Of a stretch of DNA of 64,000 bases, positions 1-64,000 are shown piece by piece (position 1 is the stretch's first letter; each line of letters begins with the position of its first letter). Origin of the DNA: Takakia lepidozioides (Eukaryota; Plantae; Bryophyta). The position numbers were made by a program, and so were the translations under genes. The notes under the pieces are model-generated. The model was not told the origin of the DNA and made no database searches. It worked only from the letters and a program-made list of their open reading frames with translations. The stretch lies in the NCBI GenBank assembly GCA_030704615.1, contig CM060731.1, positions 15,190,001 through 15,254,000 on the forward strand. Reading direction: 5' to 3'.

Positions 1-464
1 ACACAAGTATAATTATATTACTAACCGTGGTTTCTCTTATTAAAAAAAATAAACCATGTGAAAAACGTACTTGAAGTTATTGGAACTACTTAAAACCCTG
101 ATAGTGCCATGAGACTTCCCAAAAAATAAGGAAAAATCGGTTTACACGAGCAAAACTTACATGATGTAATGACGGTCATTCTGGATCTATCTGTATAGGA
201 AAAATAAAAAGAAAAAGGCTCTGCCCACGAAACTTCAAAGGTTTTGAAAAATAAATCACTTGTGCTCACCATAGCGTACCTTTGGAATAGTTTCACTGAT
301 TCTCGATTCGTCTAGTCTAAGAATATATCAAATGTTCCTTTGTGCTCCCTAACCTCCATATTTGATAGGATTGTGGGGTCGGAAATTACCCGACAAGGCA
401 CATTGCGACCTTAGGACAAGAGAATCGAGATAGGGACAGGTTTTTTTTCGGCCCTGGTGTCAAA

Positions 465-908
465 GGTCTCCAAGACCATATGAAGAGAAATAGTGGGGTT
501 GGCAACAGTGTGTTTACGCCAATTCCGGTAGGTCTCCAAGACTATGACAAGAGAAATAGTGGGGTTGGCAACAACTGTTTACGCCAATTCCGGTAGGTCT
601 CCAATACTATGAGAAGAGAAATAGTGGGGTTGGCAACAATGTGTTTACGCCAATCCCGGTAGGTCTCCAAGACTGTGACAAGAGAAATAGTGGGGTTGGC
701 GCCAATTCCGGTAGGTCTCCAAGACTGTGACAAGAGAAATAGTGGGGTTGGCAACAGTGTGTTTACGCCAATTCCGGTAGGTCTCCAATATTATGACAAG
801 AGAAATAGTGAGGTTGGCAACAATGTGTTTACGCCAATTCCGGTAGGTCTCCAAGACTATGAGAAGAGAACTAGGTAGTGGGGTTGGCAACAATGTGTTT
901 ACGCCAAT
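465..908. repeat. Minisatellite, ~66-bp unit, ~6.7 copies
   Basis: Unit GGTCTCCAAGACTATGACAAGAGAAATAGTGGGGTTGGCAACAGTGTGTTTACGCCAATTCCGGTA starts at 465, 531, 596, 662, 714, 780, 846; the copy at 662 is shortened to 52 bp. Confidence 0.95.
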
Positions 909-1468
909 ATGGGGTCTGCGAAGGTGGAAGTACCAAATTGGCAGCCTCTGAAGGATGGGCTTGGATTAACTTAGTGAAGAATGTTGTATGCATGGAGTGA
1001 GGTATCTGAAACGATCACAAAGAGTAGTACATAAGAGTGATTAGTATCTAGTAAGTAGTTAGTAGACCACTGCTGTACATCTGAAAGCATCAACATCATT
1101 GGATGAAAAACATGTGGGGATGCACAGAAGACAGCTGTAGGGAGGTCTCACGCGTGTGAGGAGAGCAGGCTTTTTCCCACTTGGCACTGTCCTGCTTGTC
1201 ATGTATTCAAACTATCACGGCCTCTCTTACTTAACTCGTCTGCGCTGCTCCATCGCGCACCTCGCACTTGCCCGCGCTCTCTCACTCTTTCTTGCTGCAC
1301 TCTCTCTACTTCTTTCTGCTCTGCTTTCTTGTTTCCTTTCTTTGTCGGCCCCTCCACCGGCTTCCAGCTTACCATCTCTCTCTGTCTTTCCCTGTCAAAT
1401 TTTGAGTGCGGGAGGTCCTGCCTATCTGCAGTTTTGGGAGACAATCAATCTCGCTTCTGCTAGCAGTC

Positions 1469-3046
1469 ATGGGCCTCGAAGGCTGCGAGCGGGGTATGGC
1501 TTGGGGAGGGAAGTGGTTCGTAATGCTCACTTGTATGGTCGCAGCATGTCTTGTCATGGAGGTTGGTGGAGGGCCACTGCCTGTTAGCAGTACGGTTCCC
1601 TTCACAGAGAACTACTTCACCACAGCGGACGCCACTCATGCTAAAATCTTAAACAATGGGCAGCAAGTACAGCTTGTTCTTGATATTTATTCAGGTAATC
1701 TCCTGCGATGTGTTTTTCCATGTGGTTGGTAAGTGCAAGATTTTGCAATAGACCGTGATGGATCATCTCGAGATGAGTGGGAGTTTCCATGGAAAGATCA
1801 TTTTGTGACAGAGCGAAAAGGTTTGTATGGTATGTACTGATGTTGCTATTCAAATCATCAGCACATTCGTGACTAACAACTTTTGGTAACATATGCGACG
1901 GTGGTTTGTTTGTCGCAGCTTCATCGTTTTCATCAAAGAACTTTTATCTGTTTGGGAATATCGGCATGGGGATCAAGCTGGTTCCTGGCAACTCGTCGGG
2001 CACTGTGACTGCCTACTATGTAAGTTGCTGCCTTCATCAGAGGATTTGAGACGGTGTTTGTGCAACTAGAGACGCAAACATGTCTTTCAGGAATTAGTTG
2101 TAGTTAGTGACTTTGAGCCACTGCCTGCTGTGCAGTGTCATTGTGAGAACATTAACCCACCAGGTTTCAGTTTGAAAATATGGCTGTGGTGGGACGCTGA
2201 TGAAAGCATGGGTGATGATGTTTGCAGCTGTCATCACCAGGACCAACACGTGATGAGCTAGACTTCGAATTTCTTGGAAATATATCGGGCCAACCCTACA
2301 CTGTGCAGACTAACGTCTATGCTAAAGGAGTGGGTGGTCGGGAGCAGCGTGTAAACCTCTGGTTTGATCCGTCAACGAGTTTTCATACGTACTCAGTCCT
2401 CTGGAACAAGTACCAGGTCATGTACGTTAGCATGCTAAAACCCTTTCAGTGCAAGGTTCTTATGCCTAGGGGTTTCGAGGAGCCGGACACTTAGTCAGTG
2501 TTACAAGCGAATGTTCTCGAACATGATGTGATGCATGAAGTTCAAACATTAGCCTGTGTTGGAATTGATTTACAGTAGAGACCCGTATGCTATGTTTGAC
2601 GTGGTTAGCCTCAACTTTCGATGACAGACTTCGATCTGCTGTGCAGTTTCTTCGTGGACACTACACCAATTCGCGTGTACAGGAACAGTGAGGATCTTGG
2701 TGTGCCTTACCCTAACAGTCAGGGTGTGGGAATCTACACAAGCATTTGGGACGGAAGCAACTGGGCAACCCATGATGGGTGGATTAAGCTTAACTGGACA
2801 GATGCCCCATTCGTTGCGACGTTCGAGGGTTTCGGGATGGATGCATGCCAGGTGGTGAATAATGACCCGACTTCCTGTGCCTCTGCCACCAATAACTGGT
2901 GGGATCAATCAGAGTATCAGACACTTACCCCCAACCAAATAAACGAGCTGAAGGTAGTTCAAAGAGACTACCTGATCTATGATTACTGCACCGACACGAA
3001 ACGAAACCCCACACCGCCACCAGAATGTGCACGAAACTGGTTCTGA
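1469..3046 (+). CDS. XTH: Xyloglucan endotransglucosylase/hydrolase (GH16), 4 exons: 1469-1694, 1919-2019, 2228-2421, 2647-3046 (~306 aa)
   Basis: Hydrophobic N-terminus; [17 protein letters not shown]; catalytic [10 protein letters not shown]; [12 protein letters not shown]; [10 protein letters not shown]; [13 protein letters not shown]. All introns GT-AG; exons 2 and 3 are 101 and 194 bp, the conserved XTH sizes; spliced length 921 nt is in frame. Confidence 0.95.
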
Positions 3047-5606
3047 AGAAGCCATCGTTTGGATTCCCCGATCTAGCTTGGTGGTGCTACCGTTTACTGT
3101 TAGCCAACATCCAGGCTGACTCCCCTAGGCTTTTCGGCACTTCGACCTTCGTTATATAACCACACCTTCATGTGGCATTGTTTTCTCCTCAAAGCTTGAT
3201 CCTGAAGATCCAACTGCTTGTCCTTGGGAGGAGAACTGGCTTTACCAGTATTCGGTATTATGCAGCTTGTGTCCAAGAGTAGATCGGAAAATGTCGAATT
3301 CCTTCAAAAGGGAATTATCCATTCTCGTATTCTCCATTGAGAAAATAAACTGGTCTCAAGTGACCTACGCCCAAATTATGCTCTCGTGAAGGACACTGCA
3401 GGTGTGGAAGTACTCTTGGATTTGGCTTGGTTGTGTATAGGATTCTGCTGGCAAAACTGCACGATTTGAAAGTTATTGCTTGCTTTCTCCTGTTTGCTTA
3501 TTTACACTACAATCTCCAAATCATGATGCTCTACCCCATTCAAAGTCAAACCTCTCAGTATAACTCTGTTTCCTGATTGGGATGGTACTGACGACATTCA
3601 AATCGGAGCTCATGTGAGCTGTGAAATGTACTGCTTCATGCAGTACCGTCACAGTTATGAGTTGTCATCTGCAACTCAAAAACTCAGTACACTTACTACG
3701 AATTACAAATCTTCAACTCATTTCATGGAATGATGTCTTCGAAAATAACAACAATACAGCTAGTTTGGTTCTATGCATACTTGAGGAAGCAAAGGATACT
3801 ATTTCACATCTTTCTGAGGGCAAGTTGTCGTTGAAAATCCACCACCTCTGATCTCAGAACCATTCTAATGAAAGACTGTCCACTTCAATTCTCGGAAGCT
3901 TTCTAGAGTAGGTGATTGCATCTTCGAAGGAGCTGCGGAGGTGAGCTCATGCCTGCCCCCGTCGTCTGACCTTTTCGATCAGGGTGCAGGCAGCCTGTAC
4001 AGCTATTTTTCCCTTCTCTGGGCTCCAATCCTCCTGCTCCTTTAAACCAAAAGGAAAAAAGAAAGAAAAAGGAAAAAAGAAGCGCATGGTGCATGCACAC
4101 GGTCCACAGCTCCATGCAGATACCTGCTGTTCATTTCCTACATGCTCCAGTTAAAAGCTGGTATTGGGGCAGAGCATGAGGAGGGCATGGCTGCCGTGAC
4201 GAAAGAGGGGGGGACGTGCATGGAGGCAGGGGCACCAAGTGGCAGAACTCTGGCTATGGCGGCGGAGGAGGTCTGGCAAAGCTCCTGATTATAAATGAGC
4301 ATCATTAAATCCAGGAGGCCTGTTAATGGAAAACAGGCTGGACCTGTAAGCGTGCATTATCAGGTAGTTGTCGTTGTACAACTTTTCCATATGCTGGTGG
4401 CGTACATATACCGTTTTAGAAGGGGGGGCACTGAGCATTAGGACGAAGCTGGACCATGCGTGTCTCTCTCGTCTACTTATTATACTTATTACACACAAGA
4501 CTCTTTGGATGTGATGAGCCTTCCTTGCCCCGACACGGTTAGCGAGAACTGGTGTTGACAAAGTCTCTGGTGACGCGAGCTCTCATATGACAACGCAACG
4601 TCACGTCAGCACACGGACTACAGGGCCAGCCTGTACTCCGTCTTCAAAGCTCCAAAGTCCATCATTCAAAAGCCTCCAACAAGTAGCTGTGCAGTCGGGA
4701 CGGGCACTGTCCTTGTGAGGGAGCCGAGGAGAGATAGCAGATGGCCGAGCATGGCAGGGCGACGCTGTGGCCATTGCAAGCTTGCCTGCTGGAATGCCAG
4801 CGTGGGTTGCTCTGAGAAACGAGCATGGTACACACATCTGTGCAGTTTCCACATTGGAAGGAGGCTCTCCCACTAGATCTTGTTGATCTGCTGCTGCCAC
4901 AAGCACGAGATGGTTCACAACGTTCAACATTCATATTCCTGCTGGACCAAACGGAACCTTCCCTTCATCAGTCGCCCAACTGAACCGACAGACCGTTCAC
5001 ACTTCACACATAGGAACAGAGCAGTACAGTCAGACCTAGATGAGTATTAGCAACAGATAATAACTAACAAATGAAGAGGTTTAGAGTTTTTAAAACCACA
5101 TTTATGCCATTAACACCAAACGGTCTGACACATAAAGAGCTCAGGACTTTAGAAGAATAAGAAGAAGTTTAAGGATAAATGAAATACCAATGAATTTCAA
5201 CATTAACCATATGTGACATGAAAAGGATCCGGGAAGATGCAGTCTGGCAAGTAATCCTTTGCTGCTTTGTTGGTCAAAAAAATATGAATCGCTATTAAGG
5301 TCAGTACACACCTAGTGGTACGCTCGCATGTGGTAAGTCCCTTCACACTGGCGGAATATTTAATTTAAGCTTTTGGGATTTCTTACCCCCAAACTAACAC
5401 AGGTGTGATTTACTACTTTCTACATGTGTTCACACCTAGGGATACTTACCACTGACAAACTACTTACCACCTTTTCAAATTAGCCCGCATATGCACCTGC
5501 AGAGAGAGAGAGAGAGGTACCATTGAGAGACGCGGTCGTCTCTCTCATTCACCGCTGCTTGCTCTTCGCTCTTCGAAGTGAATTCTTTGCTCTTCATTTT
5601 TTCAGC

Positions 5607-6747
5607 ATGGATTTTTCGCTGGAGGAGTTCATGTACACGACATTCGTTGTACTTTTGTCAGAAATGTCCGTTCAATCTTTGGGGGCTACGCATGGATTTC
5701 CCCTTTTCACTCTTCCAGATTTCGATACAGAATCGATGCTTGCAAACATGCAACTTGTTCTTGCGACCTCTGTCATTAGAACTCGGAGAATGTTATGCAA
5801 TCTTGCCATAGTATTTGGAACAGAGCTTGGAGACTGGGTAAAACCACACAGCACAACATGGTTCAGCCATTTTCTTGTCACCGAATATGACAGTGAACGT
5901 TGGTTGACAAAAGATACAGTGCTCTACATTTGCAACAAGATAAAACGTCATGTTCGAAAAGAAGACACCAGATATCGCCTGGCCATTCCTGTAGAAGTTC
6001 GGGTGTGCTGCACACTGTACAAACTTGTTCAAGGAGCAAACCTATTGACTTGCAGCGAGTTCTTCGCGATTGGCAAATCCACAGTATCGTTGGTTATCAG
6101 AGATGGTTGTTCGGGCCATTAATACAGTGTTCCGCAATTTGATATCATGGCCAACATGAAATAAAATAGTCATTGTTATGGAGGACTTCTACAAGTGGTG
6201 TGGCCTTCCAAGCATACACGGTGCCATAGATGGCACGCATATAGCCATCTCAAAACCACCAGGTCCAGGAGCAGAAGACTACTACTACTTCAAGTCCTTA
6301 GGTTATTCAATGGTTGCCCAGGCAGTAGTAGATAGCCAAAAAAAAATTCTTGACTTGTACGTTGGCATGCCTGGGAGTGTGAACGACAGCCGAGTCCTTC
6401 GCCTCTCAGGTTTGTACCGCAAAGCAATGTATCATGGACTCTTCGACTGAGCCAGGGGTTGTCAAGAAGGATTTACCCCGTACCTATTGGGTGACAAGGG
6501 GTATTATTGTATTTCTTGGATCATGACACCGTTTAGAGATGGGCAACCTACAGTGCTCGAATTGCTCTATAATCGAAAGCACAGGCGAGGAAGGTCGGTT
6601 GTAGAAAATAGTTTTGGAATCATGAAAAAAACTTTCAGGGAAATGCTCCACAAAACTGAACTACACGTCGTCATTGTGCCAGACGTATTCACAGCTTGCT
6701 GTCTTTTACACAATCTGATTCGTAGTAGAAACTACGCATATGTTTAA
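5607..6747 (+). pseudogene. Harbinger DDE transposase (HARBI1-like), frameshifted with stops
   Basis: FAIGKSTVS, GAIDGTHIAI, GSVNDSRVLR, GDKGY, VVENSFGIMKK, ACCLLHN across ORFs 5523-6122, 6178-6450, 6487-6747. Confidence 0.9.
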
Positions 6748-7049
6748 AGACTCATGGAAATAATTCAACGAGAAAATCTTGAATTGCCACGACATGAGCA
6801 AAATGAGATTCAGACAGAGCAAGTACAAAACGCAAATTATGAGCAGCCGCAAAATCATGCTGAAATTCAAAGGACGAGAAACGTCGGGTCAAAATCTGCG
6901 CAATGAATTGGCGCACTATCTGGGACGTCAAAGAATGCAGTAATTGTTATGGTAATGTCTGTTGTTCGATCTACATGTTCTTTGCAATTATATCAAACTC
7001 CAGATGTGTCTATTCAAATTGTAGTTGATCAGGCTGCTTATGTCAACAT

Positions 7050-8285
7050 TCATTCATCGTTGCTACTACGATCCTTGTTGATATTTGCATCTGGAATGCC
7101 ATTTTTCTTTAGAAAGGCTTGTCCCATTACCTTGGTGAGGCCCGTTATAGTTGAGACCATATCTTTTTGAATCCAATTTAGTTCCTTGTGAAACTTAAAA
7201 TAATCGAGTTGAGTGTGTAACAAGAATTCATGCGCTTTTGCTCTATTTTCCTCGATTTGCAGGTTCGTTTCATGGATCTTGTCGATGGATTCAACCAGCA
7301 TTCGGTTATCTTTCTCTGTCACATCAATCAGCTGTTTTTTACTTGAGGACGACTTGCGCTTCACTCCGGTGCTTCCTATATTCTTTGGTGATGCATTTGA
7401 TGAAGAATCCGCAGGTTCAGGAGTCCTACGATTTGGGACAGGATTGGTTGGCTCAAGAGTAGTACCTGGAAAAATAGGTACGGTTTTCCTTGGAGGTATG
7501 AGTGCTGCCTGGATAGCACTTACGGTATGTCTTAGTGCAAGAGGAGCCGTCTCCAGAATGGGGGAGTAGCCTTGAGTTTCGGAACCAGTGTCTGAAGCCT
7601 AGAAATGTCGTCCCTGAGTACTCACTGTGTCTACAGACGGATCACCAATATGATCAGTCTCATGGTCAGACAGAACAATTGGCGTATAGACATTGTCATT
7701 GTTGTCCATGAGGTCACGTGTATGAATGGGTCTGAACACTGGACGGTGCCCCATAAATGCTTGGATCATATCATAAACAGTGCGATTGAATTGACGGGGG
7801 AGGTTGAGTTGTATTCTTTCCCTCGCTCCGAGATTCCAGTACTCTTCACCCGTTCCTGTACCATTCTGGTAATCGTGAATACGTTTGAAGTCTCCAAATA
7901 TGGAGCTCCATTTGTCCTTGCATGGTGCCACATTCCGGTGATGCATGCAATGATCTGTTTTCATGATTGTAACTGAAATTTTACGCCATTTGCACACTGC
8001 ACTTTCAAATTTGTCTCTCGGGTCAACAGTATCCAGACTGGCTACATATTTGTCTCTTTTCGCAGTGACAAGTGCCAAGACCTCTGCGTATTCCCAATTG
8101 GGTTGGCGGGGTTTCTTGGTTTTTATCACAGGGTCTGAGCCAGAAGCAGACTGTGCAGGTGCCTTCCCTTTGCACTTCTTCTTCCGTTGGACTCCACCAC
8201 TGGTATCATCAGATATCTCGACCGTTTCTGCATCTGAAGACAAGCAAATCAATTGTGAATGACCGAGACAAACATTCAATTGCAT
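7050..8285 (-). pseudogene. Harbinger Myb/SANT (trihelix-like) DNA-binding ORF with coiled-coil C-terminus
   Basis: RQPNWEYAEVLALV..KWRKIS..CKDKWSSIFGDFKRIHDY..YWNL..ERIQLNLPRQF; interrupted by a stop at ~7599; C-terminal part in ORF 7050-7364. Confidence 0.8.
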
Positions 8286-8902
8286 AATGACAACAATTCA
8301 ATTGTGAAAAGATTGTATGCAGTTAATAACTCACTCGGATAGTTATTTTCTTGGTTTTCAGTATCGTTGTTCTCGTTGTTCTCGTCATTATGTTCCTTTT
8401 CAGTGTTAACGTTCGCAATTCCCATCATATCCAGCAGCGACGACACGATGACTGATGAGTCCTAGATGAGTGTGTGTGCACAAATGCGTGAAGAGCATGC
8501 ACAGACGAGGAGTGTGTGTGTATATACTAGCGATGGCAAGCACAGATGTGCATAGACAGACTAGCGATGGTGAGCGAGAGCGGGAGATGGTAGGAGCGCG
8601 ATAAGTTATCAGTCCATTTTTGGCGCTCATAACTTGCCACCGAGAATCCTGAAAGATTTATGTGGATTGTGTTAAGATACCACTAATGGTGTTAAGTGCA
8701 GTGGTAGCTTTGTCACCGGTGGTAGCTAACTTTTTTGGTCTGAATGCAGGGATAAACTTACCACGCGGGGGATGTACTTAGCACTGACTTAGCACCAAGT
8801 GTGCACGGACCTTTACGCTATTATGTACTACAACCTTGAGGCCGGGAGGCCGAAAGGTTTACTGGCTATAGCCGGCTCTTTCAAACCGGCTATGTGACAT
8901 CA

Positions 8903-9238
8903 CCGGCTGTTTTGGGAATCGAGATGACCGGCCCAATCACGTCTCAGCGTTCTACCTAGTCGCAGGTTGAGGAGGTGGGAAATTGGGAAGAAGGTAGAGG
9001 GTTATCGCCCATAACCCAAGCTGCTCTCAGCCACTAGAGGCCAGACACGTCATCCAGATTCCCAAAATAGCCGGTTATGGATACGGCTGGCCCAATCAGG
9101 TCTCGGTGTTCTACCTAGTCGCAGGTTGAGGAGGTGGGAAATTGGGAAGAAGGTGGAGGGTTATAGCCCCTAACCAAGCTGCTCTTAGCCACTAGGGGCC
9201 AGACACGTCATCGAGATTCCCAAAACAGCATGTTATGG
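8903..9238. repeat. MITE-like unit with a ~160-bp tandem duplication
   Basis: CCGGCTGTTTTGGGAATCGAGATGAC (8903-8928) is inverted relative to GTCATCCAGATTCCCAAAATAGCCGG (~9049-9074) and GTCATCGAGATTCCCAAAACAGC (9207-9229); ~8930-9080 is repeated at ~9089-9238. Confidence 0.65.
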
Positions 9239-10091
9239 TAGCAAAGAATGTCACTAGAGCCAGGGACTCACATTGTCTTTCCGGGTCTCCAATAGTGTTG
9301 TGGTTTTGCGACTACCTGCTAGATCGGGGTATACCTATTTTTAATTGTAGATACCCGCCAGTCTGTGTAATCATCTTTATTATATAATACCACCAGTTCA
9401 GGATATCAGCCGGTTATTAGTTTGATGATACCTGTCCGTTCCAGATATTGGTTGGCAGAATTACTTGCCGGTTCCGGGTAGTGATCGGGATATCAATTGA
9501 AATTCCAGTGACGAATAAGTTAGGTCCGATCTAACAGTTGGAGCTGGTTTAGCGTAGACGACCATAGGGTCCATTAGTAGTGGTCAATATTTTCGCTGCC
9601 GACATTCCATATTATCTATATACAGGTATAATAGAATATTCCCAAAAACCTTAGCCTATCATTACGTAAATATTTAATCTAATATAAATTAAACATAATA
9701 ATACTAAAGCCTGATTCTAAATAGAACAGCTTACTTGCAGCTCGCTTATTTTGTCAGTTGGTGTAATTGCCCATGGAGACGAAGGCTGAAATTCACATGT
9801 ATCGACACAGCCTATGAGTTCGGGAAATTGTCAAGACAAGATTTATACTCAACATTTTTTTCTGTGGCAGAGCAGTCAAGAAATATTACATTTATTAAAG
9901 TGGGAGGGATCCAAAATTGATATCTGGGTGAAAATCACCGTCCAGATATCCCTTAACTTTTTATCCTGCGGGGCGTTATTTTTTCATATCTTGGGGTTCC
10001 GGCATTGACAACCTGATTGATACCCTTTTACAGAATTGATGTCCCCCGTCCGCACATCACTTGGTCTGAAGTGCAGGAAGTATTTCATATG

Positions 10092-10094
<3 letters not shown>

Positions 10095-10123
<29 letters not shown>
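10095..10123. repeat. (GA)n microsatellite
   Basis: ~14 GA units. Confidence 0.95.
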
Positions 10124-10127
<4 letters not shown>

Positions 10128-11113
10128 CCAACCAACTCACAAATAAAAGCCTCATACCCTTGCGCCAACTCTATATCACTGCGGTCGACCCTGGCTAAAT
10201 GTGCCCTCTTTATGTGTTATAAGGGGTTTAATTGTTATCTTTTTTTTACTCCCTAAAATTTTACACTATGCTGGCGGCAATAGGGATGTTATATGTTAAA
10301 CATTACAAAAATGGTATTCCCTCCTTTGTAAAGTGACCCTTGATATACGTTATGTCCACCTCTTTGTTAGGAAAGTACACTGAAGGCTGCCTACAGTAGG
10401 TTGAAACATAAATATTTCCATTGACATTTCATTAAGAAATAAATAATGTGGAACCAACGACATGTGATGATTAAATTTCTGAATTAATATAGGGATGGAT
10501 GTCTAGCAAATTGGCTCTGTATAATGCAATGTAGTTACGTTTCCGACTATGGGGGGTTCACGAATTTGTTCATTACGAGGAAGAACACGATTTGAACACT
10601 CCATATGCACCTACGGAAAGCCTGGGAACTCGTTGATCCATGTGCATACGTTGAAACTGAAGATGACGAAGACGAACCTATTTTAGATCCAGTGGCACAA
10701 GTGACATTTTCCAATGTTCAGGAGGAATTCAAAGTGATTAATATGTTTCTAGAACAACAACCCTCGGTGGTTGGTTGAGAGACTTTCTAATAGGGTTAGA
10801 TCTGTAGAAAATAGTCTAAGTTATCTACGTAGTAGGTTGCAAATTGTCGACATGACACTATTGACAGAATTTTCAGTCGATTTGACATGTAACTCTGTAA
10901 ATGTTATATTTTTTGAAATCATCCCTGGTTTACTGTTACATGGATAAATGTTAAGAAGAGTCTTGGTCGCCCTCTTAAATTGTTACTGTTATTTTTTTCT
11001 TACTCCCAAGGCGTAACAATAAAGGAGGGTCGACTGTATAGTTTACCACCAGTTGGTAGCTGGATTGGATAGCCCACTTAGTGCTAAAAGTGATACTGGC
11101 TTCAAATCCTGTG

Positions 11114-12209
11114 TGTGGTATTGTGTTATCTTCTCCCCCTACCCTTGGACGTCGGCATTGCGCTTGGTTTTATTTTCCTCTCACTGCAATTAAGTGGCCC
11201 AATTTGTAAGCAGTCTCTCAACTTTCACTCCAAAGGTGTTTCCCTTAGAGCACCCCGAACGGAGGTACGCCCTGCCATTTCCAACGCCATTTTGGCATAG
11301 CGTTTCCTGGATCGTGCCCCACCGTACCCCGCCAACACTATATATGGTGCGGAGGGTATTTTCCATCTTTGGCGTATCTGGCCAAGCCTCCGCCAAGCGC
11401 GCAAGTGCAGGCCCAAGCGCAAGGAGCAAATCCGGTGCGTGCACGTCGCGCAGAGTTATGAGGGCATTTATGAGGAACAGGGGCTCTTGCTTTTGGGGAT
11501 ATGAAGAGCGGGTGTGGCGCAGCCTGGAGCCACCACGTGGCTTCCGCAGGCTGGCCAACCCACCTTGGCGTTCAACTTAACGCGAGCCCCGCTGGACATC
11601 CTCCCGCCAAACTCCACGCCGTGATGCAAACCCTACGCCAAACTCAACGCCATGAGGAGCTTGGGGGGCCCCAATGGCGTTCACCGTTGGAGATGCTCTT
11701 AATATATAGAATAATTCCTAATAGGTGGATGGATGGAATAATCGCAAGGGAGCAGTGAGATTCCCCATTCTTGGAAAGCTGACGTACATGATGCAGATCG
11801 GAAGTCAATCCTGACACTCCTTGCACATTCAGGAGGTGGGGTCGGAAATGTGTGTGTCGGCGCAGTAATCATAAACGAGCTAAGCTTAGTTATTGCCTGC
11901 ACCCAAAGCTCAGCTCACTGATCTCCAATGTCTGCATACTTACCGTATGCTGTAGACCAACGCTCGTAACGCCGCTCGTCGTATCTCCTCCCACTAAGTT
12001 TAGTTCCTCGCCTTGATACGTTGAGCTGCTTGCGAGTTTGACACGCCATCCTGTGTGGCCCACAGATCACCATTCCAAAGGCGTGTCTTGTAAATTGTAT
12101 ATTCCCGCAGGCTGGCTGTTGCGGTAGGCCACCCCAAGATCGATCTTCAGCATCCTTGTAAGTAAGCGCGGATCGGCTTTGGGTCTATGTACTACGAAAA
12201 ATTGCCACA
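11114..12209. mobile_element. Possible solo LTR (~1.1 kb)
   Basis: GC-rich block bounded by TGTGGTA...TGCCACA with internal TATATA motifs; flanks CTGTG and CTCTA match only 3 of 5. Confidence 0.3.
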
Positions 12210-14043
12210 CTCTAGAGAGGCTCTGAATGTTGTGTGATCTAGTCCTGACGTCCTAACGATGCTGGTTGGGCCACCACCTCATTAAAGGACGAGCTATTTT
12301 TTGGTGGGCCCACTAAAAAAAGGGTGCATACGTACATACCCTTATGGACGAGGGTGTAACTTCTTACCCCCAATCATCTATGGGGATAAACCTTATACTT
12401 ATGTGCATATCTACTAGATCCATGTCCTGTCAAAAATATAGGCAAATTGACCGCTGCATTCGGGAGATTATAACAAACTAATATGCCCCAATTTGAAAAT
12501 ATATTCAAAAATTGCATGGAAAAAATTGTTTGACCACAAAATTGAAGTATCGAGTTGAATCTTTCTAGACAAAGGCCCTCCACAATCTGATTATATAGCA
12601 CCTAAACTACTGCCTCCCCAAAAAATCAGACAAAATTCCAATAATTCAGATAGGCTGCTTTGTATATGAAATATGGGGGGTAAATTATCTTGTTTTGGCT
12701 TCTTTCCCAAGTACACCCATGAGGTGACATTTGTTTTCCAATTCCACTAGTAAGTAAGTGCACAGTAACATTTCATGGTGCCTTGTTCAAAAAATTTGGC
12801 ATTATAATAAATTTTCAGCCCTAGATGTTATCTTGAAGATTGCCCATTTGGCTACCACGTAGGCAGGTCAATGGTGCTCTAACACTGGATTTCCTGAAAC
12901 CTGGCACTTTGCCAAATTCTAGGCAGCAGAGCTTTTATGATTTTTTGGCGCTGTAAAACCCACATGTGCTCCTCAATTCATCTTCAAGGTTCACTTCCAT
13001 CCACTATCATCCATGGGAACTGGAGCCTGGCAAGTAATTTGACGCTACCCCAATGGGGTCGCGTCGTCATGTAGGGGTTAAGAAGGAATTACCTTGTATA
13101 GGGTCAAAGGTGGCTTAGGAAATTTACAACTACCTCCATACAGGTAGTTACAGGATTTCCTGCATGAAGTTAGCTGCATAAATAGGTTGAACTACCTCTA
13201 TGCAAACAAGGTGTGAGATACACGGAGGCCATGCCATTGTTTTATTGATATGAAATTTTATGGAATTATGTTATGGCTAATAATAATGTATCTTAGGACG
13301 ATGGGTCTCTCTCTACAAAAGAGCCAATAAGGAAATGAGTGTAACATGTGCCCAACTGGGAACTAAAACTTTCATGTTCCTATAAAGTGTCATGGGAACA
13401 ACCCATGATATAAGGTTAAGGTCACTTGATGCGTAGTCCCTACCCTGTCGGGCAGGGCCAATAAAGGTAAATAATCACAAATTACCTCTATGGAGATACT
13501 AGTCCCAATCATTTCCAACCACGAAACCAAGCATCAACAAAGAAATGGAACCCACAACCTCCCGGGGAACATCATTATTCTTTTAGCACCAGACTACATC
13601 CTCAACCTTGCCACCTACATATCATTTGATTGGACCAGGGCTCCCCGTTGCTCCACACTACCAGGGAGTACTTTTGAAAACAATGTTGAAGTTTTACAAA
13701 AGTTCAACGTTTATTTCATTTTGATTGAATTTTTATCAAAATAATAATAAGAATAATGTGAAAACTTAATGCAGGCATGCAATTTGACAGTACTTTTGGT
13801 GGATTTTATATGGTTCAATATCTCTGTATATTATAAATTTAAAGTAAAAATATATAACACATCATTTGACATTCAGAACTACACTTCAATAATATATATA
13901 TATATATATATCATTTTTACAAAATATATTTGATCAATTCATGATGTTGTTTTATTGTAGAGAGAATTAGACACATGAGAAGATAAAATATTTATTTTCT
14001 TAAGAATAAAATTACAAAATAGACACCCAATGCCCATGGGCCA

Positions 14044-14520
14044 ACCATGCGCCAGCATACCAATATGAAAACCAGTGTACCCAATGACCAATGTACCAAA
14101 GCTCTTTACCAATGTGCCTACCCTACTGTGGACTATCAATATTGAACTCATCTAAAGTGTAAGAGCCAAGGGGGAGCTTGCCTATACCAGCTTGAGCCTT
14201 GGAGCACCGCGCACAACAAAGAGGGGAATTTTTAGGGTTTCAAAGGAAATGAAAGGTAGCTGGACCCCAGAATGGCCCATGCGCATTGGGTGCCTAGGCT
14301 CCAGCTACCTTTCATTTCCTTTGAAACCCTAAAAATGCCCCTCTTTGTTGTGCGCGGTGCTCCAAGGCTCAAGCTCGTATAGGCAAGCTCTCCCTTCGCT
14401 CTCACACTTTAGGTGAGGGCAATATTGATAGTCCACAGTAGTGTAGGCACATTGGTATAGGGCTTTGGTACATTGGTCATTGGGTACACTGGTTTTCATA
14501 TTAGTATGCTGGTGCATGGT
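14044..14520. repeat. Long foldback: 221-bp inverted arms, 35-nt loop
   Basis: 14044-14264 pairs with 14300-14520; equal arm lengths, scattered mismatches. Confidence 0.93.
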
Positions 14521-16316
14521 AAAACCTCTTACATCATTGGTACTCTTGAGTTGTGGTAGGCTGGTAGGCTAGTTATTTCCGCACGCATATATTTGTATTG
14601 ATTTTTGTTCAAATAAATTTTGATCTTGTTACAAACAACATGAGAAGAGGCTTGCAAGTTTTTTGGTGGAATTTTTGGGTCCCACTTTGGTCCCATAATT
14701 TCCCAACAATTAGGCCAAAATCTGAAAAAATCATAAAATTGATTAGGCACTTTCATTTTGAATTAATTATCGCCTGAACGGTTGTCTAGGAATGGTAAGA
14801 GCCACTTCATTTATGGCTAGCAGTCCCAACTAAGAGCCACTTCATTTATGGCTATCGGTCCCTTTCAAGGATGGTTTCTATAAATGTTTCTATATATAAT
14901 TGTAGAGGCCTAGAGAAATTGCCGCCTCACCATAGCATATGTGACAGTACATTAAAATATTGAGCCCAACACATTGGAATGAAGAAATTAGAGTACTAGA
15001 TCCAATGATTTATCAATGTAACTATAATAACTATTATTACAATTTTTTGTCTATAAACGCTGAGCACCACCAAATGAGAGATGACTTAACTCATACATGA
15101 AGCACATTAGAAAGATGATGGCCTAGTTGCAAAGTGGTACACAATGCTTTAAAAAAACCTTGTCAAGTAAAGATGAATTATCATTGTCTTTTGAAATATG
15201 CAAATCTTTTCATTGGGATATTTATGAGAAATTGGACATCGTAGTGATCATGTTTTATCAGAAGGGAGGACACTAGACATAGTATGGGAGTGAATGCGCA
15301 CGTACTATTAGTATGGTCGTCGCTGGAGACGAGACGCCCTTGGTGGGGACCGCAGTCAAATCCCCATCCATACAGCCTCGCCCTCGTGTAGCACAACAAA
15401 CATGCAGGCTTCTCTATACATCACTCTGTCATTTTTCCATGTGTGAAAAGTGCTATCAAGGGAGATATTTCTTCCCATGAACTTTCTTATACATTCAACA
15501 AAGAGGAAAGTAATATGGAAAAGACAAAGAAGTAGAAATCTCCACTCATTTCCAACTCCATAACAACAAGAAACATTAAAAAATATGAACATGACGCACT
15601 AACCATCTATGATTTTTTTACTCTTTCTTTTTTGTTTTGAGGTTGATAGATGGAACATATGATAGAAAAAAGTTGGGGGAGTATTCAATATTGAGATCTT
15701 CGAGAATTGGTGGTTGAAAGCAATTATTAGAATTTAGAGCATGTTGCATTGTCAATGAGGATGTGAAAGTAGTCTAGATCATCATCGTGGTCTCCATATT
15801 GTATCAGATTATATCTAGTTATGGACAAAGTGAAGACATCTATTACATGAGGCATGTGAATTTTATGAAGTTTGATGAGAGAACTAACGTCTTTTTTCAT
15901 TGAAAATCAGCAAACTTGTTTAAATGTTCATTTCCAATATTATAAGCATGATACCGCGATTGTACTGACAAACTTTACACATGAGTTATCTATAATAATA
16001 ATAATAATAATAAATTGTACAAAACAATGCTCTTTTCACTAACCTCTCTATTGTGAGGTATGTCAGTTTACATATTAGAAAAATTCAAGTCTTATGGAGC
16101 TAAGTAGGGTTATGAGCGCCATACCATGAGAAGCTGATTTGTCACCGCATATTTATGGTTCTTGTAGTGTTTGTGCTCTTTAAACTAGTTAAGTAAATAT
16201 CCTCTTCTTTGCACCTCATGGTAAGTGTGCTCCCATTTTGTAAGAAAAGAAGACCAGCCAACATTGGCTCACGCACATCGATAAAGTTCTTGACAACGTT
16301 TTGAGCTTCAAGGCAA

Positions 16317-16598
16317 CACTACAATCTGGATGCATCAAGATTTGGCAAAGGTACACAGTCCAGAGATCTCATAGACACCTTGCACACCCATGGGATTTGA
16401 GCCATTGCTGATATTGTGATCAACCACCGTAGTGGGAACAAGCAAGATTTTGCTGGCCACTGGAATGTATTTGAGGGCGGTGTCAAGGACAAGAGATTGG
16501 CCTGGGGTCCTTGGGCGGTGGTTGATGATGACACATATGATAGTGGGGGCAAAGGGCACCATGACACTGGAGAGAAATATGGTGCAGCCCTTGACCTG
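16317..16598 (+). pseudogene. Alpha-amylase (GH13, plant AMY1-like) internal fragment
   Basis: YNLDASRFG..DLIDTLHTHGI*AIADIVINHR..WNVFEGG..RLAWGPWAV..DTGEKYGAALDL; in-frame stop; truncated at a transposon terminus. Confidence 0.85.
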
Positions 16599-16600
16599 GA

Positions 16601-16700
16601 GGGTAGCTACTGCATGAGCACACTAAGCGTGAGCAGATTAGGGAAGCGGAGCCTACATCCGAGGTAATACAGGGCCTATTGCCGTGGACGCAAACTCTTC
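16601..16700 (+). mobile_element. Putative MULE-family terminus (end Z)
   Basis: GCTACTGCATGAGC..GCGTGAGC..AGGGCCTATTGCCGTGGAC, resembling the termini at 47337 and 54646. Confidence 0.55.
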
Positions 16701-18318
16701 TGAATAGAAATTCACGTAGGCGACCAGGGACCAAATATGTCGTGCTCCATGCATGCAATGTGGGATGAATATATGATGAAAAATTGCCGGATGAAAGAAG
16801 TGAAGGGATGAATGGTGGATGAATGAGGGATGAAAAGCCGCCCTGAAGAATGGAGCATGCATGGACTGAAATAAGATTTGATTATGCAAACACGGTAAAC
16901 ACGGCAAATTCTAAACCCGGGGAAACACGGAAAACCCTAACAACAAACACTGATCCCGCAACCCAAATTTCAATACGCCAAGGCAAACCATAAGCCGAAA
17001 ACCCCTGCCCGCAATGATAAAACCCAAACCCCAAACCCCAAACCTCAAACCCCAAAGCATAAATGGAAGCCACAAACCCAGAACGGTAACCCTAATTCGT
17101 GAAAGTCTTCCCTTACAGCAACAATGTAGAAGAGGTGGAAGGGCGAAACAATGAGGACGTTGAAAATGTCTTCAAGAATTTATCATGGACGCCACCTCTG
17201 GTAAGAACAGATACCTTGCGTTTCTCCTCCACCCAGCTAAACCCTCTCTGTTCAGCTCCTCTTTGAAACGCACAGCTAGAACTCGAAGAAGAGGCCGGGG
17301 GAGGATGCTGCAGGCACTTAGGGGAAAAACGGCTTAGGAAAACGACTTAGGGAAACCGTGGCGGGGTGCGAGTGGGGACGTGAAAAAAAAAAACCCACGC
17401 AAGAGCTTTGATCCCACGATGTCGCGGCAAGCAGACATGGCTCTCACCAATACGCTACATACACACATCTGAAATTATCCTGCAAAGCTGGTGCCAGCCT
17501 TTGGGGTTGGACTGATCGATAGTTGCCTCTCGTTCTTCCTGAGCTCGCCTCTTGCCTTGAACTGAGAATTGGGCCCCATTGCAGAGGCTAGAGTATGCAA
17601 GAGAGATACTTCGCAAGCCTCTAAGCAGGATCAAACAATGCGGTAAAGCAGAAGATCAGCGTTTGGGAGCTGGCGACTGAAGTTGGTGGCTGGATTGTAG
17701 GAATGAGCTGCGAGGGGCGGGTGTTGGGTACCGGAGCTAGCTGGGGGGAGTTTTTGGATCGGCGTAAAGAGGTTGACAAAGATATTTGATAGATTCATAA
17801 ATGGTGATGGCCGTCAGCCTGGTTGAGCCGACGTCCCATTGATGATGTATCAATCGTAGGAACGAAACGATTTAGTATTTACCTAGGATGAAGAGATGAT
17901 GAATATGGGGGCCCTCTTTTTTGATGAAGCAAAGAAGGTTATGGATTTTTTCAAGCCTGATGTCCTTCGTTTTGAATCGTCCTTGATGTTGTTGTTGTTT
18001 GCGCCTGAGAGTATTGGCTCGTCATAGATTAGTGTCACACCATAGATCCCTGGCTGCGTGAGAGAGACGAAGAGACCGTTGGGCTGACTCCTCTCACCGC
18101 AAAACACGGAGCTCCCGTCGCGCTCCGCCGCCTTAAATGTCAGGTCTTCATAGAATTTTTTCACATTTTTTAAACTTGATATGTTGTAGTGGTTAAGTTT
18201 AGGGTTGTTTAATGTTAATGTTGATGTTGTAGTTTTCAGTATTAGACATTAGAATAGTGTTAGATTCTTTTAAAACATAAGTACGTTGTAGTGAATTGCA
18301 TTATAGATATGGCCAAGG

Positions 18319-19881
18319 ATGCGGACAAAACATCCGGAAAGACAGCTGCAAATAAGAGAAAAAGACCTGAACCCAATCCTTATCGTGAAGAAACGTTTGA
18401 CTACACCCCATCTTAATAATGTCTTATCTTCTTCTACATCCAATCCGATGGTGCTAGGGCCTACTATTGATGCCCCCATCTTCTACGAGGGTCTTCCACC
18501 CCATGTTTTTGTTGAGGCCGCCTATAGTAGTGCTGCCAAAGAGTCGGGAATTGGGCCTACAGCACCCACGTCTCCTCCGACAAACACTTTTGAAGGTGTT
18601 CGGTTAATTGAAGAGGGTCCTAGGAAGGGCCAACATGATATCCCGAATGGTCCTTCTCCAAGCAATGAGGGTAAGAGAGTCATGGCACGTGAATGGACAA
18701 ACCTGACTATGACACAAGAGAGATGGCTTCGGACTTCAATTTATGACGCCGTTGCTCAAGGAGAGGTGGTTTCAAATTTGGTGCAAGACATTGCAAGGGG
18801 CCCCTCTCAATTTGCGACCTCATACACGGCGGTTTGGGTTCACGGTCGTCATTTCCGCATTCGTGCTCTTGACATGAAGTGCAAAACAACCTTTAATTCT
18901 AGCTTGTGTGCCACATATTGGCAAGACTCCGTGTGGGGCAAGGGAGATACACGACCTGCTATGAATAAACTTGAGTACATTGGAGAGCTTGAGAGCATAC
19001 TCCAACTTCAGTATACAAGGTACCGGCCTCTTCTCTTCAAGGGAAGGTGGTTCCAGCCACATCTTGTGAGGCCCTCCGCAACACTAGTGCAAGATGATTG
19101 TGGTTTCACACGCATCAATGCAGATAGGCTCAACCCTACTCATCGTCCCTCCGATGAGTCTTTTTCACGGCCTTCAGACATGGAGCAAGTTTTCTTCTCC
19201 GATGACAAAACAAGACGAGGAATTGGAAGGTGGTTGTGCATGCTCAGCCAAGAGGAAGCCGTATCTACCATGGTCTCGGATCTCCATGGGGTAAGGCAAT
19301 TGCGGTGGACGGAGAGACTGGTCATAATGATGCTGATGATGGAGGTTGGATAGAGGGGGTCAAAGAGGATGATGATGCCCCAGAGAATGCATCCCGGACC
19401 CTATATGATGAAGCTCCAGAAGATACGGCTGTTGGAGAAGGAGACGAAGACACGGCCATTGACAATGAGGTGGAGGATGATTCGGAGATGCCTTTTGAGG
19501 GCCGGACCATTTATGACGATGACTCCGATAACCAAGAAGACTTGCAGCTTGATGAGGATGAAGAAGCTCCGGATGATGATGTTCAAGTTGATTAGACACG
19601 AAATCAAAGCTACATAACAATTCTCGCACCGAACTGTACCGATCCCTTTGATTGATTGTACATGCACATGCATATTGTAGCTTATTTCTACGATTGATCA
19701 AATATGGTTGTGGCTGGTAGTCTTTCAAGAAAGAAGGCAGAGGCATTGAATATGTTGGAGCAACACATATAGATGTGGTATCAAGAGAATTATCAAAATG
19801 AATGTCACAATCTACAAGAACGTCCACAACAACAAGCTAAACCATAAAGAAAAACAAACACCCTACCCCAATACCATATGG

Positions 19882-19913
<32 letters not shown>

Positions 19914-20226
19914 ATGAACCCCTAAAGGCCCTAAACCTAAACCTAGAAAGTCTGGCCGTCGCTGCCTGCGACCCCTATGCGTCGCACGTTGCGATGCGTT
20001 TTTAGCATATATGCAGCCGGGGGTCGCAAACAGCGAGGGCACGCCGTCGCAGGATGCGTCATGTTTTTTTTTTTTAAAGAATTGGGCAGCCCCTGTTTGC
20101 GACGCCCGGCCGTCACCAATGCATTTTGCTATTCATGCCACCATGCGACGGCATGGCGTCGCCAACAAGGGCTGCAATGAAAGAAAGGGCAAGAAATGGC
20201 TGTTTTTGTTTGCGTTGGCGACGGCC
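18319..20226 (+). mobile_element. CACTA remnant: transposase C-terminus (DUF4216-like) plus CGTCGC/GCGACG subterminal repeats
   Basis: EYIGELESILQLQY..LLFKGRWF..DDCGFTRIN..DESFSRPSDMEQVFFSDD, acidic tail; repeats at 19955-20226 continue at 29250->29036 once the inversion is undone. Confidence 0.75.
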
Positions 20227-21611
20227 GACCGTTACCAGAAGAGCTGCCTTCTGCCCTTCGCTGGGGGGCGACGCGGTCCTGATCACTGTTTCTTCTTGGC
20301 TGGGGTTGCACTTGATGCACCCTTACTTGCCTAGGTTCTCTTGCAGCTGTCCTTCTGTTGTAGTAACAATTCTCAGTAGAATGGTTATCCATTTTACAGA
20401 TAGTACAGTGTTTCTCCTTCATGTGTCATTCAGTGGTGGTATGGCCTTCATTCTGACACTTTGCACACCAAACACACTTCCTCCAATGTGTTGTAGCCTC
20501 TGTGGCATACTTCTTCAAGATTTCTTCTAATCTTTTCTCATAGTTATCCCTCTTCAACTTATCCTTTCTCTTACTCTTCCTTTTTAGTTCTTGCTCTTCT
20601 TCTCCATCTGACTCATCCTCAGAGTCCTCATCATCCCTTTTCTCTCTCCTGAGCATTCCCAATTGCTCAATTCTGTTTGCAGTTTCAAATGCCTCCTCCA
20701 CTGTATTATGGGGTAACATATCCACTTTCTTCTGCAACTCTGGTCTTAGTCCACTCACAAACCAAGTGTAAACCTGGTGGTGGTACAGCAGCCAGCTTTT
20801 TCATCATCAATTCTATCTTTTCCATATACTCCTCAACAGTTTCATGCTTCTTTTTCTTTAACTGTTGTAAACTTCCATACACTTCATCCTCAGTTTTACT
20901 TGTCCTGAACCTATTTCGGAATGTTGTATTCAAGCCATTCCAGGTTAGGAAATGATTATCAGGAAATCTTGCATACCATTCACTTGCTTTCTTGATAAGT
21001 GAACAAGGAAACAATCTCATCTTGGCATCATCGCCATTCTCATTGTTCACTATACACATGTGCTCAAATTGGCTAATGTGTACATCGGGATCCCCTTTTC
21101 CTGAATATATTGGAAAAGGTGGTTTTGCCCGTGTTGGTTGTAATGCCATCTGTGGCCCTACGCTCTGCCCACTGACAGGTGCTGGCACCCTTGCTGGTGC
21201 TGGTCCTTGAGGACCTGTTGTAGTTGTGGTGGATCTTCCACCAAGTGGTGGCCCCTGAGCACTCCTTGCTACTGGCCCCATGATATTCACAGTATTCCCA
21301 GCTCCAGTTGCACTACTTCCCACACTCCCTGTCCCCCCAGAGCCAGATCCAGGCAGCCCGCCTGATCCCCCTGAGCCGACACCTTCGTTGGCCTGTGATC
21401 CAAGTGCTCCACTTGATCCAGGTCCAACGGGTTGGGATGTCCTGGTTGTAGTCTCAACCTCAGCTGTTGGGTCTACTTCTTCATACTCTTCCTCTTCCAA
21501 TTTCTTCTCTCTATTTTCATCCTCCAAGTTTTGCCCTTGGGTTTCTTCTTCACTCATGTAACTCAACTGCAATGGTGTTGGAGAGTCTGAACTCTCCGTT
21601 GGCTCTGCCAC
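20226..21611 (-). pseudogene. Gag of element B (frameshifted)
   Basis: ORFs 20706-21611, 20426-20758, 20129-20422; CAKCQNEGHTTTE and CTICKMDNHSTENC knuckles. Confidence 0.85.
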
Positions 21612-22587
21612 ATCCTCTCCTCATTCTTCACCTTCCGCTTCAGAAACTGGAGTTCCTGCTTTTGGTGTTCCATGCCAACTCTTATCAAAGATTTCTGTCA
21701 AATCTTTTATCCAGGGATGTACCTCAGATCTTTCACCTCGTGATTGATCTTCTTCCCGTACCAATTCCCTTAATCTTTCTTGCAAAGAAAAAAAAGGAGT
21801 GGCATCCAACTCTAGTTCTTCCGGTATGGGTGATGTACTCTCTGATCTTAATGGTGTGAGAGGTCCAGATGATTCCCCTATGTCTATTCCTCTCTCCCAA
21901 AGATATGGATAATTAGCTTTCAGATAGCTTTCTCTTTTGCTGAATATCTCTGGCGTCTAGCTTCTCTTTCATCACTCATGTCCCATGTCTTTCATTTCTT
22001 TAATGTGGCAATAACCAAAACTCTCTTCTGTAATATCTCTCGTATATGCCTGGGTTTCTTTCAAGCTTCAATGCACCCTTGGCTATACTAGAAGTCTCCG
22101 TTACCATATAACCATATGGCAAACAAGTCTGGAAAGCTTTTCTTGGTGTGAGTTTGATCCACAAAATATCCTTTGGAATCCAATTCTTTACCAATACAAG
22201 CTCTTCATGCATATGAGTATAAACATTCACCTTTCTTTCCTCCCAGCCTTCAAACTCTACTCGCTTAATGGATAGCAATGCTATCACATAAACCAGTGTT
22301 GGTAACCAACGTGCTCTTCCTCTACAGGCCACCTGATAAATCTTTATCACTCCTTTCTCCAAACCCCACTCAGGGTCAGCATCATGCACTCTCTTAAGAA
22401 TGTTTTCTTTACAACCGTCTGGCAATTCCAAGAACCTCTGAAAGAATCGTTTGGACAATCTTTCCTTCTCAGTTTCACAAGGAATTTGATTCACATCAAA
22501 TTCTTTAATTCTCCATCCACCATGATCCCACCAGATGCCTGTCACATCTGGTTGTTCATGACCCAGTTCCCCAGTATGGTCGCCAAA

Positions 22588-23533
22588 TGTCGCGCGGCTT
22601 TTACTCACCCATCCCTTCGCTATCCGAGGTGGGAACTCCAAGATAGAAGAGTTGGAAATCTCTAAGCACTCAGCCCGCTCAGAACAATCAGTCATGACCT
22701 ACAGCTAGTGTATCATGGGGGTGTTTCCTATTTGTACTCCCTCCCGCATTCATGTTAGCGAGTTACCTTACTATCTGCAATTAAGTATCAGTTTGCTTCA
22801 GAAATCTATCAAGTTCCATCCATTCATTCCACAACTTCACTCAGGTCTCTCGACACAGTGTGAGTATGAAGTATGTATCAGATTAATATCTATCAAGTAT
22901 CAGGCTGAAGCCATGGTGTCTCTATTCTGCTCTACATTACAACTCTACTTCTTGCATTCAGCAAGTATCAACAGATCATTCTCCTCCTACTCCGTGCTCT
23001 CCCTCTTCTGCTCAGAGATGCGCTCTCCGCTTCATTTCCAAGTAGTGATCCCCCCCCCCCCGAAGTCCTTCCAGAAGTGATCCCCCAGAAGTCCCCGTTC
23101 TTGACTTTTTCCCCCTACAAGCTGTTCTAACCGCTTTCCTAACTAACCGTCATCCCTGTAGTACACGTTCCTTTTGCAGATGTCGTTCCTTGCCATTGAT
23201 AACTGTTCCCCAGCTGTGCGAAGCTGTGACTGGCTGTGTAAGGCTGTGGCGGACTGTGACTGGCTGTGTCGGGCTGTGTAGGGCTGTGCAAAGCTGTGGC
23301 GGCTGTGTCGAGCTGTGACGGGCTGTGTCGGGCTGTGATTGGCTGTGACGACAGTGTCGGCTATGATTGGCTATGGCGGCTGCGTCGGACTGTGACGGGC
23401 TGTGTAACCCCCCCCCCCCCCTAAAGTGCGCTGCTGTCACCCCTAAGGCTCCTGTTGGTCTCAGTCTGTGCAAAAATTAAGGGTACCCCACAAATCCCGT
23501 AAAAGTGTCTAAGTCCCAAGCAGCCTTCTAACA
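22588..23533 (-). repeat. 5' LTR of element B (946 bp) with internal ~10-bp GGCTGTG tandem repeats (23205-23405)
   Basis: Reverse complement of 31640-32519. Confidence 0.92.
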
Positions 23534-25917
23534 GTACACTTCCCTCGATGGTCTCTCTGCCTACCGAGATGGTACAGGCAGTGAGTGGGGGCGAGCCAAT
23601 GAGGATCACGGGGTGTAGACATCCATGGCACACATGGGAGGTGCTCGAGGTTCAGAGGGAGTTGGCAGCCAAGGCGGCTGTGATGGATGAGGTTGGGGAT
23701 TCTTCTCGGGTTGAGGAGGTCCTCAAGGATGAGATGATGGGGCAGGATGAGGCCTTGTCATTGACTGAGCAGGCAGGGAGTACTGCTCATGAGGTTGCGG
23801 CATAGCAACCACGGGACACGTCTTCTACCTGTAAGTCTGTTGGACTTAAGGTTGCAGTTACGGAGGACAATTGGGAGCCTGACATTGGACCCATTGTCAC
23901 TAGAGGAGAGAGACGACGTATACGGCGGTTCCTGGGGCTTACATGAATTGCTTTGCCTCTCGTGCTACGGTGGAGGAGCATGAGAGACATGTTCAGGTTG
24001 TGCATCGACCGGGTTTGGTCAATAGGGATGCGGATGGATTGAGTCGCAATCCATGCACGAGCCAGCAGGATGACACTGGAGCTCGGTGGCATGGTGAGAC
24101 GGACGCGGAGATGGTGCCGGGATGGCATGCATCTGTCTTTTTGTGTATCTTGGCATTGGGAGGTCAGGTTGGACCTACAACAGGGATGACTGTAGACGGA
24201 GTGTCTGAGGACCCTGAGGCTAGTGATGAGCCAGGTGGTACCAGAGATATACATGAGGATTCGGTTGTGTTGGACTACCTCCGCACTAGAGACACGACAG
24301 CTAGTGTGACTGCCAAGGAGAGGGATCGGATCCTACAACGAGCCAAGAGGTTCAAGTGGGAGGGGATACACCTACTTTGAGTGTGGGATGATGGTCGGGT
24401 GAGGATCGTGCCTCACCCAACACAGCGTGCACGGTTAGTGCGACATGCCCATGAGGAGTTGGGGCATTTTGGAGTGCAACGCACTCATAGTTTACTGCAG
24501 GGGCAGTATTGGTGGCGTGGTATGCACACAGAGGTGCAACAGTTCGTGGCTAGGTGCACGGTGTGTGACAGGGTGCGTGCTTCATTCAACGCCCCTACAC
24601 CACAATTGCATCCATTACCCATCATGGGATTGGGCTACAGGTGGAGTCTTGACTTCGCAGGGCCGTTGCCATTGACGATGCGTCACCACAGATATGTGTT
24701 GGTGATGGTGGAGCACTTCTCCAAGTGGATTGAGTTGGTTCCATTGCCTGACAAGGCTAGTGAGGGGGCGGTGTATGCAATCCTGGATCGTGTGCTTAGC
24801 CGATTCGGTGCTCCAGCTGAGGTACTCATGGACCAAGGGAGAGAGTTCTTGGGGGAGTTTCAGGCTTTGTGTGATAAAGCCTTGATAGACCACCGTACCA
24901 CTTCTTGGGATCATCCTGAGGCCGATGGCTTGGCAGAGAGAGTGGTGCAGACGGTGAAGAAGGGTTTGCGCAAGTATGGCTTGCAAAATGGACACCTAGG
25001 AGTTTGGGATCTTCAGGTACCTTGGTTAGCCATGGGCTTCAGGTTCAGCAAGCAAGCATCACTTGCCTCCTTCTCACCATATTTCCTTCTGGAGGGTCGA
25101 GATGGCATGGTATGGAAGGACCATGTGCGCAATCATGCGCCATGTCACCTTCCACATGTGGATGGGAGGATAGATCCCAACCTTGCAGTGGTACCTGCAG
25201 GATTGCGTTGCATGCTATGTGGGCATGCTCGTGGTGCCGCCACTATGCTGGTGTGTGATTGATGCTCAAGAGGTTGGCACATGGGATGCTTGACACCACC
25301 TCTTGAAAAGGGTTCCTGATGGAGATTGGTTATGTCCACACTGCTTGGGATAGTGGCAGTGGATATGATTAGCTCACAAGACATAGGAGGCCAAGCTCAT
25401 ATGAGTCAATACCCAAGATCTCATGCTCAAGTTCACAGGTTGCAAGACGGCGACTAACGATGGGGCAACTCTTGTACCTGGCCTCTTGATCTATTGAGTT
25501 TGAGTGTAGTAGGGACAATGGTGGAGGATCTAGTGAGGCTATGGCCACTATTACATCTTGTGGCTACCTGGACTTAGAGGGACCTAAGTGTCAGCTAGGG
25601 GGGCGATTGTGATGGACTAGTGGCAGCCTAATGATGGACTAGTGGCTGCACTAGTGGTGGCTAGTGGCAGCCTAGTGGTTGGACTAGTGGCTGCACTAGT
25701 GGCAGCCTAGTGGTGGACTAGTGGCTGCACTAGTGGTGGCTAGTGGCAGCCTAATGGTGGACTAGTGGCTGCACTAATGGTGACTAGTGGTTGTCTAGTG
25801 GCAGCCTAGTGGTGCACTAGTGGTGGACTAGTGATAGACTAGTGTTTGGTGTGCACATATGTTGTGTGGTTTTGGACATCGATGTAGTTGTGTAGCGATA
25901 TGTATGCGCACGACACA
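23534..25917 (+). mobile_element. Ty3/Gypsy element A (DNMT-bearing), 3' half: post-DNMT linker, RT/RH largely deleted, integrase, PHD finger, PPT, start of 3' LTR
   Basis: QVVHRPGLVNRDADGLSRNP; HEELGHFG..CTVCDR (HHCC); WSLDFAGP, DQGREF, GLAERVVQTVK; PPT AGGGGGGCGAT then TG at 25608; CTAGTGG tandem repeats 25608-25845; right boundary approximate. Confidence 0.85.
23943..25353 (+). pseudogene. Integrase with C-terminal PHD finger
   Basis: After the DDE core: CMLC..MLVCD*CSRGWHMGCLTPPLEK..DGDWLCPHC (C4-H-C3 PHD pattern, with one stop and one frameshift). Confidence 0.88.
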
Positions 25918-26503
25918 ATGCAAAATTTCATAAACAGATATCTAGATGGTTCTTCCCTGCAGCTGTCATCATTGGAAGCAGAGTGTGTCCCTTGTTAATT
26001 CTCATTTAGAAACAGACCACACTTCAGCATTGTTGTGGTGCAACAATACCCTTGATATCTTGTTCATGGTCTGAGTGTAGTCACAGCAAGATATGACATA
26101 ATGTTATCCCCCCCACTACCTTAGCATAATTCAGTAACCCTAACTTCTACATAATAATTTTTCTTCCCTTCATTTGCAGAAAGAAATTAAATTGGACTTA
26201 TGATAGAGGTCAGAATGTATATACCCTCGCTGATGTCGGTAGTGATACCCTAGATGAGTTTGTTTCTAGCAAGTAATGAAATGTAAAATGCAAGTTGGCA
26301 TGGCAATGTAAAACACAAGTTTTTGCTTTGAAATTTATTTTATTTATTCTTATATTAATATAGCATATCAAATATTCATCGTTGTTGCCGAATATAAGAA
26401 AAATAGCCTACTCAAAAATGCTATATATTATAAAATTATATAACTATAGGGTGTAGAAAACCAAAAAATTAGATTAATACCCCCTAGAAAATGTAAGCGC
26501 TTT

Positions 26504-29035
26504 TCATGTATGCGGATCAGTATGATTAACCACCCCATGAAGCCTGAACTCCTTCACTGCTGCGGGAGTCAAAGCAGGGTGCATCCTGACAAGGCAGACG
26601 GCCTCAAAAAGGCGGGTCTGCACACAAGACAACATGAAGCACATATGAGTGAATGCCAAGAAAAACATCTGAAAAGAACAGTGCTTCAACCCTCCAAAAT
26701 TGAGTACGTTGACGCACTCATTTTCCGGTTGGGTGAACTTGAACTTGAAATGAAGCAGGCAAGAGAAGGTCCATTACCATTTGCCCCAGACAGTCACCCT
26801 TTGTCAAGTACAGGCTATTCACACCATTCCACGTTTTGATGAACTTCATCCCCGAGGAGCTCCCGTTGACATTTCGTAGTGATGGACTGGATCATTACAA
26901 AAACCCCTGCATTCATTAAAAAAAAATTGCAAAATGAAAAGACCCACCGCCAATACCTCTCGTCAAATGCATTCCATGTTGGGCAAGTACCAGTGGGGAG
27001 AATGTCCGGTACAGTGGCTGCCCATCTGGAATGTCCACAATCACCATGTCTGCACCATACGGTTTCTGAGCACCATTCACCCAACACTGCCCCTTCGAAA
27101 CCTGAAAACAGATAGAAGGCAAAAATTAAATCACTATCCAAAATGGAAAACATTAACAACAACAAACAAGGGAAATTGGCTTACCAACTCAAGAAATTCA
27201 CACAGTTTGGCCCAAGTTCGAGAGGGTTCTCCAGTGTAACCAGATCTCCTGCTCTCTATCATGTCAAGGAATGAATCGTTCACAAGCTCGCATTTACATT
27301 CTCGGAGGATTCTGGATGGGTGCTCCACTGCGTCATATGGCTCAAACTTCCCTTGCGTTTTCGTTCCTTGTTTGCAATTGGGGTCTGCGCTGCCTCATCC
27401 CCTGCAGTCTCCCCTTGGGTGGCCATCTCCTTCCCTTTGTCCTTTGTACCCTTTCCCTTTCCCTTCCCTCTCGCAAGAGTTTTGTTGGTTGCGGGTTCTT
27501 TCTCAGCGAGGTTCCGCAGATTTCTTTCATGCAATTCCTTGTCTGTTAGAGGGGCCAACGACTCCGCATTGTCAAGATACCAGCAACAGTAGTCCTTCAG
27601 GTGATATCTCCCGTAGTCTCCAAGGATGGCTGCCATGAAGGCAGGGTACTTACTGAGGTTTTTCCCTGGAATGAGCACGTTCTTGATATACCTACAAAAC
27701 AAAGGAGGTACACCTTTAGACCGTGGAGGCAAAACAATATGGAGTCTGGCCCTCCCAAAATGCGTGCGTCGACGCACACAGTTTGGGGGTGCAAACCACA
27801 TGACCATGAGGCAACCGAAATCCAGTGCTACCCCCACAAGCAACACAAGCAAATAAGAAAAACATAGGGTTGCATATGCATTAAGATATCCCATTCGTGT
27901 GTTAGATTGTCCTTGATGTTTGAGAACACCCTGACAGGCAGCAAGAACAGCCATCGAAGCAATGAAATCCATGATGGAGGGGAAAACACACATGAGTTGT
28001 GGCCCTCTAAAATTGCGTGCGTTGGTGCACGCAGTTTGGAGGGCCACAAACTGCATGTCTACTGAATGCCAAAGATAAATTTCAAAAAAATGAATTCACT
28101 AACATATACAAGACCCTCTTTATGGCTCCCTCTGCTCCGAACTGCTAGTCAAAGTCATTTGTGCGGGATATGCCTCCATCTCGGGAAAACTCTCTGAAGA
28201 AGCAGTTGCTCCACGCAGTGGCCTTCCACTGTCTCAAGTAATCCTCCAGAGTGTCCTCGGGCATTGTCATCGTTATTTTGTAATCATGACGTTTTTTCTC
28301 CAGCACCCTGTTTGCACGAGCTTCAATCTGTCGGGAGACATATGCCTGGGTTAGAGTCCATGTCTGGGAAGATATTTCTAAAATTTCAAGCAAAGAAAGT
28401 CCTAAATAATACCTGGCTCCAGTAGGTGACTTTGTGCAGCCATGTATCAAAAACTTGGTCGCTGAAGGGTTTGATGTGCCCAGTGTTCTCATCTCTTTCC
28501 CCCCTAGGGAAGCAGTATGTATCCTTGACAGTTGAGTCGGAATTCCAAATCTCCAACCATTTCACTTTCTGGTCTGTGTCCACCGCTATAGTTAACAACC
28601 GGTGCAGCTTCTCCTGTGTCATTTCCGGTTTGGTGTTATTGTTCCAGTGGATCCTCACCTGGTTTAGGAACTCGTGACCAAAATCAGGGTTAGCTATTCT
28701 CAGCTGCTTCACGAAAGCGCTCATGAGCTTCTTCCGGGTCTCATTCATCTGCAATTTCATGGCTTCTGCCACTCCCTTGGACATTCTCATACCCTCCAGG
28801 TTTTTCAAATAGTACTCTGCTTTTCCTCTCTCTCCAGCTTCAGCTATTTCTTGCTGCAAAACGTAAATCGGAATGAGATCACATATTACTTACAATTGCA
28901 ACAGACAATGGAAGGCCCAAGTGGTGGAATACTTACCGTGTACATGTACTCCATGAATGCTTCCCTCGTCAGCTTGTACCAGGTGTCTGACATTTTGGAT
29001 GTCAAGCATTTCTTGAAGGACTCCGCACTTAGGAT
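26504..29035 (-). pseudogene. Transposon-associated beta-class amino-MTase-like gene, copy 1 (multi-exon, C-terminus missing)
   Basis: Homologous to 48429-51230: HLKDYC.WYLDNAESLAPL, HPSR..GYTGEPSRTW, ADMVIVDIPDG, KTWNGVNSLYLTKGDC, TRLFEAVCLVR; shared intron positions. Confidence 0.7.
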
Positions 29036-29250
29036 CACTACAGCAAATGGGGGGGTTTTGCGATGCCAGCCACGCCCCACGCCCTGCGCGGCGCCGAGCA
29101 TGCAACGCCAACCTCGCGACGCCTTTTTGCGATGCCCGGCCGTCGCAAACAGACACCGCGGGTCGCCACCTGGCGTCGGGGCCATGCGGCGACGCCCGGC
29201 CGTCGCACGGGCGGATGAAGGGCAGGAGGCAGCCCTTCCGTGCGTAGGCC
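29036..29250 (-). mobile_element. CACTA terminus belonging to the 18.3-20.2 kb remnant
   Basis: CACTACAGCAAATGGGG at 29036 followed by the same GCGACG/CGTCGC repeats. Confidence 0.75.
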
Positions 29251-32200
29251 TGGTGGTTATAACAATGGCATGGAAGGGAGAGGTAATTCAAGAGGGAATT
29301 ACCAAAGAAATTCCAGAGGCAACTATCAGGGTAATCCAAGGGGGAATTACCACCCAGGGAATCAGGATTACAGAAATAATCCAAGAGCAGACCAAGGGCG
29401 AGGACCCAATGGTGAAGAACTGTGTTACTATTGTAATCAGCCAGGACATCGCAAGGCAGCCTGTTCATTCTGGATTAGACACCAGAATGAGATGAGAGCT
29501 CCTGTGAATGAGGGCCAGTGGTGGCAGCTCACATGGCTAGGCCATGTGTTGTACCAGAAGTAAGTACAATGATAGTAACAAGAAGCAAAGCCAAACCAAT
29601 ACCTCCAGTAGTTGAGGAAGATGATGATAATGGAAATGGCAGTGATATGCCTAAAGATGATGAGGCTTGGAGAGATGAGAAGGAACTGCACAAGGAAGTG
29701 GCAGATACCATAAGGGAAATGCAAAAGAATACTGATATTCCTGTGGCAGATTCCTCTGATTCTGATGGAGAAGAAGAAGTGAGTGAGGATGAAAGGAAGA
29801 AAGAAGTTGCAGACATGCAAAGTAATAAAGGGACTTTGGCTGAAGTAATATGCCAGACCAAAGCAGAGATTACCATTGGACAGCTATTGGCTGTGGCACC
29901 TTATTGTAGACACAGGCTGTATCAAGCAATCAATCGAATTGCCCAGGAGACAGGAAACACAGACCCTGAACAACAAGGTGACCAGTTATAATGTGAAGCC
30001 GGAAGGGCGAGAAACAGTCATGGACTTTGATGATTCTATGCCAGTAATCCAATTGAGAATTGGAAGCACATAACTAACTGATGTACTGATAGATGGAGGC
30101 TCTGGAGTAAATATCATGACAGACCAATTAAGGAAGAAGCTTGGTCTAAGTAACATGAAACCAGCCCCATTTACAGTAACAATGGCAGATCAAAGAAGTG
30201 TACAGCCATTGGGATTGATAAGAGGAGTTAAGATACAGATACAGAAGATGATCTTTATTATCACAGTAACTGTGTTGAAGATGAAGTCATAAAAGTAAAA
30301 AAATGGAGGCTTACTCTCCTTATATTATTGGGACGTCCGTGGCTGAAACAGGCTAGGTATTTCATGACTGGAATTCTCAGTTACTAACTGTGCATAATGG
30401 ATGCACGAGATACAAATTAACCACTAAGAAATCTAGTAGATTTACCTGCTACGAGAAGAAACCTCGAGGGGTCAGAGATTATGATTGGAGGGGAGGACTG
30501 GATGAGGAGCAGGAAGCTACCCCTGTTCGCTGCCACCCAGAGTGGGAGCAGGTTGCAGAGATGCGGCTGGAAGGCCTAAGTTGTTTAAAGAGTTCTGCGT
30601 GGTGGGTAGTGACAGCAACCCCAATTGAAAGAGAACCAGCAGTTACCTATCACATTTCTATGAAGAAAGAGAAGGAGAAATGGAAATCCTAGAGGAACCA
30701 ACCGCCCTGTGAGTTTACATGATGAAGTGGGTGACTGGTTGGACAATCACAGCTGATGAGCAGGTGAGGGAAGTGAATGTGGGAACTGAAGAGGAACCGA
30801 GGATGGTGAAGGTAGGAGCTGATTTGGAGCCAGAATTCTTTGAAGAAGCTAAGAGTTGTTCATCAAATACAGAGATGTATTTGCTTGGAGCTATGAGGAT
30901 CTAAAAGGTATACCCCCTGAGATCTGTCACATAAGATTGAACTGGAACCGGTCAGTACCAATCAAGCAGGCGAGGTACAGAATGAATCCCAACTATGCAC
31001 AGAAGGTTGGAGAAGAGATCAAGAAGTTGGCTGAGGCTAAGTTTATATACCCAATAGAGTATACAACTTGGTTGTCACCCATTGTGATAGTTCCCAGAAG
31101 AATGGTACTAAGAGTTTTGTGTGAACTATAAGAAGTTGANNNNNNNNNNNNNNNNNNNNNNNNNNNNNNNNNNNNNNNNNNNNNNNNNNNNNNNNNNNNN
31201 NNNNNNNNNNNNNNNNNNNNNNNNNNNNNNNNNNNNNNNNNNNNNNNNNNNNNNNNNNNNNNNNNNNNNNNNNNNNNNNNNNNNNNNNNNNNNNNNNNNN
31301 NNNNNNNNNNNNNNNNNNNNNNNNNNNNNNNNNNNNNNNNNNNNNNNNNNNNNNNNNNNNNNNNNNNNNNNNNNNNNNNNNNNNNNNNNNNNNNNNNNNN
31401 NNNNNNNNNNNNNNNNNNNNNNNNNNNNNNNNNNNNNNNNNNNNNNNNNNNNNNNNNNNNNNNNNNNNNNNNNNNNNNNNNNNNNNNNNNNNNNNNNNNN
31501 NNNNNNNNNNNNNNNNNNNNNNNNNNNNNNNNNNNNNNNNNNNNNNNNNNNNNNNNNNNNNNNNNNNNNNNNNNNNNNNNNNNNNNNNNNNNNNNNNNNN
31601 NNNNNNNNNNNNNNNNNNNNNNNNNNNNNNNNNNNNNNNGCCAACACAGCCCGTCACAGTCCGACACCAGCCGACACAGCCGCCACAGCCAGACACAACC
31701 GTCACAGCCAATCATAGCCGACACCGTCGTCACAGCCAATCACAGTCTGACACAGCCCGTCACAGCTCGACAAAGCCGCCACAGCTTCGCACAGCCCTAC
31801 ATAGCCCGACACAGCCAGTCACAGTCTGCCACAACCTTACACAGCCAGTCACAGCTTCGCACAGCTGGGGAACAGTTATCAATGGCAGGGAACGACTGTG
31901 AGGGAACGACATCTGCAAAAGGAACGTGTACTACAGGGATGACGGTTAGTTAGGAAAGCGGTTAGAACAGTTTGTAGGGGAAAAAGTCAAGAACGGGACT
32001 TCTGGGGGATCACTTCTGGAAGGACTTCGGGGGGGGGGGAGAGATCACTACTTGGAAATGAAGCGGAGAGCGCATCTCTGAGTAGAAAGAGGGAGAGCAC
32101 GGAGTAGGAGGAGAACGATCTGTTGATACTTGTTGAATGCAAGAAGTAGAGTTGTAATGTAGAGCAGAATAGAGACACCATGGCTTCAGCCTGATACTTG

Positions 32201-32519
32201 ATAGATATTAATCTGATACATACTTCATACTCACATTGTGTAGAGAGACCTGAGTGAAGTTGTGGAATGAATGGATGGAACTTGATAGATTTTTGAAGCA
32301 AACTGATACTTAATTGCAGATAGTAAGGTAACTCGCTAACATGAATGCGGGAAGGAGTACAAATAGGAAACACCCCCATGATACACTAGCTGTAGGTCAT
32401 GACTGATTGTTCTGAGCGGGCTGAGTGCTGGGCCTGAGTGCTTAGAGATTTCCAACTCTTCTATCTTGGAGTTCCCACCTCGGATAGCGAAGGGATGGGT
32501 GAGTAAAAGCCGCGCGACA
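29247..32519 (+). mobile_element. Ty3/Gypsy element B, 3' half: gag tail, protease, start of RT, gap, 3' LTR
   Basis: CYYCNQPGHRKAAC; VLIDGGSGVNIM; YRDVFAWSYEDLKGIPPEIC..WLSPIVIVP; LTR ends GCGACA at 32519 followed by TGTAC (reverse complement of GTACA). Confidence 0.88.
31140..31639. other. Assembly gap (500 N)
   Basis: Run of N. Confidence 1.
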
Positions 32520-32524
32520 TGTAC

Positions 32525-33580
32525 TCCCCACTCTGCATTGCTCAGCTATAGCTAAGCTGATAATCCAGGTCAAGCAATTGAAATCCATTGCTTGCCCCAA
32601 CACCCGACGACGTGATGCCTCAGAAAGAGACGACGCCGCCGTGGTACCAGTGGTAAACCCCATTGCCCGCTCACGCTCGTCAGCATTAGGCTCCACTAAC
32701 TGCTACAACTGAGCATCCCACAGGAGGCCAGGTCCACTATCCCGGAAAGCATGCGATCCTGGGAAGCTGAGCAAAGTAGGTAATGTTGCTCGTGGTTGAC
32801 CCACCTTGTTGACCAATGTCAAAGGCGAACGGTCATCGTGTCTCACACGCTGAGCCTGCCTCCCTGTGTCCAAAATACTATCCACTGTGAGGTGTGCTGG
32901 CCGCTGCACCCCATCAAATGCACGCTTGAGCAGTGCGGGTGGCATCAAGTTAGTCCACCATAACCGTGGACGATGAGTTCGTGACCCCACTGCAGCTGCA
33001 TCTAGCAACAGTGCTGACCCAAGCCACGACCGGACTTGATGCACACTGGCCATCACCCTGGACCAAGAATTGCCCATTAGTGGCACATTCTCCAAGATGT
33101 ATGCTGGAGATACAGCTTGATGAAGCTGTAAGTGGCGCAAAACCCGCACCATCTCCCAAAACAGACCCGACCTTGAGTCTCACAATCTATTGCCATGCCC
33201 GGCTGATGAATGCCCTTGGCAGGGCCAACCTGCCACTACCAGATCAATGGAGCCAACCCGCACCAAATCCTGCGCCCCCAGCAGCAAAATGTCTGCTGGT
33301 AAGGCCTGCTAGCAGCTGACACTGACGACGTGAAGTTCTTCCAGCAAACCCCAACCCTAATTATTACAGTAGTTCTAATTCTAAATTGCCTCCACGAACT
33401 GCAGACACCGGCAATAACTCAGGGTACTGCTGCACCAACTGAGCAACATGGCGTAGGGAGACGCGTCATGCAATCTCATCCCTCTCCACATATAAGTACC
33501 GCCGTGCTCGTACACCTGCTTGTAGAACAGCAGCCAACCCGGTGCTGATCTCGCCAAACAAGTCCAGAAGGCAAATGCCT
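32525..33580 (-). pseudogene. Retrotransposon-encoded C5 cytosine DNA methyltransferase domain (DNMT3-like)
   Basis: Motif I LLDLFGEIST; IV IDLVVAGWPCQG; V DSRSGLFWE; VI YILENV; VIII HRPRLWWTNL; IX EPNADERERAMGF; X RRRVLGQAMD; several stops. Confidence 0.92.
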
Positions 33581-33627
33581 TCATCCGGATACTGCAACAC
33601 GATCAGTGTGGTGTCCAATGGTGACAA

Positions 33628-34338
33628 CTAAGGTGGTCCTGGTGCAATCCCCGCACTGTCATCCTCTCCTGACGATACAAAAGCCTCTACCCAGGCTTGT
33701 TGCACACGACAATCAGCAACCCGCTGCAAATCCTTGCTCGAGCCCCACAATGGAGTGTGAGCAACCATGGCAGGCAACTCCGCCATACCATACATGTCAT
33801 CTTGCTCTCCCGGAGGAGACACATCCTCTGAATGAGTGTTGCTATTCAACAACTCTCCAGGCCAAGTCACTGCAGCTGTGAATGCTGCCAGTGTTGGCAT
33901 CTTGCCTCGCTGGGCAACCGTAACTCCTCCTATGAACGTCACAGGGAGCTGCACACGCCGGCCCTCCCCTGACTGCCATCCAGGCCTATAGGAAGCTGAC
34001 TCCTCCCAAAAATCCAGGGTGAATCCCATGGGGTACAACACTGCCCCACCAACAAGGACATCGTACGAGACCGTGTCTGTCACAATGGCCTTGGCTCTCA
34101 TCACTGAGCCATCTGTAGGATGATCCGGCTGTAGTCTGATAGCCAACTCACGCCGTGTCATGCCCCGAGCCTGCTCTGACCCTCCTAGAGATGTCTGTAT
34201 CTGGAAAGGGCACGGCTCCATATCCGCCTCCGTGAGGCCCAATCCTGCAACAGCAGCTCTGCCCAGCATCAATGGCTGAGCTCCCGAGTCCAACAAGACC
34301 CGCAATGGCCGGTACCTCTTGCCTGTCGGTCCACTCAA
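33628..34338 (-). pseudogene. Retropepsin protease of element A
   Basis: LRVLLDSGAQPLMLG..SYDVLVG. Confidence 0.85.
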
Positions 34339-35027
34339 ATAGAAAATGCCATCTGGTTGTCTAACATGACAACTCCAGGTGTCACCATGGCGCGCTCAAT
34401 GGCTGGCCTAGCTGATAGCTCCATCAACCTGGCAGCTGCAGCTTGCCATGGCGCCGCCGTGGCAGTCTTGATCCTCACATGTGAGGATCCCTCCGACACT
34501 ACACCTCCCACTATCTCCGCAGAAGATGAAGTAACCTCCCCACTCTCACAGAGTGTCGATGCCAGCCTAAACACCTCAGCTGGTCTTACCCCCGGCGTCA
34601 CAATCATGGTAGCCGAAAACAATGGAGCCTGGCACACAGATGTGGCCGCCCCCAGCAGCACACTAGCTGCCGTAGCCTTGGCAATACTAGGTAGTGGTGC
34701 TGCCTATGTAGCTCTCCCCAATGGTATGGTAACCTCCGCCTCGGTAACAGTCAGGCGGGAACTAGGTGCCATGGACGGCGTCGACACTGTCTCCGCCAAT
34801 GTGAATGACAAAGGAAGCCTGGACTGACGGCTTGCCTCCCCACGCTGTGGATCCAACTCCACATCAGCACCTTGTGGCTCAGGAACTCGTGCTGCTCCTC
34901 AAGTCACTGCCGCAGCTGACTCCACTTGCACTAGTGGTAGTCGTGCCCCACCCACAGTGGTAGTGGTAGTTGCACCCCTCACTAGTGGTACTGCTGCCCC
35001 ACACATGAATCCCATGCCTCCTAAGTC

Positions 35028-36535
35028 TCATCCCTTAGGAGCAGGAGGTGGACCATCCAGCCTTGGAGTCGGTACCACCTGAGCTGTGGCCATGGCAGCG
35101 AGCCTCTGCTCTAGCTGCTGAAACCGGTTGGCCATGCCTTGGTCACCACCCTGACCTTCTCGTCCTTGGCCATACTGAGCCTGCCCTTGGCCTGCACCTC
35201 GTGCCTGACCACCTCGTCCTCTCTGGGCTGCTCCACCTCGCCCCCGGCCACCATTGTTCCCTTGGAACTGGCCTGGGCGCAACTCAGGGTGCAAACCATA
35301 GCACTGGGCCTCTCCATGCCCGTACCTGCCACAATGCCCACACTGCACCTGTGCAAGCTGTGCCGGTGCCAAACCATTGCCTCCCTCTGGGCAATCCTTC
35401 TTGACATGGGGTCCTCTACATGTCCAGCACACCACATCCGCCCGTTGTTGGCCAGCAAATGAAGGGAGAGACCCCTGCATCTGAGGTCTTCTCTGCCCTT
35501 CCCAGGGCTTCACCTGAGCCCCCTTGCTGCCTTGAGCACGTTGAGGTCATGGCTGACTAGGAGCACCACTACCCCGTGGTGCCTCCTTAGCAAATCCCAC
35601 CATGACCACTCGTTCCTCCACCATGTTGAGCTCTATCCGCTCTGCCAGCAAAAACACATTTGCTAAGGTGGGTTGGGCCGCTTGTAGGAGAGTTGCATCC
35701 CGCACCCTTCTCCTCAGCTCCTTGTCCAATATCCCATACCAGAACTGGACTGCCTGAGCCTCCGTAACCCCTTGGATTACATTTATCAAGCGCCTCATGC
35801 GAGTGAAAGCCTCCCTCAAGCTCTCAGTAGGCTTCCTCTGGAACTCTTGCAAGCTCCTCAACTTCTCTATCCTCACCTCTTGGTAGTTCCTTCTCAACTC
35901 TTCAAAGAACTCCACAACAGGGTTGAAGGCAGGCACCGCCACTGGTGCTGGTGCAGCAGTTGCTTGGGTGGCCGTCGTAGTTGCTGTACCACTAGTCCCA
36001 CTACTGCTCGTGGAAGCTGCTGTTGTAGCTGTTGCTGCCAGTGTGGCTGCTGCCCTTGTGCCTCTAGTGCCTCTAGTGATGGAGACATAGTCGGGTGACC
36101 AGTACATCCTCTACTCCTCGATCTCAACATCGTGCCCCCGCCTAAACTCATGGTAATCGTCCATGGGCGGCCCCTCAAGGTGCTGAAACAGCCCCTTCTA
36201 TGCCATGAAAGGCGTAAACAGTTGTGGATTGCGCATTTGCTGCAAGTCACACCAACTATCAAACTCTTGGATAAATCATCTAACTCAATAGTGCCCACCG
36301 CCCCAGAGTACCTTCGTGGCTCCTTGGTGGCTCCATACATCTCCTCCATTGTGTCCCACAACAATGGCAAGGAAACAACTTGCACCGCCGGTGTGAGTCC
36401 TCTTGATTCACAATCCGAATCAAAACCTTCCGTAGAAGACACAGGAGGTGAAGGTGGCCTAAACCGCACATCTCGTCTCGTATACCTGCTAGTATCGCTA
36501 GTGCTCGTACCGGCACTTTCCCCAACAACTAGTAG
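35028..36535 (-). pseudogene. Gag of element A
   Basis: EFFEELRRNYQ..FQRKPTESLREAFTRMRRL; two zinc knuckles; RGG-rich tail. Confidence 0.82.
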
Positions 36536-38894
36536 CACCTCCGTGTTGACAAACTAGCACTCAAACGGTCATGAACCTGTCTCTAACCCCCTCTCCACAA
36601 GGTAACCGGGTAGAGAACCTGATGCGGCTTATGGTTTGGAATACTAGGTTCCTAACATAGCCCTGCACCTGCACCTGCAGGGAAGTAATCTCTTTTGTTA
36701 AAACGCAACAATGAGGCAATTCCGACTTTTCTGCCGGATCAGCTAGCTCAAAACCGTTGTTCTTCAGAGCCCAACCTCCCCATCAAGGTCCCACGAAACG
36801 AGTGAAAAAAGAATTTTTATTTTTATTTTTATTTCTATTTTTTCACTCTAACTGTTCGTGGCATTCCGTGGCTCCAACCGCCACTACTCCTCACGGCCCG
36901 CCCTAGGCGCTCGTTGGCCACGGGCTGCCCAGTGATACCCCGTGGTACCACTCCCACGAGCCTTCACGGCCCGCCATCCTCATGATCTGGTCACCGTGCC
37001 AACCCGTTGTGTCCGCACAACGGCTTCCAACGGTCACGGTCAACCATCACGATCTGGGCTCGTGGTATCTCGTGATACCGCCCCAACGGTCCATCACGGC
37101 CACTATTCCTTGCGTTCCTTGGAACTCCCAACGTGTTCCCATGCGTTCCCGATGCGTTCTCGACGTTCCCACGTGTTCCCGAGCTCTCCCCGAACTGGGG
37201 TTTGCTCCTGCATCTGCTGCCGCTGAGCTATGGCTTCTGCGGAGCCATCAGCCCCGTCGCCCTGCACTCCTGAGCTCTCACGGCCCCACTAGAAGTGCCC
37301 CCAACTCAACAAGCAAGCTATATGCTGCCCAACAAGCTCCATTTCTCCACGAAACTCACAAAAGTGAATCTGAAAATACACACCTTGATAAACTTGGTGT
37401 ACCTGCAGTTCTACTGCACATTCCCTGGCTCTAGAACGCCTCACTGCTGCCCTTCCAGCCCTGCTCTTGCCACTCCAAGAGCCCTCGCCGTGCTAGAGTT
37501 TCAGATTGAAACTTCCAACTCAAGCAATACTTCACAAGTGCACTGATTTGCACACAAGAGGGACCAGCCCCCTCTCTTCACTCATACCTCTTCATGAGCT
37601 TGGAGCTGCAGCTCCCAACAGGCTGCGATGCATCCCCTCGCAGCTCCGCCATTCGGCTGCTCCTCATCTACCCGCAACAACTCGTTTCGGGCAGATACCT
37701 GGAACTGATCATATCATCTCCAACCTACAACATGCTAACTTCCCATGCGCAGCCCACATTTCAGCAGCTCTATAACTCGGCATGCAGCTAAAGAAGACGA
37801 CCACCAGTTCGCCCACTCGTGGCCAGCATCTCCTCCGCTTCACACTAGAAGCCCAAACTTGGTTGCCATAGCATTGAGCTATGCAACGCCGCTCTTCAAC
37901 ATGGGCTACCCGCCTCTCTATCCCATGGCAAACCTGCAACCTGTTCGCCTTTGCACTCTATCCGCTTTGGATAGGCTCATGCACGGCTCCCTGCACTCTA
38001 GGCTGAACCGCTTCTCATGATCTGAAAACACAAGTGCTGCAACTAACTCGAACCTGGCACTCACAGACTCGAGCTGATCTTTCTTGAGTGATAGGGAAAG
38101 GAATAATACAAGCACACAAGCTCTCTCAAACTCACATACTTGCACATGAAAACATCACTCATATATTAAGTCGAGCCAAGTGCACCCCACGCCATGGGGA
38201 ATCCACACTACGGCGCCATAGCTAGACGCGGTGAGGCTCAACTCGAGAAAGATGAGCCCACCGCGATCTACCATGAAGATAACAACGTCAGGTGCCCAAA
38301 CATGTATTGGCCCCTGGATTGACACTTGGATCAATCCCAAATCTCAATATATAAAAGCTAGCTATTTCCTAGCTAATTTCACACCAGTGGTAAAATAACT
38401 TGACAATCGGTATATAACAAGGGATACATTGATAGTTGCATAGGAAGGCCAGTCGTCAGAGAGAAAAGAAATAAAATGGAAGGGGAGAACATCATGGCAT
38501 ATGCAATTACACATGTTCATCGTGGATCTAAGTAATCAAACAGCTTAACCCTAGCTTTGCCCACACTTTACAGTGTAGGGCAAGGTCATTCTCTGGTCAA
38601 TGAACAATCAGCTAACTAACTACAAAGGGGTTTTTGCCCCTTTCTTTTCACACTACACATCCATACACTGCTTGACACAAGTCATTCAAACATACCTTCA
38701 TCCTATGAGTAATTCTAAATAAAATATAATTGGAGCCTTTAACCTCTACCCTATATTCATTTAAATGCTCCCGCCTATATTTCTCATACCCTATATTACT
38801 TTGAAAAATGTTCTAATTTTTACTTGTAGAGAATAAATGGCACCCTATATTTTTAAATTTTTTGCACGTTATGTGGTAATTTTTGGAATTGGAC

Positions 38895-39400
38895 GCCCCA
38901 AGGTGAAAAGATTAAAAGCAACTGCAACTGAAACGATGTATTCCTCAATTAAAAAACTTGCATCATGTAATTATGCAAGCCTTAAATATAAGTTTCTATG
39001 GCAACATTATGAAGACATTAATCATGATCATAACCTTCAAATGTCTCACATCTTATGTCTTATAGAAACAAGAATACACCACTCATCAACTGATGTGCAC
39101 AAGTACATAAATTCATCAAAGTATTCATATGTTCAATCAATGACGGTCATGGATTAATGATGATGTATAAGATACACATGAACTTAAACTCTTTCAATAC
39201 AACAACCAGTAATGGCTCGCAATTCATAGCAGCCACATTCAATACCAATACATGAAAAGCAATACATATTGTATGTGTTTATAAAGCTCATTCATATACA
39301 GTTTCTACGTTCCTAATCAAACTTAAAGCTCGCCCAAACATTGTCCAATTATTATTTTGGGAGATTTTAATGTTGAGATTTTGGAAGACAATAACCATGC
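38895..39400 (+). mobile_element. Helentron/Helitron-like remnant: AP-endonuclease-type domain
   Basis: VKRLKATA..QHYEDINHDHNLQMSHILCLIETRI..IHIVCVYKAH..CPIIILGDFNVEIL (catalytic E and GDFN motifs of the EEP fold), frameshifted. Confidence 0.6.
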
Positions 39401-39429
39401 AAAAAACAAATAACAGGGTCAGACTCATA

Positions 39430-39828
39430 GGGTCCAAGGGGGTGTTGGCCTTGGATTTGGTAAGGGAGCTCTCCCTGATAGTAACTGCCATCCTTTTGGC
39501 TGGGCGGGTTGGCAGTTCATCGGTTGCTGAGTTTGGGGACCATTCAGAGAGGATATGTGCGAAGAAAGCGTGTGGTTTGGGCTCATGTTGTTGGAAATCA
39601 TGGACACGGAAGATTTCATGATAAGGAGCTGCATATGAGGCAATTCGAATACCATGCAGGGGGAAAGGTTAGGCCAGCACGGCCGACACCGGCTGACACT
39701 TTGGATGTTCTTCTGTTTCAGGGGTTCAATTGGGAATCCCCTAAACAATATCCTTGGTGCTGAATTTCCAGAGTAAGGTAGAGGACCTGACTGAACTGGG
39801 TGTCACAGATGTCTGGCTTCCTCCTGTC
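39430..39828 (+). pseudogene. Alpha-amylase N-terminal fragment
   Basis: Hydrophobic leader then DVLLFQGFNWESPKQYPW / LNFQSKVEDLTELGVTDVWLPP (frameshifted). Confidence 0.85.
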
Positions 39829-40554
39829 ATGGCGTATATTCAAGAGCCAATTGTATCTCAAATTGAACATTCATTCTTTAGCTGGATACTAACCTCCTAT
39901 GGCGAGGTGTGGGTAACAGGGTATAGAATCTTAGCCTGAAATTAGCACAGTGCTCGTATAATTAGCTGTTGACAAGTCTACTACAGGAAACTGAGTGTGA
40001 TTGGATGCCTACATTGACCTCACTTCAAACACATGAAACACTACGTCGGCACTGTTATTAGAGTAATCTCTCTGGATTGCCACTCCCAATCACACTGTTC
40101 AGGTCAAATGGGGCATAGATGACCTCATGAGAGATCAAATGATATGGTGTAGACTTTATCCCATTGACCAAATGTTGCAGCTTGTAACATACTAGAAAGT
40201 GTACAATGTACATAGGTATACAGAATCAAAGGTCTTTTAGTGCCCATCTTGATCATTGTTATCTCAAATCCACTCCACACTTCAAGCATATGCTATTAAA
40301 ACTTCTTATTGACAAAAGAATAGTAGAGAATGCCTCGACATCTGCAAAATTTATTAGCTGACAATTGTTTATGTTTTAGAAACAACAGTGCATCAACATC
40401 AATGGTTGAAATGATATTATCTTTTGACCATTTCTTTATTTTAAGAAGTGATATTAATAAATTTCCTACTTCCATTCAATCATGTCAAGTCTGTTGTTTC
40501 TTGTTAAACACACAGTTGGCAAAGAATGAGTTCACAATTTATTATGTTTTGGAA

Positions 40555-40786
40555 CATGAGTGTATCAATTTCCAGAGTTGCACTCAGTTGATGTAACTGA
40601 AACGACAGCTCGAGAAGCAAGATTAGTGAACAGAATGTTGCACTTCGAGTTGGAGCAGAAAGAGGTGGAATCGACCCCTCTAAGACTTAAAGTGGAGAAT
40701 ATGCGAATAATTCAAACTGAAATGCATACTCTAAATGAGAAACTGAGTCTGCTACAAATAAACTGATAGAGGAGCTACAATCTGAG
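40555..40786 (+). pseudogene. Coiled-coil host exon interrupted by chromovirus C; continues on minus strand from 54167
   Basis: ..ELEQKEVESTPLRLKVENMRII..IEELQSE joins RWESQGTILLYINMLKEAEKGTVKAQKELE across TSD CTGAG. Confidence 0.5.
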
Positions 40787-41512
40787 TGTCGCGGCCCTTT
40801 GACTTGAGGGCAGGGGGTCGGGACACGAGAGGGGCTGCCCCTGTGGTGGGGGCAGTGGCAACTATAGGTACGGGGGGTAAAGTACCCTTGAGTGCCTTGG
40901 GCACTCAAGGAGGCAGAGGCGCTCACTAGGTGGAACCCCGCACACCGGGTTGCGGTGGGGGTGGTTCCACGAAGGGTGGTGGTAGCTTAGTGAGTCTTAG
41001 TGGGGGTGGCATAGGACTCACCATGGGGCGGAAACCTTGTGGTGGGAGTCGTGGGGAGTCTTGGGACTCATCACGGTCCAATGGGGCCGTGGTGGGTGGG
41101 CCAAGACTCACCGCGACTTATCACCGGGAATTGAGGGTTTTTGTGGTGGTTCGCCATAAAATGACTTGGTTGTTTGTGAAACCCCCGCGGACAGTCACAG
41201 AAGTATATATAGGGAGTAGTAACCCCGAGAATGGTGCAAGCCCGTTGGTGACCAAAAAATAGTGAGTAAACGTGCGGGCCGGAAAGCGACCAAGGTGTGG
41301 GGAGTTGTTCCGGACTGCCAACAACCAAAGGGAATTTTCCACTAGGCCCAAATTGAAAGAGGGTCTTGTGGAGGAGTAAAGGGGGACCGTTATGTCCCGG
41401 TGAGCAGCCGAAGCTCCGAGTTGGCCCGGCGGCCAGTTTGGGAGTTAGGCGCGCGCATCAAAGCGAGTAACTATGACTTGAAGGGGAGCTTACCGAAGTG
41501 AGGTGCGTGACA
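40787..41512 (+). repeat. 5' LTR of element C (726 bp)
   Basis: TG..CA; 3' part matches reverse complement of 54168-54647. Confidence 0.92.
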
Positions 41513-41567
41513 CTTGGTATCAGAGCTTAGAGTTCAGTACGCAATCGTCCTTGAGATCGGCCTCATC

Positions 41568-44500
41568 ATGGGGTTGGGCAAGACAAAGCGAAAGCGGAAC
41601 GGCTCGAAAGATGATGATGCGGGTGAGCCCGATGGGGGCGACGTGTCACCGAAGCGGCAATCGGAAGAGGCGATTCATGCTTCTGAAAGCGAGGCCGCAC
41701 AAGGACGGGAGGAATTTTGGGAGTCGGAGCCCGAGGACTTCCCAAAGGCTTCGCCAGACCAACAGATGTCTCCCATGCCAGCAGCCTTTTGGGAAGGGTT
41801 GTTGGCGAAGTTTGGCAGGACGTTGAAGGACGTGTTGAAGGCGGCTAATGCCACTCCTACTAAGGCAAAGTTTAAGGTAAAGCCTAAGGAACCCAACACC
41901 TTTGAGGGCGTCCGAAATCGGAAGTCACTCAACACCTGGCTCTTGGAGCTAGAGAAGTACTTCCGGGCGGCCAAGTTGAGTGACGAGGATCGGGTGGAAG
42001 TGGCTCCTACCTATTTGAGGTGTTATGCTCAACAATGGTGGCAGAAACGCCTTCATGACCAAGGTCCAAACCCAGAAACCTTGAGCTGGAATGGGTTCGA
42101 GGAACTTATGAAAAGACAGTTTGTGCCCCTCAACGCATCATGGCTCGCCCGGGACAAGTTGAGGAATTTGAAGCAAACGAATGACATTCGGGGATATGTT
42201 CAGGCTTTCAATGTGCTGTTGCTCGAAATCGCGGATATGGCGGAACCAGAAATGGTCTTCAACTTTGTGGCGGGATTGGCCCCATGGGCCAGGCGGAAGT
42301 TGGAGGAGAAGCCACCTAAGACTTTGAACGAGGCAATTGAAATAGCTGAATGTTTCTCGGATGTCCCTAGGGGCAAAAGACAAGGCCGTACGGAGCTGAA
42401 CCACAAGAAGACTCGGCGGGAGGATGACTCCTTCCAACTGGAAAAGAAGCGGGATAGGCCACGCGACGACAATGGCACATGGAAATCGAAGGGAGGGCCT
42501 TCACACGTCAAGGCAACACCCGGTGCTCCGAAAGGAAAATCAAGTGCGACGGCTTATGGCGGACAGAAGGCGACCTTTGACCTTTGATGGAGTGTGTTTT
42601 AATTGTGGGGAGCCTGGGCACATGGCTAAGAAGTGCGCGAAGCCCCGTCAATTGAACTCGGGCGACTGTCCGAAGATTCCATCAGCCGTTTGGTGGAAGC
42701 GGTGGTCGCCAAGACTTGCAAGGAGCGTTGCACTCCTTCATGACACCGGCAATGGCATGGAAGCTGGAGCTCCCGACAAGTGATGTGGGGGCCTCCATTG
42801 AAGTGCTTTCAGCCAAAAGAGAACCACAATTGGCGACGAGGTTGGCTTCCTCTTCAGCTCGGGAGTTGGGAGGGACATGAGAACTTCACCATTTGCGAGA
42901 TCGATGGAGTGGATCTCATTTTGGGGATGACATTTTTGAGCAAATCCGGAGCAGTCATAGATGGCCGCAAGAGAATAGTCACGCTACCGTGTGGGAATGG
43001 TGGCAAGTGTTACGGGAGTCGGAAACGCCCAACCAAGTGGGAGGGCGAATAAACTTGCTGTTAGCAAAGGATCTAATGTCAAAGGGGTACATCCGGCCGA
43101 GTAAGTCACCCTACGGAGCCCCGGTGCTATTCGCAGACAAGAAAGATGGGATGCTGCGGATGTGTGTCGATTACAGGGCTCTATATAAGGTGACTATAAA
43201 AAACTGGTACCCTTTGCCAAGGATCGACGACCTCTTCGATCGGTTGGCAGGAGCGAAGTATTTCAGCCGAATCAATTTGCGCTCCGGCTACCATCAAATC
43301 CGAGTGGCGGAAGGAGATGAGGAGAAGACCGTGTGCAGGACAAGATATGGTTCATATGAGTTTTTGGTGATGCCTTTTGGGTTCACCAACGCACCCGCGA
43401 CCTTTAGCACGCTAATGAATAGCCTTTTCCAGGAGTGGTTGGATGACTTTGTGATTGTGTACATCGACGACATCTTGGTGTACTCAGAAACAAAGGAAGA
43501 GCACCTGGAGCACCTCAAAAGGGTGTTCCAGAAATTGCGGGAAGGGAAGCCGTATGCCAAAGCTTCAAAGTGCGAATTCGGGGTCACAAAAGTGGAGTTC
43601 CTAGGGCATTTGATTACACAGAATGGGATCAAAATGGATGACAGGAAGGTGAAGGTGATCTTGGACTGGGAGCCTCCGACTTCGGTCCCGGGAGTGCGAT
43701 CCTTCCTAGGACTCGCCTCCTATTACCGAAAGTATGTAAGAAATTTTGCCAAGATCGCGGGGCCACTGTCAGACCTTCTGTGTAAGTCCCAAGTATGGGT
43801 ATGGAACACCTTTTGTGGCCAGGCTTTTGCCGAGTTGAAGCAGCGGATGGCGGAAGCTCCAGTCCTGAAAATCCCGGAGTTCGACCGTCCATTTGAGATT
43901 CATACAGATGTGTCGGACTTCGCAATTGGGGGTGTGCTCATGCAGGATGGACGTCCAGTGGCTTACGAAAATAAGAAACTGAATGAAGTAGAGCGACGGT
44001 GGCCTATGCACGAGAAAGAAATAAAGGCGGTGGTGCATTGCCTTCACTACAACAGATCGCGGTATTTATGACTGTATATATGACTATTCTGCAGTCATAA
44101 ACGGTACCTATGACTTCTATGACTGTAAGACGTGCAAACCAAATGAATACAATGAATAAAGGATGGTACGGTCCGGATAACTACAGTCAAATAAACCAAG
44201 TGATATCTCTCACTGTAGTTATATATACCATACTGTAGTCGCCGCTGCCGCGCCACGTGGCGAGAAGCAATTGATTATAAAAATAAAAATAAAACATTTT
44301 TTAATAAAAAAAACTAAAAAAATATGTCAGACGTCACGTCGTACCGCGTTGTGCCACGTGGCATAATGCATTTTATAATAATGAAAAAAACCACATGACA
44401 GCCCATCTAAGGTGTCACGTGCTATCCCTAGCTCGCCTACAAAACCTAGTCCAACTTATCCATTTGATTATACTTAGAGGAGTATGAACCTGCAACCTCT

Positions 44501-46575
44501 TCACTATAAGAGTTATAGTTCATTACCTGCTAACCAATATACCTATTAGTCATTCATGTGATCATATGGTGTTTTTAATTGTATTATACACACCAAATTA
44601 CAAAATCCCCAGTAGTCATCATGACTATATAACCTCATCCATGTACACTGTAGTCATGGAAAAGACTATCAGTGGTGAGCTAAATCTGGTCAATTGCCGT
44701 TCCGCCCGTTGCCGTTGCCGCCCATTCTGGAGCCAAGTAGTCATACAAACGACTACTTAGATAGTCGTTCATATGACTACAGTCGTATGAACGACTGCGG
44801 GAGGTCAATTTCATTTAAAAACATGGTGCAGTCATGGTCAAAGTCAAGAAAACCATGACTACCACGGTTTGGCAGTCAAAATTACCGCGATCTGTCGTAG
44901 TGCTTGAGCTTTGGCGCCACTATGTTGGTTCCAACCCGGTGAAGGTATTCACGGACAATGTCACGGTGAAGTACTTTGCCACACAGCCTAAGTTGACCCC
45001 AAAAACAACTTAGGTGGCAAGACACTTTGGCAGTGTTCGACGTGGATATCCAGTACAAACCGGGACGGGACAATGTGGTGGCCGATGCTTTAAGTAGAAA
45101 GCAGCAGCTCATGTTGGTGTATAGAGGCGAGACGACGCTCCAAAGGAAGATCCGGAAGGCTTACCGAAAGGATGAGATGGCGAAGTTCGTAATGCGGGAC
45201 TTGAGGTTGGGGATTAAATTGCAGTTCCACTTGCACAATGGACTGCTCCGGTACAAGCAAAAGCGTCTCTACGTGCCGAAGGGAGGGATCAGAGATAGTC
45301 TCTTGAGAGAATGCCATGATGGCCCGCTTGCGGGCCACATCGGAGCCAAGCGCACTGCGGCACTCTTGAAGAAAGAGTATTTCTGGCCCAAAGTGAGGGA
45401 GGAGGCTGAGGAGTATGTCAAGACATGCACCACATGCCAACAAAACCGGAGCAGGTACAAAAAGCAAGCGGGGCTGTTACAACCCTTGTCGATTCCAGAG
45501 GGGTCTTGGGAAAGTGTCTCGATGGATTTCATGACTGCTATGCCGTTGTCAAAAGGATTCGATGCAATCATGGTGGTGGTGGATAGATTCAGTAAAATGG
45601 GCCATTTCATTCCCACCAAGGAGACGGCAACGGCGCAGAAGACGGGACGACTTTACTTCACCCACGTCTTCAAGCATCATGGACTTCCGAAGGATATTGT
45701 CTCGGACCACGATCCAAAGTTTACAAGTAAATTTTGGAGGGCACTTTGGAAAAAAATGGGGACGAGGCTCAAGATGAGCACCGCCTTCCAACCTACGACG
45801 GACGGCCAAACGGAAAGAGTGAATTCCGTGATGAAGCAGATCTTGCGGAATTATGTGTCGGCAGACCAATCAGACTGGGTGGAGCACTTGGATGCGGCAG
45901 AGTTATGTTATAATAACACAAAACACTCCGCAACGGGAGTTTCCCCTTTCGTATTGGTCTATGGAAAAGCACCTCTGGTGCCGACAAGTTGGGCTGCCCA
46001 GGACGTTGAGGAACCGGCAGCAGCAGCGGTGCTAGAAGAACGCGAGCGTTTATTGGAGCTCGCAAAGTACAACATGCCAAAGCTAGGAAACGGTATGAAT
46101 GGCAGGCGAATCGGAAGCGGAGGGAGGTTAAGTTTGAGGCAGGCACGGAGGTCTGGTTGAACAGCAAGAATTTTCGACTACCTCCGGAAGTGAGTCCGAA
46201 GTTCGTACCTCCGTATGCGGGGCCCTTTCGCATCCGGAAGGTTATGAATGAGGATGTGTATGAATTGGACCTGCCGGCAAACAGCAAGGTGCATCCGGTA
46301 TTCCACGTCTCCCTTATTTCAAAGATAGCGCGTCCGAATCGGCATCAAGTGTTGCGTCCGCCACCTGTGCTGTTGGATCATGAAAATGAACCTGAGTACG
46401 GGTGGAGGCAGTGCTTAAGTCGAGGAGGTTCAAGAATCGAGAAACAAAGTATCTCGTGAAATGGAAGGGTTATCATCAAGTGGAGGCAACTTGGGTACGT
46501 GCCTCAGAAATGAGAAACGCATCTGAGGCGGTTGCAGCTTTCGAAGGGCGACCTCAAAAGCGAAATAAGCGTTGA
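41568..46575 (+). pseudogene. gag-pol of chromovirus C (frameshifts, partial protease, CACTA insertion in RNase H)
   Basis: ORFs 41514-42587, 42424-42783 (CFNCGEPGHMAKKC), 42893-44071, 45027-46160, 46157-46459. Confidence 0.9.
44045..44902. mobile_element. Non-autonomous CACTA element (858 bp)
   Basis: TIRs CACTACAACAGATCGCGGTA / TACCGCGATCTGTCGTAGTG; 3-bp TSD CTT (44042-44044, 44903-44905); ATGACT/AGTCAT subterminal repeats. Confidence 0.93.
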
Positions 46576-47336
46576 TGGGGATATCAACCTTGGATCGTGG
46601 GGGAGGAAATGCATACTTAGTCTGGCTTAGCTAGCTCAGGAATCCGATTGCAAAAACTTGTGTTGTACAAATTTTGTTATAAATGAAATGGTTTCCAAAT
46701 GTTGTGCTTCCTATTTTGTTTGGAATGGTGATGCATGGTATGGTTGGCTAGTGTGTAGAATGCATGCTAGCTTATAAAAGTGGGAGAGATAAATTGGATT
46801 AATTGTGTGTTTGCGTAGTGCCGAAATCGAGTGACTCCCATCCAAGAGGCAAGGAAACTTGCGTCTTCTTTGGGAGTTCACGTGCTAGTGCGCACCTGGC
46901 GCGTGCACGTACTATAACTGCGCTACCGAGGGGGTTGTATTGTAGTGCGGACTAATGCGGAAGTTACGTGCTTCCGTTCACGTACTATAATCGTGTAACC
47001 TCGGGACGAAGTCGTAGTGCGGCTTCGGCGTGTTCCCGTACCTCAGACTAGCATTCCAAGGCGGACCCATTGTAGTAATTGAGGCGCACGATTGGTTCAA
47101 GGTTATCTTCCTAGTAAAAAAGGGTTCAAGGTGAACCCTTGCTCCAGGTGATGCCAAAATCGGCATCATGAGCGGTGGCAATCAATGTTGTTGCAGTAAG
47201 GCGATTCGATCCTCGGGGAGGATCCTTCCTTGGCCTTGAAGTGGGCCAAGAAGAGTGCACTGGGTGGAGCTTGAGAGGCTCCACCCTTGGCCGGGACTTG
47301 GAGGAAGTCGGCCGAACTAGCTAGTGGAGGGGGGGT

Positions 47337-47465
47337 GCTATTCCGTGAGCCCGGAGGCGTGAGCCTGTGAGCCCAGGAAACCGTGAGCCCAGCACAGGCT
47401 CACGCCACGTCAGCATGCATACAGGGCCTATTTCCGCGGGTGTCACCTATTACCGCGGGTTGAGC
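47337..47465 (+). mobile_element. Putative MULE-family terminus (end X)
   Basis: GCTATTCCGTGAGC, GTGAGCC repeats, AGGGCCTATTTCCGCGG; sits directly after the PPT, replacing the start of element C's 3' LTR. Confidence 0.65.
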
Positions 47466-48428
47466 AGCCATTTCCAGGGAATGCAGACTGGATGTGTTAC
47501 ATCCATTGTACCCATCCTTTCTATCCATTGCATCCATTTAGACGTTATCAACATACCAAGCCCCTGCATTGGAATGTGGCTACGTTGTGAGCAGGTGCAC
47601 ACTGACATCATCCAAAGTGGATCCCTGTGAAATCTTTTCTTACTCACCACCCGAACATGCCAGGTATGTGCGGGAGCATCATGGATGCTCACCAGAATTG
47701 AGAATGCCTGAACGCTCTTTGATCACGTGGACTTCAACGTGATGGATTTACCAAGCATTCTTCTAGCAGGAATGGTTTGGAGACCAACGAGCAAATGATG
47801 CGAGAATGCTCTACCCGAATCAAAGTCGTTTGTTTATTTTTGCAATGCACACAAGCCTGTGAGCTCTGGAAAACACTAAATAGATTGAAGGAACAATCCG
47901 GGGAGTCCATGCAACCCCCATCTCCAACGATAGTTTGTTCCCATGAATTTGCATCCCACGCACACATTGCAAACAGGACAACAAGGACACACAACCATCC
48001 CATTTCAAAATTGGCCCCGAATAGAAGCAAAAGAAAACTTCATATCAAGTGTCACAGTCATCAAAATCAGTGTCAACCTCCTGTGCTATGTCATCCACAA
48101 AGATTCTGGCCCCAACACCAAGTCTTCTACCACGGCCGTCGATGGGTGAACTGCGAGTGCCATGAATGGACATGCTTGCTGCGAGTGCCTCCGCATAGAC
48201 AGGTAGCACGTAAGACCGAGGAGGACTTGAAAGAAGTCCAAATAGGTGTGATAGCCCTGGAGGGTCAGTGGAAGCACGTAGACTCCTGCACAAGTCGACA
48301 AAAACCCATTTTGAATACAATGATGCAATGCACAAGTCCAACGAAGAGGATGTCTCCCATGTGCACTTTGTCTTAAGAACAGTGATTCTGGATATTGAAA
48401 CAACAATGCAAGCATCCACAGGTTGAAC

Positions 48429-49300
48429 TTACTCATAGGCAAAGTCGGAGTCCAGCTCCTTGTCGAAAGTCTCCCCTGTATCAATATCACCAGGAAGGGG
48501 CTTCGGAAGGACTTGAGAAGTGTGTCCACCCAAACCCATCAGGAGGTTCTTGTAAATCTCGGCATCCGCTTCAATCCCAAAGAGATGTCGCGCACTGGCC
48601 TTGCAAGCGTGGTACGAAGCACCTGCAATGGAATAGAATGAAGGAAACAGACATTGAAGACACATTTGGAACGGTGGGAAGTGCTGAAAGTGCAAGCTCA
48701 AACAAACCTCATGAAATGTGAATGTTGAAGAGACAAACCTGTGCCCATTGACAAATCCAGAACTCTGGCGTCTATGTAGGTGCAGCACTCCACAATCGTT
48801 TGAATGAAAGCCGGACTCTTCTCCCTCGCCCCTTTCCAAGGAACCCCATTCCCCCTTCGCAAGCACACGTTGTTGTCGACGTAGTTGTGGTGTATGTCAT
48901 CCGTGGGAGGATCTGTCCTCTCGTCTATGAACTTGCCCCCATGAGTGATGGCGAACTCCCTAATAACGGCCGGAGTCGTAGGTGGATGCACTCGGACGAG
49001 ACAAACAGCTTCAAACAAACGAGTTTGCGAACAGGACATCCACAAGGAACTAAGAAGCTTCAAAACCAGGCCCCTACATATGAGTTTGAGCGACCTATGC
49101 AACTCCATCCGAGAACCACCAAGAAGAGGAAGAAGAAGGCAGATTTACCATCTCTCCCGGACAATCCCCCTTCGTCAGGTACATGCTGTTCACACAATTC
49201 CATGTCTTCACGACCCTCATACCGGAGGCTTTCAAAAGGTAAGTTGTTCGCGTACCCACAACTAGACTATCATCAGTGGCGTTGAAGAGATCAACCTCAA
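48429..49300 (-). pseudogene. Beta-class amino-MTase-like gene, copy 2, 3' half (motifs X, I, II)
   Basis: REKSPAFIQTIVECCTYIDARVLDLSMGTG [GT-AG intron 48623-48738] ASYHACKASARHLFGIEADAEIY, matching the N6_N4_Mtase pattern KP..L....I...T..GD.VLDPFxGSGTT..A....R.FIGIE.D..Y. Confidence 0.8.
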
Positions 49301-49309
49301 CTTTCACCA

Positions 49310-51230
49310 GTGTGTAAACAATCATTTCCACCCCATGAAGTTTCTCAAACCCACTGGCATGAGAGTTTTTGTGGTCATACGTCAGTATACTGTGAGGGGA
49401 TGCACATGTTTGTGATGACATGTGCTAGAAGGACTATTAGGGCTGGCAGCGAACTATTTGCATCATACGAGTTCTCCCGGGATGATTGGGACCTCCGATT
49501 ACGGCGTGAGTGGGATGTGTATGATAGAAATAGGGTTCCTTTGAGACAGGGATCGCGTAGAGGGGCATTGTAGATATTGTCATGATGTACTTTGTATACA
49601 TCCGATTAATCGATTGATGTAAAAAAATTTCTTGTTGCTCGTGTGGGTTGCAACTTTGCATATGTGATCTAAACATACTCATGCACATGTGGACCAAATA
49701 TGAGCTTGAACCAAGTTGATTCCAGGTGCCACAGGGCGGCAAACATCGACCATAGCTCTTATGTCAGGCTTAGCCCCCGTCTTGTTTCCTGGGTAGTGAT
49801 TCACATGGATTAGGGAACTTACGGTGTGTTGGCAGTGTTCTTGAAAGGAATTTTGTGAATGTCGGTGCCGACCATCACATCCAGAGCTGTTGTGAGCTTC
49901 TATGGAGAGAGATTTCTTGTACGTTTTGTAGGGAACATTGTCCTTTTAGGCAGTGTTACTCGCAGGAATGTTTTGAATGTCGGTGCCGACATTCACTTTG
50001 AGTGTTGTGGGCTTCTACAGAGAGAGATTGCTTTCCAATAGGGCAGGGATATTTCCCTGCAGAATACACAGGGAAGCAAGTGGTCTTGGTCGTTCATTTC
50101 ATTCTGTAGTACTGCTGTCAGGATCCAGTGTACTGGTTTGCATATCCATGAAACGTACTTTCTTTCAGGAATGTTATATTCACCACCGGCACTTAGAAAA
50201 AACTTCTTTCTCACTTCACGCTTTGGTCCGTTGGGTTTTGTCTCATGGTTCGCAAGTACACAAAATATGTGCTTATGGATGGAAATCACCTCAGCGGTAT
50301 CCCAGATTATCTTGACATGTGGTCGGACCCTGGCAACGATCCAACCATGTACACTGCACGGATATTGAAGGACTGGAGTCCTGCACACCTCAGGGACTGT
50401 GGTTGGTACCTGGACTGCCCTCCTGAGCACACGACTTTTCAAGAGCAGCAAATGAAATATTTGAACAATCATGCTGAGATGTTGGCACCTCTGAACGACG
50501 AGGAGTACCAAAGAAACATAGCAGCATCGACTGCCAAGGAGCCTGACGCACAGGAAATAACCCAGAAGGGCAAGAAGGGGGGGCGCAAGACCAAACACAA
50601 GGGTTCTGATGGCATAGCCAAGTCACTAGCGAAGACAAAGGACAAAAACAAGTCGAAGGAGAAGGAGAAGGAAAAGGAAAAGGGGAAGGAGAAAGAAAAG
50701 GAGAAGAGGAAGGAGAAGGAGAGTGAGAAGGACTTCACCACCGGAAGCTATACCCGCACAATTCAGTGCGTGTTCGATGCCAGGCCACACCCTTCCCGTG
50801 CTGATTTGGCAGGGGAGATTAAGATTGTCAATGAGGGATGGCTGGCGATGATGGAGAGTCACAAGAAAGGATACACTGGGGTGCCTTCGCCTACTTGGGA
50901 TAACATGATCTCTTTCCTTAATCTGGTGGGAATTTCACTGTCATTCCTGTGCATTTGTAAGTGACATTGGCAGTATTGATCTTTGTTTCCTTTCAAACAT
51001 TCTTCTCTTCGTTCTCAAAGTGAACATGTCTGTCACAGGTGAGCACTGGTCCCTCTTTCGTGTGCGGTGTGCAGAAAATGTTTGCTGCTGACATGGTCAT
51101 TCTTGACATCCCGGACGGCCAGGCTATTCCAGAAGTTCTTCCGAAGGGCAAAACGCCAAGCTAGAACAAATTCGATGACAACTACTGAAGTTGGGTGTTC
51201 GGGTTCTGCAAATTTCCTTGCTTTTCTCAA
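49310..51230 (+). pseudogene. Beta-class amino-MTase-like gene, copy 2, 5' half (locally inverted)
   Basis: ORF 50245-50964 homologous to copy 1; ADMVILDIPDG at 51087-51119 (motif IV-like); KE-rich linker. Confidence 0.68.
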
Positions 51231-54167
51231 AGGAAATATCAATTCTTGAATAGCACCTCCATCCACCAAAACCTCTGCATCCAATATGATGCTTGTTGTT
51301 TCCGTGCCATTGTGATTCTTATAGTCATGTACTGATGAGCTTGATCGTTGCGATTCACATCTATCTGGACTCTGCATTGGTTGTAAATGGAATCTGGGAT
51401 CCAACCAGGAGGACCTAATAGTGGTGCACATCAGCTAGTAGATGAGTTATCTATGTAAAAATAACCAGCAAATGTCATTACTTACAATTTCATACATTTT
51501 GGGATTAATAATAGATCAAATCATCTTACGACACTTGCACTTCACATTAGAAAATCGTGTATGACAAACCTCATGCTAATGAATTATTATAATTTATTTG
51601 TATAAGCTTTAAGTGAGCTTTTATAAAAGTAAAACATTGAGGCAACCTTCACTTTATTTAGTGCTATGCATGGATACTAGGTTCCTCTTTTGATCTCCTC
51701 CTTCAAGCACACTCAAAATCCAATGTTGATCTAATCTTCAATCTAAAGCTTGCTACTTCAAAAGATTTCAAAATCCCTCGAAGATAGTCATATTTCAATG
51801 GATGCCCATAGTCATACATGGGAGATGGTCATGCATATGATACGCATGTGTGGGTCGCATGTTCAGGATTATTGTATGACGTTAAATAATATTAGGATTT
51901 TTTGTACGATATCTGAAATATGACTGGGAAATTCTACAGCCATATTCCAAATTTGGAATAAGTCACTGAAAGTTTTATTACAGTAAAGTCTGAGTGAAGT
52001 CCAAGTCTAAGTACCACTCATTCTTATCGATGTCCTGGAAGCCAAAAGCCAGTTTAGCGAAATCCTCATAGTCTTCAAGAATTGCAGTATCGCTCATGTA
52101 TATGACATTCAGATCTCTCTCAGTTAACTCTTGTCCATAAGTTGACTCGATAAGCATTTCTACATCTTCAGAATTGAGTCCTAACTCAAATGGCGGACAT
52201 GAATGCAAATTAGCAATATATATATATATATGATAATACAATCATAGATTTCTTATGTATGACAATACAACTGATTTAATTTTTTTCTTCCAAGTAAATT
52301 AAGAGAATTACATTAGACATAAAGTATTAATAATGCATGGAAATACCTGATAAGTCTGATGCATTGTCATACATACACCATTGCATGAATGAGACATGAC
52401 ATCATGTGTATGACTATGCATCAAATTCATACATGATGTCATGTACGTATGACAGTGCAACTGACTTAGATATTTCTTAAATAAGAGAATAAAATAATTA
52501 TATTAATAGAGAGAGAGAGAGATATATATATATTGATTGTCATACATATATTATACATACTATATTCTTTTTCAGAAAATTCTTGAGGCTTTAGGTTCAA
52601 AATATTATGCATGCAACGATGAGGATAAATCTTCGTATCTTGACAAGTATAATTCTTCAGTTTTTATGACATATATAAAAATCAGTTGTATCGTCACACA
52701 TACATATAGACATATATTGTGATGTGTTTCCATGCAAGACTCATGCATGAAGACTAATCATGCATTTCAATACATGACTATATATTTCTCATGTATAAGT
52801 GTACGAAGATGAGCTAGCATTTAATCTTGGAACTTTTTTGAGGTAGGTGGAAAAATGTAGTAACAGGTCCAGTTAGGAATCGGAGGAGATCGGGCATTCA
52901 AATAACCCAGCAAAGAACCTTTATAGGTCACTAGAATCATAAAGCTTCCATCAAATAATCAACCTCTAAGCAATGAAAGAATATTTAGTCTTATCTTTTA
53001 TGTGGTGGGGGTCCCCTCTACGTCGCAAAATTCAAAGCTGGCCACTCTAGATAGTCAGGAATTAAAACTACTTGAGGCCAGTGTTTTTATCTTTGGCGAA
53101 ATTTCTTCGACCTCAATTTTTTTTCCCCAATATTCTGTTGTAAATTCCTTTTTTCATGGATGAAATCGCCAAACTTCTCAAAAAAATATAAATCGTGGAT
53201 GAATTCGCCTAATTTGGAAGATATACATGGATGAAAGTATAGAGGAGGATGATTCTGTCCAAATTTCAGTGGATGAACAGAAAATATGGCTATTTCCTGC
53301 AAAACTCAGTAGTCACTCCTCTTATTTTTCCAAATTTTGAAACAAAAAACAATGCTTGAGGCATAGGAAATTTGTGCAAAGAGAAAATCTCTGTAATCTA
53401 TATTTCACTTCGACTCTACCCTCTCATTGAGTGATGAATTGATATTGCTACTAATACTGTCTCCACCTGTCTTTTTGAATGAATGAATGAATGTGCTCAC
53501 ATTCAAGTACGATGGTGTCAGCAAACTAGGTGAGAGTCCGAGACTGTGTATATCGTCCATATCTTGATATAGTTTCCATTCCTTGCTCAACTATCCTATA
53601 TTGACGTGCTTCAAACGATCGAGGGGTAGGGGAGATTAATATGACGAAGTCTATGGATAGGTAGATCGAGAATGAGGCCACAAACGAACATATCCAAATA
53701 GCCAAAATACAGGCATGGTGAAGATGAGAGACTATCTAGAACTGAAAGTAAGACTGCCAATGTGAAACTTGCCATCTGCAACAAGGTTCAATAACAACTC
53801 TTCTTCAGAGCAGCTCCAAACCAATATTTGAGGCCCCAGATACTGCTACAAAATAGCTCCTCGAGGGTTGAAAGTGCAGCGCATGAAGTAAAAGAATAGA
53901 GAGTCAAGAGCCTAAAGTTCAGCTGCAATAAAACAGAGATAAGTCCCTCTTAGGGGTACCTCGTATCGTAGAATTAATGGGACGGTGGGGGGGGTGAAGT
54001 TTAGCAGTCACCTTCTTCAGGATCCTGAGGGACACATTTTCTCAACAACACTGTGTAGTTCCTCAAGATCACCTCCAGTTCCTTCTGGGCTTTCACTGTC
54101 CCCTTCTCAGCCTCCTTCAACATGTTTATGTACAAGAGTATAGTACCTTGACTTTCCCATCTCTCAG

Positions 54168-54647
54168 TGTCATGCACCTCACTTCGGTAAGCTCCCCTTC
54201 AAGTCATAGTTACTCGCTTTGATGCGCGCGCCTAACTCCCAAACTGGCCGCCGGGCCAACTCGGGAGCTTCGACTGCTCACCGGGACATAACGGTCCCCC
54301 TTTACTCCTCCACAAGACCCTCTCTCAATTTGGGCCTAGTGGAAAATTCCCTTTGGTTGTTGGCAGTGCGGAACAGTCTCCCCACACCTTGGTTGCTTTC
54401 CGGCCCGCACGCTTACTCACTAGTTTTTGGTCACCAACGGGCTTGCACCGTTCTCGGGGTTATTACTCCCTATATATACTTCTGTGACTATCCGTGGGGG
54501 TTTCACAAACAACCTAGTCATTTTATGGCGAACCACCACGAAAACCCTCGATTCCCGGTGATTAGTCGCAGTGAGTCTTGGCCCACCCACCACGGCCCTA
54601 TTGGACCGTGATGAGTCCCAAGACTCCCCACAACTCCCACCACAAGG
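54168..54647 (-). repeat. Partial 3' LTR of element C, inverted
   Basis: Reverse complement of ~41035-41512; flanked by CTCAG (54163-54167), the reverse complement of TSD CTGAG. Confidence 0.92.
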
Positions 54648-57600
54648 CTACGGCGTGAGCCCAGCCGCGTGAGCCTGGGAGCTGAGCTCACGTTGTAGCT
54701 GCAAAACGTGAACTGAGCTCACGCTTCAGGGAAGCGTGAGCGGCACAAATCTGCTGGAGAAGCAGGTCCTATAGGCGAGGATTGCAGGAAGAGGGCCTAT
54801 TACCGTGGACAAAACAAAGGGGGCCACCATGCACCATGTCTGCAATGCCTGCACAAAAAGAGGAATATGAAAATATGGTAGATTTGAGCTCAGAATGATT
54901 GACACACTTTATTTCAATTCACAGATAGACGCTTACAATGAATGGCATGTGCATTTGCCCTGATTCCGTGAACGAAATGTATGTGTTTGTCCTAAATGCA
55001 AAGTCTTCACACGGTAACCTGGAAACTAGCATGGGAAGCGGGCATGGCTCGTTGTGTTCAAAGAGAATTTGGAGCCCTACGTGAGGTGTCCCGCTGCAGA
55101 AGGGTGATGACTTCTCCGTAGCCTAGTGTGGCTTGGTGAATGAATTGGTCTCTCTTACCGTCGCAGCACAAAATTACAAGGTATATGTAATATTGATGCT
55201 TGCAGGGGACCCACTTCCCTCTCATGCCGAGAGTGCCCTCACGCATCATTACAAAATCCGGACAAGTGCACGTAGGGAAATTCCCCACGGTAACCTGATA
55301 TTCTTTTCCATGAAGAACTGAGCCAATAGACAGCACTGTGTAAATCCGTCCATACCCCGGGGCAGGGACTTCGGTGATACGAATCACCCGAGCCTGCAAA
55401 ATTCTAGCCGATTCCATCTTGCAGTCGTGATCTGCACCCGAAGCGACACGGCGCACGATTTTTCCATCTCTTTTTGTTGGGTGGGAGTCGGCACCGGGTG
55501 GAGGCATTGCCGGAGCATGTGGCACATCTGTGCTGACAGTGCATGAGGGCACCACCCGGGACCGTGCAAGACAGAACCCTCCCTCCTCCAGCATGCTTAT
55601 CTCGGTTGATGACAGTGACGTCCCAAGTTTCACAGGCCAAATTGCGGGGGGAGGGGGCTTCATTATCACCGAAGGATGAACTGTTCCCTTGACGCATCGT
55701 GCCATATCGTCTGGGCAGAACCAGAACTTGTGGTCCTTTGACTCCCCACTATGATAAGGTCGGAACAACCCTGTGAATGTTGGAGCTGGAGTCCCCCTGG
55801 AGCCTTTGCATATTTTTGATTTGCATTTCTTGAAAGAGGGGGTCCGAATTGCCATGCAAGCCACTCTAGATCCTAGTGGGGTGCGTTCTATATGCCACTC
55901 ACTGTCAATGCAGTCAGATTCATGCACCATGGACACCACCTTCTCCAATGGGAACCAGGCTGCTGTGCCTGCATGATCTGCACCTGCTCCGCTGGAGGAG
56001 GACCCACCTGGGAAGGGGCGGGCACACGACTTAGTCTGCACTGGAGACACCTTTGGTATAGAGAAATTGACCTTGTCCGGCCGATGGGAATCTCCATCCG
56101 ACCCTAGAGGAGGTTTCAATTTTCTTTTGCATGATCCAAATCTTTCCTCGCCTTCCAAACGGGGGATCCTGGATTGCAAAGGGGAGCCTTCAGTGCACCT
56201 GTTCAGAGCTCTGGCCATCTTCAATGGGTCTCCGGACCTACTCGCAGCCCTTAACATCAACAAAGTCGTATCAGGGCCCTTGCCTCCGCTCCGTCCCATC
56301 AAAAAATTGCGGTATCCAGTTTGTTGTGTAAGTGCCCGCACCATGTCATTAGCAGTGGCCACATACAAGTCACGTCCTGCTTTGGTAGACTCCTGCATCT
56401 AGGCATTGTGAACAGTCTCCGCCAAATTATAGGATGGCATGTCGGCCAAGTCCTCCAAGGACATGTCCTGCAGGAGGCATTGCATGCAAATGTGAGGAAC
56501 GAAAGGAAATGGAAGAGGTTCTGCAAGTGACAATCCAACAACCCCAAACGAACAGGCACGATGCAAAGTGAAATTTGTGTTTCTGGGATTGAAGAGGCTT
56601 ACCGTCGTCATGAAAGCTCCCCACTGTCTGTACCTGAAGTGCCAAAAAAACCAATCAGTCCTCCAACTCCTTCAGGTGGATACCAGTAGCAGCACCAGAG
56701 GAGAACCACCAAGCCCGGATTTCTTAGTAAGTGCTCTCAGCTTCTCCCATTGAGGTGGCATTTTTGTACTTGAGGCAGAGCCTTCTGTGCTCCAACTGAA
56801 GGTCAAGGCGAATGCAGCGCTTTGTATGATGTGCCAAAGATTGACTCCAATGGAAGAGGCATGTGCGCTCCCTATTTTCCATTGGGACCTTAGGATCCCC
56901 TGAACCAAACACGCACCGCTCTGCATTGAAATTTGCCTGTGCACTATCAGCCACCCAAAATTTGTGTTCTGCATTCCATTACGCTGCATGACGGCCAGGA
57001 GCAAATTCCACATGAGCATCTCGGATTCAGTGTCCTCTGATTGCATATCACAAATTGTTATGGAGAGCACACGCTGGTACGCTCACTATAAGAGATGAGC
57101 GTTTTTAGGACTACGGATTTGGCGGAGTCATAAAAACGGCACTAGGTGCACGACTACAGAGCGCTGAAATGCGTTGCAGTCATAGTTTTATCACTTTATA
57201 GTAATGGATATCACTACATGACTCCGGAAAATTAGGGAGCATTGGTCAAACATTGTTGACCATGATGACAAGGATGGTTTTATGACTAGTGTGATATGTT
57301 TGACTAAACGTGGACGACGTTTCATGGAATCTTGTGACTCCATGACTGAAGATGGTTTTACAGCTCTATTTATACGACTACATCCCTACACGTGTCATTT
57401 TGAAAGCACATACATGAATGTATTCATCCATTGGATGAGTTTATCCATCGATGACATGACATGTAAACTTATGAGTCCCTTACTGCAAATTGTTTCATAA
57501 CTCTATATATATGACTACATCACTACACATGTCATTTAAAAGGCATATACATTAATGAATTCATTCAATGGATGGGTTCATCCATCCGCCTATACGGAGT

Positions 57601-57834
57601 GTCGATTTGATATCTGTTCAATAAATTGGACCTGGATAGACGTGGCTTAACAAGGATCGCAAGATATATGAGATTAAAATACGTGGTTGTACAAGATTAG
57701 ATCATGTGATGGAAATTATTTTGAATCGTTAGATTTTACAGGATCTAACGGTCTAGATTGTTTAAGATCTAACAGTTTAAGATTACACAGCCGAACTTTA
57801 CACCGGGCTGGGACTTAGTTGTCTCCTGCGTTTT

Positions 57835-57935
57835 ACCATCTATTTGATGTTGTGTCATGGAACGCGATGATTGTAGGATATGCAGGGGCGTGGGATGGAG
57901 GCTTTGCATACCTTCCTACTCTTGAGCAAATGATG
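57835..57935 (+). pseudogene. PPR repeat fragment inside Pack-CACTA
   Basis: DVVSWNAMIVGYA..LLEQMMQKG. Confidence 0.65.
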
Positions 57936-58318
57936 CAGAAAGGAGAAGAGGAGGAGGAGAGGAGATGAGGAGAAGATCCCAACATTCTTGTGAGCTCGCC
58001 GTTTTTGGGAGAGAGACGAGACGAGGAGACGCTCGCCGTTCTTGGGAGAGTCAGCTTGGTCTTAGCAGGCCGTGTTTCAATCTCTGCCTGCTCAGCTGCA
58101 CCGTGGTGGATCGATCTCACATACCAATCCAACATTACCTGACTACAGATACAAGCAGCACACACAAGGGGTCCTTTTGGGCTGATGGTCGGTCAATTCC
58201 TCTATGGGTCATGATACAAGGTAAAGGACAATGTGGTGAGGATACCTTCTTCTTTGACCTATTTCAGCCTGTTTTGCTCTGTTTGGCAGCATGAAAGTAT
58301 CCAAAAACAGGTAATAGA

Positions 58319-60168
58319 GATGAGGAGAAGCTTTGGAATGAACACTTTTCCGACCCCAGTCAATGGCGAGACAATGGAGACAAAAAGGTGAATGCATGTT
58401 GGACTAGCTAAAGGACCAGGGATAGAGGTCCAGGTTCATCCAAGAGGGTTTTTAAGGTTTCATCCATACTGAATGAAATTTCTGTTATAGCCATAACTGG
58501 ATGATTTACAGGCAGATATGCATTTCAATGCATTTTAGGTTTATGCTCCTTTGATTTAAACCTATTGAATGCCCGTTTTTCATCCTGGTCTGATACCATC
58601 CATACCGGATGGTGGATGAAATCGCGGGTGGTTTTCCTTTAAGTGTCTCTCTGCCCTAGACACAGCACGATATCGTGCGTGTTTTTTTTTCTCTGGAAGA
58701 GGGCGATGGCGGACGAATGCTCGATGGCGGCTGAATGCCCAAGCAGCAAGATCCGAACAGGTGTGTTCTTGTTTTTTGAACGCGCGATGACGACAGACAC
58801 TTTCATCTCCCGCGATGGCAAATGACATACTGTTATGTTTGCCTACGTTTTTTCCTCATTGATGAAGCAGCGGCGGTTATGGAGGTGGGGAAGCGGCCTG
58901 TATTACAAGATACAACCTGTCCTCAACTCTCCTCCCGTTGCATTCTGTTGTGCTCGTTCAAATTCAGATGATGAACACTGCAGCGTCTTACTCCACAAAA
59001 GATTGAGGTTCTTTGTGGTGTCACATCTATGCTTTCTTCTACTGGTTTTGTGATCTTTGCATGCTTTATGGCTCATACCTGACATGGATAGCAACTGTGA
59101 AATCCTGTAATTCACCTCGCGCATCCTCACTAACGCACAAAACATTTTTTGTGTTTGTTTTTGGGACGGGCGCAGGTGAGGGATTTCACTTGGCATGAAC
59201 TCTTTGGCTTGCAGATGATCTGGTTATTGCAGGATGGATAAGATATGCTGCAAGCTGCCGTTGTTGCAATTTTCTGCTTCAAAGCTGCTTCAAGGGGGAT
59301 ATGCCTTAAACCTTTACTTTGATTTCTGGTTCTTGGTAACCAAATCTGTTAAGTCAGGGAAGTAAATGGGCTGGGCCTCCTAGAAATCAGACCTTATTGT
59401 GAAGGTTCGGGCTGGTTGTGATGACAAGGGTTTGGTGATGCAAGTGTGACATTGGATGCATTTTTCCAGACCTGTTTTCTGGCCTTTTGGAGAGTCAGAC
59501 AGTGTTGTTTATGCCTCACCATTTTAGAATGTATTAAGTAAGGCATTGGGTAAGCCTTTTTAAGAACACATACATTCTTTTAGGCTCCCCCATGGAGATT
59601 ATAACCTGATTACAGACTGGTATTTTTGAGGATCTCTCTAAAACTTGGCAGAGTGAGTGGATAAGGCCCTGGGATACATACCATAGCCCTGCATCTACTT
59701 ATGGAAGTACAATCAGTTCAGCTTGTGCTTTTAGGAACATACAAGTCCTTTAAAGCTATAATAGGGAATTGTTTTCATCAAAGCTCTCACTCTTAGGCCT
59801 GCTGGAATGGTTTTCTCAAAGACCTGTTGAGCTTACAACATACTTGTTTAAGCTATTTGAACCCAAGAATTACCAAGCCAGTATTTTTAAAGGGCTTTTT
59901 TGATTACGAACTGTATTCTTAAGCTCCCCCCAAAGATTGGGAATGTGACATGGTAATGACTCTCTCTCTCTCTCTCTCTCTCTCCTCCTCCTCTGATACA
60001 TGATACATATATACATGATTTGTGCAGAGGCATGGATAGCTGAAGGAGCAGGGATAGAGTGCATGGGTCCAGATTCATCCAAGAGGGCCGGATTTCAATC
60101 TCCAGATTACATATGATTCCCTGTGGAAGGATAGCTACAAGAACCCTGCATGGATAGATGATCAATTG
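58319..60168 (+). pseudogene. OSB-type PDF motif fragments inside Pack-CACTA
   Basis: DEEKLWNEHFSDPSQWRDNGDKKVN (58319-58393) and HPRGPDFNLQITYDSLWKDSYKNPAWIDDQL (60076-60168). Confidence 0.6.
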
Positions 60169-62136
60169 GTTGGTCTTGAGTTGAAGAGCACGACTCCTGC
60201 AGGGATGTCTCTCCATCTGTAGATCTTTTAGGAAGTGGAAGGCTAGGCCTAGGGCCCAACTTTCTTATGACATTGTTAGCTGATTTTCAGTTCTTCTCCT
60301 TAGCTTGGTGCCTTTCTGTTTCCAAGTTATGGCAATAGTTTCTGGCTGCAGTCTCTTTTCCTGCTAGACTCTTTAGCTCTATGCAGACCCCCTTCTTTGC
60401 TTGCCTTCCTTCTTACTACTCTTTCTTGTCTTGGTACGCGAAGCTGTGTCTTCCTCTTTTAGCTTCTCTGGCACTCTATCCAGAGGTTATTTTTCCTCTT
60501 TGTATCCAAGGACATTTTATGTCCATTACCTATAAAGTTCTAGAGGCCACTGTCCCCCACTGTCCCTCTTTGTTAACAAAAATAATAATAATAATAAAAG
60601 ACAACAATGGATTCCATTCTATTTTCCTAGATACCTAATGAGAATTTAAATCAATTAATAATCTAAATATTATGTATGATTTAATTTATTAAATTAAAAT
60701 ATTATTAAAAAACCTCTTTAGTCATGAAGTTATATACTCATGACTACATCATGGCAACGTGGCATTATATGATACGATATTCTTTCCCACGTGTGGGTCA
60801 TATATATGTTGTCCATGTGGACACGTGTCACATCCGGAGTGCTACATATGTCTCTCTAACGCCTCTCCAATGGAGTTATACTTTGTAGACATGTAGTCAT
60901 ATAGTTAGTCATATATAAATCATATAGTTGTGACTACATCCTCTCTACAGCATGACTCCAGGTGCCACGCACGCAGTCACGGCTATGACTTGCAAAACGC
61001 AGTCCTAAAGACTAGTCGCTATGACAGGGTTTTTTTCACTGCAGAGTGATATAGTCATGAACGCATATAGGACTGAAAAAATAGTCATATGTGCAGTCAT
61101 AAAAACGCTCATCTGTTGTAGTGGCTGGATCGTACACATGGCACGCCATGGTTGTCCAACCCTTCACCTGTTTGCAGTGATCAAACATCAACCAACATTT
61201 AGCCAAATCTCCTCCAGGTTGCATTCGGCGGACTATGCTCACACCACTGCCTTCGCCCACTGTGGACATCTTGAACAAATACACCTTGGACGAGCCCTGG
61301 CCAGGGCAGATACTATTTTGAATGAATTCATAGCGACTCCTCCGTTTGAGGTCCATAATGTTGTTCATGAATCTAGCACTGCCTGTGCCCATTCTGAGTG
61401 CATTCACCCGGTTTCGAATATTGGGAGAGCTCAACACGGAGAAATGATCCATCACTACATCAAGCGAATCTGCATCTAGCATTGGTTGTGTCGCATCCCC
61501 TTCACCCAGTATGTGTTTTTCCATGAATGCCTTGCTAGCTGCAAGCGCTATAGCAGAAGGTGTTGCACAAGGGGCATTGTGGAATTCCTGCTTCAGCAGA
61601 TTTCTAGCGATGTCCACGCTATCCCTGCAACTTCCTTTGGACACAGGATGCTCGTGTATACCCATATGAATGTAGGCACGAGTCATTGTCTTGCATCGGT
61701 GCGCCACCTGGTACATACAAGCGTGGCACACAGAAACATAGGACGGGGAAAGTTTGCGGAACCTGCACACAAAAGTATTGGTCTTGGGAGGGGCAAGCCC
61801 TGGGGTGAAAGGATTCAGGGGCACACCTTCCTACACACTTTGTTTGGTTTAGCGCTGTTTATCAGGCGAGAGCAAGAAATACGCACTTGCAATGCCCAAC
61901 GCAAACCGACCTTCGAAATTTCAATCCAATGTCGTTGTGGATGTTCGATGTTTTTTTCCTGCACCAAGGGTGTCCGTCATGTTTCTTGTCCATGCCCTAC
62001 AGAAGCCCAGCTAGTCCACTGGAAGACGTGGGAGGGTTGAGCTCAAACAAGATGTCCCCATCAAACTCTGCTGGCACGTATTGAACCCGATGCATACGAA
62101 GAGACTCCCAATCAACAAAACGCAGCTCGCTCTTAC

Positions 62137-62970
62137 ACCCAGAAGTGCGTCAAAATGAAGGGTCTGGAAGCTAGAAAGCAGGTGCACACTCACATTATCC
62201 AAAGTGGATTCACGCCAAGTGTTTTTCTCCTCAACACCCTTGTGAGCATGTATGTTAAGTGCAGGAGCATCATGAATGCACACCGAGTGTTCAACAGAAT
62301 GCCTCAACGAACTTTGATCACGTTGAATATAATGTTGGCAGAATTTAACATGGATGTGGTAGGAATGCTTCGGAGACCTATGAGCAAATGCTGCGCGAAG
62401 GGCCGGTGAAGCCCAACCACATCACCTTTGTTGGTGTTTGCAATGCGTGTGCAAGCCTGGCAGCCTTGGAAAAGGGGAAAGAGGTCCATGCTGACATCGT
62501 CAAAGCTGGAATTGTACCAGATGTCACCCTAAACTGACAGGTTTGCCAAATGTGGGTGCATTCAGGATGCGAAGGGAGTATTCCACACTCTGGTTGAACG
62601 AGATGTGGTGTCGTGGAACGCGATGCTTGCAGGGTATGCACAGCAGGGGTACGGGATGGAGGCTTTGGAGACCTATGATGGGGGCAGGGGTGAAGTGTAA
62701 CCAGATCACGTTTGTGTGTGTTTGCAATGCTTGTGCAAGCTTGGCAGCCCTGGAAAAGAGCAAAGAGATCCATGGTGACATCATCAAATCTGGAATTGCA
62801 CCTGATGTCATTCTGAACACTGCCTTGGTGGACATATATGCCAAATGTGGGTGCATTGAGGATGCAAAGGGAGTGTTCGACAGTATGGCTGAACGACATG
62901 TGGTGTCGTGGAGTGTGATGATTGCAGGGTATGCACAGCAAGGGCGCGGGATGGAGGCTTTGGAGACCTA
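62137..62970 (+). pseudogene. PLS-class pentatricopeptide repeat gene fragment
   Basis: KQVHTHIIQSG..NTLVSMYVKC..VFNRM; ITFVCVCNACASLAALEKSKEIHGDIIKSG..NTALVDIYAKCGCIEDAKGVFDSM..VVSWSVMIAGYAQQG; frameshifts. Confidence 0.9.
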
Positions 62971-62976
62971 GGGGCA

Positions 62977-64000
62977 AATGACGAGGATAAGCTGTGGAAT
63001 GAATACTTTTCTAACCCAGTCAATGGTGGGACAATCGAGGCAAGAAGGTGAACGCCTGTTGGATTATAGAGAATAGCACATGCAATTGAGCATATGAACT
63101 AGTGTGATAAGTAGGGTTGGGGTGTTTGCTGGAACAATTCTAGGCTGTCATTGTCAGCTGCTAGAAGCAAGGCGAGGATGTATGTATGATTTGTGTAGAG
63201 GCATGGATAGCTGAAGGAGCAGGGATAGAGTGTGGGTCCAGATTTCATGCTCCAGATTACCTATGATTCGCTGTGGAAGGATATGTACAAGAAACCTGCA
63301 TGGATAGATGATCAACTGGAAGCCGCAGCAGCAGCGACACAATTGATCAAATCAGGCACTGTTAATCAAGGCACCTTCTTCAACACGTTTCACCCTGTTT
63401 TTCCCTCTTATCAGAATCGGCCCTCAATTTTCATTATGAATTCTGCAAGTTAGCTGGTTGAGTGAACCTTTGATAGTTTGGAGTGATTTTGACATGAAAT
63501 TGCCAACGTGACAATATGAAAGTATGCAAAAACAGGTAATAGAGACGAGGAGAAGTTGTGGAACTTTTCTGACCCCAGTCAATGGTGGGACAATCGAGGT
63601 TTTGGGCTGATGAGCTACAGGGACGTCTCTCCATCTCGTGAAGAATCTTCGGGTGTGTGGTGACTGCCACACTACCACCAAGTTCGTTTCGGAGTTGTTG
63701 ACCAAATGCAGTTGTAAGGAGTATTGCACTCGATAGTTGTAAATAGAGTCATTCATTCTAGTAGTACCAGAACTGTAGTAGTACTAAAAAACTTCTGCCC
63801 TTGTGTCGGTTTGCTTAATTTTTGGTCCGCATTAGACTTTGAGGCATTCGCGGGGATGCTTGTCCAATTTGGAATTTTGTAATATGATTTGCAGGACTTG
63901 TACAAGCCCCGTTGGCCTTCCATTCTATTTTCCCAAAAATATAATGCAGAATTTAAATCAATTAATAATCTAAATTTTGTAATTTTATAATTTGTTTTAT
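62977..64000 (+). mobile_element. Second copy of the Pack-CACTA internal region (PDF motif fragments, start of subterminal region), running off the window
   Basis: 63183-63318 matches 60010-60168; 63517-63600 matches 58291-58380; 63918-63980 matches 60612-60670. Confidence 0.65.

Follow-up and report, generated by a model that had tools for sequence, protein, structure and literature searches.

The window, by which we mean the whole 64,000-nucleotide stretch of DNA analysed here, contains a Ty3/Gypsy-type retrotransposon (element X) that carries an unpermuted DNMT3-like C5 methyltransferase (DNMT) on the minus strand at 32523-33627, 3' of its gag and protease. There is very little doubt that element X represents a genuine bryophyte family with a DNMT3-like domain. 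On balance, we also favour a chain of events in which the Gag-protease-DNMT protein of this family ends at a leaky stop and the enzyme is packaged at the level of Gag and methylates the element's own cDNA.

The methyltransferase domain of element X

The motifs follow one another on the minus strand in the canonical order I to X: LDLFGEI (33547-33567), YVERD, AGWPCQG (catalytic Cys codon at 33219-33221), YILENV, HRPRLWWTNL, ERERAMGF and LGQAMD. This includes every motif named in a preliminary description of the locus, which had placed them downstream of the protease. The PF00145 profile, proposed there as a check, gave only a weak match (E 6.9e-4 on one 34-aa piece, with no Pfam match on three other pieces); the broken pieces nevertheless align at 67-70% identity to natural PF00145 proteins. 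The features of the domain are as follows.

33391-33627, minus: N-terminal part of the DNMT3-like domain, with motif I, motif II and one stop at 33468
33550-33552, minus: codon for the motif I Glu that replaces the conserved Gly (from translation)
33310-33390 (or 33391), no strand assigned: insertion of ~80 bp, a short repeat 79% alike to 63082-63167, which shifts the reading frame
32523-33308, minus: C-terminal part of the domain, with motifs IV (PCQ), VI (ENV), VIII, IX and X; 70% to P0003
33182 and 32705, minus: stops in the C-terminal part (from translation)

The preliminary description reported stops and a G-to-E change in motif I, and judged this copy to be probably dead. Both lesions are present, and the judgement gains from the rest of the damage: three in-domain stops, the motif I Glu, the ~80-bp insertion, a deleted RT, and the break-up of the copy by an inversion and a younger LTR element. 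A further stop, at 33630, lies immediately ahead of the domain. New relative to that description are the frame-shifting insertion, the inversion, the loss of RT along with most of RNase H, and a stop in read-through context at 23803-23811. The insertion is peculiar to this copy, as contigs of other copies skip it (runs X1, X3 and X8), and the motif I Gly lost here is kept by the element X family. The repeat itself (33310-33391 and 63082-63167, 79% alike) appears in additional contexts among the contigs.

To place the enzyme structurally, we turned to an intact homologue, P0005, whose best PDB matches are DNMT3A (E 6e-12), DRM2 (1.6e-4) and M.HhaI (4e-3). Its AlphaFold model (pLDDT 87, pTM 0.87) matches DNMT3A/B structures at E 5e-18. 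Among 128 relatives, the catalytic Cys is conserved in 90 of 95 covering sequences, the Glu of ENV in 86 of 93 and the Asn in 93 of 94; in motif I, Phe is found in 74 of 75 and Gly in 71 of 75. Catalytic and SAM-binding residues are thus kept in 92-99% of covering relatives, against a background of 65%, with the arginines of motifs VIII and IX less conserved (82-89%). DUF3444 had no match on the window pieces or on nine homologues, and the domain is colinear with gag and protease, with no introns.

Layout of element X and its interruption

The preliminary description noted a 5-bp target duplication (GTACA), across which the coding frame would continue at 23534 and onward. The duplication is real, with TGTAC at 32520-32524 and GTACA at 23534-23538. 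The continuous frame also holds: Logan contigs from two runs made on the same sample span the join 32520/23539 (1 contig in one run, 3 in the other), and the natural protein P0085 covers both element X pieces, at 83% and 78%.

The duplication flanks a nested Ty3/Gypsy element (element Y), a younger insertion that interrupts element X at 32520. The LTRs of element Y, which show 8 differences in 601 non-tandem bases, are inverted because the segment at ~20275-29245 is flipped, and the remainder of element X therefore reads on the plus strand from 23534. A loose contig end at 29244 in run X5, an independent run, matches minus-strand Y gag ending near 20275, uniting the two halves of this gag. An assembly flip at the N gap was considered as the cause of the inverted LTRs and rejected, as the breakpoints at ~20275 and ~29245 lie away from the gap.

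32520-32524, plus: target-site duplication of the element Y insertion, copy 1, TGTAC
23534-23538, plus: target-site duplication of the element Y insertion, copy 2, GTACA; joint 23539/32520 in contigs
31640-32519, plus: 3' LTR of element Y, an inverted match to 22587-23405; left end lost in the 500-N gap at 31140-31639
29245-31139, plus: gag C-terminus, protease and RT start of element Y (zf-CCHC and Asp_protease_2)
22588-23533, minus: 5' LTR of element Y (LTR match), followed by the primer-binding site at 22570-22585 and the Y gag N-terminus down to ~20275
20275-29245, no strand assigned: inverted segment, both breakpoints within element Y gag and each adjoining a short GC-rich repeat

With the two pieces joined, the rest of element X reads as listed below.

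35031-36349, minus: gag (capsid-like region and two zinc knuckles; Retrotrans_gag E 1.7e-4), with stops and a frameshift
33631-34395, minus: aspartyl protease and linker (Asp_protease_2 E 3.5e-3; 51-56% to P0003/P0009)
23539-23802, plus: C-terminal tail of ORF1 (gag-protease-DNMT); P0085 78% over 23530-23742
23803-23811, plus: stop of ORF1, TAG CAA CCA, a read-through context after which ORF2 keeps the frame
23806-23935, plus: first ~43 codons of ORF2, aligned by eye with the ORF2 start of L028
23979-25112, plus: RNase H end, then the zinc finger and core of the integrase (Integrase_H2C2 E 7e-17, rve E 1e-13; 62% to L028 ORF2 476-845)
25200-25344, plus: PHD finger ending ORF2 (62-69% to the PHD-bearing P0089 and L028), with a stop and a frameshift
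25345-26215, plus: 3' non-coding part with a 22-bp tandem array; depth at family level to about 26215, then a drop of >100-fold

The gag is 44-50% alike to Marchantia P0009/P0013, starting at residue 1, and has 3 stops in its main frame. Directly behind the ~43 ORF2 codons comes a deletion that took out RT and most of RNase H, such that residues ~46-475 of the L028 ORF2 are unmatched here; loose contig ends lie near this deletion at 23841 and 23962. A second deletion, near 25090, removed about 100 codons from the C-terminus of the integrase. The order in the window is that of a Gypsy element, gag-PR-DNMT-(RT deleted)-RNase H end-integrase, and the DDE integrase follows RT/RNase H in L028, L002 and P0319. 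A sensitive blastn of 36300-41050 against 25300-26400 found no terminal repeats of element X and no DIRS-like split repeats.

The CpG observed/expected ratio is 0.36-0.58 in element X, 0.16-0.20 in the DNMT-less element Y and 0.84-0.87 in the DNMT-less element Z. As element X falls between two elements that have no DNMT, its CpG level says nothing about self-methylation.

Abundance, selection and host

The element X family is very abundant. Summed contig depth in run X1 is 0.4-0.9 million over the DNMT, and gag, protease, DNMT and integrase are alike at 0.4-1.1 million, compared with 1,600-4,300 for the DNA alongside and 38-82 for those single long contigs that were listed. This sum is not a copy number; it puts the DNMT on a par in abundance with the other parts of the element. 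Five point lesions of this copy are absent from 94.5-99.98% of the contig depth. Sites segregating at 20-80% fall on the third codon position in 9 of 11 cases (7 of 8 inside the DNMT), giving P 0.0014 in a test that took in 40 of 60 sites for 33000-33800 and in which contigs of one family are not independent. Changes private to this copy, in contrast, fall there in only 5 of 18 cases. Such a pattern is what selected lineages together with a single decaying copy leave behind, and the third-position excess points indirectly to purifying selection on the DNMT among copies.

The preliminary description had raised the possibility that the domain is found only in this copy or that the contig is algal contamination. 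Neither was borne out: the domain is fixed in an abundant family and occurs in bryophyte relatives, and the window carries land-plant genes. A last XTH exon at 2609-3043 (plus) has its best named match in Physcomitrium patens at 63%, with seed plants at 45-52%, and PPR fragments are present, with decayed PPR repeats at 62000-63900. From these XTH and PPR pieces, the host is likely a moss.

Relatives and phylogeny

Named relatives at 63-78% identity come from Marchantia polymorpha, Calypogeia fissa, Riccia sorocarpa, Sphagnum troendelagicum and S. tenellum, and more distant ones from Closterium, Klebsormidium and Scenedesmus; vascular plants gave no named match in the relative lists returned. 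The Marchantia gene models combine gag, protease and DNMT in one protein, and the same domain order occurs on chromosome-scale contigs of Marchantia, Calypogeia and Sphagnum. At E under 1e-30, 269 proteins were recovered from 1.84 billion representatives. Among the 30 that were looked up, those named belong to Klebsormidium nitens (1), Closterium (4 clusters), Scenedesmus (1) and Marchantia (1). The labels 'Obscuribacterales' and 'Leptolyngbya' on P0046/P0149 we read as eukaryotic contamination of MAGs, and cyanobacterial hosts were rejected.

Two layouts recur. The first, protease-DNMT-RT, is that of the window, Klebsormidium, Closterium, L028 and L002; the second, RT-RNase H-DNMT-integrase-PHD, is that of Scenedesmus and most of the long matches. 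An earlier FastTree covered 193 proteins plus the window. Our quick tree has 62 rows, with 48 P proteins hand-chosen to span clades, long outgroup branches, and host DNMT3 and DRM left out. All green-plant-type retro-DNMTs, including the Klebsormidium retro-DNMT3, form one clade in this tree (52 rows, SH-aLRT 97); the second layout makes up a single subclade (99), and a further group (99) unites the window with Marchantia, Calypogeia and Sphagnum. The preliminary description had proposed a phylogeny with charophyte retro-DNMTs and host DNMT3/DRM; this tree, built from retro-DNMTs and outgroups, shows the common clade with the charophyte enzyme (97) and leaves the backbone without resolution. 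It is plausible that the lineage persisted from charophytes into an embryophyte, because Klebsormidium and Closterium have the same domain order.

Chromo domains had no match in the 23 long relatives scanned, which have PHD fingers instead, and the window has a PHD remnant; this sets the group apart from the chromovirus branch. Viral contigs yielded 18 loci, all of them distant methyltransferases of prokaryote type. Among the 14 loci from genome contigs, 3 contigs bore the element, and we read these as eukaryotic contaminants of MAGs. Gypsy elements with a DNMT, intact or nearly so, were observed at L028, L029 and L030, filed in bacterial MAGs (Synechococcales, Minisyncoccia and Cyanobium), and are likely eukaryotic contamination of these bins. 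Decayed whole elements at L002 (2226-11846) and L003 (2181-11732), with 38% GC, read protease-DNMT-RT-RNase H-integrase-PHD and have split direct repeats in the arrangement A ... B A B (326-bp A at 84-85%, 130-bp B at 85%), the arrangement known from KnitGypsy-Dnmt3. Besides RT and a DNMT3-like domain, the DIRS-type elements at L004 (7258-10888) and L005 have a tyrosine-recombinase-like ORF, and they resemble SymbioDIRS-Dnmt3.

An in-frame stop after the methyltransferase

ORF1 of element X ends in TAG CAA CCA at 23803, and ORF2 continues in frame. The same arrangement is found in L028, an intact distant relative only 49% alike to element X in the DNMT, where an ORF1 with 1162 codons seen is followed by TAG CAA TCA and an in-frame ORF2 of 1047 codons (RT-RH-INT-PHD). 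UAG-CAR-YYA is the type I or tobamovirus read-through consensus, as given in the available part of PMC3542737. The chance of a CAR-YYA context is about 1/512 per stop. The 9-mer occurs six times in the window, as chance gives, and only its position carries weight.

Among 46 close relatives in which the domain end is covered (P0085 left out), 11 end 77-80 residues past the domain, at an alignable place, and one runs on for >200 residues. Sister groups also stop at recurring distances past the domain (96, 117 or 129 residues), several of these proteins being members of one cluster. The motif is lacking in the decayed distant elements L002/L003, and in P0260, P0319, P0192 and the Closterium proteins P0309/P0210 the DNMT runs into RT without a stop. 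The read-through context is therefore seen in two DNA sequences and is not universal. Given a UAG-CAA-CCA stop with RT in frame behind it, ribosomes likely read through the end of ORF1, and the enzyme would be made at Gag level.

A proposed packaged enzyme and alternative roles

In the chain that we favour, Gag-protease-DNMT would be the major product and Gag-protease-DNMT-Pol (RT, RNase H, integrase and PHD) the minor, read-through product. Once packaged, the DNMT would be freed by the protease inside the particle and would methylate newly made element cDNA; both its catalytic activity and this substrate are predicted. The gain to the element would be that new copies arrive already marked, which may shield the cDNA from host surveillance or keep insertions quiet.

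The best placed of the alternatives, itself unlikely, is that the enzyme acts on chromatin at or after integration, where a PHD-bearing integrase complex would bring the DNMT to its target and mark the new locus or other elements. A PHD finger does close ORF2, both in element X and in the majority of full-length relatives, and a DNMT located between RNase H and integrase, as in the chlorophyte-type clade, would be tied to the integration complex. In the element X lineage, however, the DNMT precedes the stop together with Gag and protease, so it would exceed integrase. Next in standing, and again unlikely, is a non-catalytic or RNA-directed role, with the protein acting as a nucleic-acid chaperone in the particle, as a decoy for host DNMT3 partners, or in RNA methylation. 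In its favour stand the lack of activity of the Klebsormidium homologue in yeast (PMC5890265) and Gag-level amounts that exceed the need for methylating one cDNA, but the SAM-binding and catalytic residues are kept well above background, and the fold and closest structures are those of the DNA enzymes DNMT3A/B, not DNMT2.

It is improbable that the element and the role of its enzyme are as we propose but the stop is a true stop, with ORF2 expressed through splicing or an internal promoter. Tca2 offers a precedent, since the flanks of its in-frame gag stop did not direct read-through in yeast (PMC2194720, available part); against this, the exact CAR-YYA context and the same frame occur in two elements that are 49% alike. 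Finally, a host DNMT3 fragment that landed in one copy by chance, or an algal contaminant, is hardly credible in view of the family-wide depth and joints, the bryophyte chromosome-scale contigs with the same order, the XTH and PPR pieces, and the lack of introns and of DUF3444.

Returning to a packaged enzyme that marks cDNA, we also put forward, tentatively and with more doubt than belief, a broader history. An ancient green-plant PHD-Gypsy clade may have carried DNMT3 since before the chlorophyte/streptophyte split and moved it to two places in Pol, with bryophyte elements bringing it to capsid level by means of a virus-type leaky stop. Where very abundant, such elements would supply de novo methylation that has so far gone unrecognised, marking cDNA in the particle and perhaps shaping the host methylome in addition to the five methyltransferases counted for Marchantia.

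Other features of the window

Two related decayed multi-piece genes lie at 26450-29240 (minus) and 48700-51200 (both strands), 46-71% alike in tblastx pieces. They share the motif DMVIxDIPDG (27012-27104 and 50636-50728), and EKSPAFIQ...VLDLSMGTG is found near 48750-48850. These motifs presumably recall amino (N4/N6) DNA methyltransferases; the pair had no Pfam or PDB match. Because the first gene stops where the inversion breaks, it may be part of a DNA transposon.

A second Gypsy element has gag at 41511-42584, RT at 42881-44068 and integrase at 44997-46157, and its CpG is undepleted (o/e 0.85). Its LTRs, at 41035-41514 and 54166-54647, are 95.6% alike and inverted, pointing to a second inversion within 64 kb. 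At 14044-14520 there is a MITE-like, near-perfect hairpin of 477 bp with 227-bp arms (93%). DNA-transposon-like remains comprise a SWIM-finger ORF at 55061-56398 (minus), a related ORF at 61039-61830 (minus), a Myb/SANT ORF with a neighbouring transposase-like ORF at 5484-8297, which we take to be Harbinger-like, and an unclassified ORF left of the inversion at 18307-19350 (plus).

Significance and comparison with known systems

What retrotransposon-borne methyltransferases do has been an open question since 2018, the algal hosts having few genetic tools and the Gypsy enzyme having been silent in yeast. Close relatives of the element X enzyme with all motifs are unnamed gene models in Marchantia polymorpha, for example Mp4g09160, and the count of five Marchantia methyltransferases in the available part of PMC5784723 leaves such retro-DNMT models out. 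Marchantia is a model plant with editing tools and methylomes, which makes self-methylation of cDNA testable. The placement of the stop predicts an unusual stoichiometry, in which protease and DNMT match Gag in amount. Copies of this kind may also be taken for host DNMT genes, and so miscounted, by annotation pipelines.

In the literature searched, which covered open texts and some supplements, we found neither the leaky stop nor a land-plant occurrence of such elements reported. Such elements in land plants had no mention in the available parts of PMC12344493, PMC6453930, PMC11244446, PMC6673714, PMC5784723, PMC2194720 and bioRxiv 10.1101/363937, nor Marchantia in the available main text of PMC5890265. 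PMC12344493, in its available text, gives the range as 'streptophytes and dinoflagellates', and its supplement has no match.

The nearest known system is KnitGypsy-Dnmt3 of Klebsormidium nitens, a DNMT-bearing Gypsy-type element with DIRS-like repeats (de Mendoza et al. 2018, PMC5890265), in a species with 33 DNMT genes in all (supplement of the same paper). It shares with element X the Gypsy type and an intronless, unpermuted DNMT3-related domain with the key residues. The K. nitens protein GAQ93235.1 (P0241), which we infer to be a KnitGypsy-Dnmt3 copy, has zinc knuckle, protease and DNMT in the same order as element X. Element X differs in living in a land plant and in its great abundance, and the two are not sister groups in the quick tree. 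In KnitGypsy-Dnmt3, moreover, the DNMT lies in the Pol ORF with RT (PMC5890265), whereas element X and L028 have an in-frame stop of leaky type between them. The Klebsormidium enzyme produced no methylation in yeast, a result that its authors deem inconclusive (PMC5890265).

SymbioDIRS-Dnmt3 and SymbioLINE-Dnmt of Symbiodinium are also retrotransposon-borne C5 methyltransferases, and the DIRS enzyme methylates CG de novo in yeast (PMC5890265). These elements belong to other retrotransposon orders, and the DIRS-type loci L004/L005 fall outside the green-plant Gypsy clade in the quick tree. Host plant DNMT3 (PpDNMT3a/b; Yaari et al. 2019, PMC6453930) has the DNMT3 family fold and motifs in common with element X, but is an ordinary multi-exon gene with a C-terminal DUF3444 (PMC6453930), neither of which is a feature of the element X domain. 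DRM has rearranged motifs, VI-X before I-V, whereas the element X domain runs in the canonical order I to X.

REM1 of Chlamydomonas is a PHD-bearing LTR retrotransposon for which, to our knowledge, no methyltransferase has been reported. As in element X, the PHD finger sits in a green-lineage element of Gypsy type.

In tobamoviruses, SIRE1 and MuLV, an in-frame stop sets the ratio of structural to enzymic protein, and the six-base context in element X is that of TMV (PMC3542737, PMC2194720). The stop of element X follows protease and methyltransferase, and comes neither directly after gag nor before an env-like gene. We conclude that this kind of element was known, and that the present analysis adds its land-plant range, a second position of the domain in chlorophytes, and the putative read-through stop.
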